This document shows, piece after piece, positions 1 to 47,571 of a DNA stretch of 47,571 nucleotides. The position numbers and the translations under genes were made by a program. The notes under the pieces are model-generated. The model saw nothing but the letters and a program-made list of their open reading frames with translations. It searched no databases and was not told where the DNA came from. Each line of letters begins with the position of its first letter. Positions within the stretch are counted from its first letter, which is position 1. Source of the stretch: a virus. The DNA lies in the UHGV virus genome UHGV-2008342. One strand, 5' to 3'.

Positions 1-1284
1 TTACAGACTTCTGGAAGGTTGCGCAGCTCTTACAACACGCGGTTGATCTTCCGCAGCGTCTTCCAGCGCACTTAAATCACGGTCTTTCACCTCTGGCATT
101 TTCAGCGCAGAGATTAAACCAATTACTGAATATGCCATGATCATAATGGCGATCGGATACCAGGATTCCGTCATGGTGCAGAAAATACCCGCCAGGATAG
201 GACCAAAACCGGAAGCGATAAGACCACCAATTTCTTTAGAAATAGCCATCCGGGTAAAGCGGTTTTTACAGCCGAACATTTCTGCCATGGTAATGTTTTC
301 CAGAGCAAATAATCCCAGCACCGCACAGTTATGAATCACAATCAGTGCAACCATAATGGTGCTCGGGGCATAGCTTTTATCTACAATGATAGAAAGCATT
401 GGCCATGCCAGCACAATCGCGGAGGTATTCATAATAATATACGGGATCCGGCGACCAATTTTATCGGATAACCAACCAAGGAACGGAATGGTCATAAAGC
501 CGAGAATCGAACTGATCATCAATGCATCTGTTGGAATTGCTTTGTTAAACAATAACGTCTGCACTAAATAGCCTGCAAGGAAAGTCTGAATTAACCCGGA
601 GTTACCCGCCTGACCAAAACGCAGCCCTGTTGCCAGCCAGAAGGATTTGCTCTGGAACATGCTACCAGCAGGTGCAGGTTTTGCTGTCGGTTGGTTACTG
701 TCGTTAACCTTCTCAAAGACCGGGCTTTCTTTCAGATTCATACGCAACCAGATAGCAAAGACCATCACGACAACGCTCGCCAGGAACGGTATACGCCATC
801 CCCACGCCAGCAGTTCCTCTTTACTGAGAATGAAGAACATAAAGGCCCAGATTGCCGTTGCGCTCAAGGTTCCGCAGTTAGTTCCCATAGCCACAAATGA
901 GGAGATAATTCCGCGCTTACCTTTTGGCGCATATTCCGCCAGCATCGTACCGGCACCGGAAATTTCCGCACCTGCACCCAACCCCTGAATAATACGCAAC
1001 GTCACCAGCAAGATGGGTGCAAAAACACCAATCTGTGCATAGGTCGGTAACACACCAATTAAGGTGGTACAGATCCCCATCATGGTGATGGTAATAAAGA
1101 GCACTTTTTTACGCCCTATTCTGTCGCCCATTTTGCCGAAAATAAATGCTCCGACAATACGCGCCACATAACCTGCACCGTAGGTTCCCATTGCCAGAAT
1201 TAACGCCATTGCCGTTGATGATTCAGGAAAAAATATTTCATGAAACACTAACGCTGCGCCGAGCGAATATAACTGGAAATCCAT
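1..1284 (-). CDS. ydfJ: MFS-family transporter, 5'-truncated at the prophage junction (12-TM sugar/shikimate-type permease)
   Basis: 427-aa ORF, stop at 1-3. Multiple hydrophobic segments and the GRKK/GDRIGRK MFS loop motif. The protein starts inside the first TM region compared with ShiA-type relatives, and AT-rich phage DNA lies immediately upstream. From memory, Qin-type prophages interrupt ydfJ. Confidence 0.75.
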   Translation of the reverse strand: MDFQLYSLGAALVFHEIFFPESSTAMALILAMGTYGAGYVARIVGAFIFGKMGDRIGRKKVLFITITMMGICTTLIGVLPTYAQIGVFAPILLVTLRIIQGLGAGAEISGAGTMLAEYAPKGKRGIISSFVAMGTNCGTLSATAIWAFMFFILSKEELLAWGWRIPFLASVVVMVFAIWLRMNLKESPVFEKVNDSNQPTAKPAPAGSMFQSKSFWLATGLRFGQAGNSGLIQTFLAGYLVQTLLFNKAIPTDALMISSILGFMTIPFLGWLSDKIGRRIPYIIMNTSAIVLAWPMLSIIVDKSYAPSTIMVALIVIHNCAVLGLFALENITMAEMFGCKNRFTRMAISKEIGGLIASGFGPILAGIFCTMTESWYPIAIMIMAYSVIGLISALKMPEVKDRDLSALEDAAEDQPRVVRAAQPSRSL

Positions 1285-1888
1285 AATTCACAGGTGTTTT
1301 TTCCCATCCTGTGGTTTCCTTGGCGTTTTCTAGGTTTTTTCAGATAGTTGCATTTTTTAAAAAGCATCCTAAGTTCGATCTCAGTGTCTATCTGGGGCCT
1401 ATTTCTGTCCCATATATGCCCCAAAAAAAACTCCCCAACAGATAAGTAGTTTTTTCATGGATTTATGCGTAAAATCAAGAACGGCTGGAAATCATTCAAT
1501 ACTCACACTATCGAAAAATTTACCAGCCAACCGCAGCACGTTCTTGCATAAGGCGTGTCTGCGGTTTTTCAACTATTCAGATACATCACTCCCATCACAT
1601 TCATTCCTCCGCATCAAAGGCATATAGGCTATATCACCTTGATATTTTTCTTTTTCAGATAAAAACTGTTATCTATGTATACTTTTAAACCCAATCCGTG
1701 TAGAGTCTCTGCATAAGATAGTTTACAGTTGCCGCTTCAGCTTGCGCCATAAACCGCCTGATTTTTGCTGCCACCTGTTAGCATTCCTGTATACCTGAAA
1801 CGACAATGTTTATCTACGAACTTTAAGAACACCCAAGATAAAAATTGTCAACTATATCATATATAACACATTACTAATTCGAGGCTAT

Positions 1889-2002
1889 ATGAACAGCATA
1901 CTGATAATCACATCTCTCCTTATCATATTCAGCATTTTTAGTCATGCCCTAATAAAATTAGGGATTGGCATATCCAATAACCCAGACAAAACCGATGTAT
2001 AA
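1889..2002 (+). CDS. candidate 37-aa hydrophobic small protein ([37 protein letters not shown])
   Basis: ATG with a GAGG Shine-Dalgarno 5 nt upstream. Single predicted TM helix. Below the ORF-track length cutoff. No homolog recalled. Confidence 0.25.
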
Positions 2003-2070
2003 GTCAACATATCCTGAATCAGACATACAATATCGCAATGAAAATCAATAATATTTTAAGGAATATCTTC

Positions 2071-2304
2071 ATGAAATCAAAAGACACCCTAAAGTGGTTC
2101 CCTGCGCAGCTTCCTGAAGTAAGAATTATCCTAGGGGATGCTGTAGTGGAAGTAGCAAAACAGGGAAGACCTATCAATACCAGAACATTGCTTGATTACA
2201 TTGAAGGAAACATAAAGAAAAAATCATGGCTGGATAACAAAGAATTATTACAAACAGCGATATCAGTTCTTAAAGACAACCAAAATTTAAATGGTAAAAT
2301 GTAA
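2071..2304 (+). CDS. ydfK: cold-shock-induced prophage protein YdfK/YnaE family
   Basis: 77 aa starting MKSKDTLKWFPAQLPEVRI with AAGGAA 9 nt upstream. Matches my recollection of Qin YdfK / Rac YnaE. Confidence 0.7.
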   Translation: MKSKDTLKWFPAQLPEVRIILGDAVVEVAKQGRPINTRTLLDYIEGNIKKKSWLDNKELLQTAISVLKDNQNLNGKM

Positions 2305-2620
2305 TATAATAAACTTACTTTTTTATCATTTTTCCACTTTAACAACATTTTGCTCCACTTTTCCACGACCAAACAACTTGAAATCTGGTTAAAATAACAC
2401 GCAACACTATTCTTCTTCCTTGAGTCCGCCCGGAACTCGAAAAACAAACCGAGTTAAAGCCATTTTTCACAAAATCGATTTTGGGTCTCACCAAAATTAC
2501 GGGGTTGCATACGCATTCGTTTATTTTCGAACGTGTACATACAAATATGCACAAAAATAATCATAATTATTTTCTGAGATGCATTATGATATGAACACCA
2601 ATTTCGTATAGAGTCTCACT

Positions 2621-3211
2621 ATGTCTCGAATTTTTGCTTACTGTCGGATATCAACGCTGGATCAGACCACCGAAAATCAACGCCGGGAAATCGAAAGTGC
2701 AGGTTTTAAAATCAAACCTCAGCAAATAATCGAAGAACACATTAGCGGCTCAGCAGCAACCAGTGAGCGTCCTGGTTTTAACCGGTTGCTTGCTCGCCTG
2801 AAATGTGGTGATCAATTGATTGTGACAAAACTGGATCGCCTTGGTTGTAATGCAATGGATATCAGGAAAACAGTGGAACAACTGACCGAAACAGGTATCA
2901 GAGTGCATTGCTTAGCATTGGGTGGCATTGACCTGACCAGTCCAACAGGAAAAATGATGATGCAAGTAATTTCAGCAGTCGCTGAATTTGAACGAGACCT
3001 TTTACTTGAACGCACTCATTCCGGGATAGTAAGAGCCCGCGGCGCAGGGAAACGTTTTGGTCGACCACCTGTGTTAAATGAAGAACAGAAACAGGTGGTA
3101 TTCGAACGAATTAAGTCAGGTGTAAGTATAAGTGCCATTGCCCGGGAATTCAAAACCTCGCGGCAAACCATTTTAAGAGCCAAAGCAAAACTTCAGACAC
3201 CTGACATATAA
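2621..3211 (+). CDS. pinQ: Pin/Gin/Cin/Hin-family serine DNA invertase
   Basis: 196 aa, N-terminal [15 protein letters not shown] with catalytic serine context, C-terminal HTH. Adjacent to tail-fibre genes as in e14, Qin, Mu and P1. Confidence 0.9.
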
Positions 3212-3308
3212 AAAATAATCTCGGTGTGAGATGCTTTACGTCTTCCAAGCCCCCTTCCTTGCCGTAAATGGAAAGATACATCTAATTATAGAATTTATAT
3301 GTTTTACC

Positions 3309-3884
3309 CTACGGCAGGGCTGGCCATTCAATATCCTGTGCAGTTGACGTATCAACACGGTTCAGCAATACCCGATACTTTTTCCATGCTTCCAGCAACG
3401 AGATTTCTTCCTCCGTTGCAATTTCCAGATCTGCAGCATCCTGAAGCGGCGCAATATGCTCACTGGCTACCTGCATCAGGTTGTTTTTTGTTTCTTCCGC
3501 CTCCCGGATCCGGAACAGTTTTTCTGCTTCCGTATCCTTCACCCAGGCTGTGCCGTTCCACTTCTGAAACTCCCCTTCCGGCGATAACCAGGTAACATTT
3601 TCCGGTAACGGACCGAGTTCAGAAATAAATAACGCGTCGCCGGAAGCCACGTCATAAACCGTTTTACCCCGATGATCTTCAACGAGATGCCACGATGACT
3701 CATCACTGTTGAAAACAGCCACGAAGCCAGCCGGAATATCTGGCGGTGCAATATCGGTACTGTTTGCTGGCAGACCTGTATGAGGCGGAATATATGCATC
3801 ACCTTCACCAATAAATTCATTAGTTCCGGCCAGCAGATTATAAATTTTTATGGTCCGTGGTTGTTCACTCATTCTGAATGCCAT
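3309..3884 (-). CDS. tfa: tail fibre assembly protein (Tfa)
   Basis: 191 aa, Tfa-family sequence; start overlaps the stf stop at 3884. Confidence 0.85.
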
Positions 3885-6800
3885 TATGCAAGCCTCACAA
3901 TATAGTTAAATGCGATGTTTTTGACGGTGTTTTCCGCGTTACCAGCAGCGTTAACGGTGATGGTGTGTCCATGTGAACCAATCGCAACGGAGTGCGTATG
4001 AGCACCAATACCGACAGTATGCGCGTGTGCACCTGCAGATGCTGCTGTGCCGGACAGTGAGTGGCTATGATTACCATCTGTACTGGTATTAGCTAACCAC
4101 CCCGTAGACATACCTACTGAGCCTTGTACACCCCAGGTATTTTGACCTGAGCTTGTATAACCATATTGATAAGTATCTTTAAAAACACTGGGGTTAAATC
4201 GACGGCCATCTCTATGGCTGTGATTACCAGCTGCATTCGTGCTGCCACTTAAACTATGGGTATGCGCACCAGTGTTATTCGTGGATTTAGTGCCGTAATC
4301 AAACGACGATGTGGTTTTCGTCCCCAAATCCGTACTGGATGCGCTGGCGCTGTGGGTATGCGATTTAATGCCGTCCTGTTCCTGAGACAATACGGCCCGA
4401 CCACTGGCAGGTTTGCCCTTAATCGTCCAGCCACGCATATCAGGGATCACGCCTGACGGATAAGCCGCTGCAAGTTTCGGGTATGCAGATTTGTCAAAAG
4501 TCTGCCCCTGCATCAGGGCATAGCCAGACGGAACGGTATCTGATGGCCACGGGATTGGTGCACCGACTGGATAAAACTCTGCAGGAGGATGAGCCGAGGT
4601 GTAAAGCTGCGCCCACGGCGACCAGTTTGCGTCGGTCGTATCCCGTCGTGAACGAATAAATGCCGGAGCATGAGCACCGCTTGTACCACTCCAGCCGATG
4701 AGTAACTCACCTTCGCCAACGGCTGTCATCCCTTTCAGGTGAATGATATTTCCATACGCTGTTGGATATCCGTTGTTATACACCTCGTATAACTCAAGAC
4801 CTGTTGCCCCCTGCGTATTGTCTGTCAGCGCGGTTACCCGACCTTTTGAAGACAGATTAACTGATGATACTGCTGTTCCACCTGACGGTAACGCCCCGAT
4901 CTCTGATGCCGTTGGCTTATTTCTGGAGTTATAGTCCCTTCGCCAGCCAGGTGAATAATCTGTTCCGTGATTAATATAGGTAAACTGGGCGTTAGTTGTT
5001 CCACCACCAGTGGAGGTGGTCGGTGTGGTAATGCGGATCGTCATCGCTGACTTTATCCCCATTACTTCAATGACAGCTCCGGCGAGATGAATATTACCGC
5101 AGTCAGTATCAGTAATGATTTTATTATTGCCATAAGACCAGGAACCCTTGCACATCCAGTAGGGATGGTTAAATGCTCCCTGAGAATCCAGCCACTCGAT
5201 AAACTGTGCAGTCGTCCAGTTTCCTGTTATTGTGCTTACTGACCCACCAAAGGCACGGCAGGCACCAATATTTTTCGTAAAGGTGTCTTTGCCAGGGATA
5301 TCCGCACCGTTCTGATCTTTCTGCAGACGTTTCTCAGCATTGTCATAGGCTGTTTTTACTGCCTTTGGTGTCGCGGCAAGCGTTTCAGACGTGCTGTTGG
5401 TCGCGCTGCTTAGCTGGATTATCCCTTTCTGTGCTGTCGTTGCATCCTGTGCGGTGTATTTCCCGTTAGCCAGGTCATACGCGGCCTTAACGGCTTTTGG
5501 TGTTGCCGCCAGTGACTCGGAAGTGCTGTTAGTCGCACTACTGAGCTGTACTATCCCCTTTTTCGTCGTGCTCGCATCCTCAAGCGCCACGGCGGATGCA
5601 ATATCCTCTGCCCGTTTTGCCGCTGTCTCAGCGCGCGTTGCTGCAGATTCCGCCGTACTTTTGCTCTGAGCTGCTGCCTTCGCACTACCAGCAGCCTCTG
5701 TCGCCTTCGTGGATGCCGTCGTGGCGCTGCCCTTCGCTGCTGACGCCTGTCTGGTCGCCTCATCTTTTGAAGCAGACGCCGATGATGCCGATGACGCCGC
5801 CGAACTGGCGGACGATGCCGCTGCCGTTTTTGAGGATTCTGCACGGGTTTCCGACGCTTTCGCGTTCGTTTCGGATGTCTTCGCTGCGGAAGCTGACCTC
5901 GCTGCTGCCGTGGCCTGCTCAGTGGCTTCGCCAGCCTTCGTTGTGGCTGTTGAAGCGGATGATGCGGCGCTTTCTGCCGATTTTCCGGCGGCGGTGGCAC
6001 TGGCTGAGGCCTGCCCGGCACTTGTTGACGCGGCACTGGCAGACGACGCAGCCGCTGTTTTTGAGCCTGCCGCAGCTGAGGCGCTCTGTCCCGCTGCCGT
6101 CTCAGAAGACCTGGCGTTCGTCTCGGACGTTTTTGCCGCCTTCGCGGAATTTCCTGCCGCCGTTGCCGAGGAAGCTGCGCTACTGGCGCTCAAGGATGCG
6201 TTCGTTTCTGATGATTTCGCTGCCTCTTTTGAGGCCGCCGCATCCCGGGCTGAGGTGGCAGCTTCTGACGCTTTCGTGGTCGCGGTGGATGCAGAAGTGG
6301 CGGCTGATTGTTCTGACGCTGCGGCATTCGTTTCTGACGTTTTCGCCGCACCGGCACTGGTAGCTGCCACGCTTTTTGAGGACTCTGCAGCGGCAGCACT
6401 TTTTGAGGCTTCAGTGGCCTTTGTTGATGCCGTTCCTGCGCTGGAAGACGCTGACTGAGCCGACGAAGCGGCCTGTCCGGCTGACGTGCTGGCTGCACGT
6501 GCTGAATCTGCAGCATCAGTCGCATGGGTTGCCGCCTCACGGGCAGATGTGCTGGCATCACTGGCTGACTTCTTCGCGGCTGCCGTGTTCTGTGCCACCA
6601 CGGACGCGTTACGCGCCACCTCTTCCACCATCAGTTCAAAACGGCGCAGTGCCTCAGGACGGGCATCATCCTCCGTCATGGCACCGAGAAAATCATTCAG
6701 CGTACCGGGTCGGGAATCTTCATACACGGTGATGGTCCCGGCATGTGACGGCGGGAATCCTTCCACCAACAGAATAACGCTGTACTGACCGTACTCAACG

Positions 6801-6961
6801 TCCATGCTGTAACGCCCGGCTTCATCCGGATTTTCTGAGGCCAGCGTGTTCACCACCACCGTGGTGCTGTTACGTTTTGCTTTCAGCTGGATTGTGCAGT
6901 TCTGTACCGGTTTTCCTGTGCCGTCTTTCAGTACACCTGAAATCTTTACTGCCATATTCAC
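3884..6961 (-). CDS. stf: side tail fibre protein (Stf)
   Basis: 1025 aa. Long Ala/Ser/Thr-rich low-complexity shaft and a C-terminal His-rich segment (HSHS...[23 protein letters not shown]). Position after lom as in lambda. Confidence 0.85.
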
Positions 6962-6964
6962 CCC

Positions 6965-6992
6965 ACAAAAAAGCCCGCCTGAACCGGCGGGC
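6965..6992 (-). terminator. intrinsic terminator downstream of lom
   Basis: Minus-strand hairpin GCCCGCC-GGTTCA-GGCGGGC followed by a T-run. Confidence 0.6.
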
Positions 6993-7019
6993 TGTCATAA
7001 CACTGTGTTACCTGGCTAA

Positions 7020-7619
7020 TCAGAACTTATAACCGACACCCATGATGAAACCGTCAGTGCGCCAGTCGCCACTGCCGGAGCCTTCATAAGCAATATCAAT
7101 GGCCACGGATTCGGTCGGGTTAAACTGCACGCCAGCTCCCCACGCCAGAGACGTGTTGCTGTGGCGACCGTCATCACTTCCGGTCAGCACGTCGTGCGTT
7201 TTCCCCTTGTTGTCAGTTACGCGGAGATAATCCCCGGAGAAAGTCGACACACGGCTGTAAGCCACACCCGCCATCGCATACGCGCTGAACCATTCATTCA
7301 CGCGCACAGACGGCCCCACCATCACGCTGAACCAGCGGTTACGAACGGAATCTTCATGCCAGCGGGTATCGCTGTAATGCGTTTTTTGCTCATCTTCAGC
7401 GTTGGCATAACTGAATGACGTAATCAGCCCCAGCGTGTCCGTAAACTCATAACGGTATTTCACGTTAATCCCGTTCAGATTATCGCTGCCGGGAGCGTTC
7501 GTACGGGCATGAAGATACCCTGCGCTCAGTGTGGCCTGCTGCTCAGACGCCCATGCAGGCGCACCGGATACGGCCAGACAGATGGCTGCGGACAAAATGG
7601 CTGCACAAACTTTACGCAT
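7020..7619 (-). CDS. lom: Lom outer-membrane protein (Ail/OmpX/PagC family)
   Basis: 199 aa, signal peptide ending AWA, C-terminal GYKF beta-barrel terminus. Lambda position between J and stf. Confidence 0.9.
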   Translation of the reverse strand: MRKVCAAILSAAICLAVSGAPAWASEQQATLSAGYLHARTNAPGSDNLNGINVKYRYEFTDTLGLITSFSYANAEDEQKTHYSDTRWHEDSVRNRWFSVMVGPSVRVNEWFSAYAMAGVAYSRVSTFSGDYLRVTDNKGKTHDVLTGSDDGRHSNTSLAWGAGVQFNPTESVAIDIAYEGSGSGDWRTDGFIMGVGYKF

Positions 7620-7643
7620 AATTACCTCTCGCTTTTCTGCAAT

Positions 7644-7667
7644 AAAAAAGGCGCCATTTCTGGCGCC
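7644..7667 (-). terminator. intrinsic terminator downstream of J
   Basis: Minus-strand hairpin GGCGCCA-GAAA-TGGCGCC followed by TTTTTT. Confidence 0.6.
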
Positions 7668-7686
7668 CGTATATGGGTTATAAAAT

Positions 7687-10600
7687 TCAGCTGATACTGA
7701 TGCCTGCGGTGGCTTTCTTCATCACCACAACCAGCAAATCGCTGATACTTGCTGTGGGATACCAGTCATTTACCAGCCATGCTGACACCGAAAACTCCAG
7801 CGTCATGTGGCCGTGACCAGCTGGCATATCAATAACACCACTGTAAATCAGCGTATTATCCAGCGCGGTACGGTTATAAATTTCAGCACCATTTTTCTTC
7901 ACTATCAGGCGGCATGACGAATAAATATCGTTATTCTCCCGCTCATGTTTAGCGCCGCAGAATGCCACCGCCGGAATAACAATTTGCCTGTCAAAAGGCT
8001 GATCGTCATAAATCCTGACGGTAATGGTCCCTGATGGCCACCGCTCCGGTGCCCGGGAGTCCCGCGGGAAAGCCTTACCCACTGTTTTGACAATATCGCC
8101 TTCAATCTGGTTGGCTGACAGTTTCCCTTTAATCTGACAGTTCTCATTTATCGTAACGTTGTTGAGCGTCCCGGAGTTCGCATTCACACTGCCACTGATA
8201 TCTGCATTTTTAGCGGTCAGCTTTCCGTCCGGTGTCAGGGAAAATGCAGGAGGATTACCGCCGCTGGTAATGGTGGGAGCCGTCAGATATTTCAGGAACA
8301 CTTCATTCATGAATATCTGATCACCCTGACCAACAAACATCGGTTTTGTGTTGCCATTTGCAGGATTAATCATCGCAATCCTGTCTGCCGCCAGCAGCAC
8401 CTGACTCTGCATGCCGTCGGGGGTGTTCTCAATACCGGCACCGATACCCGCGATATAAAGGCGTCCGTCCTGCATCTGCTGCAGCTTCACAGCCCACATG
8501 CTGTTCAGATTATTATTTGTATCAACCTGAACCTTCTGTATCTGCTGGATCGCTGCACTCTGGTCTTCCAGTTTCTTATTGACGGTCTGTGTGATTTCAT
8601 TGCTGACATCCGTAATGGATGTCCTGATTTCAGCCAGGTCAGGCGCAAGCTGACCGTTATCAATCTGCGTCCACAGCTCCTGAGCCAGATGGGTTTTCCC
8701 TATCTCGCCTTTGAAAAAATCCAGATAGCCGGATGCGTCATCACTCGGCTGACCAACAGCCTCCACGAATGCCGATTTGCCAACGGTGTTCACACTGCGA
8801 ACGTAAAAATAATAATTATGGCCCGGCCTGATATTGATACTGGCGGCTATCCAGTACAGCGCCGTGCCAAGATAGCGTGCTGTGGTTTCAACCTGCCTGA
8901 TATCCGCAATCCGCTTTTCCGAGAACCAGAACTCAAACTGTACCGTCGGATCATAAACCGCAAGATGCGGCGTGGCGGTTATCTGAAAATAGCCCGGCGT
9001 CAGCTCAATCCGCGACGGCGCTGCCGGTGCGGCAATCCGGAACGATACCGACGCCGGATCGCCCTGCTGCCCCCACGCATTTACTGCCCGGACTGTCAGC
9101 CTGTAGTTCCCCAGAGCCAGTTGTGTGAAGCGGTAAGTGGTTTCCGTCGTCCGGGCCGTGCTGACCAGCCGCTCACTGCCGTCATCCGCTGCCACGGTCA
9201 GGCGAAGCATGAAACTCACGCCCTTCACCACCTTCGGCGTGTCCCAGCGGGCCAGTACCTGATACTCCCCGCTGTCTGCGGTGACTTCGGCAGTCAGGTG
9301 CTGCACTGCTGGCGGCGTGACACCATTCACCGTGCCGCTCTGGTCGCCGTCAAAGTGCGCCCCGTTATCCACGATAGCTTCTTTTTCCGGTACATGCTGC
9401 ACGGCGGTGATGGCATACGTGCCGTCGTCGTTCTCACGGATACTCACGCAGCGGAACAGGCGCTGGCGCAGCGTCGGCAGCTTCAGCCCCCATACGCTGT
9501 ATCCGGCAACGCCGTCAGGAACACGGCTCACTTTTACCTTCACGCCGTCGGTGACGGACTGGACCTCCACGCTGACCGGATTGCCACTTCCGTCAACCAG
9601 GCTTATCAGCGTGGTACCGGAGGATGGCAGCGTGATTTCACGGTCGAGCGTCAGCGTCCGGGTCTGGCTGTTCACCGCCAGCACGCGCCCGCCGGTGCTG
9701 ATCCCCGCATAGTCATCATCGCAGATTTCAATGACATCGCCCGGCACATGGCGAAGCCCTTCCGCACCCACGCTGAAGTCCACGGTCTGCGTTTCCAGTA
9801 GTTCCGTTTTAATCAGCCACAGCCCGGCGCGGTGCGCCTGCCCCCGGCTGGTACAGCCAAAGGCATCCATCTTCGTGACGTTACGACCGTAACGGAGAAT
9901 GGCCTGCGTATCTTCAACAAGCTCTGTCGCCGTCTCCCAGCCGTTATCCGGGTCAATCCAGTTCACCTCAACGGCATTATGACGGTCCTTCAGGGCACTG
10001 AAGCTGTAGCGGAACGGCGCGCCATCATCCGGCATCACCACATTACTGCAGTTATAGGTCCACACCTTATCCGACGGTCGGTCCTGCACGAACGTCAGCG
10101 TCTGCCCGTTCCATACCGGCATACAGCGCATCGCCGAGCAGAAATCACTGAGAACATCCCACGCCTTGCGCTGTGTGGTCAGCCAGGCATTACAGGTGAT
10201 GCGCGGCTCCGTGCCACCAAAGCCATCCGGCACCGACTGGTCGCAATTCTGGCCGATGACATACAGCGCCCATTTGTCCACATCCGCCGCACCGAGACGC
10301 TTCCCCATGCCGTAGCGCGGATGGGTCAGCATATCCCACAGACACCAGGCCATGTTGTTGCTGTATGCTGGCTTAAACGTTCCGTCCCAGATACCGCTGT
10401 ATTGCCGCGTCTGCGGGTTATAGTTCGACGGCACCTGCAGAATGCGCCCGCGAAGATGATAATTACGGCTCACCTGCTGGCTGCCGAACTGTTCCGAGTC
10501 CACCTGCACGCCGACCAGTGCCGTGTTCGGGTAGCACTGTTTCACATCGATGATTTCGGTGTATGACGACCAGAGCGTTTTGTTCTGCAGCTGGTCTGTG

Positions 10601-11166
10601 GTGCTGTCCGGCGTCATTCTGCGCATCCGGATATTAAACGGGCGCGGCGGCAGGTTATCCACCACCACCGAGGCCAGATACTGCGAGGTGGTTTTGCCCT
10701 TAATGGTGATGTCTTTTTCCGTCACCCAGCCACCATTACGCTGTATCTGAACCAGCAGGCGAACTTCCGACGGATTCCGGTCCCCCTTTGAGGTGGTTTC
10801 CACCAGTGCCTGCACACCGAAGGTAAAGCGCAGTCGGTCGATGTTTGCCGACGTGATGGCGCGGGTGATCGGCGTGTCGTATTTCACTTCCGTACCCAAC
10901 ACCGTCTCGGAGCCGGAGGATTCAAATCCCTCCGGCGGTGTCTGCTCCTGCTCACCAGCCCGGAACACCACCGTGACACCGGCGATGTTGGTATTCCCAT
11001 CACTGTCCAGCACCGGCGTACTGTTCAGCAGCACGCTTTTTAATCCATCCACCGGACCTTCAATCGGCCCTTCACTGATGGCATCAATCACACTCAGCAA
11101 CTGCGTGGACTTCAGGTTGTCCTTCGCTTCGCGCGGGGTATGCCCCTTACTGCTTCCTTTACCCAT
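7687..11166 (-). CDS. J: tail tip host-specificity protein J
   Basis: 1159 aa. N-terminus [37 protein letters not shown] matches lambda J as I recall it. Central and C-terminal regions diverge from lambda. Confidence 0.95.
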
Positions 11167-11226
11167 TCCTCACGCTCCATAAACGACAAAACCGCCCGCA
11201 GGCGGTTTCACATAAAACATTTTGCA

Positions 11227-11898
11227 TCAGCGACCAATCACCACAACCTGACCACCGTCCCCTTCGTCTGCCGTGCTGATCTCCTGAGAAACCACGCGTG
11301 ACCCCACGCGCATTTCCCCGTACAGAACAGGCAGAACATTGCCCTGGGCAACCATGTTATCCAGTGAGGAGAAATAGGTGTTCTGCTTACCGTTATCCGT
11401 TGTCTGTGTACGGGGAGTTCTGGCTTTCGGTGCCAGCATCTGCGCCACACCACCGAGCACCATACTGGCACCGAGAGAAAACAGGATGCCGGTCATACCA
11501 CCGGCCCCAATGGCTGCCCCCCATGCTGCAAGGGTGGCTCCGGCGGTAAAGAATGATCCGGCAATGGCGGCAGCCCCCAGGACAATCTGGAATACGCCAC
11601 CTGACTTGGCCCCGGCGACTCTGGGAACAATATGAATCACAGCGCCATCAGGCAGAGTCTCATGTAACTGCGCCGTTAACCCGGACGTGCTGACGTCCCG
11701 CCCGGCAATCCGTACCTGATACCAGCCGTCGCTCAGTTTCTGACGAAACGCCGGGAGCTGTGTGGCCAGTGCCCGGATGGCTTCAGCCCCCGTTTTCACA
11801 CGAAGGTCGATGCGGCGACCAAATCGTTGTAAATCCCCGTAAAGGCAGATGCGCGCCATGCCCGGTGACGCCAGAGGGAGTGTGTGCGTCGCTGCCAT
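11227..11898 (-). CDS. I: tail assembly protein I
   Basis: 223 aa, MAATHTLPLASPGMARICLYGDLQRFGRR; overlaps K as in lambda. Confidence 0.95.
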   Translation of the reverse strand: MAATHTLPLASPGMARICLYGDLQRFGRRIDLRVKTGAEAIRALATQLPAFRQKLSDGWYQVRIAGRDVSTSGLTAQLHETLPDGAVIHIVPRVAGAKSGGVFQIVLGAAAIAGSFFTAGATLAAWGAAIGAGGMTGILFSLGASMVLGGVAQMLAPKARTPRTQTTDNGKQNTYFSSLDNMVAQGNVLPVLYGEMRVGSRVVSQEISTADEGDGGQVVVIGR

Positions 11899-12539
11899 TT
11901 GTCGGTGTACCTCTCTCGTTTGCTCAGTTGTTCAGGAATATGGTGCAGCAGCTCGCCGTCGCCGCAGTAAATTGCGGCGTGATTCGGCACCGATGAACCA
12001 AAACAGCACAGCAGCACATCGCCCGGCTGTGCCGCTGACAACGGCACCTGATACAGCCCCGTCGCCTCCAGATTATCCAGATAGAGATTCTGGCCGTTAC
12101 GCCACCAGTCATCCTCACGATGAAAGTCCGGCATCTCAATCCCCGCCAGATGATAAGCATCCCGGAACAGTGTGTAACAGTCCGTCACACCGTGCTCAAA
12201 GCGCCGCCCGGTGAGATGCGGCACACAGCGGAACTTATGAATCGTCCCCCGGCAGACCAGCCACCACGGCAAATCACTCTGCACCTGCAGCCGCCGGTCG
12301 GCCTCACTCAGCCAGGGCAGACCACCGGGGTGGCTGTGGACCAGCGCCACAATCTCACCCTGCATTTCTGCCTGCAGCCAGTCTTCCGGCGACATACGGA
12401 AATACGCCTCCGGCTCACCGGAGATATTCACGCAGGGGAAATATCTTTCCCCCTCCGGCGTGCTTACCACGAAGCCGCACGACTCCGCTGGCGCACATCG
12501 CCGGGCGTGCGCCAGAATCGCTGATTCTGTCTGTGTCAT
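11796..12539 (-). CDS. K: tail assembly protein K (MPN/JAMM plus NlpC/P60-like)
   Basis: 247-aa ORF containing an HSHPGG motif. Start is 6 bp after the L stop. The classical 199-aa lambda K would begin at the internal MSPEDWLQ (12395). Confidence 0.9.
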   Translation of the reverse strand: MTQTESAILAHARRCAPAESCGFVVSTPEGERYFPCVNISGEPEAYFRMSPEDWLQAEMQGEIVALVHSHPGGLPWLSEADRRLQVQSDLPWWLVCRGTIHKFRCVPHLTGRRFEHGVTDCYTLFRDAYHLAGIEMPDFHREDDWWRNGQNLYLDNLEATGLYQVPLSAAQPGDVLLCCFGSSVPNHAAIYCGDGELLHHIPEQLSKRERYTDKWQRRTHSLWRHRAWRASAFTGIYNDLVAASTFV

Positions 12540-12544
12540 GGGAT

Positions 12545-13243
12545 TTACTGCGAAAGTTTGTTAATGGAAAGGAAGCCGCCAAAGTTGCCGACGTTATTGC
12601 GGAACTTACAACCGCTCAGGCATTTGCTGCATTTATCCTTCGTGATATCGGACGTTGGCTGGTCATATTCATCCGCGACAGCCGGACCGCTATAACCGCA
12701 CTCGTCACCGCGATAGGTCCAGGTGCAGGTGTTGGCCAGCATGATACGTCCCGGAAAAACAGCGCCATCCGTTTCCGTCGGCGTGGACAGTACAAAAGAG
12801 GCACTCACCGCGCTCAGTTCGCTGCACTGCTCAATGCGCCAGCGGCTGATCACCTCCTGCTCCGGATCGGCGCCACTGTTTCCGTTGACGAAGTTCACCG
12901 CATCCAGAAAACGGGCGTAAACCTTACGCCGGACCACCGTTCCACCGACCAGACTCTGCAGATCTTCCGCCATCCCGGTGACCATACCGTACAGGTTAGA
13001 AACCGTCAGTGTGGGGCGCGTACTGGTGCCTTTGCCATTCAGTTCAAAACCACTCCCCTGAATGGGATACGGCTGATACTGTCGCCCCTGCCAGGTGACC
13101 GGCTCACCTTTTTCGTTCTGCTCATTACAGAAAAAATAACGTTCTCCACCGACCTCTGTCAGGTCGATTTCCCAGAGCACCACGCTGGCCGACTGCTCCG
13201 CACGGGTGCATTCATTCAGTGTTTCCTGCCGGATATCCTGCAT
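12545..13243 (-). CDS. L: tail assembly protein L
   Basis: 232 aa, MQDIRQETLNECTRAEQSASVVLWEIDL, with C-terminal Cys cluster. Confidence 0.95.
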   Translation of the reverse strand: MQDIRQETLNECTRAEQSASVVLWEIDLTEVGGERYFFCNEQNEKGEPVTWQGRQYQPYPIQGSGFELNGKGTSTRPTLTVSNLYGMVTGMAEDLQSLVGGTVVRRKVYARFLDAVNFVNGNSGADPEQEVISRWRIEQCSELSAVSASFVLSTPTETDGAVFPGRIMLANTCTWTYRGDECGYSGPAVADEYDQPTSDITKDKCSKCLSGCKFRNNVGNFGGFLSINKLSQ

Positions 13244-13572
13244 CAGTTCACCACCTGTTCAAACTCTGCGCTGAACTCAACACGCAGCATACTGACCCGC
13301 GACGACCATTTTGCGCAGGTCACCTTTATCTGCCGCCACTCATAAGGCGGCGTCCACAGAAAGGCTTTCCAGCCCCCGTGCTCAGCCAGAAACGACTCCA
13401 GCGCCGTGGCCTCCCAACGGGGAACAGAAAGCGTCACGCTGTACGTTTTCAGGTCGGCATTCAGCCCGGCAGGCGCTCGCTGGGAATAGCCATCACCAAA
13501 GCGCACTTTCCTGACGGAAGGGGCCGAAGCCACATCCATACCGGGTTTCACTTTCCAGCGGAAGGTCTTCAT
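13243..13572 (-). CDS. M: tail assembly protein M
   Basis: 109 aa, MKTFRWKVKPGMDVASAPSVRKV. Confidence 0.95.
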   Translation of the reverse strand: MKTFRWKVKPGMDVASAPSVRKVRFGDGYSQRAPAGLNADLKTYSVTLSVPRWEATALESFLAEHGGWKAFLWTPPYEWRQIKVTCAKWSSRVSMLRVEFSAEFEQVVN

Positions 13573-16148
13573 CGTCCACCTCCGGAGAACAGACCACCAT
13601 CGCGCATCTGTGCCTGAATTTCATCACGGGCACCCTTGCGGGCCATGTCATACACTGCCTTCATCATCTGTGGACCTGGCAGACCATTCGTACCGTCGTT
13701 CTGAATCACCACGTGATTGTTCTGATTAAAATTAATGCCTTCAGCCCGCCGCATCTGCGCCGGACTTCCGGCACCGCCCACATAACCACCTTCCGCATAG
13801 CCCCGCATCAGGCGGTACAGGTTGCCGACACCAATTCGGCTGGTTGCCTCCTTCGTGAAGACAAATTCACCACGGTGAACAATCCCCGCTGGCTCATATT
13901 TGCCGCCGGTTCCCGTAAATCCTCCGGTTGCAAAATGGAATTTCGCCGCAGCTGCCTGAATGGCTGTACCGCCTGATGCGGATGCGCCGCCACCAACAGC
14001 CCCGCCAATGGCGCTACCGATACTCCCGACAATCCCCACCATTGCCTGCTTAAGCAGAATTTCTGTCATCATGGACAGCACGGAACGGGTGAAGCTGCGC
14101 CAGTTCTGCTCACTGCCGGTCAGCATCGCCGCCATATTCTGCGCAATACCATCAAAGGTCTGCGTGGCTGCACTTTTAACCTGCGACATACTGTCCGTGG
14201 CGCTCTCTTCCCACTCACTCCAGCCGGACCTGAGGCCTGCCATCCAGCTCCCGCGAAGCTGGTCTTCAGCCGCCCAGGTCTTTTTCTGCTCTGACATGAC
14301 GTTATTCAGCGCCAGCGAATTATCGCCATACTGTTCCTTCAGGCGCTGTTCTGTGGCTTCCCGCGCTGCCTGCCGGTCAGTAAGCCCCCGGTTTTTCGCC
14401 TCAATGGCGGCCCGTTTTGCCCGTTGTTGCTGTGCGAACTTATCCGCCTGCTGCGCCAGCGCGTTCAGGCGCTCCTGATACGTAACCTTGTCGCCAAGTG
14501 CAGCCAGCTGGCGTTTGTACTCCAGCGTCTCATCTTTATGCGCCAGCAGGGATTTCTCCTGTGCGGACAGCTGGCGACGTTGCGCCGCCTCCTCCAGTAC
14601 CGCGAACTGACTCTCCGCCTTCCACAAATCCCGGCGCTGCTGGCTGATTTTCTCATTTGCTCCGGCATGCTTCTCCAGCGTCCGGAGTTCAGCCTGAAGC
14701 GTCAGCAGGGCAGCATGAGCACTGTCTTCCTGACGATCGCCCGCAGACACTTTCACGCCGGACTGTTTCGGCTTTTTCAGCGTCGCTTCATAATCCTTTT
14801 TCGCCGCCGCCATCAGCGTGTTGTAATCTGCCTGCAGGATTTTCCCGTCTTTCAGTGCCTTGTTCAGTTCTTCCTGACGGGCGGTATATTTCTCCAGCGG
14901 CGTCTGCAGGCGTTCGTAAGCCTTCTGCGCCTCTTCGGTATATTTCAGCCGTGATGCCTCAGACTCGGCCCAGTCCTTTGCTGCCATCTCTCTGGCCTTT
15001 TCAAGATCGGCCTGCAACGTGGCGGCTGAAAGCCCAAGTTGCGCATTCGCTCTGTCCTCCCATGCTCCCCGGAGATTGGCAAGAAATGCTGAGGTTTTAC
15101 CGCGCCGGTGGCTTCGGCTCTGATACCACTGCCATTTTTTGTCCGCCTCATCAAAAGCCTTTTCTGCTTTCTCCAGCATTCCCTGGGCAGTGTCCGGGCG
15201 ACCAATATCCAGCACCGAATCCCACATGGATTTGAATGCCCGTGCTGTCCTGTCTGCCCAGGTCTCCAGCGTGCCCATGTTCTCTTTCAGGCGGCGGGTC
15301 TGGTCATCAAACCCTTTCGTTGCGGCCTCGTTCGCCGCCTGCAATGCCCCGGCTTCATCTCCGGAACGCTGCAACTGAGCAACATACGCAATCTGCTCCG
15401 CCGTCACGTTATGGAACTGACGTGCCATCGCTGTCAGTCCCGACGTCGGGTCTGTGGTCAGCTTCCCGAAGGCTTCAGCGACCTTGTCCACCTCCACGCC
15501 GGATGCAGAGGAGAAACGCGCCACACTCTGGCTGATCGCCTCAAACTGCTCACCACCACGCACACCGGCATTCACCAGCGCCGTCAGTGACTCGCTGGTC
15601 TGGTTAAACGTCAGCCCTGCCGCCTGCCCGGCTCTGGACAGGGCCAGAATACGATCTGCCGTCAGTCCCGCCTGATTGCCGGAAAGGACCAGCGTTTTGT
15701 TGAAATCGGACAGGGTTGAGTTGCCCTGATACCAGGCATACGCCAGCGCACCGGTCGCCACCGCCAGCGAGGTGGCCCCCACCATCGGCAGGGTGATCGC
15801 ACCGGCAAGCCCCCTGAACATGGGGATCATCCCGCCGAAGGAGTCCTTAACCTGACCACCCTGTTGCAGCAGGATCAGCCACGGACTTTGCCCGCCTGCA
15901 AGCTGCGTGGCCACGTCGGTGAACTGTGCAGGCAGCATACGCATGGCGGCTTTATACTGCCCGACGGAAATCCCCGCTTTCTGTGCAGCCAGCGCCTGTC
16001 GGCTCAGCGACTGTTCAACGACTGCCGCTGTTTTTTTCGCATCAGTTTCCGTACCGGAAAAATGACGCCTGACTCTGGCCATCTGCTCGTCAAATCTGGC
16101 CGCATCCAGACTTAAATCAACGACCAGATCGCCTACCGGTTCAGCCAT
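13569..16148 (-). CDS. H: tail tape measure protein H
   Basis: 859 aa, MAEPVGDLVVDLSLDAARFDEQMARVRRHF, long coiled-coil and Gly-rich regions. Confidence 0.95.
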   Translation of the reverse strand: MAEPVGDLVVDLSLDAARFDEQMARVRRHFSGTETDAKKTAAVVEQSLSRQALAAQKAGISVGQYKAAMRMLPAQFTDVATQLAGGQSPWLILLQQGGQVKDSFGGMIPMFRGLAGAITLPMVGATSLAVATGALAYAWYQGNSTLSDFNKTLVLSGNQAGLTADRILALSRAGQAAGLTFNQTSESLTALVNAGVRGGEQFEAISQSVARFSSASGVEVDKVAEAFGKLTTDPTSGLTAMARQFHNVTAEQIAYVAQLQRSGDEAGALQAANEAATKGFDDQTRRLKENMGTLETWADRTARAFKSMWDSVLDIGRPDTAQGMLEKAEKAFDEADKKWQWYQSRSHRRGKTSAFLANLRGAWEDRANAQLGLSAATLQADLEKAREMAAKDWAESEASRLKYTEEAQKAYERLQTPLEKYTARQEELNKALKDGKILQADYNTLMAAAKKDYEATLKKPKQSGVKVSAGDRQEDSAHAALLTLQAELRTLEKHAGANEKISQQRRDLWKAESQFAVLEEAAQRRQLSAQEKSLLAHKDETLEYKRQLAALGDKVTYQERLNALAQQADKFAQQQRAKRAAIEAKNRGLTDRQAAREATEQRLKEQYGDNSLALNNVMSEQKKTWAAEDQLRGSWMAGLRSGWSEWEESATDSMSQVKSAATQTFDGIAQNMAAMLTGSEQNWRSFTRSVLSMMTEILLKQAMVGIVGSIGSAIGGAVGGGASASGGTAIQAAAAKFHFATGGFTGTGGKYEPAGIVHRGEFVFTKEATSRIGVGNLYRLMRGYAEGGYVGGAGSPAQMRRAEGINFNQNNHVVIQNDGTNGLPGPQMMKAVYDMARKGARDEIQAQMRDGGLFSGGGR

Positions 16149-16979
16149 ACCGGACTCCTCCTGCGATCCCTTCTGATACTGTCATCAGCATTACGTCATC
16201 CTCCGTCATGTCCGCCACATCCGGGGAAGCGGGGATAACTTCATTCCCGTCCGGGCCAAAACGAACGCCTCCGGCAAGCCCTGCCGCTTTCTGCATCAGC
16301 ACATCATCTTCAGGCTCTTCGTCAGCCTCGCGCCGGTTCAGCAGACTGAAATCCAGCGGATGCATATCCGGATCGCTGAAAAACAGGCTGAGCACGGTGT
16401 ACGTCAGCCCGGAAAAGTGCATATCCAGCAGAACATCATGAAAATAATGGGTACTGTAAAAGCGGTGCCAGTCGGCATACTCCGTGGATGACATCCCGGC
16501 AAGCATGGCACGCCAGTCGGGTCGCCCCATCTCGCGCGCCAGTTTCAGGGCAAAACTCAGCTCACCGTCGAACACTTTCCCGCAGAAACAGGCTCTGCAG
16601 GCCCGGCATCCTCTGCCTGTTCAGGGGCATCATTCACCACAAACTCATACATACCGGACAGCCGGTACACCACGTTTTCAGCATGAGAAATTGCCTCTGT
16701 AGGCCAGGTGGTAAGCACTTCCTGCTCAATCTGTTTAACGGCTTCATTCATGGAAGGCATCTGCGTCTTCTGCGGATGGTTATGCCACAGGGACATCGCT
16801 ACCACACAAGCACCGGTTCTGATGGCGTCTTCCACTGTAAACTTCCGGTTGCTGTCTGACTCCGCCTGTTCTGCCTGCCGTTTCATCAGGGCGAGATGCT
16901 CAATACGCTGCAGGGCTGACAGTTCAGAAAGCGTGACGGTCACACCGTTATGTTCAAATGATTCGGTTTTCAGGAACAT
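16141..16979 (-). CDS. GT: tail assembly chaperone G-T, made by -1 programmed frameshift
   Basis: The T frame (16141-16575) overlaps the 3' end of G. A GGGAAAG slippery heptamer lies in the overlap. Confidence 0.85.
16557..16979 (-). CDS. G: tail assembly chaperone G
   Basis: 140 aa, MFLKTESFEHNGVTVTLSELSALQRIEHL. Confidence 0.9.
   Translation of the reverse strand: MFLKTESFEHNGVTVTLSELSALQRIEHLALMKRQAEQAESDSNRKFTVEDAIRTGACVVAMSLWHNHPQKTQMPSMNEAVKQIEQEVLTTWPTEAISHAENVVYRLSGMYEFVVNDAPEQAEDAGPAEPVSAGKCSTVS
16575..16581 (-). other. G GGA AAG slippery heptamer for the G/GT -1 frameshift
   Basis: Plus strand reads CTTTCCC here, which is GGGAAAG on the coding strand, about 6 codons before the G stop. 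Confidence 0.75.
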
Positions 16980-16994
16980 CGCTGACTCTCCGGA

Positions 16995-17735
16995 TTAACT
17001 GGCGGTGACGTTGATTTCTGCAACCGCAGCAAGTTCACCATTACCGGATACGACCGGAATGTTGACCTTGCCTGCAGCAACACCTTTCACGGTGATGGTC
17101 ATACCACTGACCGACACGGTGGCTTTTGTTTTATCCGCTGACACCGCACGGAAGCTCTTGTCGGTTGCGCCTTCCGGCTGGAATGCCACGGTCAGCGTGG
17201 TGCTCTGCCCTTTCACCACCGAGGTGCTGGCAGGCGTCACGGTCATGCCGGTTGCCGCTGTGACCGTGCTGTGATCTTCTGCCATCGACGGACGGCCCAC
17301 ATTGGTGACCTTCACCGTGCGGGTGATCACTTCCTTCGCCGTCACCGCCTTACCGATACTGCTGACCCAGCCGCGGAACACATCGACCGTGCCATTCGGG
17401 AAGCGGATTTTATAGGCTCGGGTATCCCCTTCATTAAACCACGCCAGCAGCGCCTGCTGCCCCTGCTCTCCGGGCATCCACGCCAGCGTGAAGCTGGTAT
17501 CTCCGGCAGATTTCTGCCCCTGCCCGGTCGCAGTCCAGTCCGCATCTTCATCATCGAGATAGCTGTCGTCATAGGACTCAGCGGTCAGTTCGCCGGGCGT
17601 CAGGTCTTTAACTTTAGCCAGACGCGACCAGTCAACGTCTGAAAGCGGGTTCGCATAAGGGTCACCGTTCCCCTTATAAACCCACAGTGTGGTCCCGGCC
17701 CCTTTCACCGGCATTACTGGATTTGGTACAGGCAT
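16995..17735 (-). CDS. V: major tail tube protein V
   Basis: Start placed at [22 protein letters not shown], where an ATG is verified at 17733-17735. The track ORF extends 10 codons further upstream. Confidence 0.9.
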
Positions 17736-17742
17736 AGCGTCC

Positions 17743-18138
17743 TCACATTTCATAGGTAATGACATAAGTCAGATCGGCTGAACTCCACAGGCCCGCATCA
17801 TCGTCGCGCCGGTAGTCATAGCCGCTGGCCACCATACTGGTGATCAAATCTGACAGTGCCGGGATATCGCTCATCACCGGATAAATCCGGGACTCCATCC
17901 ACGAATCCAGCTCTGAATCCGGCACCTGAGCAGGCAGGAAAACTTCAATATGCAGCTCCGCCTGCCAGGTATCACTGTCCAGCTCTTCGCCCGTGTATTC
18001 AGCGCCGGTGAGATAAACGGCAATTGCCGGAAAATCCGCCTCATCAAAAACAGCGGGGCGACCATCAAAAAGCGTCGCCCCGGTGTCATGCTTCTCCAGT
18101 GCATCCAGTACGGCTGCACGGAGTTCAGTATGTTTCAT
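17743..18138 (-). CDS. U: tail terminator protein U
   Basis: 131 aa, [33 protein letters not shown]. Confidence 0.95.
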
Positions 18139-18713
18139 CGCTTTATTACCATTCTCAGTTGATGCTGCAGCGCATAGCCCAGCTCTTTCGGAAGACGTTC
18201 ACGCCGTATCCGTTCAATATTCTGTTTAAACGCCGTGGTAAGCGGCACCGCCATCGGGATTTTCACCACATCAATGGGGTAACGGTTTTTCCCGGCCACA
18301 CGCTGCATGACATGCCACCGGCCATTTTTCAGTTGCTGAATAAACGCGCCGGGAATACGACGGTTTCCCACCACAAGCACGCTGCCGCCACCTTTCAGGG
18401 ATGAACGCTGCCCCTTTTTACGACGTCTGCGGCGGGAAAGGACAACCCGCGCGTTACCCAGCTTGATTACGGGCAAATCCCCCCGGTTAACCCTGATTCT
18501 GGCCTGCGGATTTTTGACCGTGGCCCTTTTCAGCCTGGCCCTTTCCTTTACCAGTTTCCGGCGTACCTTTGTCTCACGGGCAACCTGTGACGCAGACTGC
18601 GATATCGCGGATGACGCAACGCGGTTAATGGCCATTGCGGCGGCACCAGGCACCGCCGTTTTGCTGATACGGCTGAGGTTTTCAACGGCCTGCTCAAGAC
18701 CTTTTATGGCCAT
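18135..18713 (-). CDS. Z: tail completion protein Z
   Basis: 192 aa, MAIKGLEQAVENLSRISKTAVPGAAAMAINR. Confidence 0.95.
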   Translation of the reverse strand: MAIKGLEQAVENLSRISKTAVPGAAAMAINRVASSAISQSASQVARETKVRRKLVKERARLKRATVKNPQARIRVNRGDLPVIKLGNARVVLSRRRRRKKGQRSSLKGGGSVLVVGNRRIPGAFIQQLKNGRWHVMQRVAGKNRYPIDVVKIPMAVPLTTAFKQNIERIRRERLPKELGYALQHQLRMVIKR

Positions 18714-18724
18714 ACATCCCCCTT

Positions 18725-19078
18725 TCAGCGGCGACGGTTAACGGCAGGCGGCACGCCACGCCCAAGCCAGAGATGACAGCTTCCGCCATCATCCGGCGAA
18801 ATCCGGTCCACCCAGAAGTTTTCCTCGCCGATGGTCAGTGTGTCTCCACGCCGCAGCTGCCGCACATCATCAGTCCGGACAAACAGGGACGGGCTGGAGC
18901 CTTCAACGCGCACCCCCTGTCCGGCATAGCTGATATTTTCAGGGTCATCAAAAACACCACGTATCACAGCACCGGACAGCTCACCGGATGTCATGGTGGC
19001 TGACGTTCCCATGTACCCGCGTATCGTTTCATCGGCGCGGGCAATGGCAGCATCGAACAGGTTATCGGAATCAGCCAC
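18725..19078 (-). CDS. FII: head-tail joining protein FII
   Basis: 117 aa, MADSDNLFDAAIARADETIRGYMGTSATM. Confidence 0.95.
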   Translation of the reverse strand: MADSDNLFDAAIARADETIRGYMGTSATMTSGELSGAVIRGVFDDPENISYAGQGVRVEGSSPSLFVRTDDVRQLRRGDTLTIGEENFWVDRISPDDGGSCHLWLGRGVPPAVNRRR

Positions 19079-19089
19079 AGCGCCTCCCG

Positions 19090-19485
19090 TTATTGCATTC
19101 TGGCCAGGCCATGTTCTGTCATTTCGGCTGCCACACCGGCAGAGACACGAAACGCCGTTCCCGGCAGCACAAATGCCACAGGCTCATCCCGCGTGGCGTG
19201 AAGTGCATCAGTATGCAGCGTCACCAGTGCCACGACCGTGACCAGAGCAGCCGTATCAGTCACGGTATCCGGCTGCGCTGATACCACCTCATTTTCATGT
19301 CCGGTCAGCGCATTTTCCGGGCTGACAGATGTGTCCTGACCGGCAGCGTCATCCGTGTCATCAAGCTCCTCTTCCAGCTCTGCCACACGGAGCACCAGTT
19401 CTTCTTTCGTCCCCGTCAGGCTGACATCACGGTTCAGTTGCTCACCCAGCACCTGAAGACGGGCAATCAGTTCATCTTTCGTCAT
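19090..19485 (-). CDS. FI: DNA packaging protein FI
   Basis: Start at MTKDELIARLQVLGEQLNRDVSLTGTKEEL with ATG verified at 19483-19485; 131 aa. Confidence 0.9.
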   Translation of the reverse strand: MTKDELIARLQVLGEQLNRDVSLTGTKEELVLRVAELEEELDDTDDAAGQDTSVSPENALTGHENEVVSAQPDTVTDTAALVTVVALVTLHTDALHATRDEPVAFVLPGTAFRVSAGVAAEMTEHGLARMQ

Positions 19486-19526
19486 GGACTCCTCCACAGA
19501 GAGAAAATGGCCCCGAAGGGCCATGA

Positions 19527-20552
19527 TTACGCCAGTTGTACGGACACGAACGCATCAGGATCAGCCAGCAGCATCAGCGGTGCTGACTGAATCATGGTGA
19601 ACTCACGCGCCGGATCGCCGGTGGTCACCCAGTTTTTCGGGTAGCGGGCAGAGGCGTTAATACCTTCGCGCTGTGCGTCCGCATCCTGAATGCAGCCATA
19701 GGTGCGCAGACCGCGTGCCTGAGTGTTCCCCAGCACCATCGTGTTGTCCGGCAGGAAGTTCTTTTTGACGTCGTTTTCCACGTACTGTCCGGAATACACG
19801 ACGATCGCCGTATCGCCATACATCCCCTTATAGGACACCGCTTCGCCCAGGTCTTTTACCGCTGTCTCCAGCTCGGAATTAGAGCCGCGACGGGTATCCA
19901 GCTTCTCCCTGACGGCTTTGAAGGAACGGAACAGCGCCCAGCCTTTCGGATCAAACACGATGATATTCACCACGCCGCTGGCGTTCAGCGCATAGGCTTC
20001 GATATCGTCGGTCGGGTCATACGTGGACTTGTCACGCTTGCTCCACTCCGTACCACCGGACTGTGTGATGTTGTTCGCCGCACTGCGGCCCATATCCACC
20101 TCAACCGGATCGAAGGCTTCACCGGTCATGGTGTATTTGCCCTTAAGCACAGCAGAAACTGCCTGCATCTCTTCGACCTGAGCAATGGCCAGCTCTTCGT
20201 CTCGCATGTTCTGCATGATGATGCGACGGCGGCGGTAAGCCGGGTCCGCCAGATTCTGCGGATCTTCATCCGGCAGGCGACGCAGGGTCATCTGCGGATT
20301 CACCTCATGCTTGGGTTTGACATATCCCGGCGTAAATTCAGAGGTGGAGCCGCCACGGGAACGGATAACCTCACCGGAAACAATCGGCGAAACGTACAGC
20401 GCCATGTTTACCAGTCCCGGAATTTGTGAGAGATAGACTTTCTCCGTGGTGAAGGGATAGCTCTCACGGAAAAAGAGACGCAGAAACAGCGGATCAAACT
20501 TAAATTTCTGCTCATTTGCCGCCAGCAGCTGGGCGGTTGTGTACATCGACAT
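19527..20552 (-). CDS. E: major capsid protein E
   Basis: 341 aa from MSMYTTAQLLAANEQKFKFDPLFLRLFF; ATG verified at 20550-20552. Confidence 0.95.
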   Translation of the reverse strand: MSMYTTAQLLAANEQKFKFDPLFLRLFFRESYPFTTEKVYLSQIPGLVNMALYVSPIVSGEVIRSRGGSTSEFTPGYVKPKHEVNPQMTLRRLPDEDPQNLADPAYRRRRIIMQNMRDEELAIAQVEEMQAVSAVLKGKYTMTGEAFDPVEVDMGRSAANNITQSGGTEWSKRDKSTYDPTDDIEAYALNASGVVNIIVFDPKGWALFRSFKAVREKLDTRRGSNSELETAVKDLGEAVSYKGMYGDTAIVVYSGQYVENDVKKNFLPDNTMVLGNTQARGLRTYGCIQDADAQREGINASARYPKNWVTTGDPAREFTMIQSAPLMLLADPDAFVSVQLA

Positions 20553-20607
20553 AAAAAAATCCCGTAAAAAAAGCCGCACAGGCGGCCTTTAGTGATGAAG
20601 GGTAAAG

Positions 20608-20940
20608 TTAAACGATGCTGATTGCCGTTCCGGCAAACGCGGTCCGTTTTTTCGTCTCGTCGCTGGCAGCCTCCGGCCAGAGCACATCCTCATAACGGAA
20701 CGTGCCGGACTTGTAGAACGTCAGCGTGGTGCTGGTCTGGTCAGCATCAACCGCCAGAATGCCAACGGCAGTACCGTCGGTGGTGCCATCCCACGCAACC
20801 AGCTTACGGGTGGAGGTGTCCAGCATCAGCGGGGTCATTGCAGGCGCTTTCGCACTCAATCCGCCGGGCGCGGTTGCGGTATGAGCCGGGTCACTGTTGC
20901 CCAGCGGCTGGTAATGGGTAAAGGTTTCTTTGCTCGTCAT
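20608..20940 (-). CDS. D: capsid decoration protein D
   Basis: 110 aa from [27 protein letters not shown]; ATG verified at 20938-20940. Confidence 0.95.
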
Positions 20941-20949
20941 AAACATCCC

Positions 20950-21345
20950 TTACACTGGTGTGTTCAGCAAATCGTTAACGGCATCAGATGCCGGGTTACC
21001 TGCAGCCAGCGGTGCCGGTGCCCCCTGCATCAGACGATCCAGCGCAGTGTCACTGCGCGCCTGTGCACTCTGTGGTGCAGCTGCCAGAATGCGGCGGGCC
21101 GTTTCCACGGTCATACCGGGGGTTTCTGCCAGCACGCGGGCCTGTTCTTCGCGTCCGTGAGCCTCCTCACAGTTGAGGATCCCCATAATGCGGCTGTTTT
21201 CTGCCGCAACCGCAGCGGTGATCTGCGCGTTCACGTCCGGCTGCGCCGCGCTGGCGTTTTCGCCCTCCGTCGCTGGCACCACGTCAGTAACGTCAGCCTG
21301 CGAAGCAGTGGCTGAAACAGTTGTTGATTGAGTCTCTTTGGTCAT
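20950..21345 (-). CDS. Nu3: scaffolding protein Nu3, in-frame internal start within C
   Basis: Internal ATG (verified at 21343-21345) giving MTKETQSTTVSATASQADVTD..., 131 aa, same frame and stop as C. Confidence 0.7.
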   Translation of the reverse strand: MTKETQSTTVSATASQADVTDVVPATEGENASAAQPDVNAQITAAVAAENSRIMGILNCEEAHGREEQARVLAETPGMTVETARRILAAAPQSAQARSDTALDRLMQGAPAPLAAGNPASDAVNDLLNTPV

Positions 21346-22249
21346 TCGCCCTCCTGAGAGACGGGATTTACGTGCATCCAGTGCATCACGCATAACGGTG
21401 ATCGCATCGGTGCTGTTGACAAGTTCATCAGCCAGTCCGGCATCAATGGCCTCCTGACCGCTGTACACTGCAGCCTCGGTATCCAGCACAGCCTGCACGG
21501 ACAGGCCGGTATATGCCGACACCTTCTGTGCAAACATCCGGCGGGTTGCATCCATCCGGGACTGCAATGTTTCCCGGACATCATCCGGTAGATGGCTGTA
21601 GGGGTTGCCATCCACCTTATGGCTGCCGCTGTAAATCAGCGTGATTTCCACGCCCTGTTTCTCCAGTGCAGCGCCGTAATTACTGTGAGCCATCATGACG
21701 CCGATGGAGCCTGTCCGGGCGGTCTGCGTGACCAGACGCCGGGAGGCGGCACTGGCAAGCAGCTGACCTGCGCTGCAGTTCATGTCATTGGCCAGCGCCC
21801 ATACCGGCTTTATGTCACGCACACGGGCGATGATGTCAGCGCAGTCAAATGCCCCCGCCACCATCCCGCCGGGCGTGTCCATATCGAGCAGAATGCCGTC
21901 CACCATCGGATCGCTGGCAGCCTGTTGCAGACGGGCGATAATGCCGTTGTAACCGGTCATCCCCGAGTACGGCTGCAGCGCCCGCGTCCGGCTGACCAGC
22001 GTGCCGGACACCGGCAGCACGGCGATGCCGTTCATGACCTGATAACTGCGGGCCTGTCGTGGTCCGTCATCATCACCGGATAATGCCAGCGTCGCGAGTG
22101 CCTCCTGGGCAGTCAGGCTGTCGCCGGACACCGCATCCGTCAGGCGGCTGATCCCAAGCTGGCCTGCAAGCGCACAAAAGAAAACCCGCGCATAGGCGGG
22201 TTCAAGCATCAGCGGCTCATTAAAAGCCATGCTGGCAATATGCGGGAGA

Positions 22250-22269
<20 letters not shown>
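20950..22269 (-). CDS. C: capsid assembly protease C
   Basis: Lambda-C-like sequence from VTAELRNLPHIASMAFNEPLMLEPAYARVFF. Start inferred as the GTG at 22269, overlapping the end of B; the track ORF extends further 5'. Confidence 0.85.
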
Positions 22270-25950
<3,681 letters not shown>

Positions 25951-25976
<26 letters not shown>

Positions 25977-26496
25977 TCAGCAACCCCGGTATCAGTTCAT
26001 CCAGCGCGGCTGCTTTGTTCATGGCTTTGATGATATCCCGTTTCAGGAAATCAACATGTCGGTTTTCCAGTTCCGGAAAACGCCGCTGCACCGACAGGGG
26101 GATCCCGTCGAGAATACTGGCAATTTCACCTGCGATCCGCGACAGCACGAAAGTACAGAATGCGGTTTCCACCACTTCAGCGGAGTCTCTGGCATTTTTC
26201 AGCTCCTGTGCGTCGGCCTGCGCACGCGTAAGTCGATGGCGTTCGTACTCAATAGTCCCTGGCTGGAGATCTGTCTCGCTGGCCTGCCGCAGTTCTTCAA
26301 CTTCCCGGCGCAGCTTTTCGTTCTCAATTTCAGCATCCCTTTCGGCATACCATCTTATAACGGCGGCAGAGTCATAAAGCACCTCATTACCCTTGCCACC
26401 GCCTCGCAGAACGGGCATTCCCTGTTCCTGCCAGTTCTGAATGGTACGGATACTCGCACCGAAAATGTCAGCCAGCTGCTTTTTGTTGACTTCCAT
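25951..26496 (-). CDS. Nu1: terminase small subunit Nu1
   Basis: 181 aa, MEVNKKQLADIFGASIRTIQNWQEQGMPVLRGGGKGNEVLYD (winged HTH). Confidence 0.95.
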
Positions 26497-26673
26497 TGTT
26501 CATTCCACGGCCAAAAACAGAGAAAGGAAACGACAGAGGCCCAAAAGCTCGTTTTCAGCACCTGTCGTTTCCTTTCTTTTCAGGGGGTATTTTAAATAAA
26601 AACATTAAGTTACGACGAAGAAGAACGGAAATGCCTTAAACCGGAAAATTTTCATAAATAGCGAAAACCCGCG

Positions 26674-26685
26674 AGGTCGCCGCCC
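26674..26685 (-). other. cos: cosN cohesive-end site; terminase-binding cosB lies between it and Nu1
   Basis: Plus strand AGGTCGCCGCCC is the complement of GGGCGGCGACCT, the lambda 12-nt cohesive end. Flanking sequence resembles the lambda genome ends as I recall them. Confidence 0.85.
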
Positions 26686-26884
26686 CGTAACCTGTCGGAT
26701 CGCCGGAAAGGACCCGCAAAATGATAATAATTATCATCTGCATGTCACAACGTGCATCTACGCAATCAAACCACGTCAAATAATCAATTATGACGCAGAT
26801 ATCGTATTAATTGATCTGCATCAACTTAACGTAAAAACAACTTCAGACAATACAAATCAGCGACACTGAATACGGGACAACCTC

Positions 26885-27118
26885 ATGTCAACGAAGAACA
26901 GAACCCGCAGAACAACAACCCGCAACATCCGCTTTCCTAACCAAATGATTGAACAAATTAACATCGCTCTTGAGCAAAAAGGGTCCGGGAATTTCTCAGC
27001 CTGGGTCATTGAAGCCTGCCGCCGGAGACTGTGCTCAGAAAAAAGAGTTTCTTCTGAAGCAAACAAAGAAAAGAGTGACATTACTGAATTGCTCAGAAAA
27101 CAGGTCAGACCAGATTGA
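26885..27118 (+). CDS. ynfO: small basic, probably DNA-binding prophage protein (YnfO/YlcI-like)
   Basis: 77 aa, Arg/Thr-rich N-terminus, central RFPNQMIEQINIALEQKGSGNFSAWVIEACRRRL. Transcribed opposite to the flanking late genes. Position and length match my recollection of Qin ynfO. Confidence 0.5.
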   Translation: MSTKNRTRRTTTRNIRFPNQMIEQINIALEQKGSGNFSAWVIEACRRRLCSEKRVSSEANKEKSDITELLRKQVRPD

Positions 27119-27175
27119 AGCAATTTAGATAATCGTGCAGACTACGCCCCCTCATATCACATGGAAGGTTTATCT

Positions 27176-27586
27176 ATGGATCAGGTAGTCATTTTTAAAC
27201 AAATATTTGATAAAGTTCGAAACGATTTAAACTATCAATGGTTTTATTCTGAGCTAAAACGTCACAATGTCTCACATTACATTTACTATTTAGCCACAGA
27301 GAATGTTCATATTGTATTAAAAAATGATAATACAGTGTTATTAAAGGGCCTAAAAAACATTGTGTCTGTCAAATTTTCAAAGGATAGGCATCTTATAGAA
27401 ACGACCTCTAATAAGCTGAAATCCAGAGAGATCACATTTCAGGAATACAGAAGAAACCTTGCTAAAGCAGGAGTTTTTCGGTGGGTTACAAATATCCACG
27501 AACAAAAAAGATATTACTATACCTTTGATAATTCATTACTATTTACTGAAAGCATCCAGAAAACTACACAGATCTTACCACGCTAA
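27176..27586 (+). CDS. ydfO: YdfO/YbcV-like protein (DUF1398-type)
   Basis: 136 aa from [27 protein letters not shown]; ATG at 27176 with a GGAAGG SD. Antisense to the late operon. Confidence 0.55.
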
Positions 27587-27737
27587 ACCATAACGTCCGG
27601 CTTCTCTCACTCCTGAGCCGGACTGCATTGGTTTAATAAAAACCATCAACAATTGTGATTTAGATATTCGGAACCATTCAAATATAACAAAACCCCGTAA
27701 AAACGAGGTTTATGGATAAATTTTATTATTGAATACA

Positions 27738-27911
27738 TCAGATTAAATTAATCTTGACATCATAGCTTTCAAGACCCGTCATTTTTTCCCGTGCGGTAAA
27801 CTGAATACTGGTAACTTCTTTCCCGGTCTTTTTCTTAAGTTCAATAATTTTTTTTGTTATATATTCAGAAATATCTGCTTCTGCTTTTGTTTTTAAGTTT
27901 TCAATATTCAT
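27738..27911 (-). CDS. gnsB: GnsA/GnsB-family small protein
   Basis: 57 aa, MNIENLKTKAEADISEYITKKIIELKKKTGKEVTSIQFTAREKMTGLESYDVKINLI, translated by hand. Below the ORF-track cutoff. Confidence 0.75.
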   Translation of the reverse strand: MNIENLKTKAEADISEYITKKIIELKKKTGKEVTSIQFTAREKMTGLESYDVKINLI

Positions 27912-28082
27912 CATTTCCTCTTTTAGTCTGTTATGACTTTCCAGTTACACAGTAAGTCGATTATATGGTGCAAACGTGTAAAAGATAAGATGAAACATCG
28001 CAATAATCAACATACGATAGTCTAAATTTTACACAAACAGACAAAGAAAATTTTCCTGAATTATCAATACAATAGCATCAAA

Positions 28083-28313
28083 TCAACTCAAGAGCCTTAT
28101 TGCTGCTTCCAGAATTTCTTCTGAAGTAACATGTCGATCCGCGGCTACATAAATGACTTTATGATCTCCGGTCAGAGATGGAAACCCTGCGGCCATTACA
28201 GTAAGGTGTGTTTTTTCGCCATTTGGATATTCACGCATGATGGTGTTAACTCCAGTCATCGCTGGCACTACCACTGCAGGTTCAGAGTTAAAAAAAACTA
28301 TGATTTTTTTCAT
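28083..28313 (-). CDS. hypothetical small protein at the ynfN position
   Basis: 76 aa from ATG at 28311-28313 (MKKIIVFFNSEPAVVVPAMTGVNTIMREYPNGEK...). The longer track ORF begins at a TTG. Identity with K-12 ynfN is uncertain. Confidence 0.4.
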   Translation of the reverse strand: MKKIIVFFNSEPAVVVPAMTGVNTIMREYPNGEKTHLTVMAAGFPSLTGDHKVIYVAADRHVTSEEILEAAIRLLS

Positions 28314-28361
28314 GATGTTACCGTAGTATGTGAGTATCCATCGAATAGATACCAAGCAAAA

Positions 28362-28388
28362 AAGCTCCCGAAGGAGCCTTCATTTTCA
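28362..28388 (-). terminator. candidate intrinsic terminator downstream of cspI
   Basis: Minus-strand hairpin GGCTCC-TTCG-GGAGC followed by TTTTTT. Confidence 0.4.
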
Positions 28389-28584
28389 CTTTTTTAAATC
28401 CAACGACAGACGGCTGGCATTTAAGTATTGTGAAATATTATCAAATGTAATCATCATTGATTTACAAAAGATACATTTTGCCCCGAAAGGATTCATGTCA
28501 GAAACATCAAAAGATGATGTTCTATACTGGGAACCATGACAACACGGGCATCTAAAGTGAATATGGTTTGTAATATTGTCTACC

Positions 28585-28797
28585 TCAAAGCGCCACTACA
28601 TGAACAGCGGCAGGACCTTTAGGTCCGTTCTCAATACCAAATTCAACTTCCTGATTCTCAGTTAATGTTTTGAAATCGTTGCTCTGAATTGCTGAGAAAT
28701 GGACAAACACATCTTTGCTGCCATCTTTCGGCGTGATGAAACCAAAACCTTTTTCAGGGTTAAACCATTTCACTAAACCAGTCATTTTGTTAGACAT
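28585..28797 (-). CDS. cspI: CspA-family cold shock protein
   Basis: 70 aa, [37 protein letters not shown] with RNP1/RNP2 motifs. Qin cspI position. Confidence 0.85.
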
Positions 28798-29160
28798 AAT
28801 TATTACCTTTTGAAGAAATTAGCCCTTGGGCAGAATGGTCCGAAAAAAAATATCAGAGAGAAAAACCAACAAGGAAATCTCAAGAGGTACAAATAATAAA
28901 ATTATAACAATGACTGCTTCAGATAAATTTGTAACAAACCAGAACACCATTAACGCATGATTAACCACCCATAGCAAGGATTACTTTTGTAAAGAAAAAC
29001 ACAGCAATGAAAGAATAGCTTTATTTATTAATAATAACGTGTCATTCTGATTAAGACCTTTTATCTTACCCTTAAGATTTCAGGAATTTTGGCTCATGGA
29101 AGAGTCCTTTTTATTTAAATTTTACATTCCGCGATGTAAATGTTCCGATTTAATATTACC

Positions 29161-30184
<1,024 letters not shown>

Positions 30185-30188
<4 letters not shown>

Positions 30189-30496
30189 ATATATTTATGA
30201 TGAGGACGCTCGTGCTTATTGGCAGGATTTTCAATCTTAAAGGAGTACTGATGCTGCAGATAAGACTCAACTTTTTCTGACAATTTTTCTGCTACTTCCA
30301 GGAAGACTTGCCGGACGCTCCTTCTGGCTGCTGCCTCATAAAACTCCAGCGCAGCTCCTTCAACACGGTCCATGGCGACATCCAGGTCAAAAATTTCACC
30401 GTCAAAGCGTTCTTTGTCCTGTAAGGCTACAGTTACCGTAACTTTATTCTCAAAATTACGGACTCCTTTCACAACCAGTTCATAGTCTTGAGTCAT
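30185..30496 (-). CDS. ydfR: YdfR-like protein (DUF1327) between holin and endolysin
   Basis: 103 aa, MTQDYELVVKGVRNFENKVTVTVALQDKERFDGEIFDLDV. Conserved position in lambdoid lysis cassettes. Confidence 0.65.
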
Positions 30497-30500
30497 TGGA

Positions 30501-30716
30501 TTACTCTCCTCTCGCAGCCTTACGCCTGTCTTCTTTAATCTTGAAATAAAGATTTGTCAGATACGTCAGCAGGCCAAAAACCAGGCTACCCAGCACACCG
30601 ATTGCAGCCCACTGTGACGGAGTTACTTTATCGAGTAACTGCAATGCCCAGAAACCAGCATTACCCGCCGATGTGCCATAGGCAACACCTGTTGTTAACT
30701 TATCCATTGATTTCAT
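30501..30716 (-). CDS. essQ: class II holin, phage 21 S-type pinholin
   Basis: 71 aa from [71 protein letters not shown]; ATG verified at 30714-30716. Two TM segments and a basic C-terminus. Confidence 0.85.
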
Positions 30717-30935
30717 ATCCTCACCCCGATGTACACGGATGGTGCAATATGTTTGAAAAGATCGGAGTCTACGGGGTAGTTTTGACAGCACACGTTGTTC
30801 TCAACGGCGCTAAAAAAACATACACATTAAAAATGTGGGTAATTATTTTGAAAGAAAGTCATATATAAAATAATAATACGAGAAATGTTTTCATATTTAG
30901 TGTACTGTATACGGCCATTTATACAGGAAAAGCCT

Positions 30936-31106
30936 ATGTCAGAACGTAAAAACTCAAAATCACGCCGTAATTATCTCGTTAAATGTTCCTGCCCAAACTG
31001 CACCCAAGAGTCAGAACACAGTTTTTCAAGAGTACAAAAAGGTGCCCTTTTGATCTGCCCTCATTGCAACAAAGTATTCCAGACAAATCTTAAAGCTGTA
31101 GCCTGA
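30936..31106 (+). CDS. small putative zinc-ribbon protein (CxxC...CxxC)
   Basis: 56 aa MSERKNSKSRRNYLVKCSCPNCTQESEHSFSRVQKGALLICPHCNKVFQTNLKAVA with AGGA upstream. Antisense to the lysis/late genes. Confidence 0.45.
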   Translation: MSERKNSKSRRNYLVKCSCPNCTQESEHSFSRVQKGALLICPHCNKVFQTNLKAVA

Positions 31107-31165
31107 TTGATTTTATTAGTAACAAGTATTTTTTATATTTTAATAATATATTTAAAGCAGATAAT

Positions 31166-31186
31166 AAAAAACCCGCCTGAGCGGGT
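31166..31186 (-). terminator. intrinsic terminator, strongest on the minus strand, downstream of cspB
   Basis: Hairpin ACCCGC-CTGA-GCGGGT with a run of A on the plus strand, giving a T-run on the minus strand. Confidence 0.55.
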
Positions 31187-31469
31187 TTGAGATTGTGGTG
31201 CTTTTTGTGGGAGTCATCCACTTACGCACTTTGTTTTGCCATGCCAGCAGTTAGCTTCTGCTGTAAAACTATTCATGCAGCAAACCTGCACTTCACCACA
31301 ATGGTTAGCATACTTTTCCTGATTAAGATTTTGCCAAATATGCTAGCCATTGTTTCATGTATTGGACCTCCTTACTTTTTATTAAAGAGATCCAATATTC
31401 ACTACTCTGTCCGTATCTCTACTCAGGCATCAGCCTTCTTCGTTATCGTATACAGACGAGCGATGAATT

Positions 31470-31685
31470 TTAATCAGTAATGATGACATTTGCTGCTGCA
31501 GGACCTTTAGCACCACTCTCTATAGAGAAGGTAACCTTTTGACCTTCAAATAAGGTTCGATAATTATCATTCTGAATCGCAGAAAAATGCACAAACACAT
31601 CTTTACTACCATCAACAGGAGAAATAAAGCCGAAACCTTTATCAGCGTTAAACCATTTTACTAAACCAGTCATTTTATTTGACAT
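31470..31685 (-). CDS. cspB: CspA-family cold shock protein
   Basis: 71 aa, [37 protein letters not shown]. Confidence 0.85.
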
Positions 31686-31985
31686 TCTACATTCCTTAAC
31701 TTGAGCCTTTCGGCATAAATGGTTTGCATAACAGAAACGACTTCGTACTTAATTGGAGAGACTCAAAGAAGGAATAAGTGAATAACACCTGAAATGAGAA
31801 CTGCTTTAGTAAACTACTTCGTATATCGTCTGTTCTTCAAACCGACGCAATCATTAACGCATAGTTGAACATATGAAGCAATGTTTATTTTAGACATCCA
31901 GCCATCTTCAACCCCATCAAAAAACTATAGCTTTCTTCAGGAACGTGTGTATAGTGCGCCAAGTTATCAGTATTAAGGAATTTTT

Positions 31986-32198
31986 TTGTCCCGTAAAATG
32001 ACAGGAATTGTCAAAACCTTTGACGGCAAAAGCGGCAAGGGTCTTATCACCCCATCCGATGGTCGTATCGATGTCCAGCTTCATGTCTCAGCGCTCAATC
32101 TCCGCGATGCAGAAGAAATTACCACCGGATTACGCGTGGAATTTTGCCGGATAAATGGTCTGCGTGGCCCTTCAGCTGCCAATGTTTACCTTTCATGA
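31986..32198 (+). CDS. cspF: CspA-family cold shock protein paralog, divergent from cspB
   Basis: 70 aa [41 protein letters not shown]. The first codon in the sequence is TTG. Confidence 0.75.
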
Positions 32199-32492
32199 GC
32201 TATATTAAAGCTTTAATTTCAGGCCCCATAGGATCACACATGGAGAGTTTTTATGAATAACCCCGTCTGTCTTGATGACTGGTTGATTGGCTTTAAAAGC
32301 TTATGCTGTACTTTGGCCGTAATAGCTCTGCTAATAATATAATAAGCAGACTCATTGTGTTTAGGGACATTGTACTGGAAGAAAACATTTTAAACATCAG
32401 GCAAATAACCAAGTCACCAGCTAAATAATAAGTTAACAGACATGAGTCCCGGGATGAGATTCAACATTACCATTGCCCCATTTAAAGCACAA

Positions 32493-32520
32493 AACCCGCT
32501 CATCAGCGGGTTTTCTACTT
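32493..32520. terminator. bidirectional intrinsic terminator between cspF and Q; candidate tR'-like late terminator
   Basis: Hairpin CCCGCT-CATC-AGCGGG flanked by AAAA on one side and a T-rich tract on the other. Confidence 0.5.
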
Positions 32521-32619
32521 TTTCTTAACGTCGGGTATACAAAGCCCATCGTTGAAAAAATTTTATCCATATTTTTTGAAAAATGCAAACATCATGTCGC
32601 CATCTTCAGCAAAAATCAT

Positions 32620-33372
32620 TTATCTCGTCACCTTCCTCAATTGCGCTTCCGCGTATGCTTCTTCCTGCCAGCACTTTGTTACCAGTTTACCAATGACGTC
32701 CGCATACCCCTTATACCACTGATAATCGGTCAGGTCTGGTACCAGCTTCTGGACATGACGTCGTGCCAGCGTGGTCGGTAAACGACTAAACCGGTTTCCA
32801 TTACAACGCCCACAAATCTTATATACCGGTACGCCATGAAACCGGGTTCTTTTTTCATCCAGAACAATCCCTTTACCCTTACACCCTCTGCACGCTGTGC
32901 TGGTTTCGCCCTTACCATGGCAATGCTGACATAGTTCCTTCACCCATTCTTCCTTGATTACAGATTCCCCGCGTCTGTAGTGTTTCACCACTTCGCGCAA
33001 TACATTATAAAATCCCGTACCTGAACAATGCTCACAGCGAGCCTTACTTGCCGCAGACCTGGAGTAATCAGCAAAGGCAAAACTCACGAGGTAAGGAATA
33101 ATCTGTAACCGGATTTCTTCACTCAATTTGTTCAATGTCGGGTTATCCAGTGCCATCGCGTAATTTAGCAGGCCTTCAATCGCAAACTGAGGGTCCTGAA
33201 CACCAACTTTTGCCAGAAATAAGGCCAACCCAAGTGGTGCTTTCGACTGCACCATCCCCTGCGCTGCCATTACATCCGTAATTGTTAAACAACCGGTGCC
33301 TGTCGCTGGAGCGTCATCGCTCAATTTTGGAGATTTTGGGGAGTAATATTTTGGTAAGGCTTCAAGGTTCAT
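32620..33372 (-). CDS. quuQ: late-gene antiterminator Q
   Basis: 250 aa from MNLEALPKYY (ATG verified at 33370-33372). C-terminal Cys/His clusters CEHCSGTG...CQHCHGKGE...CRGCKGKG...CGRCNG. Position upstream of the lysis genes. Confidence 0.8.
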   Translation of the reverse strand: MNLEALPKYYSPKSPKLSDDAPATGTGCLTITDVMAAQGMVQSKAPLGLALFLAKVGVQDPQFAIEGLLNYAMALDNPTLNKLSEEIRLQIIPYLVSFAFADYSRSAASKARCEHCSGTGFYNVLREVVKHYRRGESVIKEEWVKELCQHCHGKGETSTACRGCKGKGIVLDEKRTRFHGVPVYKICGRCNGNRFSRLPTTLARRHVQKLVPDLTDYQWYKGYADVIGKLVTKCWQEEAYAEAQLRKVTR

Positions 33373-33385
33373 GCTCGTTCTCCAC

Positions 33386-34435
33386 TTACGCCAGTACGCC
33401 AATTGCCAGCGCGCGATCGATAAAACGAAATATCAGCTCCAGTTGGGAGCCATACTTATCTTCAAATGCCACTGTATCCGTATGCAGCTCGTTGTGATGC
33501 TTTCTGCACAAAGGCAACACAAAGAGATCATGTGCTTTTGTTCCCATTCCGCCCTGCCCGTGACCAATCAGATGATGCGGATCGTCGGCTGGCATACCGC
33601 AGCAAGCACACGGCTGTGTCTTAACCCAACGTGTGTATTTCTCCTTAACCCAGCGGCGACGTTTAGGCAGCTTCATGAAAGATTCCGGAGACTCTGGATC
33701 AACGGTGATGCTTACCACCGTCTTTTCCTGTGGTGATTTTTGTTGCTGGTGGGCGTAAGGCAACGGTGCAAGATTTTTTGTGCGTTGTTTCAATATGCTG
33801 GTGGCGGTCTGCTCTCCCGGTACGATGTCGCTTTCGCGGTACACCGAGCAGATTTTTTCCGCTGGTAATCCCAGCGAACGACGCGATACAGCCTCAGGTA
33901 GTGCATCCACCACCTGATTGCAGACCGCCCACCAGGATAATTCAGCCAAAGATAATTCCCGCTCCTGCGTACCGCTTATTGCGTGACGGATGACGTCAAT
34001 CACCCATGCTGTCAGATTTTGTTGAGCAAGCAGCTCCAGTGATTCCGATGTCTGGTCACGCAGTTGGTTGTCGCAGTGCCAGCACAACACCATTGCGCCG
34101 GTACCATAACGGTGAATGACTGTTTCAGTGTGATGGTAATCGCCATTAGGCCACTGGCAGGATGTAACATGACGTAATAGCCAGTCGGACAATGCGCCAA
34201 CGCCGCCAGCAGCACGAATCACCCGTTCGTTACTAAAAAACGGCAGCAATGTTTTGTCTTCCGCCAGCGGCTGGCGAACGGCAGGAACGACTCCGGATGG
34301 CAGATTACGCATGCTTTTTGGTTCCGGTTCCACCAGCACTCGAGGATTATGAAATATCTGTATGGATTCACGGCCCGGCTTAAGGACCACCAGCCCAAGC
34401 TCAGGCACCAGAACAGGTCTAAGTAATACCCGCAC
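33386..34435 (-). CDS. ydfU: YdfU-like protein (DUF968) with C-terminal Cys/His cluster
   Basis: About 349 aa with the GTG start chosen at 34435, directly after the upstream stop. The track ORF starts at another GTG at 34474. C-terminal motif CACCGMPADDPHHLIGHGQGG...CRKHHNELH. Confidence 0.55.
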   Translation of the reverse strand: MRVLLRPVLVPELGLVVLKPGRESIQIFHNPRVLVEPEPKSMRNLPSGVVPAVRQPLAEDKTLLPFFSNERVIRAAGGVGALSDWLLRHVTSCQWPNGDYHHTETVIHRYGTGAMVLCWHCDNQLRDQTSESLELLAQQNLTAWVIDVIRHAISGTQERELSLAELSWWAVCNQVVDALPEAVSRRSLGLPAEKICSVYRESDIVPGEQTATSILKQRTKNLAPLPYAHQQQKSPQEKTVVSITVDPESPESFMKLPKRRRWVKEKYTRWVKTQPCACCGMPADDPHHLIGHGQGGMGTKAHDLFVLPLCRKHHNELHTDTVAFEDKYGSQLELIFRFIDRALAIGVLA

Positions 34436-34436
34436 G

Positions 34437-34715
34437 TTACCTCCAGATCCGTTGCTGGAAAGTGCGGGACGCACGTGGTGGGCGTTCGGAATAAGGCAGC
34501 CTGACAGAGATTATCCAGTGCCGATAGTCGAGACTGAGAGCTTTCTTAACCTCGAACCCGCGCCTGCGGTAAGAATGAATCAGCCATTCGGCCTGTTCTG
34601 CAGTGCATGGAGGGTGCTGGAACCATTCAGACTTGAATGCGTGAGAATACCGCCCGTGCGTGCAGGCAAGAACGGGCGAATTATCAGAATTGTAATATTT
34701 TGCGTTGCGTGCCAT
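34437..34715 (-). CDS. hypothetical protein (92 aa)
   Basis: ORF MARNAKYYNSDNSPVLACTHGRYSHAFKSEWFQHPPCTAEQAEWLIHSYRRRGFEVKK... in operon context. No family recognised. Confidence 0.45.
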   Translation of the reverse strand: MARNAKYYNSDNSPVLACTHGRYSHAFKSEWFQHPPCTAEQAEWLIHSYRRRGFEVKKALSLDYRHWIISVRLPYSERPPRASRTFQQRIWR

Positions 34716-34781
34716 CGGTTTTCTCCGGTGGCACGGTGTTACTCAGCGGGAGTTCAGCCCCGCGCAAGATTGTAGATGAGT

Positions 34782-35033
34782 TTATTCTCCTGAAAAAGCA
34801 GAAAAGCCAGCTTTTATTCCGATCTCTTTCAATGCCTGTAATGAAGTGACAAACTCACCTTCGCGCAAGATAAATCCGTCCGTGACCCGAGCATCCACAA
34901 AATTAATTAACGCAGCCCCATTCTTTCGCAAACACATAATGCGGTAATGACTAACAAGATTTCCATTTTCAACGCACACAGCATAGAGGCCATCTTCACA
35001 AAAAATTTTACGCAGTTCTTCGATGTTCATCAT
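34782..35033 (-). CDS. hypothetical protein (83 aa), possibly the Rem equivalent
   Basis: ORF MMNIEELRKIFCEDGLYAVCVENGNLVSHYRIM... between ydfU and hokD. Length matches my recollection of K-12 Rem, but the sequence is not verified. Confidence 0.4.
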   Translation of the reverse strand: MMNIEELRKIFCEDGLYAVCVENGNLVSHYRIMCLRKNGAALINFVDARVTDGFILREGEFVTSLQALKEIGIKAGFSAFSGE

Positions 35034-35249
35034 CAGAATCCTTCCGGATAATTAGCTCTCCCCTTTAAGGGACCATCCCTCTTATCCCTGCGCGCTACTT
35101 AAGTATTTTTGATTCTATTCCGGCACCGTCCAGAACTTCAAACGCGTTGAAAATAAAAACAAAAACCCGCCGAAGCGGGTTAAGTGCGGGTGCGTTGAGG
35201 ATGCCTGCCACATCAGAGGTGGCGAGGGATTTCTCCCCCGCCGGGTCTC

Positions 35250-35405
35250 TTACTCCTCAGGTTCGTAAGCTGTGAAGACAGCGACCTCCGTCTGGCCGGT
35301 TCGGATTCGTACCTCGCAGAGGTCTTTCCTCGTTACCAGTGCCGTCACTATGACGGTTAAACAGATGACGATCAGGGCGATTAACATCGCCTTTTGCTGC
35401 TTCAT
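35250..35405 (-). CDS. hokD: Hok-family type I toxin
   Basis: Hand translation gives MKQQKAMLIALIVICLTVIVTALVTRKDLCEVRIRTGQTEVAVFTAYEPEE (51 aa). Below the track cutoff. Downstream of relE as in the relBEF operon. Confidence 0.85.
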   Translation of the reverse strand: MKQQKAMLIALIVICLTVIVTALVTRKDLCEVRIRTGQTEVAVFTAYEPEE

Positions 35406-35476
35406 AGCCTGCTTCTCCTGTCAACGCAAAGCAGAAGTGTCACCTTCGGTGCGAAACAGAGATGTCATGCTTTGGT

Positions 35477-35764
35477 TCAGAGAATGCGTTTGACCGCCTC
35501 GCTATATACTTCCGAGCGTTCTCTTTTCCCAACAGAAATCACGAAAACGACAACTTTCTCGTCTATAACCTGGTATACAAGGCGATAGCCTGAAGACCGG
35601 AGCTTAATCTTGTAACAATCAGGCATACCACGGAGCTTGTTTGCTTCAATCCGGGGTGACTCAAGTACTTCAACCAGCTTCTTTTTCAACTGTTCACGTA
35701 CCGTCGAGCCCAGCTTTCGCCATTCCTTTAGTGCCCGCTCGTCAAAATCCAGAAAATACGCCAT
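35477..35764 (-). CDS. relE: RelE mRNA interferase toxin
   Basis: 95 aa, MAYFLDFDERALKEWRKLGSTVREQLKKKLVEVLESPRIEANKLRGMPDCYKIKLRSSGYRLVYQV. Confidence 0.9.
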   Translation of the reverse strand: MAYFLDFDERALKEWRKLGSTVREQLKKKLVEVLESPRIEANKLRGMPDCYKIKLRSSGYRLVYQVIDEKVVVFVISVGKRERSEVYSEAVKRIL

Positions 35765-36003
35765 CAGAGTTCATCCAGCGTCACACGTACTGGCTTAGGA
35801 TTACGAAGCCGTTCTTTCACTATCTCCACAAGTTCAGCATCTTCATCACTCAGGAGTGTCTGTTTGAACGGCAAGCGTTCATTGTCAGCGATATACTCGA
35901 GCATGAGACGAAGCGCTTCAGAAGGAGTTACACCCATTTTTTCAAGCGCGGCGTAAGAACGCGCTTTAAGTTCATCGTCAATACGCAGGTTAATGCTACC
36001 CAT
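35764..36003 (-). CDS. relB: RelB antitoxin
   Basis: 79 aa, MGSINLRIDDELKARSYAALEKMGVTPSEALRLMLEYIADNERLPF. Confidence 0.9.
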   Translation of the reverse strand: MGSINLRIDDELKARSYAALEKMGVTPSEALRLMLEYIADNERLPFKQTLLSDEDAELVEIVKERLRNPKPVRVTLDEL

Positions 36004-36027
36004 GTCTTACACCTCTTGTAATTACAA

Positions 36028-36333
36028 ATGTCATTACAAGTATCGCACTACAACATGCTTAGGGCAAGTCACGAAGGAAGTCAGAAAGTAGTCGTAAGAA
36101 CGGTGATCACTGTCCGCTTTGTGCCAGGAGCAGCCATTGCTAAGTCCATCCTGTATTGTGCAGGTCAGCTCGTTTTTAAAGAGTCCGGCCATCATCTTAC
36201 TGGTACAGACACCATATACTTTGTGACGGTCAGGCTACATATGCACAACTCAACTTATTCATCTATTTTTTGCTTTAGCATGTCAGTGTTGCTTTCTCGT
36301 CGGCGGGTGAGCGGTGACCTGACCTGTCGATAA
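36028..36333 (+). CDS. ydfV: hypothetical protein at the ydfV position
   Basis: 101-aa ORF of weak coding appearance. Position and length match my recollection of K-12 ydfV. Confidence 0.35.
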   Translation: MSLQVSHYNMLRASHEGSQKVVVRTVITVRFVPGAAIAKSILYCAGQLVFKESGHHLTGTDTIYFVTVRLHMHNSTYSSIFCFSMSVLLSRRRVSGDLTCR

Positions 36334-36485
36334 AGGAACGTAGCACGTTTTATGCAACACCCGCATGCGGCAGAAAATTATTGCCGAACGTTTACCCCTG
36401 TCAACAAGCTTTACTTTCTGAGGCGCGCCAGCCCGCGAGGAAAACAATCTGAACATCAAACAATTAATGACACAAGAAATACGAT

Positions 36486-36512
36486 TAAAGATTTTTTTGT
36501 GCATGCCGATAG
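36486..36512 (+). promoter_or_regulatory. sigma-28 (FliA) type promoter upstream of flxA
   Basis: TAAAGATT, 11-nt spacer, GCCGATAG, against the consensus TAAAGTTT-N11-GCCGATAA. About 24 nt upstream of the flxA ATG. Confidence 0.65.
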
Positions 36513-36535
36513 TGCTTTTTTAAAAGGAGAAATCT

Positions 36536-36868
36536 ATGTCTGTCACAATTCAGGGAAATACCTCAACCGTTATTTCAAACAACTCCGCCCCGGAAGGAAC
36601 ATCAGAAATAGCCAAAATCACAAGACAAATTCAGGTGCTGACTGAAAAGCTTGGGAAAATCTCATCGGAAGAGGGGATGACGACACAGCAGAAAAAAGAA
36701 ATGGCTGCATTGGTACAGAAGCAAATTGAAAGCCTCAGGGCTCAACTGGAGCAGTTGTTAAGGCAGCAGGCAGAGAAAAAGAATAAAGACGCGACAGTTC
36801 AGCCTGATAAAAAAGAAGAGAAAAAAGACGATACAAATACCGCTGGCACCATTGATATTTACGTCTAA
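36536..36868 (+). CDS. flxA: FlxA (FliA-regulated prophage protein)
   Basis: 110 aa MSVTIQGNTSTVISNNSAPEGTSEIAKITRQIQVLTEKLGKISSEEG..., coiled-coil and Lys/Glu-rich. Confidence 0.8.
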   Translation: MSVTIQGNTSTVISNNSAPEGTSEIAKITRQIQVLTEKLGKISSEEGMTTQQKKEMAALVQKQIESLRAQLEQLLRQQAEKKNKDATVQPDKKEEKKDDTNTAGTIDIYV

Positions 36869-36882
36869 GTGACAGCCGTATT

Positions 36883-36905
36883 GTGGCCCTCATCGGGCCA
36901 CTTTT
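36883..36905 (+). terminator. intrinsic terminator after flxA
   Basis: Hairpin TGGCCC-TCATC-GGGCCA followed by CTTTT. Confidence 0.6.
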
Positions 36906-37249
36906 CGCCATCAGCCTTTTCTTTAAAGACATATTATCTTTGTATCATTTCTGATAGTTAACATTACAAGATATAAGTAATGGACGCACTCCCAATTAGT
37001 CTATTTAAATCGCCACGAGTTTAACTGACAACCCATGATCAATTATGAATTGCAACTATTTCTGTAGTCACTTTTGTGGGGACAGTCCACAAAACTGCCA
37101 ACTTCCGCTTCTTGCTCTTAGCGGACATTAGCATAGGCTATTTACCATAACGCCTCATTACGCGCACCGCCCAGACTGACTCAGCGCGTTTCTGGCATAT
37201 CCCCGGTAAAACAAGTAACAAACCACCCGAAAATGAACACCAGAAACGC

Positions 37250-38700
37250 GACTTAAGAATCTACCCTATGAATGGATATGCACTCAACCGAATCGATCTT
37301 GGTTTCAATCTTTTTTATCGGGATCAGGCTTCTTTTTAGGTAACTTCGGGGGCTTAACTTGCTGATGACTTTGCGTTCGGCGCGTAAGCCAGGGATGGTC
37401 AGCTTTAGGTTTAACATAGTATTTTGAGCGTAAATCAATACGGGCATTATCCACTCGTTCATGGACACTCTTTTCATCATCCAGTGGTATAGGCTCCGGG
37501 CCATCAACATACTTTTCCCAGCCCAGCGCTTTCCCGTCATACAGAACGTTAATTTCACCGTCAAAGTTCTCGCATACAGTAACAACCGAATGCCTAAGTC
37601 GATATCCCCGGCCCTCACTGCGTACCTGAAACGCACTGCTTTTGTACTGGAAAGTGAGATTTTTAGACAGAACGCGCTTCGCCTGTAGGCTGAAGATATA
37701 ACCCAGTTCCTCTTCAGAATGGTGCACATCAAGATGAGCATTATCAGTAGTACGAGGCGACGTAGCGAACCGGTTGTTATAGGCTTCAATAAAGGTCGGC
37801 AACCATGCATTTGCTGTTTCAATATCACTGATATTCTGAAGCCGCATTTCTTTGACCAGCCTGTCCTGTAGTGTCTGATTGGCGCGCTCTACCCGCCCTT
37901 TTGCCTGCGGGCTGTTGGCATGGATTGGCTCGATGCCCAGTGTCTTTATCGCACGAGTGAACTGGGTCAGCTCACCTTCCCGCTCTGGGTTATTTACCCT
38001 GAATATACTGTGTCTATCAGAGTAGAGAGCGAGCGGTACGCCATGATCATTAAGGTAACCCCGGAGGGTTTCCATGTAAGCCCGGGTTGTTTCAGCAGGC
38101 ACAAAACGCAACGCCATCAACGCACTGGTGGTATCATCAATGAAAACGATCAGTGTACATCTGGGGCCTCGATTTTCAAACCAGTCATGAGGTGAGCCAT
38201 CAATCTGGATCAGTTCACCGTAAGATGGTCGTCGCATGCGGCGTTGATATATACGGGCAATTTTACGACGGCGTTCACGCCATACCCCCCTCTTCTATCA
38301 TCCACTTTCTGAGAGTTTCAACGGATAAAGATAAACCGTGTATCTCGCGCAATTTTTCGCACGCAAACGTAGGTCCAAAATCAGCGTAACGGCCTTTGAG
38401 GAGTGAAATTACTGTTGCTCTGAATTCAGTAGAAAAGGAATTATTAGGACGCTTTCCACGTCGGTGGGAAACCAGACCAGAAGGCCCTTCATTTCTATAC
38501 CGTTGCACCAGACGTTTAACCTGCCGAATAGAAATGCCAATGCGTGCCGCAGCTTGTTCCTGAGTAATATGTCGATTAATTGACTCCTGAATAATCTGAA
38601 GTCGGTGGAGTTCCTTATGACTCATCGTAACAGTTTCTTTGGTCATGAAAAATCCCCCAGAGAATTGTCTGGGGACATTTTAGAATGGTTCAAAGGGGAC
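37250..38700 (-). mobile_element. insertion sequence with HTH plus rve-type DDE transposase; family not determined, ends approximate
   Basis: Transposase-like coding region 37305-38646 in the flxA-to-replication interval, where I recall no IS in K-12 Qin. Terminal inverted repeats not identified by eye. Confidence 0.6.
37305..38646 (-). pseudogene. transposase split into an HTH ORF (38275-38646) and an rve/integrase-core ORF (37305-38237) by a frame change at a G6 run
   Basis: The HTH frame ends ...KWMIEEGGMA-stop. The catalytic frame is open upstream of its ATG (VWRERRRKIARIYQRRMRRPSYGELIQIDGSPHDWFENRG) and carries DDE-type residues and the SPQAKGRVERANQTLQDRL motif. The frames meet at GAGGGGGGT. 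Confidence 0.6.
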
Positions 38701-38980
38701 ATTACAGCTTGGTGTTAACAATAGCCTGCTTCTCCTTGCCTTTCGGCACGTAAGAGGCTAACCTACATGTGTCTGGCATGAAATTGGCCTCAGATTAATG
38801 TTAAGCGTCTTGCAGGACGCGTAATGTTAACTGGGGCTTTTCTCTACCTGCCGTTGGTGTTCGTGCCCGAGGCAGATAGCCTCAAGCACCCGCAGTCATT
38901 CTACTTAACTAAGATTTCCCCGCAAACCGTTTTTGTCCAGCACAGTAAATATCCAACTAAACCAATGGAGTTCGCTGTAT

Positions 38981-39199
38981 TTACCGCCAGTATTCAATGC
39001 ACATGACCGCCATGAACACCCCTAAAAAAAGGGCATTTATATATCCAAATATTAATATCAAAACATCAACTTTTTCCATATACCTTGCTGTGAAGATGAT
39101 GGGCATACATGATGCGAACAACCAGAACGCAACAAACAAAAACTGCAATGCGTTTTTCATTATTCCTCCTACAATCAATGTGCAATTACATTTAAACAC
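38981..39199 (-). CDS. hypothetical small membrane protein
   Basis: 72-aa ORF with two hydrophobic segments. No supporting context. Confidence 0.2.
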   Translation of the reverse strand: MFKCNCTLIVGGIMKNALQFLFVAFWLFASCMPIIFTARYMEKVDVLILIFGYINALFLGVFMAVMCIEYWR

Positions 39200-39414
39200 A
39201 CCTCAATTTGGCCGGACATATAAATAGCTAAACCAGAAAAAATCACTTACATAGCGTTACAAACTCTTTAGTCTAAAGGTTCATCGTAAAACATTCCCCA
39301 TACTTATCAGTCCGTTCCGCGCCAGGTAGCTCATTGCCTTATCTGGCAACCTGTAATCAGGTTTCCGCTTTTTCAGTTGGCTGGTCGTTTAACCGACATA
39401 GTTAACCCATTAAT

Positions 39415-39702
39415 CTAGTTGCCGGATGTTGGTGGATTTTCGCGTTTTAGTTGTTCATAAAAGTGCACAGCTTTAACCAATTCTTCTGATGTAACCGGGA
39501 CTGGTGAGGCAGTGAATAAGGCCTGAATTTGATAGTTCGGCCTGTCGTTACAATCCTCTTTTTTCGGTACATATTTCCAGTCACCAGACCACTACTTCCC
39601 CTGAAAGTCCGTAACGCCTTTTTTCACGTAGCGATATCGCCATGTCACTGGTTTTGCTTGCCCCGCCGTTTCATGCCCTTCCTGATAATTAATCTCGCTC
39701 AT
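39415..39702 (-). pseudogene. small phage gene (about 95 codons) with one in-frame TAG at codon 37
   Basis: Hand translation: MSEINYQEGHETAGQAKPVTWRYRYVKKGVTDFQGK-TAG-WSGDWKYVPKKEDCNDRPNYQIQALFTASPVPVTSEELVKAVHFYEQLKRENPPTSGN. The frame stays open for 57 codons after the TAG. Its ATG overlaps the upstream stop as ATGA. Confidence 0.4.
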
Positions 39703-39890
39703 TCATCGCCCCACTCATCACAATATGCTTCGACCGGAGTTTTTCCCGCTTCATAGTCATCACGCTAGGATTCGACATCAGCAGCACTTCCACCGCGTAA
39801 CTCACCATAGTCCATTAATAGTTCATCCCGCTCTTCAAAACTGATGTTATATTTAGCTGAACAAAAATCAGCCACTTTGTTCTTCCTCAT
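39699..39890 (-). pseudogene. small acidic phage gene (63 codons) with in-frame TAG at codon 42
   Basis: Hand translation: MRKNKVADFCSAKYNISFEERDELLMDYGELRGGSAADVES-TAG-RDDYEAGKTPVEAYCDEWGDE. The stop overlaps the start of the next gene. Confidence 0.35.
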
Positions 39891-39939
39891 CGTCTTTTAT
39901 TTCGTGGTATGAGTAATTGCAGTAGTTAAAGAAAATTTC

Positions 39940-40050
39940 TTATGCTCCGTCATGAATTTCATCAGGTGTTGCGTCATCGTCCACTTCGAATACATCCTCA
40001 AAATCTCCACCAGCTATTCCCGTTTCAATAATAATTTTGAACTTTCGCAT
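39940..40050 (-). CDS. candidate 36-aa acidic small protein
   Basis: MRKFKIIIETGIAGGDFEDVFEVDDDATPDEIHDGA with GGTAGTGAA upstream of the ATG. Same strand as the neighbouring small genes. Confidence 0.2.
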   Translation of the reverse strand: MRKFKIIIETGIAGGDFEDVFEVDDDATPDEIHDGA

Positions 40051-40222
40051 TTCACTACCGCCCTTTCGGGCGGCCTCCTGATGTTCTGAGGGTGCAGAAA
40101 TCCATCCGGTTAAGGATTAAGTTTTATTTACAGAACTGAATTTAATTATTCAGATATACGTATCTGTAACCTTACGAATCTACTCACTGGATGCCTCTTT
40201 CATAAAAATAATCCAGTGGGTT

Positions 40223-40669
40223 TTATCGTTTTTTCCCTGTTCGTTGACAGATAACAGGCTTTCTATCTGTCAGTGCCAGAATCTGGCTTACCGGTATTTG
40301 CGTTTCATTCCATTAAAAAATCAGAACGCCGTGCGGCCTCAACACCCGAAAAGCTTCTTTAAATCTCTGTCGCAAATCATCACGCCAGGCATCTTTATTC
40401 AGCCGTCCATATTTCTTTCCCATCCAGGCGTTATCACCAACACGCTCAAGATGCGGAGGGTCTAATACAACCATCGAAAAAGATGCGTCTGCAAATGATA
40501 ATGCACGAAAATCTGCGATAATGTCAGGGCTGATAATCAAGCGTCTCCCATTGCGTAATGTGTATCCTTCTTTTCTGATATCGCTAAATATCGCCCGTTC
40601 GTCAGACTTATCGAACCAGAACATGCGGCTGCCACAGCACATATCAAGAATGGTTGCCGGTGCACTCAC
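40223..40669 (-). pseudogene. SAM-dependent DNA methyltransferase interrupted by an in-frame TAA
   Basis: 118-aa ORF with a DMCCGS motif-I-like segment and a DPPH motif-IV-like segment, ending ...HGVLIF-TAA. The same frame continues WNETQIPVSQILALTDRKPVICQRTGKKR for 29 codons. Confidence 0.55.
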
Positions 40670-41088
40670 TGCGCCACGTCCTGAAAATTACCCTGATAGA
40701 AAGCCAGTATGCGCTGCATAACTTCGCTCTTCCGGCACTCGCGACAGATTATGTTTAGGCGACTGTCGTAGCGACGTATTTCTCCGTCAGGTGATGACCA
40801 GATAAGGTCCGGATCAACCACAGCAGGTTTCTTCACCTTTGCCCTCGAGAGTTTTTTGCGGGCGTTTTGCCAGTCCTTACGCGCCTGTTCAGAGGGGAAT
40901 AACCCGTAGCCGGAGTTGTATACATCGCCACTGGCTACCAGCTCTCTGGCAAGAACGCTCATCAGATATCTAGTCGCACCTGTTTTAGCTTCCAGTTGCC
41001 GTAACGTCTCACGGCCGCTCTGGCGCACGAGTTCCACCACCTGCCATTTAATTTTTTCCCGCTCTTCTTGTGTAAAAACTTTTGCCAC
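40666..41088 (-). CDS. hypothetical protein (140 aa) immediately downstream of the O-like gene, in the position of a helicase loader
   Basis: MAKVFTQEEREKIKWQVVELVRQSGRETLRQLEAKTGATRYLMSVLARELVASGDVYNSGYG... No Walker motifs, so not P-like or DnaC-like. Confidence 0.5.
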   Translation of the reverse strand: MAKVFTQEEREKIKWQVVELVRQSGRETLRQLEAKTGATRYLMSVLARELVASGDVYNSGYGLFPSEQARKDWQNARKKLSRAKVKKPAVVDPDLIWSSPDGEIRRYDSRLNIICRECRKSEVMQRILAFYQGNFQDVAQ

Positions 41089-41128
41089 AAGTCCCCCTTA
41101 AAATTACCTCATGACCTGAAATCAACAC

Positions 41129-42148
41129 TTATCCTCTGAAACCAGGCGGAATTTCTGTATCCGGTTCAGAAATATGATTAACACAACGCTGCACAGGTGA
41201 ACGTCCCAGGCGGATGACCAGTTCGTCCCATTTTTCGCGGAGCTTTGACGGGCTCATGATGTTTTTTACCCAGAATGGATCTCGCTGAACCCGACCAAAC
41301 ATTTCGCAAATTTGTCTGTGGCTTCTGCCATCCAGCATCCGCATTGTGCGCACGTCATTGGCCCAGGCAGTCCAGTTAGGCTCTTTTGGTCGCATGATCT
41401 CGCCATCATCACTGGCTGCCTGTTCGTAGAGACCCACGATCCGCCCCCAGATCCACTGCGCACACGCCAAATCCTCCCTGCTACCCCACTGGCGTTTTTT
41501 CGCACTAAACACAACCGCGTCGGAGTTCCGGGTTAAAAAATCCTGTTCAGTCGTCTGCGGGTCCGGTTGCGAAGCTTCCGGACGAAAAGTGTTTTTATTC
41601 TCTGTAGTAATCTCTGTTGTATTCTCTGTAAGATCATCAGGCCATTTTGACCCGATGACATTGGGTCGTTTTGAACCAATGGAGCGTTTCATTTTGACCT
41701 CTTCCATCGTGTCATTTTGACCTGATGGAGCGGCGCATTTTGAACCGATGGATTCGCTCAATTTGCCACCATCTAAAAGCTCGCTCCCATAGTTGATCGT
41801 GTAGAAATTGGTCATATCGCGCTTTGATTTATTGAGCTTTTCACAACGCAAAAGCCCCAGCGTTTTCAGACTTGCAAACGCGCGCTTTAACGTTGACTCT
41901 GACCAGAATGGGAACTGTTCCAGCCATTGTTCCGTTGTGTTATAAATCCAGCGAACACCATCACATTCCATGCCGGAGTTGGTATCTCTCAACCAGTAGT
42001 GCAGTTGTTGCAAAACAATGGCTTCGTTTAAGCCAATTTTCATTGCCAGCTGCGTGTTTATAACCAGTGGGCGTTCAGCAAAAAGAAGGCTCATAATTCC
42101 ATCCAGCTTTTTGTTGGTATTGCTGTCGATACGCAAGCTTGAAAGCAA
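41129..42148 (-). CDS. replication initiator, lambda O-like replisome organiser
   Basis: 339-aa ORF in the lambda O position. Iteron-type direct repeats and an AT-rich tract lie inside the coding sequence. Start may be an internal Met (MSLLFAERPLV at 42094). Confidence 0.65.
   Translation of the reverse strand: MLSSLRIDSNTNKKLDGIMSLLFAERPLVINTQLAMKIGLNEAIVLQQLHYWLRDTNSGMECDGVRWIYNTTEQWLEQFPFWSESTLKRAFASLKTLGLLRCEKLNKSKRDMTNFYTINYGSELLDGGKLSESIGSKCAAPSGQNDTMEEVKMKRSIGSKRPNVIGSKWPDDLTENTTEITTENKNTFRPEASQPDPQTTEQDFLTRNSDAVVFSAKKRQWGSREDLACAQWIWGRIVGLYEQAASDDGEIMRPKEPNWTAWANDVRTMRMLDGRSHRQICEMFGRVQRDPFWVKNIMSPSKLREKWDELVIRLGRSPVQRCVNHISEPDTEIPPGFRG
41585..41780. repeat. ori: candidate origin of replication: 5-6 iterons with a roughly 24-bp period plus an adjacent AT-rich tract with short repeats
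   Basis: Repeats CCATTTTGACCCGATG / GTCGTTTTGAACCAATGGAG / TTCATTTTGACCTCTTCCATCG / GTCATTTTGACCTGATGGAG / GCATTTTGAACCGATGGA at 41641-41760. Then TTCTCTGTAGTAATCTCTGTTGTATTCTCTGTAAG at 41585-41640. Confidence 0.65.
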
Positions 42149-42596
42149 TTGCTTTTTCTATAAGTTCGTCAGTTTCACGATCCACTACGGCAGGATCAGC
42201 AAAAAGCAGTCCGGACTCCACCACATCGCCATATTCTTTGTTTAACCCGGCGATCATGCACGTGATGCTTTTTCCGTCAGTAATTTCACGATACAACCTG
42301 AAATCACTAATCCGGATAGCCTCCATAATCGCAGGCACTAGCGCCGTGAACTTTTCACGCTTATCCCTGGTGTCGATAGCCTTCCAGCGTTCGAATATCT
42401 TCACTCGATTAACACCAAGCGCTCGCTGATCAACCGCGCCACCTTCATCTGTGACACGCTGAACATCGATGTTCGGGCGCTCTTTCAAAGCCCAGAATGC
42501 TTCAGTGATTAATATCGTCGCCTGCTCCTGTGTCATTCCTGGTCGACATATCCAGGCATCCAGAGCCTCACGAGCCTGTTCAGGAGTGATTTTCAT
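42075..42596 (-). CDS. early protein in the cII/YdaT position between the cro-like gene and O
   Basis: 173-aa ORF MKITPEQAREALDAWICRPGMTQEQATILITEAFWALKERPNIDVQRV... Its length (96+77) suggests it is the intact form of the K-12 ydfX/ydfW fragments; that is inference. Confidence 0.5.
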   Translation of the reverse strand: MKITPEQAREALDAWICRPGMTQEQATILITEAFWALKERPNIDVQRVTDEGGAVDQRALGVNRVKIFERWKAIDTRDKREKFTALVPAIMEAIRISDFRLYREITDGKSITCMIAGLNKEYGDVVESGLLFADPAVVDRETDELIEKAIAFKLAYRQQYQQKAGWNYEPSFC

Positions 42597-42810
42597 TGTT
42601 CAACCGCCCCGCCCGCTTCGTCTTACGATATTCATCATAAACTTTGGGATCATACTGAAGCTCCCCGCCAGATGCCTCCTGTAGACGCATCGCGCGACCT
42701 TCGGGAACTAAATCCCCTTTCCAGCTATAAAGCGAAGCCAAACGAATACCTGCTGCTTGTGCAAGTTTTGTTTTTGAACCGAAATACAAAAGAGCGTCAG
42801 TTTTAAGCAT
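42580..42810 (-). CDS. dicC: DicC, cro-like regulator
   Basis: 76 aa MLKTDALLYFGSKTKLAQAAGIRLASLYSWKGDLVPEGRAMRLQEASGGELQYDPKVYDEYRK. Divergent from dicA. Confidence 0.85.
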   Translation of the reverse strand: MLKTDALLYFGSKTKLAQAAGIRLASLYSWKGDLVPEGRAMRLQEASGGELQYDPKVYDEYRKTKRAGRLNNENHS

Positions 42811-42893
42811 TTAAAACACCTTTATTGTTAGTCATAACTAACAAGATAGATGTTAACAAAAACATAGTCAATACGATTTAGCATTAGCTAACT
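42811..42893. promoter_or_regulatory. dicA-dicC divergent promoter and operator region
   Basis: Perfect 20-bp palindrome TTGTTAGTCATAACTAACAA at 42825-42844 and palindrome TTAGCATTAGCTAA at 42878-42891. A related half-site TGTTAGTCAT lies downstream of dicA near 43372. Confidence 0.6.
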
Positions 42894-43301
42894 ATGGAAA
42901 CAAAAAATTTAACTATCGGCGAACGCATCAGGTATCGTCGGAAAAACCTCAAACACACCCAAAGGTCTCTTGCTAAAGCCCTGAAAATCTCCCATGTGTC
43001 TGTATCACAATGGGAACGGGGTGATAGTGAACCTACAGGGAAGAACCTTTTTGCCCTCAGCAAAGTATTGCAATGCTCACCAACATGGATTCTATTTGGC
43101 GATGAAGACAAGCAACCAACACCACCTGTTGAGAAGCCAGTTGCCTTATCCCCCAAAGAACTAGAGCTCCTTGAGCTGTTTAATGCACTGCCAGAATCAG
43201 AACAGGATACCCAGCTCGCCGAAATGCGAGCTCGAGTAAGAAACTTCAATAAACTCTTTGAAGAATTACTAAAAGCCCGTCAGCGGACAAATAAAAGATA
43301 A
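42894..43301 (+). CDS. dicA: DicA, HTH-XRE repressor
   Basis: 135 aa METKNLTIGERIRYRRKNLKHTQRSLAKALKISHVSVSQWERGDSEPTGKNLFALSKVLQCSPTWILFG. Confidence 0.9.
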   Translation: METKNLTIGERIRYRRKNLKHTQRSLAKALKISHVSVSQWERGDSEPTGKNLFALSKVLQCSPTWILFGDEDKQPTPPVEKPVALSPKELELLELFNALPESEQDTQLAEMRARVRNFNKLFEELLKARQRTNKR

Positions 43302-43467
43302 CATCATCAATGAGTTATCTTTTACCACATCAATTATGTTAGCTATAGCATACAAAATCACTTGACCGATATGTTAGTCATGGCTAATCTTGTTTGCATC
43401 AACACACCGCACGGTGTTCTCAGCAAACAGTTCCGCTACCCCAGCGTTAAGGGGAAATGAGGTCAGC

Positions 43468-43623
43468 ATGGATACTATCGATCTTGGCAACAACGAATCT
43501 CTGGTGTACGGCGTGTTTCCAAACCAGGACGGTACGTTCACCGCGATGACGTATACCAAAAGCAAAACGTTTAAAACCGAAAATGGTGCCCGTCGCTGGC
43601 TGGAAAGAAACTCAGGTGAGTGA
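43468..43623 (+). CDS. ydfA: YdfA
   Basis: 51 aa MDTIDLGNNESLVYGVFPNQDGTFTAMTYTKSKTFKTENGARRWLERNSGE. ATG at 43468 with a GGGGAAATGAGG SD. Confidence 0.8.
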   Translation: MDTIDLGNNESLVYGVFPNQDGTFTAMTYTKSKTFKTENGARRWLERNSGE

Positions 43624-43624
43624 T

Positions 43625-43753
43625 ATGGATTTCGACACAATCATGGAAAAGGCTTACGAAGAATACTTCGAAGGTCTTGCCGACGGCGAAGAAGCTCTCA
43701 GCTTCAACGAATTTAAACAGGCGCTTTCCAGTTCGGCAAAATCTAACGGCTGA
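43625..43753 (+). CDS. ydfB: YdfB
   Basis: 42 aa MDFDTIMEKAYEEYFEGLADGEEALSFNEFKQALSSSAKSNG. Starts 2 nt after the ydfA stop. Confidence 0.75.
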   Translation: MDFDTIMEKAYEEYFEGLADGEEALSFNEFKQALSSSAKSNG

Positions 43754-43782
43754 TAAGCGAAACAGCACCGCGAGGAATCAGT

Positions 43783-44001
43783 ATGCAGAAACGAGAACCC
43801 GTCATCATCGCGCCAGACTATACCGATGATGAACTTTATGAGTGGATGCGCCAGAAAATTAATGCAGCGCAGGATCTGAAATGGGCCAATGAAGCCAGGG
43901 CTAAGCAGGCTGAAAATCTGTCCGCTCTGGAGCAGGATATCACCAGGCTGGAAAAAGCAGCGGCATTAAGCATTGCAAGAATGATTACATACCCACGTTA
44001 A
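43783..44001 (+). CDS. ydfC: YdfC
   Basis: 72 aa MQKREPVIIAPDYTDDELYEWMRQKINAAQDLKWANEARAKQAENLSALEQDITRLEKAAALSIARMITYPR. Confidence 0.8.
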   Translation: MQKREPVIIAPDYTDDELYEWMRQKINAAQDLKWANEARAKQAENLSALEQDITRLEKAAALSIARMITYPR

Positions 44002-44023
44002 TAGCTAACCAACGAGGCTAATA

Positions 44024-44431
44024 ATGGAATTTAAAGATTTACCAAAAGAAATCCAGACAATTGCTGCAACGACTCTCGGTGATAGTCTGGTGAAAATTGA
44101 CCCGGCATACACCAAAAAAGAAACCATCGATAATATGGTTTGTAATGTGCGCAATGCTTTTTCTGGGCTATATGGTTCTGATAATCAAAAGCAGGAAAGC
44201 GATGTTAATAAACGGGTAATTTCTGTTTGCGTGAATGGCCATGTTCTTTCATCAATCAAAACAGAAACGGCGACAGTCTTCGATTGCCTTTGCATTGTAC
44301 AGAGCCTTGTTGATGCCCTGTTTCGTTCAGTGAATTTAGAAAATGATGCAAATCTGCGAGGGCGCACAATAGCACATCCATATGCACATACTTTAGGCTC
44401 TGTGGATATCAAAGATCCCACAAATCTTTAA
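44024..44431 (+). CDS. hypothetical protein A (135 aa), part of a low-GC insert in the dicB operon
   Basis: ORF MEFKDLPKEIQTIAATTLGDSLVKIDPAYTKKETIDNMVCNVRNAFSGLYGSDNQKQ... No family recognised. From memory, not present between ydfC and dicF in K-12. Confidence 0.5.
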   Translation: MEFKDLPKEIQTIAATTLGDSLVKIDPAYTKKETIDNMVCNVRNAFSGLYGSDNQKQESDVNKRVISVCVNGHVLSSIKTETATVFDCLCIVQSLVDALFRSVNLENDANLRGRTIAHPYAHTLGSVDIKDPTNL

Positions 44432-44642
44432 TGAAATAGTTAACGCGAATTGTACTTGCTCTTTCAGTTGCTTTCAGAATACGCGTTGAAACTGCTGGCG
44501 GTAATTTGGTATTCCATTTATTAAAATCATGCCCGGGAAAGTACTCTTCGAAAATACTTTTAACTGCAGACTCGCCTATTGAAATGCTGCTTACCATGCG
44601 ATTTTGATAAAGGCATTTAGCAATAAGAGTTGATTTTAACAT
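44409..44642 (-). CDS. hypothetical protein B (77 aa), convergent with A and overlapping it by 23 bp
   Basis: ORF MLKSTLIAKCLYQNRMVSSISIGESAVKSIFEEYFPGHDFNKWNTKLPPAVSTRILKATERASTIRVNYFIKDLWDL. Antisense to the surrounding early operon. Confidence 0.45.
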   Translation of the reverse strand: MLKSTLIAKCLYQNRMVSSISIGESAVKSIFEEYFPGHDFNKWNTKLPPAVSTRILKATERASTIRVNYFIKDLWDL

Positions 44643-44974
44643 TCACCCTCCTGAGGGTTGGTAATTAAGGAGTTCTCCACGGGTGAAGTGGAGTGCGTGC
44701 GCCGGACACGGGTGAACATCCGGCACTGACAGTTTACTGAAAGGATATATCCCTGAAAAGTCAGGGCATAACGCGAAAGCGCACGGCGAGGTAGCTGGTT
44801 CATAGATAGCCTGTCGTTAAATTTTCGTCGACCGTGCGCTTCCGGTTGTGGCAATCCGCGAAATGGCGCGGCGGTAAGTATGGCGGGGTTATTCCTTACC
44901 CCCATTGGTGGCACCGGGTTGTCAGGTTGACCATACGCCTGAGTGACAACCCCGCTACAACAACCCATGTTGAT

Positions 44975-45028
44975 TACCTTTTGGCGGGTATCCGTTTTTT
45001 GTTTTCCCTTGTGATACCCGCCCTTTTT
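44975..45028 (+). ncRNA. dicF: DicF-like small RNA (variant sequence); 5' end approximate
   Basis: Lies between ydfC and dicB. Terminator hairpin GGCGGGTATC...GATACCCGCC followed by CTTTTT; the downstream sequence AAAGTGAATTTTGTGATG matches my recollection of the K-12 dicF 3' flank. The body differs from the K-12 DicF sequence as I recall it. Confidence 0.5.
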
Positions 45029-45209
45029 AAAGTGAATTTTGTGATGCGGTGAATGCGGCTCAGCGCACGCGGAACAGTTAAAAAGCGATTAGTTCCCCCG
45101 TATCGGGTGTTTATGGGTTTCCCTGTATCCGGCGTTAATTGTTAACTGGTTAACGTCACCTGGAGGCACCAGGCACCGCATCACAAAATTCATTGTTGAG
45201 GACGCGATA

Positions 45210-45392
45210 ATGGAAACGTTATTACCAAACGTCAATACGTCTGAAGGTTGTTTTGAAATTGGTGTCAGAATCAGTAACCCTGTATTTACTGAAGATGCCA
45301 TTAATAAGAGAAAACACGAACGGGAGCTATTAAATCAAATATGCATTGTTTCAATGCTGGCCCGTTTACGCCTGATGCAAAAAGGACGCTGA
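45210..45392 (+). CDS. dicB: DicB cell-division inhibitor
   Basis: 60 aa METLLPNVNTSEGCFEIGVRISNPVFTEDAINKRKHERELLNQICIVSMLARLRLMQKGR. Confidence 0.85.
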   Translation: METLLPNVNTSEGCFEIGVRISNPVFTEDAINKRKHERELLNQICIVSMLARLRLMQKGR

Positions 45393-45394
45393 CA

Positions 45395-45598
45395 ATGAAT
45401 ACAGCATTTGCACTCGTTCTGACAGTTTTTCTTAATACAGGCGAACCAGTCGATCTTGTTATTGGTATACATGACTCAATGAAAGAATGCATGGCTGCCG
45501 CAGCGGAACAGAAAATTCCCGGCAACTGTTATCCGGTTGATAAAGTTATTCGCATGGACAATAACGAAATCCCGGCAGGACTTAAAACAGCACCGTAA
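45395..45598 (+). CDS. ydfD: YdfD
   Basis: About 67 aa from MNTAFALVLTVFLNTGEPVDLVIGIHDSMKECMAAAAEQKIPGNCYPVDKVIRMDNNEIPAGLKTAP. ATG is 2 nt after the dicB stop. Confidence 0.75.
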   Translation: MNTAFALVLTVFLNTGEPVDLVIGIHDSMKECMAAAAEQKIPGNCYPVDKVIRMDNNEIPAGLKTAP

Positions 45599-45678
45599 TT
45601 AATATCCGGTTTCATTTTTATATGCCAGCAATGGCAGGGATTTGTTCACCCTTAAATCTGTAATGAGGTTAAAACAAA

Positions 45679-47571
45679 ATGAGTAAAGTCTTTATTTGCG
45701 CCGCCATTCCGGACGAACAGGCAATAAAGGAAGAAGGTGCAGTCGCTGTAGCCACTGCCATTGAAGCCGGCGACGAACGCCGCGCCCGTGCCAAATTTAC
45801 CTGGCAATTCCTGGAGCAATATCCGGCTGCTCAGGACTGCGCTTATAAATTTCTTGTCTGCGAGGATAAACCCGGCATGCCCCGCCCTGCCATCGACTCC
45901 TGGGATACCGAATATATGCTGGAAAACCGCTGGGATGAGGAAGGCGCTTCCTTTGTTCCGGTCGAACCAGAATCCGATCCGATGAACGTCAATTTTGACA
46001 AGCTGTCCCTTGAAGTACAGAACGCGGTCCTGGTTAAGTTCGGTACATGTGAAAACATCACCGTTGATATGGTGATTAGTGCACAGGAATTGTTGCAGGA
46101 GGACATGGCAACATTCGACGGGCATATCGTTGAGGCATTGATGAAAATGCCTGAAGTTAACGTCATGTATTCAGAACTAAAACTGCTCGCCATCGGGTGG
46201 GTTAAACATAAATGTAAGCCGGGTGCAAAATGGCCTGAGATCCAGACAGAATTACGCACCTGGAAAAAACGTCGCGAAGCCGAACGCAAAGAAACCGGGA
46301 AATACACGTCTGTTGTTGATCTTGCCCGCGCCAGAGTCAACCGGCAGCACACTGAAAACTCAGCAGGAAAAATCAACCCCGCCACTGCCGCCATTCGTCG
46401 CGAATACAAGCAGACATGGAAAACACTGGATGAAGAACTGGCCTGCGCTCTCTGGCCTGGTGATATTGATGCAGGAAACATTGACGGCAGCATCCATCGC
46501 TGGGCAAAAAATGAAGTTATCGACAAGGATCGCGAAGACTGGAAGCGCATCTCCGCATCAATGCGCAAACAGCCTGATGCGCTTCACTACAGCTGCCAGA
46601 CTATTTTCGGCCTCGTTCGTGAACGTCCGATCGACATTCACAAAGATCCTGTGGCGCTGAACAAATACATCACTGAATACCTGACTACAAAGGGCGTGTT
46701 TGAAGATGAAGGAACAAATCAGAGCGCAACTGATACTCTCCCGTCGCCAGTACCAGAAGCTGATGCAGTGGAAACGGCAATGCCGAACAACGAAAAAACC
46801 GAATGCGAAGTGGAAGCCGAATCATCTGTAGAACGAGAGGGGCCGTTCTATTTCCTTTTCACCGATAAGGACGGCGAAAAATACGGTCGCGCAAACAAAC
46901 TTTCTGGTCTGGAAAAAGCACTGGCCTTGGGAGCTACGGAAATCACAAAAGAGGAATACTTCGCACGTAAAAACGGCACGTACTCAGGTTCACAACAAAA
47001 TACTGGTGCATCTGACACGACCGCACAACCAGAGCCGGTAAAAGTTACCGCTGACGAAGTAAACAAAATTATGCAGGCAGCCAATATCAGCCAGCCTGAC
47101 GCCGATAAGTTGCTTGCGGCCTCTCGCGGTGAATTTGTTGCAGGAATTAGCGACCCGAATGATCCGAAATGGGTGAAGGGGATTGAAATCCGCGATTCAG
47201 TGAACCAGAACCAACAAGAAACGGAAAAAGTCTGCACCGCCTGCGGTCAGAGCGGTGGCGGCAACTGCCCTGATTGTGGCGCGGTGATGGGCGACGCAAC
47301 ATACCAGGAAACATTCAATGAAGAGAATCAGGTTGAAGTTCAGGAAAATGATCCGGAGGAAATGGAAGGCGCTGAACATCCACACAAGGAGAACACTGGC
47401 GGCAATCAGCATCACAATAGCGATAATGAAACTGGCGAGACGGCAGATCCCTTAATTGCGGTGAACGGTCATCACGAAATCACATCCACCAGCAGGACGT
47501 GTGACCATCTAATGATCGACCTTGAAACCATGGGAAAAAATCCTGATGCCCCGATTATCTCAATAGGTGCA
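45679..47571 (+). CDS. large early-operon protein, 3'-partial (at least 631 aa): YdfE-like N-terminus, acidic linker with CxxC...CxxC, then an exonuclease-like motif at the window edge
   Basis: Hand translation from the ATG at 45679 (MSKVFICAAIPDEQAIKEEGAVAVATAIEAGDERRARAKF...) has no stop through 47571. It is absent from the ORF track, probably because no stop lies in the window. The last residues, ...TCDHLMIDLETMGKNPDAPIISIGA, look like a DEDD/DnaQ-type exonuclease motif I. Confidence 0.6.
   Translation, partial: MSKVFICAAIPDEQAIKEEGAVAVATAIEAGDERRARAKFTWQFLEQYPAAQDCAYKFLVCEDKPGMPRPAIDSWDTEYMLENRWDEEGASFVPVEPESDPMNVNFDKLSLEVQNAVLVKFGTCENITVDMVISAQELLQEDMATFDGHIVEALMKMPEVNVMYSELKLLAIGWVKHKCKPGAKWPEIQTELRTWKKRREAERKETGKYTSVVDLARARVNRQHTENSAGKINPATAAIRREYKQTWKTLDEELACALWPGDIDAGNIDGSIHRWAKNEVIDKDREDWKRISASMRKQPDALHYSCQTIFGLVRERPIDIHKDPVALNKYITEYLTTKGVFEDEGTNQSATDTLPSPVPEADAVETAMPNNEKTECEVEAESSVEREGPFYFLFTDKDGEKYGRANKLSGLEKALALGATEITKEEYFARKNGTYSGSQQNTGASDTTAQPEPVKVTADEVNKIMQAANISQPDADKLLAASRGEFVAGISDPNDPKWVKGIEIRDSVNQNQQETEKVCTACGQSGGGNCPDCGAVMGDATYQETFNEENQVEVQENDPEEMEGAEHPHKENTGGNQHHNSDNETGETADPLIAVNGHHEITSTSRTCDHLMIDLETMGKNPDAPIISIGA

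Follow-up and report, generated by a model that had tools for sequence, protein, structure and literature searches.

A recombinase gene of probable transposon origin beside a fixed side tail fibre cassette in a Qin/Rac-type prophage

A gene annotated as a DNA invertase that adjoins tail fibre genes raises the question of whether the host range of the phage is switched by inversion. This question arises in UHGV-2008342, a viral genome of 47,571 nucleotides (the whole stretch analysed here, about 47.6 kb, is referred to as the window). A preliminary description had placed a pin invertase next to only one stf/tfa cassette, and suggested either that a second cassette had been deleted or that the crossover sites are unusually placed. 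The gene layout behind these suggestions was confirmed (Table 1). The pin product is a serine recombinase with the Pfam domains Resolvase (E 3e-36) and HTH_7 and with Ser11 in the motif YCRISTLDQ, pin and tfa are convergent, and the gap between them, described as shorter than 100 bp, measures 97 bp between stop codons. A catalytic serine with a C-terminal HTH is shared with resolvases, and therefore does not discriminate between an invertase and other small serine recombinases.

Table 1. Coordinates of the features in and around the pinQ region, given as window positions
Feature	Position	Strand	Basis
ydfJ, host transporter gene	1..1284	-	ORF; in the K-12 annotation, ydfJ and the boundary of Qin are placed equivalently
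Prophage boundary	~1276		K-12 Qin boundary at the equivalent position
ynfT, small protein of the YnaM/YnfT family, prophage b-region	1889..2002	+	NCBIfam NF041477, E 1e-17; RefSeq annotation of matching genomes
ydfK, cold-shock protein gene, b-region; upstream of and co-directional with pinQ	2038..2304	+	Annotation in matching genomes; phrog_2718
Left target-site duplication TTCCT, 5 bp	2416..2420	.	Read from sequence; identical to 3255-3259, where the repeat ends predict it
Vestigial IR-L, Tn3-family, 38 bp, contains AAACCGAG	2421..2458	+	Colinear alignment to pE16-3 IR-L; 15.4 bits
Eroded res site I, ancestral crossover site	2507..2534	+	Orthologous alignment position
Eroded res site II	2547..2580	+	Orthologous alignment position
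-10 element (TATGAT) and res site III/leader, largely kept	2585..2612	+	Alignment
pinQ (pin), TnpR-derived small serine recombinase, 196 aa, Cys76	2621..3211	+	Pfam, PDB comparison, relatives
Vestigial IR-R, 3-nt deletion; reverse complement GGGGGCTTGGAAGACGTAAAGCATCTCACACCGAG	3220..3254	-	IR weight matrix, 19.8 bits
Right target-site duplication TTCCT, 5 bp	3255..3259	.	Sequence
tfa, tail fibre assembly chaperone, single copy	3309..3884	-	Pfam Caudo_TAP, E 4e-43; phrog_105
stf, full-length lambda-type side tail fibre, 1025 aa, single fixed C-terminus	3884..6961	-	Pfam phage_tail_N, Phage_fiber_2, Collar; phrog_295
lom	7020-7619		ORF list and Pfam
J	7687-11166		ORF list and Pfam

The region is an ordinary locus and pinQ/pinR is a long-annotated gene. 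In E. coli it corresponds to a lambdoid prophage of the Qin/Rac type inserted at ydfJ, of which it forms the right end; E. coli EC11 is a 100% match, and of 5426 complete E. coli genomes 1898 share the colinear layout at a coverage of at least 80%. The pinQ-tfaQ-stfQ segment of the K-12 Qin prophage, like pinR-tfaR-stfR of Rac, is the nearest known counterpart: Qin has the same ydfJ insertion site and an identical gene order (ydfJ, ynfT, ydfK, pinQ, tfaQ, stfQ), and K-12 PinQ shows 2 amino acid differences. Unlike K-12 Qin, where stfQ is truncated, the tail genes are deleted and nohA follows stfQ, the window carries a full-length stf, lom, J and the remaining tail and head genes.

The fibre genes themselves are of the lambda type. 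An N-terminal phage_tail_N domain is followed by fibre repeats, the collar and then Caudo_TAP, downstream of J and lom as in phage lambda, and from about 3322 on, the nucleotide identity between tfa and its lambda counterpart is about 95%. The difference from lambda lies beyond tfa, where lambda has its own b-region and the window has the pinQ element, ydfK and ynfT. Altogether, stf followed by tfa forms an ordinary single side tail fibre cassette that closes the late operon of this lambdoid prophage. Between strains, the module of tfa and the stf tip changes by homologous replacement, with recurrent homology breakpoints at about 3319-3322, 3420-3428, 4036-4049, 4441 and 4570-4578.

Crossover sites were searched for with a weight matrix for Din-family sites, built from the real K-12 pix half-sites and from known gix/hix half-sites. 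Real sites score 27-30 bits, whereas the window as a whole yielded at best 10.9 bits, no better than chance (random maximum 11.6 +/- 2.1). Direct searches gave a similar picture: AAACCNNGGTTT with up to 2 mismatches matched 19 times against 24.5 expected, the pix 16-mer with up to 3 mismatches had 0 matches, and meaningful inverted repeats supporting crossover sites were not found. A second tfa/stf cassette was detected neither near pin nor elsewhere in the window, and antisense ORFs within tfa gave no family matches. The two gix-like half-sites that had been proposed score at most 3.0 bits and lie slightly away from the positions first given for them. GTATAACCATATTGATAAG, in fact at 4155-4173 inside stf, is nothing. 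AAACCGAG, in fact at 2446-2453, is not gix either, yet it is not noise, as it lies within a vestigial terminal inverted repeat of the Tn3 family, of which it makes up the inner portion.

Next, inversion was looked for in sequenced genomes using three synthetic inverted versions of the region (2449-4172, 3261-4600 and 2450-3260) and a criterion of at least 80% coverage. Each of these models was matched by 0 of 5426 genomes, the best coverage being that of the non-inverted baseline. The e14 P segment served as positive control, and 112 genomes carried its inverted form, with coverage and identity both at 100%. Rearrangements associated with pinQ were absent from about 4800 genomes, and Kirigo et al. 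2025 found inversions only in e14, neither in Qin nor in Rac (PMC12529663). These data bear directly on the proposal of an intact but unusual switch, in which pin, tfa and the stf tip would be flipped as one unit between sites near 2446 and 4155-4173, with the recombinase inside the segment as in Hin. The two weak motifs are what speaks for it. Against it stand their scores, the absence of the exact inverted segment with an effective control, the explanation of the 2446 motif as part of the repeat, and the fact that inversion would fuse stf to non-coding antisense sequence; we regard such a switch as next to impossible, and the placement of crossover sites at about 2445 and 4163 is refuted. 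With no pair of crossover sites, no second cassette and one orientation across thousands of genomes, fibre specificity is evidently not switched by inversion. The inversion switch is absent, the fibre is fixed and the recombinase is an orphan, which is the fallback that the preliminary description had allowed for.

Such an orphan could be what remains of a Gin/Cin/Pin-type host-range switch after deletion of one cassette. Its annotation as a DNA invertase (phrog_125) and its position beside stf/tfa invite this reading, and the e14 Pin/P, Mu Gin/G and P1 Cin/C systems indeed share with the window a small serine recombinase with HTH beside tail fibre genes, as well as related tfa and stf-tip families. 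In a comparison with solved structures, Gin was also the best match of PinQ (E 3e-29), with gamma-delta resolvase at a nearly equal score (E 2e-22). However, the layout differs. Din-family switches have two inverted cassettes (alternative fibre C-termini placed tail to tail, with one tfa each), 26-bp bounding sites, an invertase pointing away and both orientations in sequenced genomes, none of which is true of the window. Such switches also have a Fis-dependent recombinational enhancer within the 5' part of their recombinase gene; the Fis consensus is highly degenerate. The pinE gene of e14 is directed away from the P segment, but pin here converges on tfa, an arrangement that cannot be reached by simple deletion. 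A pix/gix-like site is absent even in degenerate form, and the 97-bp gap consists of a transposon end and a target duplication, without any tfa' remnant.

The kinship of the protein points in the same direction. Gin, Cin, Pin and Hin are mutually about 60-70% identical. The close kinship expected of a member of this Din family was not found for PinQ, which is only about 38-40% identical to PinE/Gin (38% for PinE in PMC12529663). By comparison, TnpR resolvases adjoining Tn3-family transposase genes show 77-85% amino acid identity to PinQ, and its closest relatives outside prophages, many of them plasmid-borne, are 78-85% identical. In pRM10386-2 and in Shewanella the homologue and a transposase of the Tn3 family (DDE_Tnp_Tn3, E 1e-123 to 1e-148) are encoded divergently. 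Homologues of 77-85% identity are divergent to DDE_Tnp_Tn3/DUF4158 proteins in loci L007 and L018, and remnants occur in L020 and L027. The DNA-recognition helix of these relatives is conserved in PinQ. Moreover, the fibre genes of phage Tritos are unrelated, yet an identical pin block (recE, xis, int, ydfK, pin, in this order) adjoins them, and the block is thus independent of the fibre. Considering the orientation, the TnpR kinship, the decayed transposon described below and the Tritos context, the premise of a deleted second cassette is wrong, and we judge descent from a Gin/Cin/Pin-type switch to be very improbable. pinQ looks like a former transposon resolvase rather than a Gin/Cin/Pin-type invertase, one to which an invertible fibre segment was never attached.

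The sequence around pinQ corresponds to a decayed Tn3-family mini-element of 834 bp (2421-3254) with the order IR-L, res, tnpR (= pinQ), IR-R. A weight matrix for the inverted repeats gave its two best matches in the whole window at 3220-3250 (-) and 2428-2458 (+), inverted and flanking pinQ. IR-R, the top match, scores 19.8 bits, compared to a random maximum of 12.7 +/- 2.4 bits. IR-L, the second-best match, on its own exceeds this maximum by no more than about 1 sd, and its support comes from position, orientation and colinear alignment. Both repeats are degenerate, with about 27 of 38 positions each.

Further insight comes from intact relatives. On plasmid pRM10386-2 the transposon is complete; it measures 3814 bp, its two 38-bp repeats are identical, and TTTTA lies on both sides as the target duplication. 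In pE16-3, an 852-bp IR-res-tnpR-IR element without tnpA was identified, at least 80% of which is present in 142 plasmids. The window is colinear with this element from IR-L to the ATG and again through IR-R; homology begins exactly at IR-L, and homology to the plasmid elements stops at the tip of IR-R. In architecture (divergent tnpA, res, tnpR) the complete transposon resembles Tn3/gamma-delta, and it may be Tn5403-like. The mini-element of the window has several features in common with these Tn3-family elements: a TnpR-type recombinase of 85% identity, a homologous res spaced equally from the ATG, terminal repeats of 38 bp that follow the GGGG...TAAG pattern and a target site duplicated over 5 bp. 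It is also close in size to the pE16-3 derivative. Unlike them, it has degenerate repeats (GGGG to TGAG; the 3-nt deletion), eroded res sites I and II, a cysteine for the catalytic arginine and a location in a phage b-region instead of a plasmid. A transposase gene was also not detected when the window was searched by tblastn with TnpA as query. As in pE16-3, the element is non-autonomous, and it is comparable to the non-autonomous Tn3 derivatives called TIMEs. An empty target site joining the ydfK flank to the tfa flank was not found in E. coli genomes, phages, viral contigs or metagenome contigs; since presence versus absence was not seen, the insertion is deduced from the repeats and the target duplication. 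A Tn3-family element would have landed by transposition in the b-region of the phage, with ydfK on one side and the 3' end of tfa on the other, and TTCCT would have been duplicated in the process.

The res region upstream of pinQ shows how far this element has decayed. Three sites and a TATAAT element, arranged as in res and spaced at conserved distances, are common to Enterobacterales, Shewanella, Burkholderiales and one phage, and the region in the window is homologous and colinear with these relatives, although well kept only at site III and the -10 element. In a matrix built from six enterobacterial and betaproteobacterial relatives, site I scored 7.0 bits compared to 27.7-33.9 in those six, with loss of its dyad symmetry, and site II scored 9.8 bits compared to 25.8-32.4. 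The right half-site of site III (2600-2611) reached 13.5 bits, the best half-site match of the window. From these scores, res is present as a vestige that is probably not functional. The low scores could in principle reflect a co-evolved specificity as in Erwinia phage LS-2018a, which is disfavoured because the recognition helix is unchanged and the dyad symmetry is lost. PinQ would then neither resolve nor invert in cis, because sites I and II are eroded despite the kept helix. Conversely, with the -10 element and the promoter-proximal site III as the parts that have been retained, pinQ is probably still expressed and perhaps still autoregulated.

Regarding the enzyme, the catalytic set of Tn3 resolvase consists of Y6, R8, S10, D36, R68 and R71. 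Y7, R9, S11, E39 and R73 are present in PinQ, and the set is incomplete in that Cys76 takes the position of the catalytic arginine, Tn3/gamma-delta R71 (aligned on gamma-delta D67-R68-L69-G70-R71). Where PinQ has the motif KLDRLGC, 112 of the 120 closest cluster representatives have KLDRLGR. In Tn3, both R71A and R71K abolish recombination and lower cleavage about 1000-fold (PMC2794168). By analogy, an arginine to cysteine change at this position predicts a strongly weakened catalyst. The cysteine, the repeats and the target duplication are all the same in K-12.

How PinQ acts today can be read in two ways. Kirigo et al. 2025 reported that PinQ overproduction shifts e14 P inversion from about 30% to 88%, an effect that requires stfP, stfE and e14, and that pinQ deletion sensitises cells to T2 (PMC12529663). 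On this basis PinQ could be a fully active trans-acting invertase kept as an anti-phage device, flipping e14 P at pix towards StfE2 and thereby blocking T2 adsorption. This reading concerns function and is compatible with a transposon origin. The Cys76 enzyme may still be active given the published P-segment shift, and PinQ is 100% conserved among viable phages. On the other hand, P stays locked once pinE is deleted, even in the presence of pinQ and pinR, and the same study describes no test of PinQ in a pinE-deleted background (PMC12529663). With a PinQ-clade half-site matrix the pix half-sites score about 2 bits, compared to 13-17 for most genuine half-sites, and the e14 target is missing at icd in the genome nearest to the window, which is 100% identical to it over the 2.7 kb compared and in which icd adjoins iraM. 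Together with Cys76, these points leave a fully active trans-acting invertase as a serious candidate, held with somewhat less than even confidence.

Alternatively, pinQ could be a decaying passenger without recombinase function, either neutral or retained solely for DNA binding or autoregulation. The eroded res sites I and II, the cysteine, the lost tnpA and the lack of associated rearrangements are in line with decay, but the intact ORF hardly varies across thousands of genomes and in viable phages, a diverged allele (85% at the amino acid level) keeps both the frame and Cys76, which suggests constraint, and the deletion phenotypes have been published. We find a mere passenger rather unlikely.

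In conclusion, it is very probable that the locus consists of two unrelated neighbours, an ordinary lambda-type stf-tfa cassette and a decayed, non-autonomous Tn3-family element carrying the resolvase-derived pinQ, without a fibre switch. This transposon origin of pinQ appears to be undescribed so far. The conservation of PinQ suggests selection for some function, and its present activity, if any, would have to act in trans at sites outside this locus, of which the e14 P segment of K-12 is a reported example.

The preliminary description had placed pin beside a single tfa and the stf C-terminus, with less than 100 bp between tfa and pin. ORF listing and Pfam bear out this layout; pinQ and tfa run towards each other, their stop codons 97 bp apart. 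A promoter and terminator scan and folding of this pin-tfa gap showed nothing notable (z = -1.3). E. coli strain EC11 is 100% identical across 2.7 kb around pin, and the layout is colinear in 1898 of the 5426 complete E. coli genomes (at least 80% coverage), where the RefSeq gene names are ynfT/ynaM, ydfK, pinQ/pinR and tfaQ/tfaR. K-12 Qin has the identical gene order at the identical site, and its PinQ differs from that of the window in two residues. Judged by this colinearity and the K-12 Qin order, the window is a lambdoid prophage of the Qin/Rac type, inserted at ydfJ and with its tail genes intact. Under the names pinQ/pinR of Qin and Rac, the locus has already been described, layout and orphan status included.

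Coordinates of the genes at the pinQ-fibre locus (window positions)
Feature	Coordinates	Strand	Evidence	Remark
ydfJ, host gene	1-1284			upstream of pinQ
ynfT	1889-2002			upstream of pinQ
ydfK	2038-2304			upstream of pinQ
pinQ, 196-aa serine recombinase	2621-3211	+	ORF listing, Pfam Resolvase + HTH_7	
tfa, tail-fibre assembly	3309-3884	-	Pfam Caudo_TAP	
stf, full-length 1025-aa side tail fibre	3884-6961	-	Pfam phage_tail_N, fibre repeats, Collar	
lom	7020-7619			
J	7687-11166			

The identical PinQ protein is encoded by viable phages, among others Tritos, mEp460, 2H10 and HannyBb. Since the gene order in Tritos is recE, xis, int, ydfK, pin, pinQ lies in the b-region, co-directional with the pL operon and convergent on the late operon. 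In the same phage an identical pin block adjoins unrelated fibre genes; the pin block is therefore a module separate from the fibre cassette. Elsewhere in the window, a hairpin at 26521-26577 (26-nt arms, 85% complementary, 5-nt loop) resembles the hairpin that precedes nu1 at the left end of lambda; this likeness suggests a position of about 26.6 kb for cos and the beginning of the packaging genes.

An inversion switch would require crossover sites, and several searches were carried out for them. The core AAACCNNGGTTT occurred 19 times in the window with at most 2 mismatches, against 24.5 expected, and the pix 16-mer had no match with at most 3 mismatches. A half-site weight matrix was built from the real K-12 pix sites and from gix/hix half-sites. 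Real sites reach 27-30 bits in this matrix, while the top site of the window reached 10.9 bits, with a random maximum of 11.6 +/- 2.1. The two gix-like places pointed out earlier scored at most 3 bits each. Inverted-repeat searches around pin and over the whole window returned only chance-level pairs near pin; in the early prophage region, a perfect 19-bp inverted repeat TGAATTTTGTGATGCGGTG is present at 45033-45051 and 45174-45192, with its arms 122 nt apart. No second tfa or stf tip was found near pinQ or elsewhere in the 47.6-kb window.

Inversion was also sought at the population level. Three synthetic queries, each with one candidate segment inverted, were searched in the 5426 complete E. 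coli genomes: pin, tfa and the stf tip (2449-4172), tfa and the stf tip (3261-4600), and pin alone (2450-3260). The expected coverage was about 100% in an inverted genome versus only 52-58% in a non-inverted one. None of the three queries reached at least 80% coverage in any of the 5426 genomes, and the top rows lay at the non-inverted baseline; this includes the inversion of 2449-4172, so that the segment from about 2445 to about 4163 envisaged in the preliminary description is not seen inverted. An identically constructed query with the e14 P segment inverted matched 112 genomes at 100% coverage and 100% identity, other MG1655 assemblies among them, and the test therefore detects genuine switching. 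In the published BLAST analysis, evidence of inversions was likewise limited to e14, with none in Qin or Rac (Kirigo et al. 2025, PMC12529663). There is thus no evidence of an inversion switch at this locus: the fibre is fixed and there are no cis sites.

When genomes are compared, homology repeatedly stops at about 3319-3322, 3420-3428, 4036-4049, 4441 and 4570-4578, a pattern that is the signature of cassette replacement via homologous recombination. One inverted stf fragment was found near pinR, in E. coli BE2-5 (locus L004, NZ_CP032986.1 2470435-2485790, corresponding to window 4070-4439). Here, an inverted block containing an stf fragment (aa 842-892), a terminase small-subunit gene and a small ORF sits between the N-terminal part of stf and its tip (aa 892-1025). 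The block is joined on either side at stf aa 892 (window about 4286), and recombinase-site features are absent from these junctions. As this is a unique scrambled Rac, found in 1 of the 5426 genomes and with no site-like junctions, the possibility of a Pin-mediated inversion was considered and the case was rejected as evidence for a switch. Erwinia phage LS-2018a, which carries a 61% homologue, was also considered as a bearer of an invertible segment, and no such segment is present.

The relatives of PinQ point in another direction. Its best relative of solved structure is Gin (E 3e-29), with the gamma-delta and Tn3 resolvases close behind (E 2e-22). Identity to PinE is only about 38% (PMC12529663). 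A database search returned numerous, closely grouped relatives at 78-85% identity, many of which reside on plasmids, and homologues at 60% identity or above are present on more than 1600 plasmids. On the E. coli plasmid pRM10386-2 and in Shewanella, the homologue stands back to back with a DDE_Tnp_Tn3 and DUF4158 protein of 914-1033 aa, a Tn3-family transposase. The pRM10386-2 element is a complete 3814-bp transposon: its 38-bp terminal repeats GGGGTCCGCTTGGAAAACGGAAAATATCCCACGCTAAG are identical and its 5-bp target duplication, TTTTA, is perfect. On plasmid pE16-3 there is an 852-bp derivative that lacks the transposase and is laid out as IR, res, tnpR, IR, and at least 80% of its length is present on 142 plasmids.

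Ten homologues, from E. coli plasmids, Shewanella, Photorhabdus, Erwinia, two Burkholderiales, one member of the Rhodobacterales and an Erwinia phage, have one common upstream architecture at fixed distances from the ATG. In order, it consists of site I, a 26-28-bp dyad TGTCCGAAAnCGAnCGGTTTCGTACA, a wider dyad (site II), a TATAAT box and site III; in Erwinia phage LS-2018a the res-like upstream region has co-evolved. This site I-II-III layout is that of the classical transposon-resolvase res, as in Tn3 and gamma-delta (PMC2794168). Two variations were observed within the clade. Erwinia oleae contig83 (locus L022) has two PinQ-clade resolvase genes head to head with res-like dyads between them, the start of the second being visible on the opposite strand, some 200 bp upstream of the homologue at 2068. 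The database proteins P0004-P0008 are hybrids: their N-terminal half is that of a plasmid TnpR, with Arg at the R71 position, and their C-terminal half is that of a prophage PinQ, which indicates that plasmid tnpR and prophage pinQ alleles recombine in nature.

The window itself retains the outline of such an element at 2421-3254. It is colinear with the pE16-3 mini-element: homology starts exactly at the left terminal repeat, runs to the ATG and extends through pinQ up to the tip of the right repeat. An IR weight matrix built from the repeats of the relatives was used to scan both strands of the 47.6 kb. The top hit (3220-3250, -, 19.8 bits) and the second-best (2428-2458, +, 15.4 bits) flank pinQ in inverted orientation; the random maximum was 12.7 +/- 2.4, with 18.8 as the highest value in 200 simulations. 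Tn3-family transposition is expected to leave a 5-bp target duplication, and TTCCT stands directly outside both repeat tips (2416-2420 and 3255-3259). Of the 97-bp gap, about 50 bp are phage DNA, and the remainder is made up by the end of the transposon and the duplicated target. The motif AAACCGAG, earlier taken for a gix-like half-site, is real as a motif, and it belongs to the left terminal repeat instead. The left repeat begins with TGAG rather than GGGG, the right one lacks 3 nt, and no tnpA was found in the window. Between ydfK and the left transposon end, the phage DNA at 2331-2375 holds three copies of TTTTCCAC / TCCAC (cattTTTCCACtttaacaacattttgcTCCACTTTTCCACgacc).

Decay is also visible in res. 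With a matrix built from six enterobacterial and betaproteobacterial relatives, sites I and II of the window scored 7.0 and 9.8 bits, versus roughly 26-34 bits in those relatives, and their dyad symmetry is lost. Site III and the -10 element are retained, the right half of site III being the best half-site of the whole window, and no good res-like dyad was found elsewhere in it. Because the recognition helix of PinQ is essentially as in the relatives, the sites appear to have eroded and not to have co-evolved. A direct repeat of about 20 nt was also noted: CCAATCCGTGTAGAGTCTC, upstream of ynfT (1686-1711), resembles CCAATTTCGTATAGAGTCTC (2594-2617), the res site III/leader just before pinQ, in 17 of 20 positions with one gap. 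A site I-like dyad is absent beside CCAATCCGTGTAGAGTCTC, which could be a stray site III-like relic or due to chance.

Identical repeats, duplication and vestigial res occur in K-12 Qin, Rac-type copies, E. ruysiae, Shigella and phage Tritos, and all three are also present around a diverged allele (85% aa) that occupies this site. Because these copies have the features in common, the insertion is probably ancestral to this phage group. No empty target site was found in E. coli genomes, phages, viral contigs or metagenome contigs; in one of these searches, the 25 listed of 30 matches (at least 80% coverage) were all occupied, joined as two pieces.

The catalytic domain carries a further change. 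PinQ reads KLDRLGC where 112 of its 120 closest cluster representatives read KLDRLGR, and Cys76 aligns on R71 of gamma-delta resolvase. The substitutions R71A and R71K leave Tn3 resolvase unable to recombine and lower its cleavage about 1000-fold (PMC2794168). Since Cys76 is common to K-12 PinQ and the diverged allele, it is an old and retained change. We did not find this observation in the searchable literature.

With such a res, PinQ would no longer be able to act on its own site; it would be a weak catalyst, and any activity would be exerted in trans. PinQ and PinR have been annotated for decades as 'Pin-like invertases', and in 2025 PinQ was reported as the invertase flipping the e14 P segment for anti-phage defence: when it is overproduced, the inverted share of P rises from about 30% to 88% and the cells are protected against T2 (Kirigo et al. 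2025, PMC12529663). Deletion of pinE leaves P locked despite the presence of pinQ and pinR, and the paper describes no PinQ test in a pinE-deleted background (PMC12529663). In the half-site matrix of the PinQ clade, pix half-sites reach only about 2 bits; this resemblance was too weak to serve as a predictor of action in trans. Direct catalysis by PinQ on e14 is tempered by the locked P segment, by Cys76 and by these low scores. A tentative alternative, to which we give rather less than even credence, is that PinQ and PinR are catalytically crippled former TnpR resolvases acting on e14 indirectly, by biasing or partnering PinE and not by strand exchange of their own. PinE would then be influenced through mixed tetramers or site occupancy. 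This alternative may follow from the cysteine at the Tn3 R71 position, the eroded res and a DNA-binding helix tuned to TGT(C/A)CGAAA half-sites, not to pix.

EC11, the genome matching the window, has an intact icd directly beside iraM and no e14 between them, and the reported target is therefore missing from its usual site. No serine recombinase is annotated in the neighbouring prophage. An EC11 prophage (loci L005/L006, NZ_CP027255.1 4830000-4927999) starts with tfa beside potB and ends with the integrase beside mlrA; a chromosomal rearrangement between two prophages is suggested. Frameshifts are annotated in many genes of this prophage and may be due to errors in the assembly.

Altogether, the locus departs from a Din-family switch in four of the defining features tested, namely sequence kinship, crossover sites, second cassette and both orientations. 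It shares kinship, terminal repeats and target duplication with a Tn3-family resolution module, from which it differs by its vestigial res, the absence of tnpA and one missing catalytic residue. The element is a dead, non-autonomous Tn3-family derivative, and pinQ most probably originated as the tnpR of a Tn3-family mini-transposon, in which one can still recognise the repeats, the target duplication and the eroded res; we did not find this origin in the searchable literature. Such an origin would explain the odd orientation of pinQ and the 97-bp gap, and would correct a long-standing name. The locus is ordinary and very common: about one in three complete E. coli genomes has this fixed pinQ-fibre arrangement. 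Its evolutionary explanation is tidy, and one of its consequences can be tested by experiment. The origin also draws attention to the catalytic Arg-to-Cys change, which has a direct bearing on the 2025 claim that PinQ itself inverts e14 DNA. More generally, a recombinase gene beside tail-fibre genes is not automatically a host-range switch.

Follow-up and report, generated by a model that had tools for sequence, protein, structure and literature searches.

The question raised by this locus is which outer-membrane receptor is recognized by a J protein whose body follows lambda J and whose C-terminus departs from it. The gene is located in a viral genome of 47,571 nucleotides (UHGV-2008342), hereafter the window, and is the lambda gpJ homologue of a lambda-like E. 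coli prophage. The ORF starts with the same 16 residues as lambda J, is 83% identical to it overall and has in common with it the length class, the gene position and the six-domain architecture (UniProt P03749; PDB 8IYK, 8XCJ/8XCK). Pfam models are found in the order PF24801, PF13550, PF24421, PF24489, PF09327 and PF12421. The N-terminal hub domains are present (PF24801, 142 bits; PF13550, 144 bits), FNIII-A_GpJ spans aa 86-207 and Phage-tail_3 spans aa 330-498, while PF24421 (aa 610-714), PF24489 (aa 716-818), PF09327 (aa 872-1000) and PF12421 (aa 1029-1159) are all matched far above their cut-offs. Based on the ORFs of the window, the lambda annotation and the PGAP annotation of the prophage of E. 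coli EC11, J follows H-M-L-K-I and precedes lom-stf-tfa, and the tail genes upstream of it (11227..16148, minus strand) stand in the same order as in lambda (Table 1). The prophage is of full length and is inserted in ydfJ, where the prophage Qin sits in K-12. The EC11 prophage is 99.7% identical to that of the window, and the J gene is 99.9% identical to the genes annotated as “gpJ: phage attachment tail tip protein J” in EC11 and other E. coli. Among the neighbors of J, the side tail fibre retains 71% identity to lambda Stf (orf-314) in its final 230 aa. The long plus-strand ORFs within J (e.g. 8689-9801) were dismissed, being artefacts on the antisense strand of a gene rich in GC.

Both the identities of individual segments and the DNA identity profile exclude a uniform divergence of J from its lambda counterpart. 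Over aa 1-815, the protein differs from lambda J by 27 substitutions; the first-pass annotation, which described the N-terminus as identical to lambda, was right about the match (97%), with strict identity limited to the first 54 aa. The corresponding part of lambda gpJ, residues 1-807, has been resolved by cryo-EM of the tail tip (PMC12617516). In phage 21 (OL657228.1), J is annotated as the central tail fibre and is of nearly the same length (1160 vs 1159 aa); aa 1-960 of the window J are 98% identical to it, including the long allele of the helical shaft.

The replacement of a central segment, noted in the same annotation, is borne out by the alignment with lambda. Over aa 816-905, identity drops to 42% across 62 aligned positions and 27-28 residues are inserted, their placement being approximately aa 836-862 (window 8581-8661); the next segment, aa 906-960, recovers to 65%. 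The DNA identity falls in parallel, to 28-72% over nucleotides 2432-2880 of the gene. At lambda aa 822-837, where lambda has ITESHLGKELLEKVEL, other residues are found in the window J, and the helical shaft of lambda, the alpha-helical shaft (AHS) described in PMC11101478, is ~27 residues shorter than that of the window J and partly unalignable with it. The Pfam scan assigned no model to aa 819-871. Hydrophobic residues at aa 840-866 show a 3-4-3-4 spacing, and a helix is placed at aa 841-877 by a single-sequence AF2 model of aa 801-1159, a single-chain model of low confidence (mean pLDDT 44.9, pTM 0.35) that served as a secondary-structure hint only.

Between this block and the diverged C-terminus, the DNA identity to lambda rises again to 94% in a short conserved linker (aa 961-1002), which is the likely site at which the receptor domain became joined to the fibre body by recombination. 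The fusion point of the gpJ chimeras constructed by Brödel et al., lambda aa 964, falls in the same stretch (PMC11338833), and the linker is usable as a natural joint for receptor-domain swaps.

Past the linker, the C-terminus of J matches PF12421 (Ig_GpJ_C, the gpJ C-terminal receptor-binding domain, RBD) with E=2.8e-37 and 128 bits (cut-off, 26 bits), at window positions 7690-8082. When aligned with lambda J, as had been proposed in the first-pass annotation, aa 1003-1159 show 45% identity with one 1-residue gap, and the last 96 residues (aa 1064-1159) show 35%. The close identity to lambda J aa 976-1132 that would characterize a lambda-type RBD is absent, and four of four variable patches differ. 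Accordingly, the C-terminus previously described as unrelated to lambda is divergent and at the same time a homologue of the lambda RBD; the divergence begins near aa 1003, and not with the ~150 residues said to follow a 14-residue motif, because this motif occupies aa 1050-1063 and is followed by 96 residues. In a phmmer comparison with the solved gpJ C-terminal fragments, E-values of 1e-120 for A8 and 1e-98 for lambda were obtained, so that the resemblance is not due to chance.

The RBD is closer to several domains other than that of lambda. It is 69% identical to the RBD of phage 21, with two indels, 68% to that of A8, the two differing in two variable patches by a deletion of 4 residues and an insertion of 5, 50% to that of Salmonella Fels-1, 93% to that of Stx2a_WGPS2 (146 of 157 residues, without indels) and at least 89% to that of the engineered gpJ 1A2. 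Among solved structures, A8 gpJ (PDB 9wca) scores highest with the C-terminal 294 residues of the window J, and its neck is identical to the window J at aa 1003-1030. The 1A2 sequence was machine-read (OCR) from a PDF (Supplementary file 1 of PMC11338833); a blastn search of the window RBD against this published, OCR-read DNA yielded no match, tblastn was fragmented by OCR-induced frameshifts, and a frameshift-tolerant protein-to-DNA alignment was therefore employed, in which 144 of the 164 aligned readable residues are identical. Because of the OCR errors, this 89% is a lower bound, and the identity is bounded at ~89-95%. The RBDs of 1A2 and Stx2a_WGPS2 are themselves 95% identical, and the window RBD belongs to the same class, being collinear at ~90% identity or more, with no indels. 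This class is shared by natural J alleles of O157/O55 prophages (Stx2a_WGPS2, VT1-Sakai, PPompW, JLK-2012), whereas the body of the natural O157 J proteins is far more diverged (56-79% identical to the window J). The 11 differences from the WGPS2/1A2 type are Q1011R, I1012V, K1013L, I1025L, I1052V, C1070S, N1078H, N1079T, K1090R, D1134N and A1152S, of which N1078H, N1079T and D1134N lie within the hypervariable patches (~aa 1035-1044, 1070-1085, 1097-1109 and 1127-1140). These patches probably form receptor-contact loops.

Table 1. Positions of J, its segments and the adjacent tail genes in the window
Feature	Residues of J	Position in the window	Strand	Basis and remarks
J gene, tail tip attachment/host-specificity protein (central tail fibre)		7687..11166	minus	1159 aa, intact ORF
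Tail-tip cone module of the lambda/phage 21 type, with hub domains and a pair of FNIII/Ig-like domains	1-815	8722..11166	minus	97% identity to lambda, 98% to phage 21; Pfam
Long variant of the alpha-helical shaft (AHS)	816-905	8452..8721	minus	42% identity to lambda with gap; 98% to phage 21
Central straight fibre, upper part of the beta-prism (as in phage 21)	906-960	8287..8451	minus	65% identity to lambda, 98% to phage 21; inside PF09327 Phage_Tail_Tip (aa 872-1000)
Conserved fibre linker	961-1002	8161..8286	minus	98% identity to lambda, 90% to phage 21, 79% to Stx2a_WGPS2
Receptor-binding module, last beta layers and Ig-like RBD, 1A2/O157-prophage type	1003-1159	7690..8160	minus	PF12421; predicted receptor OmpC
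lom homologue, Ail/Lom outer-membrane beta-barrel		7020..7619	minus	PF06316 Ail_Lom, E=3e-125; next gene downstream of J, an arrangement shared with lambda
stf, side tail fibre		3884-6961	minus	1025 aa; PF08400, PF03406, PF07484
tfa, tail fibre assembly		3309-3884	minus	PF02413
Gene I		11227-11898	minus	ORF; PF06805; PGAP annotation of EC11 prophage
Gene K		11796-12539	minus	ORF; PGAP annotation of EC11 prophage
Gene L		12545-13243	minus	ORF; PGAP annotation of EC11 prophage
Gene M		13243-13572	minus	ORF; PGAP annotation of EC11 prophage
Gene H, tape measure		13569-16148	minus	ORF; PGAP annotation of EC11 prophage

The suggestion that the diverged C-terminus implies an outer-membrane receptor different from that of lambda gains support from functional data on the near-identical domain of 1A2, in which lambda gpJ residues 1-964 are joined to a natural C-terminus (Brödel et al. 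2024, Nature, PMC11338833). In a lamB/ompC double mutant, 1A2 delivers DNA only once OmpC of the EDL933 type is supplied, and it fails on wild-type K-12, which offers LamB and the K-12 OmpC; delivery reached ~98% in K-12 with the EDL933 OmpC and 2-5% with its own K-12 OmpC, regardless of whether LamB was present or absent (PMC11338833). Strains of O157 have been targeted with 1A2 particles. Furthermore, in PDB 9wcb, A8 gpJ(713-end) and OmpC chains are found in one complex; A8 accepts the K-12 OmpC, whereas 1A2 does not. By analogy with these domains, the receptor of the window J likely differs from LamB and is probably OmpC, and for the prophage in the window we would predict the use of OmpC, probably in its non-K-12 alleles.

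Taken together, these observations are best explained, in our view with good confidence, by a J protein that is a trimeric central tail fibre built as a three-module mosaic and carrying an RBD of the O157/1A2 type that most likely binds OmpC. The first module (aa 1-815) forms the tail-tip cone, whose hub and FNIII domains are, like the fibre shaft, of the lambda/phage 21 type; the second (aa 816-960) comprises the “long” AHS allele, also present in phage 21, together with the upper beta-prism; and the third, past the linker, is the Ig-like RBD in the allele of O157:H7 prophages and 1A2. If the conformational mechanism described for lambda (PMC11101478) extends to the window J, as the lambda structures suggest, the bottom loops of the three RBDs would dock on a porin trimer. 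This porin would most likely be OmpC, and its non-K-12 (EDL933-like) alleles would be preferred. Docking would spread the bases of the RBDs, whereupon the beta-prism would twist, the helical shaft would flip and the tail-tip cone would open, resulting in DNA ejection.

Several other readings of the same data have to be weighed. It is conceivable, albeit unlikely, that the 11 differences from the 1A2/O157 type, including three in loops that probably contact the receptor, give the allele a distinct spectrum of OmpC alleles or an extra porin, or that the longer shaft alters the standoff of the tip or the transmission of the trigger; in either case, nature would have supplied a variant of use in redirecting delivery particles based on lambda.

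The RBD class maps imperfectly onto the receptor, since the RBD of phage 21, the native receptor of which is LamB, is 82% identical to that of the OmpC-binding A8; OmpC use by phage 21 is gained by one J mutation (PMC11336670), and OmpF is likewise reached through mutation. This, and the 69% identity between the RBDs of phage 21 and the window, would be compatible with retention of LamB as in lambda and wild-type phage 21, the divergence of the RBD then reflecting co-evolution with LamB alleles. We consider this quite improbable, given that identity of the RBD to lambda is only 35-45% and that the much closer relative 1A2 (~89-95%) reached only 5% delivery on wild-type K-12 at an MOI of 50, against 97.7% for lambda gpJ through LamB at an MOI of 174 (PMC11338833).

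Receptor use is labile among the lambda-like J proteins, in which one mutation can suffice for the gain of a receptor. In evolved lambda and phage 21, a few mutations in J give access to OmpF (PMC11101478, PMC11336670), and the J protein of Salmonella Gifsy-1, the C-terminal region of which has a reported identity of 18% to lambda, binds OmpC, OmpX and BtuB. According to their published descriptions, phage 434 J and Gifsy-1 J are precedents for the use of OmpC by lambda-like J proteins, the receptor being switched through exchange of J or of its C-terminus. The three substitutions in the hypervariable patches could similarly direct the window allele to another or to several outer-membrane proteins (OmpF, OmpX, BtuB and others). 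This possibility appears just as improbable as the retention of LamB, because 146 of the 157 residues are common to the O157-prophage type and most of the differences are either conservative or located in the neck, where the window J agrees with A8, also an OmpC binder. Least probable of all is that J is a relic of a defective prophage and its receptor specificity is without present function: the site is that of the defective Qin, a fragment of an ISNCY transposase lies inside the prophage and in the EC11 copy the Q antiterminator is split by an IS3 element, but J is uninterrupted over 1159 aa, no head or tail gene is missing between terminase and tfa and the Q gene of the window, which stops before the integrase, is intact and lacks IS3.

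The mosaicism of J in favor of which the segment identities argue is real and is an instance of the already known modular shuffling. Exchange of the J C-terminus, with switching of the host range between LamB and OmpC, has been familiar since hybrids of lambda and 434 were described, and the engineered gpJ chimeras of today make use of it. The RBD of the window is a very common variant that has been described before, so the value of the finding beyond correct annotation is small and lies in the receptor prediction for the prophage (OmpC, probably non-K-12 alleles).

A search for homologous proteins returned only near-identical partial J sequences from contig ends, from which no diverse alignment could be obtained, and the literature search found no paper on the PhiR phages, in which an RBD of this type occurs. 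A receptor-prediction preprint of 2026 deals with GpJ of Drexlerviridae and not with lambdoid RBDs. No other RBD class is as common among the prophages of E. coli: of the 5426 complete E. coli genomes, 3365 contain DNA of this class, and 57 phage records contain an RBD at least 89% identical to that of the window. In roughly 57 complete genomes, the RBD DNA matches that of the window at 99% identity or more. For the cultured phages of this RBD type with a recorded laboratory indicator host, this host is E. coli C or ECOR13 and never K-12, which is consistent with the failure of 1A2 on the K-12 OmpC.

The J protein of the window, a homologue of the lambda tail tip and receptor-binding protein gpJ, starts with [16 protein letters not shown], is encoded by a single uninterrupted ORF and occupies its place in the lambda tail-gene order, with H, M, L, K and I upstream and Ail/Lom, side tail fibre and tail fibre assembly downstream (see table). 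The complete gpJ architecture was recovered by Pfam, with all domains well over the cut-off. In BLASTP the protein is 83% identical overall to lambda J (J02459, 1132 aa), and identity is distributed in blocks that also appear in the DNA identity profile. On sequence comparison, the three statements made about this gene in the first-pass annotation are genuine and mostly accurate, holding in outline with corrections. The N-terminus, reported as identical to lambda, is near-identical, and the central segment is indeed replaced. C-terminal divergence is present but was placed after [14 protein letters not shown] (aa 1050-1063), beyond which just 96 residues, not about 150, remain; its actual onset is at about aa 1003. 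This C-terminus, described as unrelated to lambda, is a diverged homologue of the lambda receptor-binding domain (RBD; PF12421 match, E=2.8e-37).

Features of the window (nt) and segments of its J protein (aa)
Feature	Position	Details
Pin-family DNA invertase	2621-3211 (+)	pinQ in EC11; ~100 bp from tfa
Tail fibre assembly	3309-3884	downstream of J
Side tail fibre	3884-6961	1025 aa; downstream of J
Ail/Lom	7020-7619	downstream of J
J	7687-11166 (-)	1159 aa
I	11227-11898	upstream of J, after H, M, L, K
H	13569-16148	upstream of J
cspI	~28.6 kb	low-GC island; cold-shock-like, by correspondence with EC11 annotation
cspB/cspF	~31.5-32 kb	low-GC island; cold-shock-like, by correspondence with EC11 annotation
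Q-like late-gene antiterminator	32620-33402 (-)	260 aa
relB-relE and hokD toxin-antitoxin modules, ISNCY transposase fragment, dicB	~35250-36003, 37575-38600, 45200-45390	coordinate mapping to EC11 annotation
FNIII-A_GpJ	aa 86-207	Pfam
Phage-tail_3	aa 330-498	Pfam
Ig_J	aa 610-714	Pfam
Ig_J_second	aa 716-818	Pfam
Phage_Tail_Tip	aa 872-1000	Pfam
Ig_GpJ_C	aa 1029-1159	Pfam
J vs lambda J	aa 1-815	97% identity, 27 substitutions; first 54 aa identical
J vs lambda J	aa 816-905	42% over 62 aligned positions plus 27-28-residue insertion
J vs lambda J	aa 906-960	65%
J vs lambda J	aa 961-1002	98%
J vs lambda J	aa 1003-1063	61%
J vs lambda J	aa 1064-1159	35%, one 1-residue gap

Over aa 1-960, the "replaced" central segment among them, the window protein shares 98% identity with phage 21 J, but only 69% in the receptor domain. 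For J of the O157:H7 prophage Stx2a_WGPS2 the relation is reversed (body 56-79%, receptor domain 93%), and the window J is therefore interpreted as a phage 21-type body carrying a receptor domain of O157-prophage type, with the apparent joint at the conserved aa 961-1002. Among sequenced phages, the shaft and receptor-domain modules assort independently: the long shaft is combined with the window-type receptor domain in the window, vB_EcoS-640R1, PhiR55_1 and PhiR46_1, and with the phage 21/A8-type domain in phage 21, while the short (lambda) shaft is found with the window-type domain in 2G7b and PhiR47_1, with an A8-like domain in 4A7 and with the lambda-type domain in lambda.

Among solved structures, "A8 gpJ 713" (9wca/9wcb) matches the C-terminal part best and lambda gpJ ranks behind it; 9wcb also contains three OmpC chains and is thus a gpJ-OmpC complex. 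In the engineered chimeras A8 and 1A2, lambda gpJ residues 1-964 carry C-termini that occur naturally in E. coli strains; a lamB mutant served for their selection, and their activity was assayed in a lamB/ompC double mutant supplied with 23 OmpC variants (Brödel et al. 2024, PMC11338833). A8 functions with K-12 and EDL933 OmpC, and 1A2 only with the EDL933 type; 1A2 delivery reached ~98% with EDL933 OmpC and, in wild-type K-12, 5% at MOI 50 versus 97.7% at MOI 174 for lambda gpJ (PMC11338833). Because the 1A2 DNA sequence, machine-read from the supplement of PMC11338833, contains indels, it was aligned to the window protein with frameshifts allowed; of the 164 residues that could be read and aligned, 144 are identical, and there are no true indels. 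The Stx2a_WGPS2 receptor domain is 95% identical to 1A2 and 93% to the window J. These identities place the window RBD in the 1A2 class, with OmpC as the best-supported receptor, and the suggestion of a receptor other than that of lambda is supported, since 1A2 is OmpC-dependent. Wherever the records of cultured phages with the window-type RBD name a laboratory indicator host, this is E. coli C or ECOR13 and in no case K-12, which weakly favours the same assignment.

Receptor use is labile among lambda-like J proteins. The phage 21 receptor domain is 82% identical to that of OmpC-binding A8, and phage 21 natively uses LamB, gaining OmpC by one J mutation (PMC11336670); LamB is nevertheless an improbable receptor for the window J. 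Another or additional porin is equally improbable, although Gifsy-1 J binds OmpC, OmpX and BtuB (PMC12312913). OmpC is thus retained, with reasonable confidence, as the predicted main receptor. The window RBD differs from that of Stx2a_WGPS2 at 11 positions, three of which (N1078H, N1079T, D1134N) fall within four hypervariable patches of a five-sequence alignment; these patches are probably counterparts of the four contact loops, L1-L4, described in the lambda gpJ RBD.

Beyond its FNIII domains, lambda gpJ consists of an alpha-helical shaft, a beta-sheet prism that makes up the central straight fibre, and finally the RBD; upon LamB binding the shaft flips and residues 841-861 become beta-strands (PMC11101478). 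In the window J this shaft falls within the replaced block (aa 816-905): aa 819-871 match no Pfam model, aa 840-866 show a 3-4-3-4 spacing of hydrophobic residues and an AF2 model of poor quality has a helix at aa 841-877. Among evenly sampled phage records, about two-thirds have the long shaft (273 nt) and about one-third the lambda-type short shaft (189 nt). Since long shafts are combined with the LamB-using RBD of phage 21 as well as with OmpC-type RBDs, shaft length is not tied to receptor choice.

Modular mosaicism of the kind seen in the window J is textbook knowledge for lambdoid J genes; the function of its receptor-domain class has been characterised through 1A2, a structure with OmpC exists for the relative A8, and the allele is annotated in many genomes. 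A search of the complete E. coli genome collection gave 46 records in which the entire gene is matched at 99% identity or more, and 3856 of 5426 genomes with a match to 80% or more of the gene; for the receptor-domain DNA, the corresponding values are 57 records and 3365 of 5426 genomes, and genomes with any match to it contain a median of 2 copies. Nearly all of the 120 database entries listed (E. coli, Shigella sonnei) match the C-terminal 359 aa at 99-100% identity, and the window-type receptor domain is found at 89-95% protein identity in 57 phage records, including VT1-Sakai, PPompW, JLK-2012 and P-EibA.

Positions 1-31166 share 99.7% identity with an E. coli EC11 prophage (NZ_CP027255.1) that interrupts ydfJ and carries essD, rrrQ, cspI, nohA, tfaQ and pinQ, which identifies it as a full-length relative of the K-12 prophage Qin. 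The integration site is shared, but Qin is defective, whereas the window prophage has a full head and tail gene set. The window begins within truncated ydfJ (1-1284) and ends inside the exonuclease gene, ahead of xis and int. Beyond 31166, identity to the EC11 early region (relBE, hokD, dicB, exonuclease) is 88-99.8%; the same accessory genes (relB-relE, hokD, the ISNCY transposase fragment and the cell-division inhibitor dicB) are found in Qin. In the EC11 prophage, otherwise nearly identical, a 1.26-kb IS3 interrupts the Q antiterminator; the window lacks this element and has an intact Q, so its prophage copy is more likely to be inducible. Two low-GC islands (~27000-29000 and 31000-32000; 34-37% GC versus 55-60% in structural genes) adjoin the lysis cassette (29161-30188).

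pinQ and tfa lie too close together for an alternative fibre-tip cassette to fit in between. Over its last 230 aa, the side tail fibre (Stf) shares 71% identity with lambda Stf (orf-314), the OmpC-binding fibre of Ur-lambda, and aa 917-960 (~4082-4213), inside the His-rich needle, are unalignable to it; Stf and J might thus act on the same porin or on different ones. Stf also contains a long Ala/Ser/Thr-rich low-complexity region (aa ~125-480, ~5520-6590), and the long ORFs on both strands at 5551-6036, 5596-6363, 5709-6458 and 6190-6561 are spurious products of it.

What the first reader, a model, noticed from the sequence alone, without database searches (positions are those of the whole stretch)
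38700..40669. Decayed nin-like module: three consecutive genes each with a single in-frame stop
Between the IS element and the replication genes, three adjacent minus-strand genes each carry exactly one in-frame stop: the methyltransferase (TAA at 40313-40315, frame open for 29 more codons), a 63-codon acidic ORF (TAG at 39765-39767) and a 95-codon ORF (TAG at 39592-39594, frame open for 57 more codons). The latter two are coupled by an ATGA overlap. The rest of the prophage, about 45 kb, has intact reading frames, so the clustering is notable. It may reflect local decay around the IS insertion, or assembly errors.
Basis: seen in the sequence. Interest (0 to 1): 0.45.

Follow-up and report, generated by a model that had tools for sequence, protein, structure and literature searches.

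The report
Dead early genes in Qin prophage
Four small neighbouring early genes of a Qin-type E. coli prophage have been knocked out by stop codons and frameshifts; the lesions are real, shared by hundreds of sequenced strains and already flagged as pseudogenes in RefSeq, so this is ordinary prophage decay.

Summary
The window is a full-length Qin-type lambdoid prophage, 99.6% identical to E. coli IAI1.

Between the replication genes and a split hok/sok locus, four consecutive minus-strand genes are dead:
- a DNA methyltransferase: TAA plus a 1-nt insertion;
- a 58-codon gene: TAG, with its start changed from ATG to GTG;
- a PHROG-660 gene: two TAGs, a 4-nt deletion and a 90-nt deletion.

Intact syntenic alleles in other E. 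coli prophages show that each stop replaces a sense codon. 32 of the 40 complete genomes listed carry a 100% identical module, 317 records are at least 99% identical, and all four relatives read at 98.9-100% carry the lesions. This excludes assembly error. RefSeq already marks three of the genes as pseudogenes.

Lineage-specific substitutions show relaxed constraint and no significant excess of stops. K-12 Qin has deleted the whole module. All 61 other genes tested in the window read without a stop.

Verdict: known, ordinary decay of dispensable accessory genes; the IS is not shown to be the cause. More interesting in passing: the "IS" is the arm of a 3.3-kb ISEsa1 transposon carrying relBE that repeatedly targets hok start regions.

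The parts
40180..40669 (-). Pseudogene of a roughly 160-aa class I SAM-dependent (PHROG 954 'DNA') methyltransferase. Nonsense TAA at 40313-40315 (K119, AAA in intact alleles). A 1-nt insertion in the G run 40235-40237 gives a shifted-frame stop at 40223-40225. The ancestral stop is at 40180-40182.
   Evidence: Alignments to intact alleles in Stx2c phage L004 and E. coli 181.1 L009. The repaired product hits PHROG 954 with E=1e-81 across both lesions. About 7,000 homologs were found, and nearly all of the 120 listed are 155-259 aa and cover 92-100% of the repaired product. The only one shorter than 155 aa, P0020 (133 aa), is itself a frameshifted fragment of this lineage. PGAP labels it 'frameshifted; internal stop' in IAI1.
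39868..40050 (-). Pseudogene of a 60-aa acidic DUF7167 protein. Nonsense TAA at 39940-39942 (K37, AAA in intact alleles).
   Evidence: Pfam DUF7167 E=2e-13 and PHROG 1997 E=2e-29 on the repaired product. Alignment to L003, L005 and L009. AAA in 92 and TAA in 25 of the sampled IMG/VR contigs. PGAP labels it 'internal stop'.
39699..39875 (-). Pseudogene of a 58-aa acidic protein (C-terminal part of PHROG 519). Nonsense TAG at 39765-39767 (W37, TGG in intact alleles). The start codon has changed from ATG to GTG at 39875. The upstream in-frame ATG at 39890 is lineage-specific. The stop overlaps the next start (ATGA).
   Evidence: TGG in 94 and TAG in 26 of 120 IMG/VR contigs.
39281..39702 (-). Pseudogene of a PHROG-660 protein of unknown function. 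TAG at 39592-39594 (codon 37; ATG, CCG, CTG, TGG or CAG elsewhere). A 90-nt deletion at 39439/39438. A second TAG at 39414-39416 (CAG in L009). A 4-nt deletion at 39384/39383. The ancestral stop is at 39281-39283. The A6 run at 39620-39625 varies from A5 to A8 among carriers of the TAG haplotype.
   Evidence: PHROG 660 E=3e-28 for this copy and 1e-42 for the intact L005 copy. Alignments. Haplotype table. PGAP labels it 'frameshifted; internal stop' over 39281-39702.
38720..38891 (-). Orphaned 5' regulatory part of a hok locus (sok antisense RNA and mok/hok leader), cut off from its hok coding sequence.
   Evidence: Rfam RF01794 sok, 99.8 bits (gathering score 59), full model 1-157. The locus is contiguous with hok in phages L003 and L009.
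35404..38736 (-). A 3,301-bp ISEsa1 (IS1202-family) based transposon at 35420-38720. It holds the left inverted repeat, a transposase frameshifted here into 123 + 310 aa (its last 49 codons are 'ydfW'), flxA, ydfV, relB, relE and the right inverted repeat. It is flanked by perfect 16-bp direct repeats AGGAGAAGCAGGCTAT (38736-38721 and 35419-35404), which are the Shine-Dalgarno sequence and first two bases of the hokD start codon.
   Evidence: Direct repeat D6. 99.7% identity to plasmid ISEsa1 copies. The whole unit is 99.5-99.9% identical on 16 plasmids. Different 16-bp duplications flank it in pndA and IncF hok targets.
35250..35405 (-). hokD coding sequence, now downstream of relBE instead of its own sok/mok leader.
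   Evidence: 100% identical to IAI1 HokD. Junction sequences.

Best explanation
The region is a block of four adjacent, translationally coupled accessory early genes of a Qin-type lambdoid prophage. The genes encode a small DNA methyltransferase, DUF7167, a 58-aa acidic protein and a PHROG-660 protein. All four have become pseudogenes through ordinary point mutations and small indels.

Shown:
- Every stop replaces a sense codon of intact homologs.
- Two of the genes carry several redundant lesions.
- The lesion set is fixed in a prophage lineage present in hundreds of E. coli genomes.
- The lineage shows a raised non-synonymous to synonymous ratio.
- Other strains have gone on to hit the block with IS elements or delete it outright. 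K-12 Qin lacks window 37490-42316.

Inferred:
- The genes are dispensable both for the lysogen and for whatever phage functions are still under selection. Purifying selection therefore lapsed on them alone, while the structural, lysis, immunity, replication and host-useful genes stayed constrained.
- Mosaic recombination among lambdoid prophages moves dead and live alleles around as blocks.
For: - Identity of the locus: the window is 99.6% identical to IAI1 Qin over 36 kb, with the dicA/dicC, relBE/hokD and csp genes.
- Sense-to-stop changes and indels were defined against intact syntenic alleles.
- Family profiles span the lesions.
- Full-length homologs of the methyltransferase are abundant, and nearly all of the 120 listed are 155-259 aa.
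- 32 of the 40 listed complete genomes carry a 100% identical module, 317 records are at least 99% identical, and 377 of 5,426 genomes carry at least 80% of the block.
- The lesions were verified in IAI1, ECOR13 PhiR42_1, strain 537-20 and GZ04-0086.
- The lesions are linked in 24-26 IMG/VR contigs.
- PGAP already annotates three of the genes as pseudogenes.
- Window-lineage-specific missense to synonymous changes are 30:25 in the four genes, 4:8 in the flanking DUF977 gene and 6:14 on the intact L009 branch.
- Pairwise dN/dS is 0.15-0.23 in the four genes and 0.10 in the control, with similar dS, so there is no local hypermutation.
- Nonsense changes are 4 of 34 non-synonymous changes, against 6% expected (P about 0.14), so stops are not significantly in excess.
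- Of 61 other genes tested, none has a stop and 57 align full length.
- Further decay elsewhere: K-12 has a 4.8-kb deletion. Strain AH21 has an IS1 and GZ04-0086 an ISEc22 in or next to the block. The A run is polymorphic from A5 to A8. Protein P0020 has GAA at the stop position but keeps the frameshift.
Against: - It is odd that at least 8 lesions accumulated here while about 44 kb of structural and lysis genes kept open frames. Neutral decay explains this only if those genes are still under selection or were recently replaced by recombination, and neither was tested here.
- Pairwise dN/dS is well below 1, so most of the divergence predates inactivation and the neutral phase looks short for so many lesions.
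- A divergent phage (L005) has TAG at the same codon of the 58-aa gene. That could hint at recurrent selected knock-outs.
- No expression or phenotype data are available.
Confidence: 0.85

Rival explanations
1. Adaptive gene loss: each of the four genes was harmful to the lysogen, so null alleles were positively selected rather than drifting to fixation. Examples of harm would be an orphan methyltransferase provoking methyl-dependent restriction by McrBC or Mrr, or small acidic host-takeover proteins leaking from the early promoter.
For: - Four neighbouring genes each have their own independent null mutation, while 61 other genes tested in the window show no stop.
- A TAG occurs at the same codon of the 58-aa gene on a divergent haplotype in phage L005.
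- The TAG haplotype of the PHROG-660 gene is found in 56 of 105 sampled contigs.
- The toxicity of foreign methylation in Mcr+/Mrr+ hosts is general knowledge. It was not tested here.
Against: - Nonsense changes are not significantly over-represented among non-synonymous changes: 4 of 34 against 6% expected, P about 0.14.
- Two genes carry 2 and 4 redundant lesions, as expected for drift after the first hit.
- All carriers of the PHROG-660 TAG share one local haplotype, which means a single origin spread by recombination, not recurrence.
- Intact alleles of all four genes are common in other E. coli prophages.
Confidence: 0.1
2. Decay triggered by the neighbouring mobile element. The insertion of the ISEsa1-relBE transposon between the early operon and Q grounded the prophage or altered transcription, and this removed selection on the upstream accessory genes.
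For: - In sampled viral contigs, 19 of the 21 lesion-bearing copies with enough flank have the ISEsa1 junction. 55 of 70 copies with the intact TGG allele have an uninterrupted hok locus.
- The transposon lies between the early genes and the Q homolog ydfT.
Against: - The association is what linkage in a single lineage would give.
- Recombinant L029 carries the transposon with intact DUF7167 and 58-aa alleles.
- The PHROG-660 TAG haplotype is frequent without the transposon.
- The replication genes O-like, DUF977 and ydaT, which lie upstream in the same operon, are intact.
- The transposon is 99.5-99.9% identical to plasmid copies. The dead block differs by 4-12% from the nearest intact alleles.
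Confidence: 0.04
3. Sequencing or assembly errors in this one assembly.
For: None beyond the a priori possibility. The methyltransferase TAA and frameshift do lie in short homopolymer runs (T6, G3A6).
Against: The same bases are found in 32 of the 40 listed complete genomes at 100% identity, from many laboratories and hosts. They are also in IAI1, ECOR13 and 24-26 IMG/VR contigs.
Confidence: 0.005
4. Programmed recoding or suppression: the stops are read through or bypassed to give functional proteins. A variant is a local hypermutation process, such as a deaminase or a diversity-generating retroelement, that made the stops.
For: The TAA of the methyltransferase lies in a T-rich run (ATTTTTTAATGG), and an A run precedes the PHROG-660 TAG.
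Against: - Two kinds of stop (TAA twice, TAG three times) plus two out-of-frame indels (a 1-nt insertion and a 4-nt deletion) cannot be rescued by one mechanism.
- A -1 or +1 shift at the T run meets a stop within a few codons (read).
- No A-run length from A5 to A8 restores the PHROG-660 frame.
- The window has no tRNA gene, so there is no phage-encoded suppressor.
- Intact homologs have sense codons at all sites.
- The mutation spectrum is mixed (A to T twice, G to A, C to T) and dS equals that of the flanking gene.
Confidence: 0.005

Closest known systems
Cryptic prophage Qin of E. coli K-12 (dicA-dicC ... relBE-hokD ... cspB/F/I) and its full-length form in E. coli IAI1
   Same: Same element and same chromosomal neighbourhood (ydfJ side). 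Identity to K-12 is 99.9% over window 33131-37489 and 98.7% over 42317-44021. Identity to IAI1 is 99.6% over 36 kb. The IAI1 RefSeq record already marks the methyltransferase, DUF7167 and PHROG-660 genes as pseudogenes.
   Different: K-12 has lost window 37490-42316. The deletion runs from inside the ISEsa1 transposase, leaving 'ydfW', to inside ydaT, leaving 'ydfX'. The dead block is therefore absent from K-12. The window keeps all head, tail and lysis genes.
nin region of phage lambda (dispensable genes between replication gene P and Q)
   Same: Same position and orientation in the early rightward operon. Both are made of small, overlapping, translationally coupled ORFs. That the lambda region is dispensable comes from my own knowledge (the nin5 deletion) and was not tested here.
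   Different: No sequence relationship was found. The genes here are a class I SAM methyltransferase (PHROG 954), DUF7167, PHROG 519 and PHROG 660, and no Nin family was hit. Here the genes are dead, not merely dispensable.
Intact syntenic module in E. coli strain 181.1 (NZ_CP059907) and phage vB_EcoS-640R1
   Same: Same gene order: DUF977, methyltransferase, DUF7167, 58-aa gene, PHROG-660 gene, hok. Nucleotide identity is 88-96%.
   Different: The methyltransferase (157 aa), DUF7167 (60 aa) and the 58-aa gene are open, and the hok locus is uninterrupted. Even there the PHROG-660 gene is damaged: by its own stop in 181.1, and by the TAG plus an A8 frameshift in 640R1.
ISEsa1, IS1202 family (ISfinder entry as summarised in PMC10132070)
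   Same: Window 37100-38720 is 99.5-99.7% identical to plasmid ISEsa1 copies. A 16-bp target duplication is one of the lengths known in the family.
   Different: The paper lists ISEsa1 as 1609 bp with no detectable target duplication. Here the unit bounded by duplications is 3.3 kb and includes flxA-ydfV-relBE. The targets are hok-family start regions, not dif-like sites.
Chromosomal hok/sok loci of E. coli inactivated by insertions; relBE integration into hokD (Ramisetty and Santhosh 2016, as cited in PMC6379469)
   Same: The hok locus is split from its sok/mok leader by inserted DNA that carries relBE.
   Different: Here both halves of the locus and the exact junctions are visible. This is not possible in K-12, where the sok half is deleted.

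Membership tests
Unitary pseudogenes (coding sequences disabled by nonsense or frameshift mutation) | Intact full-length homologs exist and the stop aligns to a sense codon | tested here: met
   AAA to TAA (methyltransferase K119 and DUF7167 K37), TGG to TAG (58-aa gene W37) and CAG to TAG (39414-39416), relative to L004, L003, L005 and L009. Nearly all of the 120 listed methyltransferase homologs are 155-259 aa.
Unitary pseudogenes (coding sequences disabled by nonsense or frameshift mutation) | The lesion is real, that is, reproduced in independent assemblies | tested here: met
   32 of the 40 listed complete genomes are 100% identical and 317 records are at least 99% identical. 24-26 IMG/VR contigs carry the linked lesions.
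Unitary pseudogenes (coding sequences disabled by nonsense or frameshift mutation) | Relaxed selective constraint after inactivation | tested here: met
   Lineage-specific missense to synonymous changes are 30:25, against 4:8 in the flanking control and 6:14 on the intact L009 branch. Redundant second lesions occur within two of the genes. Numbers are small, and pairwise dN/dS is only 0.15-0.23.
Unitary pseudogenes (coding sequences disabled by nonsense or frameshift mutation) | No functional full-length product is made | not testable with these tools
   Needs proteomics or ribosome profiling. The 118-aa N-terminal methyltransferase fragment could still be made, and some RefSeq records annotate it as a protein (WP_001310834.1).
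Qin-type lambdoid prophage | DicA/DicC immunity region, relBE-hokD, csp genes, synteny and near-identity with K-12 Qin, same chromosomal flank (ydfJ) | tested here: met
Lambda nin region genes (NinA-NinI) | Sequence homology to Nin proteins | tested here: not met
   Pfam and PHROG scans of the repaired products give methyltransferase, DUF7167, PHROG 519 and PHROG 660, and no Nin family. The resemblance is positional only.
Programmed recoding sites (read-through or frameshift) | The stop or shift site is conserved among homologs, and a downstream frame gives the conserved protein after one recoding event | tested here: not met
   Homologs have sense codons. Several different lesions per gene would each need rescue. 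There is no suppressor tRNA in the window.
DNA methyltransferase (amino-methyltransferase type) | SAM-binding motif I and catalytic DPPH/DPPY motif IV; a demonstrated DNA substrate | tested here: inconclusive
   The motifs DMCCGS and DPPH are visible in the translation. PHROG 954 'DNA methyltransferase' scores E=1e-81. Pfam N6_N4_Mtase scores only 16 bits, below its cut-off. There is no close solved structure and no NCBIfam match. The substrate is not established.
IS1202-family element (ISEsa1) | Family transposase, imperfect terminal inverted repeats, and a target duplication of a family-typical length | tested here: met
   Identity to annotated ISEsa1 is 99.7%. The ends match at 20 of 28 positions with a 1-nt offset. 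Perfect 16-bp duplications flank the 3.3-kb unit in three different targets. The transposase is frameshifted in this copy.
[quoted passage not shown] | sok RNA and mok/hok leader contiguous with the hok coding sequence | tested here: not met
   The sok model matches fully at 38720-38891, but the hokD coding sequence lies 3.3 kb away at 35250-35405, behind relBE.

The most novel reading that the evidence does not exclude
The decayed genes themselves hold nothing new. The most novel reading concerns their neighbour.

The 'IS element' that bounds the block is the left arm of a 3.3-kb ISEsa1-based transposon: left inverted repeat, transposase, flxA, ydfV, relB, relE, right inverted repeat. This transposon inserts site-specifically into the Shine-Dalgarno and start-codon region of hok-family toxin genes and makes a 16-bp target duplication.

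If so, three things follow:
- The classic E. coli K-12 relBE toxin-antitoxin locus and the relBE-hokD ('relBEF') operon are the product of a hok-targeting transposon.
- K-12 'ydfW' is the tail of its transposase.
- ISEsa1 was reported to lack target duplications because its right end was drawn too short.

A weaker alternative novel reading is that the four knock-outs were positively selected, that is, domestication by targeted loss of toxic early genes.
Probability: 0.6. Interest if true: 0.45.

Novelty: already known. Interest (0 to 1): 0.12.

Why it matters
The finding as stated matters little. It is a well-documented example of prophage domestication in a well-known element, Qin, and RefSeq already annotates three of the four genes as pseudogenes.

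Its uses are practical:
- It shows these stops are not assembly errors to be 'polished away'.
- It gives the exact ancestral codon for each lesion.
- It shows an intermediate stage of Qin decay. In IAI1-like strains the block is dead but present. In K-12 it is deleted.
- It shows that dead alleles circulate among lambdoid prophages by recombination. One nonsense haplotype is in about half of the sampled relatives.

The adjacent transposon observation would matter more to people working on toxin-antitoxin systems and insertion sequences. It offers a concrete, testable origin for the K-12 relBE-hokD arrangement, and a target specificity for ISEsa1-type elements.

Tried and rejected
- Sequencing error: rejected after megablast against 5,426 complete E. 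coli genomes and after reading four independent relatives.
- 99%-identical hits annotated 'class I SAM-dependent methyltransferase': I suspected intact alleles, but the annotated protein is the truncated 118-aa ORF with the same TAA.
- Phage-encoded suppressor tRNA: none in the window.
- Frameshift rescue at the T run and A run: read by eye and by translation. No frame restores the conserved protein.
- Local hypermutation: dS in the dead genes (0.14-0.42) brackets that of the flanking DUF977 gene (0.32), and the stop-creating changes have a mixed spectrum.
- Excess of nonsense changes as a sign of selection: 4 of 34 against 6% expected, not significant, and biased by how the region was chosen.
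- Ordering the lesions in time: the only intermediates found were protein P0020 (GAA at the TAA site, frameshift kept) and contig L029. L029 turned out to be a recombinant with a breakpoint near 39750, not an ancestor.
- Literature on phage PhiR42_1 (ECOR13), to learn whether this prophage is inducible: nothing found.
- Function of the methyltransferase: no close solved structure and no NCBIfam family.
- Function of the 72-aa membrane ORF at 38981-39199: no family in Pfam, PHROGs or NCBIfam.
- Right end and duplication of the larger nickel/chromate-cargo ISEsa1 variant: the right end again abuts a hok start region, but the left flank does not repeat it, so there is no duplication in that copy.

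Full report
**What is in the sequence**

- TAA at 40313-40315 closes a 118-codon ORF that starts at GTG 40669.
- TAG at 39765-39767 interrupts a short acidic ORF.
- TAG at 39592-39594 interrupts the ORF that starts at 39702 and overlaps the previous stop by ATGA.

The frame after the last TAG is open for 58 codons, not 57.

The ORF from 40050 has TAA at 39940-39942 and continues in frame to 39868.

**Where the window comes from**

The module is 100% identical to 32 of the 40 complete E. coli genomes listed, and 317 records are at least 99% identical. At least 80% of it is present in 377 of 5,426 genomes.

The surrounding annotation in E. coli IAI1 shows that the window is a full-length form of the cryptic prophage Qin. 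It has the ydfJ flank, tail, head and terminase genes, lysis genes, cspB/F/I, a Q homolog, rem, hokD, relBE, flxA, then the region of interest, then an O-like replication gene, ydaT, dicC, dicA, dicB and exonuclease. The window matches IAI1 at 99.6% over 36 kb.

In IAI1, NCBI's pipeline already annotates three pseudogenes here: a SAM-dependent methyltransferase ('frameshifted; internal stop'), a DUF7167 protein ('internal stop') and a hypothetical protein ('frameshifted; internal stop'). The phage record PhiR42_1 from ECOR13, 98.9% identical, carries the same lesions.

**The ancestral state of each lesion**

The best comparator is E. coli strain 181.1. It has the same gene order (DUF977, methyltransferase, DUF7167, 58-aa gene, PHROG-660 gene, hok) with open frames. 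Alignments to it, to phages vB_EcoS-640R1 and vB_EcoM-606R7, and to an Stx2c phage give the following.

| Gene | Lesions in the window |
|---|---|
| Methyltransferase | AAA (Lys119) to TAA. An extra G in the run at 40235-40237 shifts the frame and gives the stop at 40223-40225. Removing the G restores the conserved C-terminus, which ends at 40180. |
| DUF7167 | AAA (Lys37) to TAA. |
| 58-aa gene | TGG (Trp37) to TAG. Start ATG to GTG at 39875. |
| PHROG-660 gene | TAG at codon 37, where relatives have ATG, CCG, CTG, TGG or CAG. A 90-nt deletion at 39439/39438. CAG to TAG at 39414-39416. A 4-nt deletion at 39384/39383. The ancestral frame ends at 39281. |

The repaired products match their families across the lesions:
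- PHROG 954 'DNA methyltransferase', E=1e-81.
- DUF7167, E=2e-13 (Pfam) and PHROG 1997, E=2e-29.
- PHROG 519.
- PHROG 660.

A search of 5.8 billion proteins found about 7,000 homologs of the repaired methyltransferase. Nearly all of the 120 best listed are 155-259 aa and cover 92-100% of it. The one shorter than 155 aa, P0020, is a frameshifted fragment of this same lineage.

**Is it chance or error?**

I tested 61 IAI1 proteins against the window.
- None shows a stop.
- 57 align full length.
- Four align only partly, in segments that diverge from IAI1 or at the window end.
- Minor tail protein L, a pseudogene in IAI1 and so outside this test, reads open at 232 aa in the window.

The only other lesion is a 1-nt frameshift in the ISEsa1 transposase. 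At least eight lesions in 1.39 kb against one in 46 kb is about 1e-10 under a uniform model, a post hoc figure.

Independent assemblies agree base for base, so error is excluded.

**Neutral decay or something else?**

Pairwise dN/dS against strain 181.1 is 0.15-0.23 for the four genes and 0.10 for the flanking DUF977 gene. dS is similar in both, so there is no local hypermutation.

Polarising changes with outgroups gives the following counts of changes unique to each branch.

| Branch and genes | Missense | Synonymous |
|---|---|---|
| Window lineage, four dead genes | 30 | 25 |
| Window lineage, DUF977 control | 4 | 8 |
| Intact 181.1 branch | 6 | 14 |

Constraint was therefore relaxed for part of the window branch.

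Random substitutions in these genes give about 6% stops among non-synonymous changes. The observed 4 of 34 is not a significant excess (P about 0.14), and the region was chosen for its stops.

The stop-creating changes have a mixed spectrum: A to T twice, G to A, and C to T.

No tRNA gene is present in the window. Neither a shift at the T run of the methyltransferase nor any observed A-run length restores a conserved frame.

I therefore reject recoding and hypermutation. Selected loss remains a minor rival.

**Population picture**

A pattern scan of IMG/VR returned 120 viral contigs that carry the 58-aa gene. Reading the lesion sites in them gave the following.

| Site | Lesion allele | Intact or other alleles |
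|---|---|---|
| 58-aa gene, codon 37 | TAG in 26 | TGG in 94 |
| DUF7167, codon 37 | TAA in 25 | AAA in 92 |
| Methyltransferase | TAA plus frameshift in 24 | intact in 1 |
| PHROG-660 gene, codon 37 | TAG in 56 of 105 | sense codons in 49 |

The first three lesions are linked in one lineage.

All 56 PHROG-660 TAG copies lie on one local haplotype, whose upstream A run varies from A5 to A8. This means a single old null allele spread by recombination and still decaying.

Two further observations:
- Contig L029 has the same PHROG-660 pseudogene, sok remnant and transposon as the window, but intact DUF7167 and 58-aa alleles. Its mismatches place a recombination breakpoint near 39750.
- Phage vB_EcoM-606R7 has TAG at the same codon of the 58-aa gene on a divergent background. 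TGG is one of the few codons that a transition turns into a stop, so this may be a coincidence.

**Later stages of decay**

K-12 MG1655 Qin matches the window up to 37489 and resumes at 42317. A 4.8-kb deletion has removed most of the IS, the sok remnant, the dead block, DUF977, the O-like gene and part of ydaT, leaving 'ydfW' and 'ydfX'. Other strains show IS1 or ISEc22 in or beside the block, or only partial coverage of it.

This fits the published view that cargo genes of lambdoid prophages are less conserved than structural genes (Bobay et al. 2014, as quoted in PMC6379469).

**Role of the IS**

I found no evidence that the IS caused the decay. The lesions are small mutations, the association with the IS is what linkage in one lineage would give, and L029 breaks that association.

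The IS did prove interesting in itself.
- Rfam finds a complete sok model at 38720-38891, ending exactly at the IS junction.
- A perfect 16-nt direct repeat lies at 38736-38721 and 35419-35404 (AGGAGAAGCAGGCTAT on the minus strand). It flanks 3,301 bp containing the ISEsa1 transposase, flxA, ydfV, relB and relE. The second copy runs straight into the hokD start codon.
- Phages with an uninterrupted hok locus align across the gap.
- The same 3.3-kb unit, 99.5-99.9% identical and with an intact 446-aa transposase, is on 16 plasmids.
- In IncI plasmids it sits in pndA, flanked by ATGGAGGGGCTATGAT. In IncF Enterobacter plasmids it sits in a hok gene, flanked by AGGAGAAGAAGGCCAT. One plasmid has a second element inserted at the same 16 bp.
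- A 12.8-kb relative with nickel and chromate resistance cargo also ends, relBE-side first, at a hok start region. That copy has no duplication.

The literature already says that relBE integrated into hokD from plasmids (PMC6379469). It lists ISEsa1 as 1609 bp with no target duplication (PMC10132070). The 16-bp duplications, the passenger genes and the hok targeting may therefore be new details. I followed this lead only partly.

**Verdict**

The interpretation 'local decay' is right, 'assembly error' is wrong, and 'caused by the IS' is unsupported. These are ordinary, already annotated pseudogenes in a well-known prophage.

Noticed in passing
window 35404-38736: A 3,301-bp unit (ISEsa1 transposase, flxA, ydfV, relB, relE) is flanked by perfect 16-bp direct repeats and splits the hokD coding sequence from its sok/mok leader. 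The same unit sits in pndA of IncI plasmids and in hok of IncF plasmids, each with its own 16-bp duplication at the equivalent start-codon position. It appears to be a hok-targeting transposon that carries relBE.
   Followed up: partly
window 37305-37454; K-12 locus L135 4175-4359: The K-12 gene 'ydfW' is the last 49 codons of the ISEsa1 transposase. K-12 Qin has a 4.8-kb deletion of window 37490-42316, from inside the transposase to inside ydaT (leaving 'ydfX'). The deletion removes the whole decayed block and the replication genes.
   Followed up: yes
window 38237-38278: The ISEsa1 transposase of this copy is split into 123-aa and 310-aa ORFs. The cause is a 1-nt difference from plasmid copies, which encode an intact 446-aa protein at 99.7% DNA identity.
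   Followed up: partly
window 39592-39630; loci L010-L129: The TAG allele of the PHROG-660 gene lies on a single haplotype present in 56 of 105 sampled IMG/VR contigs. Its upstream A run varies between A5 and A8. The A8 form fuses the N-terminus to a 50-codon out-of-frame basic tail, which phage records annotate as an 85-aa protein.
   Followed up: partly
L005 (phage vB_EcoM-606R7) about 2830-2850, aligned to window 39765-39767: A divergent phage (90% identity) has TAG at the same Trp codon of the 58-aa gene as the window, on a different local haplotype. This may be a parallel mutation.
   Followed up: no
window 38981-39199 (minus strand): A 72-codon ORF (59 aa from its ATG) predicts a small hydrophobic two-helix protein between the dead block and the sok remnant. 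The DNA there is 96% conserved in phage vB_EcoS-640R1. It has no hit in Pfam, PHROGs or NCBIfam.
   Followed up: partly
L134/L136 (plasmid pMS7884B, NZ_CP022534, about 105918-118759): An ISEsa1 left end with the same transposase is followed by ncrYCBA (nickel) and chrBA (chromate) resistance genes. It ends about 12.8 kb away with relBE and the same right end, which abuts a hok start region. This suggests a family of ISEsa1 transposons with variable cargo and relBE always next to the right end. The left flank does not repeat the target here.
   Followed up: partly
window 44022-44655 and 44656-47571: Relative to IAI1 and K-12, the window has about 630 extra bases after ydfC, including a 135-aa ORF at 44024-44431. 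The dicB-exonuclease side is only 86-87% identical, so it is a mosaic segment. A sub-threshold Rfam hit to STnc100 lies at 45035-45187. No DicF hit passed E=0.01.
   Followed up: no
L009 (E. coli 181.1) 3266-3739 and 2429-2773: Even the 'intact' comparator is not pristine. Its methyltransferase ends five codons early (GAG to TAG near the C-terminus), and its PHROG-660 gene has its own premature TAG. This gene family seems to be decaying in several lineages.
   Followed up: no

Follow-up and report, generated by a model that had tools for sequence, protein, structure and literature searches.

The DNA analyzed here (the window; 47,571 nucleotides, numbered from its first letter) is a complete lambdoid prophage of the Qin/DicA-DicC type, a family that is very common in E. 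coli. The early-right operon of this prophage lies on the minus strand and consists, in order of transcription, of dicC, encoding a cro-like regulator (gene 1 of the rightward operon, 42580-42810; P22_Cro, PF14549; named dicC by PGAP), a YdaT/CII-like gene (42075-42596; PF06254, phrog_163), the replication initiator (41129-42094) and a gene for a 140-aa protein (40666-41088). The dicA/cI-like repressor gene (42894-43301, plus strand; HTH_3 and Phage_CI_repr domains; PGAP name dicA) is transcribed divergently. The YdaT/CII-like gene is located directly upstream of the initiator, the first 20 nt of which it shares. The two genes on which a preliminary description of this locus had focused, namely an O-like initiator and a 140-aa reading frame downstream of it, are both present on the minus strand. 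They are followed by a truncated pseudogene of a SAM-dependent DNA methyltransferase (40313-40669, minus strand; phrog_954, 1e-59; 'frameshifted; internal stop' in PGAP), whose counterparts in relatives are 157 aa long. This is a downstream nin-region gene that lies outside the replication functions.

The initiator gene encodes a protein of 321 aa that starts at an ATG in PGAP and in three phage annotations. The most upstream alternative start, a TTG at 42148, would result in a protein of 339 aa, whereas full-length homologues have 321 aa; the end coordinate of 42148 given previously corresponds to this TTG. The protein is related to the O-like initiators, as indicated by matches to phrog_391 ('replication initiation O-like', 1.3e-91) and to lambda O itself (phmmer, 1.9e-23), and in profile searches no model in Pfam or NCBIfam covers it. 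The N-terminal segment (aa 1-105; 41780-42094, minus strand) is predicted to form a winged-helix domain (AF2 pLDDT ~80-90) and is the presumed iteron binder. When the full-length model was compared with the PDB by Foldseek, the hits were weak (E of at least 0.013) and confined to wHTH and Rep N-domain folds (4pql, 5kbj), and nothing informative was obtained for the C-terminal domain. The Phage_rep_O domain (PF04492) was not found at the N-terminus by Pfam, nor could this region be aligned to the N-terminal domain of lambda O. It is followed by a disordered interdomain linker with repeated SIGSK peptides (aa 110-179; 41558-41767, minus strand; AF2 pLDDT <50), the coding sequence of which overlaps the origin, and by a helical C-terminal domain (aa 183-296; 41207-41548, minus strand; AF2 pLDDT ~90). 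The latter is homologous to the C-terminal domain of lambda O, the part that interacts with P (BLASTP, 34% identical over 148 aa, E 1e-26), and conserved motifs are visible in an alignment.

A repeat search identified a set of candidate origin iterons of ~23 bp, four good and one degenerate, at 41635-41750 (core ATYRGKTCAAAAYG), in the part of the initiator gene that encodes the linker. They are spaced by 23-24 bp, and every copy shows partial dyad symmetry. Four of the five matches to the iteron pattern in the entire window fall within 41635-41750, against 0.32 expected. Adjoining the iterons is an A+T-rich stretch (41593-41631) that contains a 24-bp direct repeat and is probably the unwinding region. 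This layout parallels that of the annotated lambda ori, in which the iterons are situated within O. DnaA boxes occur near the origin at chance level only, with no enrichment. Among the features that mark a lambda-O-type initiator, the C-terminal domain and the embedded origin are present, while PF04492 and a downstream lambda-P gene are absent.

The distinctive feature of the initiator is its extreme C-terminus (aa 302-321, QRCVNHISEPDTEIPPGFRG; 41132-41191, minus strand), which matches the flexible tail of E. coli DnaT (aa 160-179) in BLASTP searches, with 14 of 20 residues identical and 18 of 20 similar, and is positioned at the very end of both proteins. The tail is disordered in the AF2 model, conforms to the DnaT pattern ...SEPDxxIPPGFRG-COOH and ends in ...SEPDTEIPPGFRG, where lambda O has a Trp/acidic tail (...NTDWIYGVDL). 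The likeness does not extend beyond this segment: the DnaT chains in the PDB (2RU8, 6AEP and 9ZBT) are matched by the initiator at the tail alone (DnaT residues 159-179), the NCBIfam DnaT model gives a tail-only match that scores 16 against a cutoff of 201, and hhalign aligns 15 tail columns of the two proteins and nothing else. The idea that the whole C-terminal domain of the initiator is homologous to the DnaT domain is not supported, given that the hhalign alignment covers only the tail; the Pfam search found no PF17948. In other annotations the initiator appears as a 'hypothetical protein' or, in RAST, as 'Primosomal protein I', labels that the present analysis corrects; the latter is based on the tail alone. 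The same motif terminates the YdaU protein of the Rac prophage (...SLPDSAIPPGFRG), and dnaT-dnaC and ydaU-ydaV each constitute an adjacent gene pair.

The 140-aa protein encoded downstream (40666-41088, minus strand) belongs to the DUF977 family (PF06163, 5.1e-29, with residues 1-136 aligned to positions 1-134 of 134, i.e. over the full length; 'DUF977 family protein' in PGAP) and to the 'Ren-like exclusion protein' family phrog_142 (1.6e-47). It has a C-terminal motif in common with lambda Ren, in which 10 of 20 residues are identical, the likeness being limited to those 20 residues. AF2 and Foldseek predict an N-terminal MarR/GntR-like wHTH followed by a small low-confidence domain, with no P-loop fold. 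As proposed earlier, the protein is neither lambda-P-like nor DnaC-like: it contains no Walker A motif, phmmer comparisons with DnaC, YdaV, lambda P and DnaB yield nothing at E<=10, and Pfam assigns it to DUF977 and to no replication-protein family. In sister phages that encode a DnaC-like loader its gene is found downstream of the loader, which places DUF977 in the ren slot rather than the loader slot. To judge from its family, position and fold, it is a Ren-like nin-region protein and not a loader. The present assignment also corrects the annotation 'LygF' that it has carried.

The preliminary description had allowed for the case that the 140-aa protein is a known nin-region protein and that a separate loader is encoded elsewhere. 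The first part agrees with the DUF977 assignment, but no such loader was found. Searches of the whole window by tblastn with DnaC, YdaV, lambda P and DnaB returned nothing below E 0.2, with positive controls detected, which bears out the claim that the replication module has no recognisable helicase loader. Together with a six-frame ORF scan, the same searches led us to reject a loader elsewhere in the prophage. The statement is based on comparison with the four reference proteins and on Pfam searches of ten neighbouring genes, and a loader of an unrecognised type may have escaped it. The four-protein tblastn search likewise gave nothing below E 0.2 in the complete genomes of PhiR42_1, which is 99.5% identical and loader-less, HannyBb, an environmental isolate, and mEp460_ev081, a sequenced derivative of mEp460; the latter two have the same loader-less arrangement. 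According to PMC9836094, the phage mEp460 is able to go through its lytic as well as its lysogenic cycle. Furthermore, the arrangement is found contiguously in 485 of 5426 complete E. coli genomes. Its occurrence in isolated or propagated phages and in this number of genomes indicates that the solo module is a working type of replication module rather than a broken one. An 'initiator-solo' category of replication modules was reportedly defined by Weigel & Seitz 2006. An initiator with its origin, no phage-encoded loader or helicase, and a viable phage are found here through the genomes of the relatives and mEp460.

A short spacer (41089-41128) separates the initiator stop codon from the start of DUF977, and in sister phages a 1558-nt cassette occupies this site. 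A blastn comparison of the window with L040 shows 37 nt facing 1558 nt, exactly at the gene boundaries, with flanks that are 93% and 91% identical. The cassette encodes a DnaC paralogue (YdaV-like, 248 aa, 47.5% identical to host DnaC) and a YdaW-like protein. We surveyed 80 contigs from IMG/VR in which the initiator C-terminal domain and tail are >=91% identical, a set confined to close relatives. In 41 of these the initiator is followed by DUF977, whereas in the other 39 it is followed after 7 nt by the 248-aa DnaC paralogue, the YdaW-like gene and then DUF977. Since some sister phages carry the cassette precisely at this point and others do not, a loader gene is an optional part of the module. 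Our initial expectation that the GFRG tail would be anticorrelated with a phage loader had to be abandoned, as about half of the near-identical relatives carry the DnaC paralogue; the hypothesis was consequently revised to one in which the tail specifies the DnaC type of loader and the phage copy is optional.

To obtain diversity beyond that of IMG/VR, we examined 80 species-representative genome loci for covariation of tail and loader. A lambda-P-like gene follows all 41 of the Trp/acidic tails, whereas among the 21 loci with GFRG-type tails lambda P is next in none, a DnaC-like gene in three, and no loader is present within +-6 kb in 18, counts that overstate the number of independent events since the sampled loci are phylogenetically related. 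The genes downstream of the solo GFRG loci are a mixture of non-loaders (e.g. PerC, ParB-HTH and methyltransferase), and DUF977 is absent from such loci in other species. On a tree of the C-terminal domain the two tail classes interleave, suggesting that the tail was swapped independently several times. A family-agnostic census restricted to ORFs ending in exactly IPPGFRG-stop recovered 79 ORFs, whose protein bodies are of at least six different kinds; a DnaC-like gene is adjacent to 38 of them, lambda P to none and DnaB to none, and in ~39 no adjacent loader is present. In short, the type of tail predicts the type of loader across many species.

Taken together, these observations make it rather probable that the locus is a lambda-type 'initiator-solo' module in which the DnaT-like tail docks the initiator on complexes of the DnaB-DnaC type and in which DUF977 has no part in helicase loading. 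The N-terminal winged helix of the initiator would bind the five iterons within its own gene, beside the A+T-rich stretch. Since the phage provides neither a loader nor a helicase, we infer from E. coli biology that the replicative helicase is host DnaB delivered by host DnaC. The disordered tail would then act as a short docking peptide connecting the origin-bound initiator to DnaB-DnaC-type complexes, with either a DnaC-family loader or DnaB itself as its point of contact. Host DnaC-bound DnaB is the most likely partner, to judge from gene neighbourhood and covariation only. A point against this view is that the tail, being identical with and without the phage loader, would have to suit both host DnaC and the 47.5%-identical paralogue, or else bind DnaB. 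The paralogue would be an optional extra carried by some sister phages. Of the two routes suggested in the preliminary description, the one in which another partner brings in the host helicase is thus favoured by the DnaT tail match, the cassette indel, the covariation and the IPPGFRG census. The other, that loader activity resides in the C-terminal region of the initiator, is unsupported, this region being a lambda-O-type helical domain plus a disordered tail; nevertheless, it was correctly singled out as the key to the loader question, for the DnaT-like tail is located there.

An alternative, which we regard as unlikely, is that by mimicking DnaT the tail connects the initiator to the restart primosome of PriA and PriB. 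After opening the origin, the initiator would either replace DnaT or recruit PriA/PriB, and the loading of DnaB would follow the replication-restart route, as in phiX174, ColE1 or Mu. This would be in keeping with the fact that DnaT, a subunit of the preprimosome, is the sole host protein with the tail, with the docking of the DnaT C-terminal domain to PriA via a conserved hydrophobic surface (PMC13377028), and with the known use of restart proteins by some phages and plasmids (PMC5778457). However, the initiator lacks the PF17948 three-helix domain, the PriB-binding linker and the N-terminal domain of DnaT, and a contact with PriA would not predict the covariation of tail and loader. As the restart route also ends in the loading of DnaB in a host DnaC-dependent manner, it overlaps with the docking explanation.

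The studies of DnaT itself raise another alternative, namely that the tail enhances self-association or ssDNA binding, and so oligomerisation of the initiator at the origin, while its co-occurrence with DnaC genes is historical, reflecting co-inherited modules. The C-terminal 20-26 residues of DnaT have been tied to trimerisation and cooperative ssDNA binding: a DnaT fragment of residues 1-161 is dimeric and not trimeric (PMC5778457), and DnaT without residues 154-179 shows a lower affinity for ssDNA and a lower Hill coefficient (PMC4132743). These results count against docking. Against self-association, in turn, stands the presence of the tail on at least six unrelated bodies, its disorder and, on the tree of the C-terminal domain, its repeated exchange along with the loader. 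Such a combination is what one typically sees in portable motifs for the recognition of an external partner, and a role confined to the initiator itself is accordingly rather improbable.

It is very doubtful that the module is defective, having lost its loader by deletion, so that the prophage either cannot replicate autonomously or needs a helper prophage. The position of the DnaC paralogue in sister phages, at exactly this point, would fit such a loss, as would the cryptic nature of the Qin prophage of K-12. The window's own copy bears an IS remnant, the truncated methyltransferase and a frameshifted rzpQ (PGAP), so that this particular copy may not be viable. But the initiator and DUF977 ORFs are intact, and the loader is also missing from mEp460_ev081 and HannyBb, the parent of the former being reported to complete both cycles, as well as from about half of the related viral contigs and from 18 of the 21 GFRG loci of other species. 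Finally, that DUF977 is a new type of helicase loader or adaptor standing in for lambda P or DnaC is extremely improbable, since its gene, even if placed directly after the initiator and apparently translated from the same operon, lies after the DnaC paralogue and the YdaW-like gene in loader-carrying relatives and is lacking at solo GFRG loci of other species, which have PerC, ParB-HTH or methyltransferase genes instead, and since its product combines a winged-helix fold and a small low-confidence domain with the C-terminal motif of Ren and belongs to the Ren-like family phrog_142, lambda having both P and Ren.

Loader-less replication modules are already known from phages, and finding another is in itself ordinary. 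The value of the present case lies in the comparison it affords, with one initiator that occurs both with and without a DnaC paralogue and that has only the tail in common with DnaT. It bears both on the choice of loader by lambda-type initiators and on the recruitment of DnaB-DnaC by DnaT in replication restart. We tentatively consider a broader proposal, one that the evidence leaves short of probable: the ...[IV]PxGFRG tail might be a portable docking peptide for DnaB-DnaC-type complexes that occurs in host DnaT as well as in phage initiators of six or more unrelated families. If so, the tail would physically connect the PriA-PriB-DnaT preprimosome to DnaB-DnaC at the handover between them, a step still called unknown in a 2026 structural paper. 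A cryo-EM study of 2026 names the N-terminal domain of DnaT, not the tail, as the candidate recruiter of DnaB/DnaC (PMC13377028), which also counts against docking by the tail. The C-terminal module of DnaT and the dnaT-dnaC operon would then share ancestry with the initiator-loader cassettes of phages. More generally, lambda-O-type initiators would carry an exchangeable 'loader address' in their last 10-25 residues, with Trp/acidic tails directed to lambda P and GFRG tails to the DnaC type.

Among known systems, the Rep proteins of iteron plasmids (pSC101 RepA, R6K pi and RK2 TrfA) are winged-helix, iteron-binding initiators that use host DnaB and DnaC and have no loader of their own; these plasmids usually also use host DnaA boxes. 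The N-terminal domain of the initiator resembles the Rep N-domains in fold (5kbj, a weak match), but its C-terminal domain is of the lambda O type and the window origin shows no enrichment of DnaA boxes. With the lambda O-P system (ori-lambda) the module shares iterons and an A+T-rich region within the initiator gene, a two-domain initiator with a disordered linker and a homologous C-terminal domain (34%, E 1e-26), and a Ren-like protein in the next gene slot. It differs from lambda in the absence of a P gene, in an initiator N-domain unrelated to Phage_rep_O (PF04492), and in the last ~25 residues, which form a DnaT-type GFRG tail and not ...NTDWIYGVDL. The ydaU-ydaV-ydaW region of Rac displays the same tail, on YdaU, and the same operon context of cro-like gene, YdaT-like gene and initiator, but the body of YdaU is DUF1376, another family, and Rac and the sister Qin-type phages have the DnaC paralogue 7 nt past the initiator stop, in contrast to the window. 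A further parallel is the domesticated lambda O/P-like pair DopC/DopE, in which DopC combines an O-like HTH N-terminus with a DnaT C-terminal motif (PMC5509034, Brezellec et al. 2017); chimeras of O-like and DnaT-motif elements had therefore been noted before. DopC has a lambda-P-like partner, DopE, and no iterons, whereas the window initiator has iterons and a lambda-O C-domain but lacks a partner gene. The DnaT protein of the E. coli dnaT-dnaC operon differs from the initiator in its N-terminal domain, acidic linker and PF17948 domain, none of which the initiator has. Its last 20 residues, on the other hand, are 70% identical and 90% similar to those of the initiator, the tail is disordered in DnaT (PMC5778457) as in the AF2 model of the initiator, and both proteins act upstream of the delivery of DnaB-DnaC.

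The window holds a complete Qin/DicA-DicC-type lambdoid prophage of E. coli. Its early-right operon lies on the minus strand, divergent from a dicA/cI-like repressor gene (42894-43301, plus strand), and comprises a dicC/cro-like gene (42580-42810), a YdaT/CII-like gene (42075-42596), the replication initiator gene (41129-42094), a gene for a 140-aa protein (40666-41088) and a truncated SAM-dependent DNA methyltransferase gene (40313-40669). The preliminary description had placed the two replication ORFs at 40666-42148; both are present, but the upper limit corresponds to the most upstream TTG, and the ATG at 42094 is better supported as the initiator start, by PGAP, three phage annotations and 321-aa homologs. 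The initiator start overlaps the end of the YdaT/CII-like ORF by 20 nt (42075-42094), and the GTG start of the methyltransferase overlaps the stop codon of the 140-aa gene by 4 nt. The methyltransferase is cut to 118 aa (157 aa in relatives; frameshifted with an internal stop according to PGAP). Downstream of the replication genes, the nin region contains an ISEsa1 remnant (IS1202-like, 37305-38646) in which an HTH ORF (38275-38646) is accompanied by a truncated transposase (37305-38237); this remnant is also found in Escherichia phage PhiR42_1.

No Pfam or NCBIfam model matches the initiator, which belongs to phrog_391 ('replication initiation O-like', 1.3e-91). Residues 147-294 align to lambda O 135-270 (34% identity, E 1e-26), and on this alignment its C-domain is of the lambda-O type. 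AlphaFold2 predicts with confidence a winged-helix N-domain (1-105) and a helical C-domain (183-296), with a disordered linker (110-179) and a disordered tail (299-321). The linker-coding DNA contains five ~23-bp repeats at a spacing of 23-24 bp (core ATYRGKTCAAAAYG), followed by an A+T-rich stretch; four of the five window-wide matches to the repeat pattern fall there, against 0.32 expected by chance. DnaA boxes occur in the window at chance level (3 matches, 4.65 expected), so the single DnaA-box-like 9-mer within the 140-aa gene (41069-41077) is attributed to chance.

The earlier proposal that this module lacks a recognizable helicase loader is borne out across the whole window: a six-frame ORF scan detects nothing like DnaC, YdaV or lambda P at E<=10, and tblastn with these proteins and DnaB gives no match below E 0.2 (positive controls, 1e-70 to 1e-166). 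The same tblastn searches are negative in the complete genomes of the relatives PhiR42_1, HannyBb and mEp460_ev081. The module consists of an initiator and its predicted origin, with no loader. Among 80 IMG/VR contigs whose initiator C-domain and tail are >=91% identical to those of the window, 41 have the 140-aa gene directly after the initiator, as here; in the other 39 the initiator is followed, after a 7-nt gap, by a 248-aa DnaC paralogue (YdaV-like), a YdaW-like gene and then the 140-aa gene. This gap and the 20-nt overlap at the initiator start are both signs of tightly coupled translation along the operon. In one loader-carrying sister (L040), identity to the window is 93% over the initiator gene and 91% from the 140-aa gene onward, with 1558 nt in place of 37 nt; one breakpoint coincides with the initiator stop codon and the other falls shortly before the 140-aa gene start. 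Its DnaC paralogue shows 79% identity to Rac YdaV and 47.5% to host DnaC. Near-identical relatives thus differ by insertion or deletion of the loader cassette, which is hence optional.

The last 20 residues of the initiator (QRCVNHISEPDTEIPPGFRG) align with the very end of E. coli DnaT, with 14 of 20 positions identical (18 similar), and are the sole part that aligns with DnaT. Judged by sequence, the tail is of the DnaT type, which also accounts for the name 'Primosomal protein I' assigned by RAST. The corresponding 20 residues of DnaT form a tail of high flexibility (PMC5778457); a literature search turned up no mention of the PPGFRG motif. Two ~270-aa phage proteins in IMG/VR (L216 6527-7342; L225 1889-2716) carry in their C-terminal half a bona fide DnaT domain (PF17948, ~1e-18) followed by the tail, and this half closely resembles residues 84-179 of host DnaT, indicating that the whole DnaT C-terminal module circulates in phages.

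We compared tails and loaders at 80 loci encoding an O-type C-domain in species-representative genomes, scoring loader or helicase absence within +-6 kb; as the loci are phylogenetically related, the counts overstate independent events. All 41 initiators with a Trp/acidic tail (HWNSxEAWENTL, NTDWIxG...) precede a lambda-P-like gene, which begins at the initiator stop codon or within ~120 nt. The 21 with a DnaT-like (GFRG-type) tail are never followed by a lambda-P-like gene; three have a DnaC-like gene and 18 no loader or helicase. The four Oxalobacteraceae loci ending in ...QDYRAG..DG.F (L162, L164, L165, L167; Duganella / Oxalobacteraceae) always have a DnaC-like gene next and so represent a third kind of tail that goes with a loader of the DnaC type; these hosts are not known to have a chromosomal dnaC. 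Among 14 other tails, one (L111) precedes a lambda-P-like gene and 13 have no loader, mostly with long ...WNSIWKQ... extensions. Tail class and loader class covary. In a neighbor-joining tree of the C-domain bodies the GFRG and Trp/acidic classes interleave (the GFRG locus L095 adjoins L099/L100, Trp/acidic with lambda P, and L114, also GFRG, falls within a lambda-P clade), from which it follows that tail and loader changed in concert more than once. Three contigs from MAGs labeled Bacillota or Veillonella parvula (L089, L090, L148) carry enterobacterial prophage replication modules, the first two with C-domains 96% identical to the window's and the third a more distant (45%) lambda-P-type locus; these labels probably reflect bin contamination.

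A family-agnostic IMG/VR scan for ORFs ending in IPPGFRG-stop gave 79 matches on at least six protein bodies: the window's initiator family, DUF1376/YdaU, a 358-aa family without a Pfam model, Phage_rep_O, HTH_36 + Phg_2220_C, and proteins that contain an authentic DnaT domain. Next to these ORFs the loader is DnaC-like in 38 cases, absent in ~39, and never lambda P or DnaB. The 358-aa family (L169 1336-2412 and ~27 other IMG/VR loci; ending ...CVNHISEPD[NT]EIPPGFRG), with no adjacent loader in 19 cases and a DnaC-like one in 7, is probably another initiator family with this tail. O-type initiators from Sodalis, Acerihabitans, Edwardsiella, Morganella and Proteus (L118-L121, L123-L127, L130, L131, L134) bear a ~70-aa extra C-terminal extension ending ...WNSIWKQA... 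with no nearby loader or helicase, and may represent a second, different loader-less solution.

We infer that host DnaC would deliver DnaB and that the GFRG tail would serve as the peptide on which DnaB-DnaC-type complexes dock. A tail that contacts host DnaB while DnaC is bound to it would also fit, given that the tail is near-invariant whereas the DnaC paralogues are only ~50% identical to each other. That the tail instead plugs into PriA/PriB is unlikely; slightly less probable again is a self-association or ssDNA-cooperativity element, as hinted at by published DnaT truncations (PMC5778457, PMC4132743). Across the 2.7 kb surrounding the module, several bovine E. coli chromosomes are 100% identical to the window and PhiR42_1 is 99.5% identical. 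A defective prophage copy in the window is improbable. The contiguous loader-less arrangement is carried by 485 of the 5426 complete E. coli genomes, which is among the reasons to regard it as a normal, working configuration.

It is most improbable that the 140-aa protein is itself a new loader, since in sister phages it sits downstream of the DnaC paralogue and the YdaW-like gene and so fills the ren slot, and the heterogeneous genes after loader-less GFRG initiators (DUF977, PerC, ParB-HTH, MT-A70, Dam and DUF1627 among them) argue against a hidden conserved loader. As initially described, it lacks a Walker A motif and resembles neither DnaC nor lambda P; it does not resemble YdaV either. 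Profile searches identify it as full-length DUF977 (PF06163, 5e-29) and a member of phrog_142 ('Ren-like exclusion protein'), a known nin-region family; a separate loader was not found elsewhere in the window. It has a 20-residue C-terminal motif in common with lambda Ren and a predicted MarR/GntR-like winged helix plus a small low-confidence domain; a literature search turned up no function for DUF977. K-12 YdaW (Rac ydaW, locus L007 4753-5313) shows no similarity to it, and YdaW was rejected as a DUF977 protein; the sister-phage YdaW-like genes (locus L101 6394-7056) encode DUF1627 proteins that have MarR-like winged helices.

Loader-less phage modules reportedly already formed a category for Weigel & Seitz in 2006. 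Their classification is cited in PMC9144972, and the combination of an O-like N-terminus and a C-terminal DnaT motif has been described before, in DopC (PMC5509034). The module itself is ordinary; what is new is that the loader is a polymorphic, optional element and that tail type goes with loader type. Preprimosome structures from 2026 leave DnaB/DnaC recruitment unexplained and favor the DnaT N-terminal domain (PMC13377028). The phage initiators lack that domain and have the tail in common with DnaT, which makes the tail of interest for this recruitment. Rac YdaU has an unrelated body (DUF1376) but ends in ...VNTVSLPDSAIPPGFRG and is followed by YdaV, paralleling the order dnaT then dnaC. 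The predicted origin within the initiator gene (repeats and A+T-rich stretch) has the layout seen in lambda, and lambda O has a homologous C-domain, but ends in ...LDLTNTDWIYGVDL.

What the first reader, a model, noticed from the sequence alone, without database searches (positions are those of the whole stretch)
41585..41780. Iteron array and AT-rich tract inside the O-like gene: probable ori
Five to six direct repeats of CATTTTGACC-N-GATGGAG type with a roughly 24-bp period sit inside the O-like coding sequence, followed in the direction of transcription by an AT-rich tract with its own short TCTCTGT repeats. This mirrors the lambda ori-within-O arrangement. The iteron sequence differs from lambda, implying a distinct initiator specificity.
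Basis: seen in the sequence. Interest (0 to 1): 0.45.

Follow-up and report, generated by a model that had tools for sequence, protein, structure and literature searches.

The report
Prophage replication origin inside initiator gene
The repeats are real and almost certainly mark the replication origin of a lambda-like prophage, lying inside its own initiator gene; this is a classic arrangement with new binding sites, and the same origin sits unannotated in about a third of complete E. coli genomes.

Summary
Six direct repeats (five good, one degenerate) lie inside the O-like gene (41129-42094, minus strand). Each has a 13-bp dyad core, GGTCAAAATGACC. Spacing is 23, 23, 23, 23 and 24 bp, not about 24 throughout.

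Downstream in the direction of transcription come three 12-bp TACAGAGAATAC repeats. They form the least stable 40 bp of the gene. A short palindrome follows, so the element extends to about 41561.

The repeat cores fall in all three codon phases, so they are not an amino-acid repeat. Synonymous sites are much more conserved here than in the N-terminal domain.

The N-terminal domain is predicted to be a winged helix whose nearest solved structures are RepA_N plasmid initiators. Among relatives, its predicted recognition helix changes together with the repeat half-site.

The interpretation (an origin of the lambda ori-within-O type, with a different specificity) is supported by sequence and comparison only. 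No origin function was tested.

It is a new member of a known kind. Two side findings are more unusual:
- The 12-bp tract is shared by at least eight initiator families.
- This initiator ends in a copy of the host DnaT C-terminal tail, and the phage has no lambda-P-type loader.

The parts
41129..42094 (-). O-like replication initiator gene (321 aa; ATG at 42094; the open frame runs up to a TTG at 42148).
   Evidence: ORF list. PHROG 391, E 1e-91. The same CDS is annotated 'DNA replication protein O' in phage PhiR42_1, which is 99.8% identical. No Pfam or NCBIfam family covers it.
41780..42094 (-). N-terminal winged-helix domain (about aa 1-105), the predicted iteron-binding domain.
   Evidence: AlphaFold2 with a 56-sequence alignment: pLDDT 85.4, with an H-H-beta-beta-H-H-wing topology. 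The top Foldseek PDB hits are RepA_N initiator N-terminal domains 4pql, 4pt7 and 5kbj (TM 0.57-0.64, E 2e-3 to 2e-2); the other hits are mostly winged-helix DNA-binding regulators. The predicted recognition helix co-varies with the iteron half-site.
41756..41768 (-). Iteron 1 core, degenerate (TGGCAAATTGAGC).
   Evidence: It lies in 23-bp register with the others. Relatives have a better copy, GAGGTCAAAGTGA, at this position.
41733..41745 (-). Iteron 2 core (GTTCAAAATGCGC).
41710..41722 (-). Iteron 3 core (GGTCAAAATGACA).
41687..41699 (-). Iteron 4 core (GGTCAAAATGAAA).
41664..41676 (-). Iteron 5 core (GTTCAAAACGACC).
41640..41652 (-). Iteron 6 core (GGTCAAAATGGCC), flanked by TCATC...GATGA.
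41591..41634 (-). Low-stability, purine-strand-biased tract holding three 12-bp repeats TACAGAGAATAC (41596-41631). This is the proposed DNA unwinding element.
   Evidence: 29.5% G+C. The least stable 40-bp duplex of the gene starts at 41592. The repeats are shown. Third-codon-position identity among homologs is 0.94, against 0.53 in the N-terminal domain. Glu codons are GAG 37 of 37 and Thr codons ACA 55 of 75. The same 40 bp is 97.5% identical in Stx-phage O genes that are otherwise unrelated.
41561..41583 (-). Imperfect palindrome GTCCGGAAGC-TTC-GCAACCGGAC on the far side of the tract.
   Evidence: Read from the sequence. It forms a DNA hairpin of -7.2 kcal/mol, z -1.97. It is conserved as GTCCGGTTGC-N3-GCAACCAGAC in relatives whatever their C-terminal domain. 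The Edwardsiella relative L011 carries GAATTCTGGCGAATCC, the centre of lambda's own palindrome.
41213..41506 (-). C-terminal domain homologous to the C-terminal domain of lambda O.
   Evidence: BLASTP against lambda O: 34% identity over 148 aa, E 1e-26. PHROGs 2357 and 277.
41132..41194 (-). C-terminal 21 residues, VQRCVNHISEPDTEIPPGFRG, resembling the last residues of host DnaT.
   Evidence: phmmer against PDB chains 2ru8, 6aep and 9zbt (DnaT): 14 of 21 residues identical and C-terminal in both proteins. NCBIfam NF002770 positions 160-179.
42843..42871 (-). pR-like sigma-70 promoter upstream of cro-like (42580-42810), cII/YdaT-like (42075-42596) and the O-like gene.
   Evidence: Consensus scan, TTGACT-17-TATCTT. 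Pfam P22_Cro and YdaT; PHROG 'CII-like'. This is a consensus match only.

Best explanation
This is the vegetative replication origin of a Qin-like lambdoid prophage, embedded in the linker-coding part of its own initiator gene. The proposed mechanism has four steps.

1. Transcription from a pR-like promoter runs through cro, a cII-like gene and the O-like gene.
2. Dimers of the initiator's N-terminal winged-helix domain bind six 23-bp-spaced iterons. Each is an imperfect 13-bp dyad, GGTCA-AAA-TGACC, with a central A-tract. Together they build a wrapped nucleoprotein complex like the lambda O-some.
3. The strain opens the adjoining low-stability tract of three TACAGAGAATAC repeats, which is bounded by a palindrome.
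4. The C-terminal domain, which resembles that of lambda O, then brings in the host helicase. No lambda-P-type loader gene exists in this phage, so I propose this happens through the DnaT-like C-terminal tail.

Shown here: the sequence anatomy, DNA-level conservation, the predicted fold, covariation between the recognition helix and the iteron, and the absence of P. Inferred: binding, unwinding, helicase recruitment and origin activity.
For: Statistics of the array.

Not an amino-acid repeat: the cores fall in three codon phases. By contrast, the tail-fibre repeats elsewhere in the window have periods that are multiples of three.

DNA-level constraint: third-codon-position identity among 11 homologs is 0.53 in the N-terminal domain, 0.78 in the iteron cores, 0.71 in the spacers and 0.94 in the tract. 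Codon choice in the tract is GAG 37 of 37 and ACA 55 of 75.

The array travels with the N-terminal domain:
- Homologs sharing the N-terminal domain keep the 23-bp array of TCAAAATG-type cores whatever their C-terminal domain.
- Loci with a lambda-O-like C-terminal domain but a different N-terminal domain lack it.
- A Bacillus relative keeps GTTCAAAATGA at a 22-23 bp period, and a Deferribacterales relative has GTGCAAAATGACC ten times at 21 bp.

Covariation within the family:
- helix SESTLKR with GGTCAAAATGAcC
- helix SSDTVKRAL with GgGCAAaTTGCaC
- helix SEKTVKRAL with GGACAAATTGTCC

Fold: winged helix, closest to RepA_N initiators, including a Rep-DNA complex. The pSK41 Rep protein likewise binds boxes placed centrally in its own gene (PMC5703833).

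The layout matches the annotated lambda iterons, AT tract and palindrome.

Gene context: cI, cro, cII-like, O.

No P or phage helicase homolog: annotation of the 99.8%-identical phage and tblastn on the window, best E 2.1.
Against: No experimental data on binding, unwinding or origin function exist for this replicon in anything I could search.

Weak points in the evidence:
- The tract is only moderately AT-rich: 29.5% G+C, and its least stable 40 bp ranks in the top 1.7% of the window, so it is not the extreme.
- The tract has a period of 12 and always reads Thr-Glu in one frame, so selection on a Thr/Glu-rich linker peptide cannot be excluded by phase. Only the codon bias argues for a DNA-level role.
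- Iteron 1 is degenerate in this window.
- The palindrome is weak here (z -1.97).
- Foldseek E-values are marginal (2e-3), and no Pfam family covers the N-terminal domain.
- The homologs used for the conservation and covariation counts are related to each other, so those counts are not independent events.
- How a helicase is loaded without P is conjecture.
- The prophage may be partly decayed; its near-identical relative PhiR42_1 carries transposase genes a few kb downstream of O.
Confidence: 0.85

Rival explanations
1. The periodicity comes from a repeated peptide motif (SIGSK and similar) in a flexible linker and has no role as DNA.
For: The peptide SIGSK/VIGSK recurs three times, and the region is a low-complexity linker that AlphaFold2 predicts as unstructured.
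Against: The DNA core appears in all three codon phases. It encodes GSK, GQN or VKM depending on phase. The period of 23 is not a multiple of 3. Third codon positions are much more conserved here than in the folded N-terminal domain, 0.78 against 0.53. True peptide repeats in the window's tail-fibre gene have periods of 9, 21 and 42.
Confidence: 0.02
2. The repeats are binding sites for the initiator, but they serve autoregulation, copy-number control or exclusion of related phages rather than initiation. The true origin would lie elsewhere.
For: Iterons in plasmids also act in handcuffing and autorepression. In lambda, cloned ori copies inhibit phages with the same replicon (abstracts of PMC3349717 and PMC4488673). 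Nothing here measures initiation.
Against: The array is immediately followed by the least stable duplex of the gene and by a palindrome. This is the oriLambda order. The whole three-part unit is conserved as a block across hosts and phyla. No second repeat array of comparable strength exists in the window: lag 23 at 41645 gives the strongest self-match of any lag from 8 to 60.
Confidence: 0.07
3. It is an inactive relic of an origin in a decaying cryptic prophage. It is recognisable but no longer used.
For: The prophage is Qin-like (dicC, relBE, flxA, ydf genes). Qin in E. coli K-12 is cryptic (my knowledge). There is no helicase-loader gene. Iteron 1 is degenerate.
Against: The O-like ORF is intact. 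The segment is 95% or more identical in 1722 records from E. coli genomes and carries conserved synonymous sites. Near-identical genomes are deposited as complete phages: PhiR42_1, HannyBb and mEp460_ev081. The loader-less arrangement is systematic, not a local loss: 41 of 45 initiators with a GFRG tail have no P or phage helicase next to them.
Confidence: 0.06

Closest known systems
Bacteriophage lambda ori within gene O (O-some origin)
   Same: Iterons with internal dyad symmetry and a central A-tract, spaced 20-24 bp apart. They lie in the linker-coding middle of the initiator gene and are followed by an AT-rich, purine-strand-biased tract and then a palindrome. The C-terminal domains are homologous (34% identity, E 1e-26). 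The gene order is cI, cro, cII-like, O.
   Different: There are six iterons rather than four, with a regular 23-bp spacing. The core is GGTCAAAATGACC rather than TCCCTCAAAACGAGGGA. The N-terminal domain shows no detectable similarity to that of lambda O or to Pfam Phage_rep_O. The AT tract is built of 12-bp TACAGAGAATAC repeats. There is no P gene, and the protein ends in a DnaT-like tail.
Stx-phage origins (P27, 933W) with six iterons
   Same: Six iterons inside O (abstract of PMC7466680). Several Stx phages in GenBank share the 40-bp TACAGAGAATAC tract at 97.5% identity.
   Different: The Stx O gene that shares the tract (Stx2_EH2201) has different iterons (GGGAAAC-type), unrelated N- and C-terminal domains, and is followed by a phage helicase gene.
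RepA_N plasmid initiators (pSK41 Rep)
   Same: The N-terminal winged helix is the closest solved fold (4pql, 4pt7, 5kbj). The binding boxes lie centrally within the initiator's own gene, the central linker is encoded by the origin, and a separate C-terminal domain recruits host proteins (PMC5703833).
   Different: There is no sequence-level match to Pfam RepA_N. The context is a phage, not a plasmid. The C-terminal domain is of the lambda O type. The pSK41 origin has four Rep boxes.
E. coli DnaT (primosomal protein I)
   Same: The last 21 residues are 14 of 21 identical to the DnaT C-terminus...SEPD(S/T)(Q/E)IPPGFRG, and are C-terminal in both proteins.
   Different: Nothing else matches. The NCBIfam DnaT model scores 16 bits against a cut-off of 201. 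The RAST label 'Primosomal protein I' on the phage homologs is therefore a mis-transfer based on the tail alone.

Membership tests
Lambdoid origin within the initiator gene (oriLambda type) | Array of four or more direct repeats at roughly two-helical-turn spacing inside the initiator coding sequence. | tested here: met
   Six cores at 23, 23, 23, 23 and 24 bp inside 41129-42094.
Lambdoid origin within the initiator gene (oriLambda type) | Each iteron has internal dyad symmetry. | tested here: met
   The consensus is GGTCA-AAA-TGACC. The left half-site is nearly invariant and the right half is 50-100% conserved per position. Relatives have a perfect GGACAAATTGTCC.
Lambdoid origin within the initiator gene (oriLambda type) | AT-rich, easily melted region directly after the iterons in the direction of transcription. 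| tested here: met
   41591-41634 has 29.5% G+C. The least stable 40 bp of the gene starts at 41592.
Lambdoid origin within the initiator gene (oriLambda type) | Palindrome beyond the AT-rich region. | tested here: met
   41561-41583, weak in this window (z -1.97) but conserved in relatives. L011 carries the centre of lambda's palindrome.
Lambdoid origin within the initiator gene (oriLambda type) | Initiator N-terminal domain of the lambda O family (Pfam Phage_rep_O). | tested here: not met
   No Pfam hit at E <= 0.01. hhalign against the lambda O N-terminus gives probability 0.1%.
Lambdoid origin within the initiator gene (oriLambda type) | Initiator C-terminal domain homologous to that of lambda O. 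| tested here: met
   34% identity, E 1e-26.
Lambdoid origin within the initiator gene (oriLambda type) | Adjacent P-type helicase-loader gene. | tested here: not met
   The next gene is DUF977/Ren-like. There is no P or helicase homolog in the window or in PhiR42_1.
Lambdoid origin within the initiator gene (oriLambda type) | Supports initiator-dependent replication in vivo. | not testable with these tools
   This needs a cloning or replication assay.
RepA_N-type initiator with origin in its own gene | RepA_N N-terminal domain. | tested here: inconclusive
   The closest solved folds are RepA_N N-terminal domains (TM 0.57-0.64, E 2e-3 to 2e-2), but there is no Pfam RepA_N sequence match.
RepA_N-type initiator with origin in its own gene | Initiator binding sites located centrally in the rep gene, encoding a linker. 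| tested here: met
   The iterons encode aa ~110-152, between the two folded domains.
DnaT (primosomal protein I) | Full-length match to the DnaT equivalog model. | tested here: not met
   NF002770 scores 16.2 bits against a cut-off of 201; only positions 160-179 match.

The most novel reading that the evidence does not exclude
Two linked ideas go beyond the finding itself.

(1) The TACAGAGAWTAC 12-mer tract may be a sequence-specific, interchangeable 'opening and loading' module, not just AT-rich DNA.
- It follows the iterons of at least eight unrelated initiator N-terminal domain families in viral contigs.
- It recurs in phages of Enterobacteria, Bacillus/Niallia and Deferribacterales.
- Its codon choice is fixed.
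- Each unit puts a CTG on the non-coding strand. CTG is the preferred start triplet of E. coli DnaG (my knowledge, not tested).

(2) The last few residues of these initiators may act as a code for which helicase-delivery route is used.
- A tail copied from host DnaT (IPPGFRG) goes with no phage loader.
- Tails of the ...WENTL or lambda type go with a P gene.
- Tails ending in an aromatic residue go with a phage helicase.

This would mean that a very common E. coli prophage replicon borrows the host restart machinery, or whatever DnaT's tail binds, in place of P.
Probability: 0.35. Interest if true: 0.65.

Novelty: new member of a known kind. Interest (0 to 1): 0.42.

Why it matters
The origin-within-initiator design is textbook, so the finding itself mainly fills an annotation gap. 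This origin and its initiator occur in 1977 of 5426 complete E. coli genomes. There the gene is called 'hypothetical protein', or wrongly 'primosomal protein I', and no Pfam or NCBIfam model covers its DNA-binding domain.

Knowing the iteron specificity groups would help predict replicon incompatibility and exclusion among lambdoid prophages. Three groups appear in this family: GGTCA, GGGCA/GTGCA and GGACA half-sites.

If the side observations hold, they give a directly testable route to two questions:
- How do phage initiators without a loader recruit DnaB?
- What does the conserved C-terminal tail of DnaT bind?

How DnaT recruits DnaB/DnaC is described as still unknown in the 2026 preprimosome structure paper (PMC13377028).

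Tried and rejected
- Pfam and NCBIfam on the O-like protein gave nothing useful apart from the DnaT tail.
- A sequence search of the PDB with the full protein and with an N-terminal domain profile gave only the DnaT tail and an insignificant PadR-like match, E 0.42.
- A profile comparison of the N-terminal domain with the lambda O N-terminus showed no similarity.
- Single-sequence AlphaFold2 of the whole protein was unusable, pLDDT 41. The N-terminal domain with an alignment worked.
- Rfam at E <= 0.1 on 40000-44000 found nothing.
- Literature searches found no paper on this replicon. Terms tried were the phage names, phage initiators with a DnaT-like tail, the TEITTE/TENTTE peptide and the 12-mer DNA. 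The library lacks most subscription journals, so this is absence in that library only.
- I looked in the 2026 preprimosome paper for a stated partner of DnaT's extreme C-terminal tail and found none.
- I considered an IHF site in the tract by eye and rejected it, because there is no WATCAA core.
- A GATC at the iteron-tract junction is not conserved; L013 and L019 have GTTC there. I dropped a Dam-control idea for that reason.
- My first clustering of viral N-terminal domains at loose thresholds merged everything. I redid it at 35% identity or more over at least 80 aa.
Full report
**1. What is in the sequence**

The finding lies inside an ORF on the minus strand (41129-42094, ATG at 42094, 321 aa). 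On the coding strand the region reads as follows:

...GGTGGCAAATTGAGCGAA TCCATCGGTTCAAAATGCGCCGC TCCATCAGGTCAAAATGACACGA TGGAAGAGGTCAAAATGAAACGC TCCATTGGTTCAAAACGACCCAA TGTCATCGGGTCAAAATGGCCTGA TGATC TTACAGAGAATACAACAGAGATTACTACAGAGAATAAAAACACTTTTC GTCCGGAAGCTTCGCAACCGGAC

- There are six 13-bp cores, at 41756-68, 41733-45, 41710-22, 41687-99, 41664-76 and 41640-52. Spacing is 23, 23, 23, 23 and 24 bp.
- The consensus core GGTCA-AAA-TGACC is a dyad with a central A-tract.
- Tandem Repeats Finder reports period 23, 3.7 copies, and a second array of period 12, 2.7 copies, at 41599-41630.

**2. Is it more than chance?**

- The exact 8-mer TCAAAATG occurs four times in the 47.5-kb window on both strands. 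All four are in this array and in one orientation.
- All three exact GGTCAAAATG 10-mers are here too.
- I compared the sequence with itself at every lag from 8 to 60 in 115-bp windows. The single strongest signal in the whole window is lag 23 at 41645: 68 matches against a mean of 29.1 and sd 5.1, z = 7.6.
- The runners-up are lags 21, 42, 54 and 57 near 5775. They lie in the 1025-aa tail-fibre ORF and are in-frame peptide repeats. This is a useful internal contrast.

**3. DNA repeat or peptide repeat?**

The cores start in codon phases 1, 0, 2, 1, 0, 0. The same DNA therefore encodes GSK, GQN or VKM depending on phase.

Conservation at third codon positions, among 11 homologs from Escherichia, Klebsiella, Citrobacter, Enterobacter, Raoultella, Trabulsiella, Edwardsiella and Izhakiella:

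| Region | Third-position identity |
|---|---|
| N-terminal domain | 0.53 |
| Iteron cores | 0.78 |
| Iteron spacers | 0.71 |
| 37-nt tract | 0.94 |

Codon choice in the tract against the N-terminal domain:

| Codon | Tract | N-terminal domain |
|---|---|---|
| Glu = GAG | 37 of 37 | 63 of 108 |
| Thr = ACA | 55 of 75 | 19 of 102 |

The constraint is therefore on the DNA.

**4. The gene and its neighbours**

- The order is a cI-like repressor (42894-43301, +), a pR-like promoter (42871-42843, -), cro-like (42580-42810), cII/YdaT-like (42075-42596), the O-like gene, a DUF977/Ren-like gene (40666-41088) and a methyltransferase fragment.
- The O-like protein matches PHROG 391 'replication initiation O-like', E 1e-91.
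- Its C-terminal part is 34% identical to the C-terminal domain of lambda O, E 1e-26.
- Pfam and NCBIfam have no model for it.
- Public sources mostly call it 'hypothetical protein'.
- The window is 99.8% identical here to Escherichia phage PhiR42_1, from ECOR13. That phage is Qin-like and lambdoid, with lambda-type structural genes.
- The 231-bp origin segment is found in 1977 of 5426 complete E. coli genomes.

**5. The DNA-binding domain**

- With a 56-sequence alignment, AlphaFold2 predicts residues 1-110 at pLDDT 85.4 as helix-helix-beta-beta-helix-helix-wing.
- The best Foldseek matches in the PDB are N-terminal domains of RepA_N plasmid initiators: 4pql, 4pt7 and the Rep-DNA complex 5kbj (TM 0.57-0.64). 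The E-values are marginal (2e-3 to 2e-2). The other matches are mostly winged-helix DNA-binding regulators.
- The parallel is close. In pSK41 Rep, the N-terminal domain binds four boxes placed centrally in the rep gene, and the origin-encoded middle of the protein is a dispensable linker (PMC5703833).

**6. Comparative evidence that the N-terminal domain reads the repeats**

- Homologs that share the N-terminal domain keep five or six cores at 23 bp, whatever their C-terminal domain.
- Loci that share only the lambda-O-like C-terminal domain lack the core.
- The N-terminal domain reaches other phyla, and the array comes with it:
  - a Bacillus locus has GTTCAAAATGA four times at 22-23 bp;
  - a Deferribacterales locus has GTGCAAAATGACC ten times at 21 bp.
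- Within the family, the predicted recognition helix and the half-site change together:
  - SESTLKR... with GGTCAAAATGAcC
  - SSDTVKRAL... with GgGCAAaTTGCaC
  - SEKTVKRAL... with the perfect dyad GGACAAATTGTCC
- These sequences are related to each other, so the counts are not independent events. The pattern is nonetheless what a dimeric reader of a dyad predicts.

**7. The tract and the palindrome**

- The tract 41591-41634 has 29.5% G+C. The least stable 40-bp duplex in the gene starts at 41592 and ranks in the top 1.7% of the window. It is clearly soft but not extreme.
- It has 66% purines on the coding strand, as lambda's tract does.
- The palindrome 41561-41583 folds weakly here (-7.2 kcal/mol, z -1.97). 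It is conserved as GTCCGGTTGC-N3-GCAACCAGAC in relatives.
- The Edwardsiella relative carries GAATTCTGGCGAATCC, identical to the centre of lambda's own palindrome.
- So the order is the same as in lambda: iterons, AT tract, palindrome.

**8. Mechanism**

The best-supported reading is a lambda-type origin.
- Initiator dimers occupy the six phased, A-tract-containing dyads.
- The DNA is wrapped and strained.
- The 12-mer tract opens.
- The C-terminal part of the initiator delivers the host helicase.

Only the anatomy, the conservation and the fold are shown here. Binding, melting and loading are inferred.

The step that departs from lambda is loading. Neither the window nor PhiR42_1 has a P, DnaC-like or DnaB-like gene (tblastn best E 2.1).

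**9. Side observations (partly followed)**

*(a) A DnaT-like tail.* The protein ends VQRCVNHISEPDTEIPPGFRG. This is 14 of 21 identical to the C-terminus of E. coli DnaT as found in PDB chains 2ru8, 6aep and 9zbt.

Tail type against the neighbouring gene, across the initiator loci classified:

| Tail type | Neighbouring gene |
|---|---|
| GFRG (DnaT-like) | 41 with no P or helicase-like hit, 4 with a helicase-like hit, none with P |
| ...WENTL or lambda-like | 6 of 6 followed by a P-like gene (four checked in Pfam: Phage_lambda_P, E 1e-57 to 1e-62) |
| Ending in ...KLTF, ...NFNW, ...SYWD | Mostly a phage helicase |

The same lambda-O-like C-terminal domain occurs with either tail (L010 and L023 against this window). 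The tail, not the domain, therefore tracks the partner.

- In all but a few hits it lies inside an initiator-like ORF.
- The 111 hits with enough upstream sequence fall into at least eight N-terminal domain clusters. Five of the eight cluster representatives gave a tandem repeat of their own type upstream.
- An Stx-phage O gene shares 40 bp of the tract at 97.5% identity and nothing else.

The tract therefore behaves as an interchangeable module and as a mosaic joint.

I found no paper on either point in the searchable library.

**10. Verdict**

It is a new, uncharacterised member of a well-known kind of origin. As an origin it is ordinary. It is of moderate interest because it is so widespread yet unannotated, and because of the loader-less DnaT-tail arrangement and the shared 12-mer module.

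Noticed in passing
window 41132-41194 (-); also L012, L013, L017-L020 and about 45 viral loci: The initiator ends in a near-copy of the host DnaT C-terminal tail (SEPDTEIPPGFRG). Initiators with this GFRG tail are never followed by a lambda-P gene. Those ending ...WENTL or with a lambda-like tail always are (6 of 6). Tails ending in an aromatic residue go with a phage helicase.
   Followed up: partly
window 41596-41631; L004 2005-2060; L024, L025, L029; viral loci L033-L152: The 12-bp unit TACAGAGAWTAC (always read as Thr-Glu-x-Thr) follows the iterons of at least eight different initiator N-terminal domain families, in phages of distant hosts. Synonymous codons are fixed. Each unit places CTG on the non-coding strand.
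   Followed up: partly
window 41555-41785: This origin segment is present in 1977 of 5426 complete E. coli genomes. RefSeq labels the gene 'hypothetical protein', and RAST-annotated phages call it 'Primosomal protein I', apparently because of the tail alone.
   Followed up: yes
L029, L030, L031 (Deferribacterales MAGs), about 2980-5360: These are proteins of about 800 aa with two tandem copies of the same N-terminal winged-helix domain. They are followed by 6-10 repeats of 21 bp and a shorter ACAGAGACTA tract, then a long unrelated Cys-rich C-terminal region.
   Followed up: no
window 3884-6961 (-), repeats near 5733-5835: The second-strongest self-similarity in the window (lags 9, 21, 42, 54, 57) lies in the 1025-aa side-tail-fibre ORF. 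All the periods are multiples of three, so it is a peptide repeat.
   Followed up: partly
window 42075-42097: The cII/YdaT-like ORF overlaps the start of the O-like gene by about 20 nt. Some database entries (P0001, 448 aa, on 56 contigs) carry a YdaT Pfam domain fused to a 100%-identical O-like sequence. This suggests a frameshift or a call of a fused ORF in some genomes.
   Followed up: no
window 40313-40669 (-): The methyltransferase ORF after the DUF977 gene is only 118 aa, with partial Methyltransf_11 and Methyltransf_25 matches. It looks truncated. Relatives carry full Dam-type methylases at this position (L002, L003).
   Followed up: no

Follow-up and report, generated by a model that had tools for sequence, protein, structure and literature searches.

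Paired dyads on both sides of dicA very probably form the operator set of a Qin-type prophage immunity switch

The stretch of DNA analysed here (the 47,571-nt virus genome UHGV-2008342, hereafter the window) carries on both sides of dicA what we regard, with high confidence, as the operator set of a P22/lambda-type prophage immunity switch, of the kind found in the Qin-type dicA-dicC module. Four dyads in a 7 + 4 + 7 layout with a half-site consensus of tGTTAGy were located, two in the dicC-dicA intergenic region (Oc and Oa) and two between dicA and ydfA (OB2 and OB1, labels coined in this analysis); the coordinates of all dyads are given without strand. The first-pass annotation of this DNA had arrived at one and a half sites, Oa and OB2 having been missed. 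Positions 42760-43480 of the window differ from the Qin prophage of Escherichia coli K-12 MG1655 by two substitutions only, both in dicA, and the genes, their order and the promoters are the same. As both intergenic regions are base-for-base identical, the K-12 literature applies directly to the window. The operators of DicA and DicC have already been described in K-12 Qin (Yun et al. 2012, PMC3441716; Ragunathan et al. 2023, PMC10448788), and the present result is a correct re-identification with no new biology. The switch is a textbook case of a cryptic prophage with a working immunity circuit, and what it silences is the toxic division inhibitor DicB, plus DicF in K-12.

The organisation of the region is that of a lambdoid (P22-type) immunity region, with divergent repressor and cro-like genes, a CI/C2-type helix-turn-helix repressor accompanied by a Cro homologue, several intergenic dyads that overlap the divergent promoters, and a second set of sites of the same specificity at a PL-like promoter. 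The cro-like gene dicC (42580-42810, minus strand) encodes a regulator of 76 aa, as indicated by a Pfam match to P22_Cro (E = 1.7e-11), by similarity to the P22 Cro structure 1rzs (E = 6.8e-6) and by the RefSeq annotation of close relatives. The repressor gene dicA (42894-43301, plus strand) encodes a protein of 135 aa with an N-terminal helix-turn-helix (Pfam HTH_3 at residues 12-66, together with a match to Phage_CI_repr), and residues 7-71 match the N-terminal domain of P22 C2 in the PDB with an E-value of 8.2e-20. DicA gives no Pfam match to Peptidase_S24 and has no autocleavage domain, so that the S24 peptidase domain with RecA-stimulated self-cleavage is a lambdoid trait absent from this region. 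Its short length (135 aa) and the missing S24 domain place DicA in the antirepressor-controlled subclass of repressors, not in the SOS-cleavable one.

Oc lies on the dicC side of the 83-bp dicC-dicA gap. The site, TTGTTAGTCATAACTAACAA, occurs as a single exact copy in the window (42825-42844; 0.01 copies expected by chance), and its 18-bp core at 42826-42843 reads TGTTAGT-CATA-ACTAACA. A perfect 20-bp palindrome had been claimed at this place; the location holds, whereas the perfection does not, as the site differs from its own reverse complement at two positions (9 of 10 symmetric pairs are matched). It is built of perfect 8-bp arms (TTGTTAGT and ACTAACAA) around an asymmetric 4-bp CATA centre, the outer pair of which is non-complementary. 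A perfect 18-bp form, TGTTAGTCATGACTAACA, is present in a 91%-identical allele of another E. coli (L003). The 20-mer of the window is letter for letter the published Oc sequence of the K-12 Qin prophage (PMC3441716). In that work, the 20-mer cloned in pHL1105 was bound by DicA in vivo, as read from an rpsL reporter, a single A-to-C change at Oc position 16 (Oc*) abolished DicA binding, and high-copy clones of the promoter region were viable only with mutations in Oc (PMC3441716). In terms of the half-site, Oc* is altered at position 4, where 7 of the 8 half-sites found here have a T.

The consensus scan places the dicC promoter (the PR equivalent) at 42843-42871 on the minus strand, with a -35 element TTGACT (42871-42866), a 17-bp spacer and a -10 element TATCTT (42848-42843). 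The -35 element (AGTCAA) is conserved across immunity types A to E (see below). In the published account, putative -10 and -35 elements are underlined and a dicC transcription start is marked in the dicC-dicA region (Figures 5B and S3 of PMC3441716). Oc overlaps both the -10 element and the predicted start, and DicA bound at Oc would thus silence dicC. This agrees with K-12, where DicA at Oc represses dicC by ∼700-fold and activates dicA (PMC3441716); in the mechanism proposed here, a DicA dimer would sit on an 18-bp dyad of two 7-bp tGTTAGy half-sites with 4 bp between them, shutting off dicC and stimulating transcription of its own gene. The DicA site at dicC is also recovered by Reg-Seq, where it was used as a gold standard (PMC7567609).

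The second set of sites lies downstream of dicA. An exact copy of TGTTAGTCAT occupies 43372-43381, past the dicA stop codon and ahead of ydfA. It had been listed as a half-site related to the upstream palindrome; the sequence is indeed present, but it forms one arm, the left, of a complete dyad inside a promoter, namely OB1 (43372-43389, TGTTAGT-CATG-GCTAATC), which contains a TTAG-N6-CTAA match. OB1 is the top Oc match in the dicA-ydfA intergenic region, agreeing with Oc at 14 of 16 positions at a distance of 546 bp. The second-best Oc match in the same region is OB2 (43337-43354, TGTTAGC-TATA-GCATACA; matrix score 16.1), which has a degenerate right arm and lies 35 bp from OB1, centre to centre. 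A third dyad was sought here and the candidate at 43391-43408 was rejected, as it has a good left half only (score 9.6) and this half is not conserved in L003; the count at this promoter is two clear dyads, where the lambdoid pattern is three operators per promoter, bound cooperatively in pairs.

Both dyads are arranged around a promoter read from the sequence on the plus strand, dicBp (the PL equivalent, 43362-43390), with a -35 element TTGACC (43362-43367), a 17-bp spacer, a -10 element TAATCT (43385-43390) and a predicted start at ∼43397. A simple promoter scan missed it because only 3 of the 6 positions of the -10 element agree with the consensus. The same layout of -35, 17-bp spacer and -10 with a dyad in the spacer is repeated in immunity types B, C and D, and in BLAST comparisons of prophages that differ in immunity, homology starts again at ∼43397, the expected transcript start, which supports the assignment; a mapped start site for dicBp was not found in the accessible literature. 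OB1 fills the dicBp spacer and overlaps the -10 element, while OB2 lies just upstream of the -35 element. With the spacer and -10 occupied and a second site just beyond the -35, DicA at OB1 would sterically exclude RNA polymerase and silence ydfABC-dicB, and OB2 may act as a cooperative partner. Between dicA and this promoter, a hairpin followed by a U run (UUUU) at 43292-43324 on the plus strand overlaps the dicA stop codon and consists of a perfect 11-nt inverted repeat (-11.8 kcal/mol, z-score -5.0); in L003, the stem is extended by changes on either side. This hairpin is probably an intrinsic terminator, which would insulate dicBp from read-through out of dicA.

Repression at dicBp itself is documented in K-12, where transcription from dicBp rises 22-fold on deletion of dicA and is unchanged on deletion of dicC, and where the operators at dicCp and dicBp have been likened to lambda PR and PL (PMC10448788). 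The exact sites are assigned here from the sequence and from the covariation between immunity types described below. The base-level placement of the two dicBp dyads would be a modest addition, since the Reg-Seq authors in 2020 called the location unknown. In their words, the DicA site at dicB is 'low-evidence' and 'the binding location is unknown' (PMC7567609). This assessment leaves some room for a scheme in which the downstream dyads are bound by DicC alone and DicA silences dicBp indirectly, for example by excluding DicC or by way of a further factor, the more so as the sole direct occupancy data found for the dicBp side are for DicC: published ChIP-seq gives one inferred DicC site on each side of dicA, and across the genome a palindromic motif is enriched in the regions bound by DicC. 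We nevertheless consider a DicC-only arrangement very unlikely. In lambdoid switches, the repressor and Cro use common operators. Repression of dicBp does not run through DicC, because the dicC deletion is without effect and the dicA deletion gives the 22-fold increase, and the near-identity of OB1 with Oc ties it to a site that is proven to be bound by DicA (PMC3441716). Direct control of dicBp by DicA at OB1, and possibly OB2, is therefore the preferred reading. That a repressor controls both the cro-like promoter and the operon downstream of dicA, as the first-pass annotation had proposed, is thus borne out by the literature on the identical K-12 sequence (PMC3441716, PMC10448788) and by the comparison of immunity types.

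The four dyads stand out from the remainder of the window. Among the eight half-sites, T3 and G6 are invariant, and T4 and A5 are found in 7 of 8. Three copies of the core TTAG-N6-CTAA were counted in the 47.5-kb window (42828, 42878 and 43374), all confined to 42828-43387, compared with 0.31 copies expected; none of 100 shuffles reached three. With a half-site matrix, the four dyads reach 16.1-19.4 bits and the runner-up in the window 11.8, compared with an average of 13.0 for the best site of random sequence; as the matrix was built from the same four dyads, these scores speak only to the absence of further full sites, and by this measure the 47.5-kb window contains no fifth one. The motif search suggested along with the original palindrome was run as GTTAGTC-NN-GACTAAC and returned only Oc and OB1 at ≤2 mismatches. 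A mismatch scan with the full Oc arms is uninformative below 12 of 16, since chance gives 72 hits at ≥10 and 12.5 hits at ≥11, and it was replaced by the TTAG-N6-CTAA core and the half-site matrix.

The abundance of such loose matches (10-11 of 16) in an AT-rich window is what could be cited for the view that the two intergenic regions resemble each other because both consist of AT-rich promoter sequence or descend from an old duplication, and not because they contain protein-binding sites. The clustering of all three TTAG-N6-CTAA cores at this locus runs counter to this view, as does the loss of DicA binding by a point mutation in Oc (PMC3441716), and the view is effectively refuted by mutants and ChIP results for K-12, where the sequence is identical. 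In addition, among the five immunity types the dyads flanking the repressor gene change their sequence in concert, yet keep their symmetry and position. We regard a by-product origin as extremely unlikely.

For the covariation analysis, the window was compared with six other E. coli prophage loci, giving seven loci of five immunity types. Many E. coli prophages have the ydfA leader in common and carry differing repressor modules upstream. In type A' (L003 and L004), all sites are kept with changes in the flanking bases. Elsewhere, the sites on both sides of the repressor gene are TGTTAGA-N4-TCTAACA in type B (ATCC 25922), TTGAG-TTTT-CTCAA in type C (L007), of the CCTTAG-N6-CTAAGG type in type D (L009) and of the TACCC-N-GGGTA type in type E (CFT073). 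In each type, two sites between the repressor gene and ydfA match the Oc equivalent of that type. When the best two matches are summed, the mean is 28.7 of 36 (minimum 25) within a type, compared with a mean of 20.7 (maximum 25) against other types, and every own-type match lies above shuffled sequence, being reached by at most 4 of 2000 shuffles. The two sites are 35-36 bp apart in types A to D, in constant register with the -35 and -10 elements, and 25 bp apart in type E (CFT073); the site at the OB2 position is accordingly retained in types A', B, C and D, 35-36 bp from the OB1 equivalent. This covariation independently supports one immunity-specific pair of proteins acting at both promoters, and its demonstration across the immunity types of this prophage family would be a further modest addition.

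Type-specific covariation also bears on the proposal that the sites serve mainly host nucleoid proteins (H-NS with Cnu or Hha) in the silencing of AT-rich prophage DNA, with DicA in a secondary role. The CnuK9E-H-NS complex does antagonise DicA at Oc and lowers dicA expression, yet binding in the reporter assay depends on dicA and is restored by a plasmid supplying DicA (PMC3441716), and dyad symmetry combined with type-specific covariation suits a sequence-specific dimer and not H-NS. A primary role for nucleoid proteins is thus highly improbable, and even taken together this proposal, the DicC-only arrangement and the by-product origin account for only a small part of the probability. DicA dimers on dyads of the immunity type remain the favoured explanation for the arrangement.

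Two more sites lie in the dicC-dicA intergenic region. Oa (42876-42893, ATTTAGC-ATTA-GCTAACT; matrix score 16.3) contains the TTAG-N6-CTAA match at 42878-42891 and directly adjoins the dicA start codon (42894), and immunity types B and D have equivalent TTAG-N6-CTAA dyads in its place. Another element, ATGTTAACAAAAACAT (42850-42865), has 5-bp arms and a 6-bp centre, a geometry unlike that of the other sites, and occupies the spacer of the dicC promoter; from its middle position, it is probably the Om of the literature. When Om and Oa were each cloned alone, DicA did not bind them (data not shown in that paper; PMC3441716). Because DicA bound neither of them in isolation, they may be DicC sites or sites that are filled only cooperatively; in the mechanism proposed here, Oa and Om may be weak or DicC-preferred sites. 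Apart from its role as an operator, Oa reaches the ATG, and dicA has no recognisable Shine-Dalgarno sequence at 42876-42896; both points hold for immunity types B, C and D as well. They suggest that the dicA mRNA is leaderless or nearly so. The cI mRNA of lambda made from PRM is of the leaderless type, and a parallel may be drawn for dicA. In published work, no obvious promoter was found for dicA.

A related system is the immC region of P22 (C2/Cro with OR and OL). The N-terminal domain of DicA is homologous to that of C2 and DicC to P22 Cro, and in immC, as here, the two genes are divergent, share intergenic operators and are accompanied by a second set at the leftward promoter past the repressor gene. 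The P22 operator ATTTAAG-ATAT-CTTAAAT has the same 18-bp layout of 7 + 4 + 7 as the dic dyads, with a half-site ATTTAAG to be set beside the dic half-site tGTTAGy. The dic system differs from P22 in that dicBp has two clear dyads and not three, and in that RecA does not induce DicA, because the 135-aa protein is without the S24 autocleavage domain. The bistable logic of lambda CI/Cro (OR1-3, OL1-3) is likewise similar, with the repressor blocking the cro-side promoter and activating its own gene, and an operator overlapping the leftward promoter in both systems; the lambda operator sequence is unrelated, however, and the dic system is without RecA-mediated cleavage. For induction, prophages of the Gifsy type are comparable: their repressor is without a cleavage site, and a small antirepressor inactivates it, a part played here by Rem.

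As DicA has no self-cleavage domain, induction would depend on the Rem encoded in the window, or else on the switch flipping spontaneously or under stress. The antirepressor gene rem (34782-35033, minus strand) encodes a protein that relieves repression by DicA; over 83 aa, this protein has 100% identity to K-12 Rem. In K-12, Rem induces dicBp by 165-fold, independently of RecA and SOS, and flipping of the switch depends on DicC (PMC10448788). In the scheme proposed here, the Cro-like DicC, present on both sides of dicA by ChIP-seq and known to repress dicA, would oppose the repressor and so give a bistable switch. An 11-mer consisting of the left half of Oc plus its centre, TTGTTAGTCAT, was observed in two copies only in the window, one in Oc and one in rem (34947-34957, minus strand), compared with 0.03 copies expected; in rem, it is read as the codons L-V-S-H and is present in the K-12 gene too. 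As a matching right half-site is absent, the rem copy is not a full operator and may be a coincidence.

The operator sets flanking dicA are 546 bp apart, centre to centre, and a DNA loop around dicA, in which DicA joins both sets and the rem half-site serves as an auxiliary contact, would be suggested by this spacing and by the unlikely repeat of the 11-mer. In lambda, OL and OR cooperate through a DNA loop. Types A and B have a spacing of 546-547 bp and type C one of 572 bp, so that the helical phasing between Oc and OB1 is not conserved, and we consider such a loop unlikely.

The operon governed by dicBp begins with ydfA, ydfB and ydfC (43468-44001, plus strand), identified from their translations and the RefSeq annotation of relatives; ydfA spans 43468-43623 and its product is Pfam DUF1391. 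The distal toxic cargo is the cell-division inhibitor gene dicB (45210-45392, plus strand), assigned from its ORF and translation and from an annotated dicB at the matching position in strain C11. The window departs from K-12 Qin in the two dicA substitutions, in two extra ORFs between ydfC and dicB and in the sequence at the dicF position. The operon had been named ydfABC-dicF-dicB, a name that does not fit the window, as no canonical dicF was detected with the K-12 dicF pattern at ≤3 mismatches, at the Rfam gathering threshold or at Rfam E-values up to 1. A different sequence occupies the K-12 dicF position (44940-45035), and it contains a strong hairpin followed by a U run (GGCGGGUAUC...GAUACCCGCC-UUUUU; -22.9 kcal/mol, z-score -3.5), which could be a different small RNA or a terminator only. 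Next to it, at 45035-45187, there is a sub-threshold match to STnc100 (34.3 bits, compared with a gathering score of 47).

Two ORFs absent from K-12 were observed at 44024-44642, in the interval from ydfC to the dicF position. One encodes 135 aa (44024-44431, plus strand) and the other 77 aa (44409-44642, minus strand); they overlap tail to tail, and both are hypothetical proteins in relatives such as L003. The pair may be an inserted accessory (moron-like) module. On the other side of the switch, the segment beside dicC (40666-42596) holds full YdaT-family and replication-type genes. The YdaT-family gene lies at 42075-42596 and is accompanied by one of 339 aa and by a DUF977 gene, whereas in K-12 Qin only ydfX and ydfW are left at this position, as remnants. 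With these full genes kept, the prophage in the window is less decayed than Qin.

Finally, the ydfA leader (43397-43470, ∼70 nt) is 95-98% conserved in E. coli prophages that carry unrelated immunity modules upstream. No unusual structure was detected in this leader (z = +0.57), and recombination breakpoints lie at ∼43397 and ∼43430. The conservation of the leader possibly marks a mosaic joint or a regulatory site.
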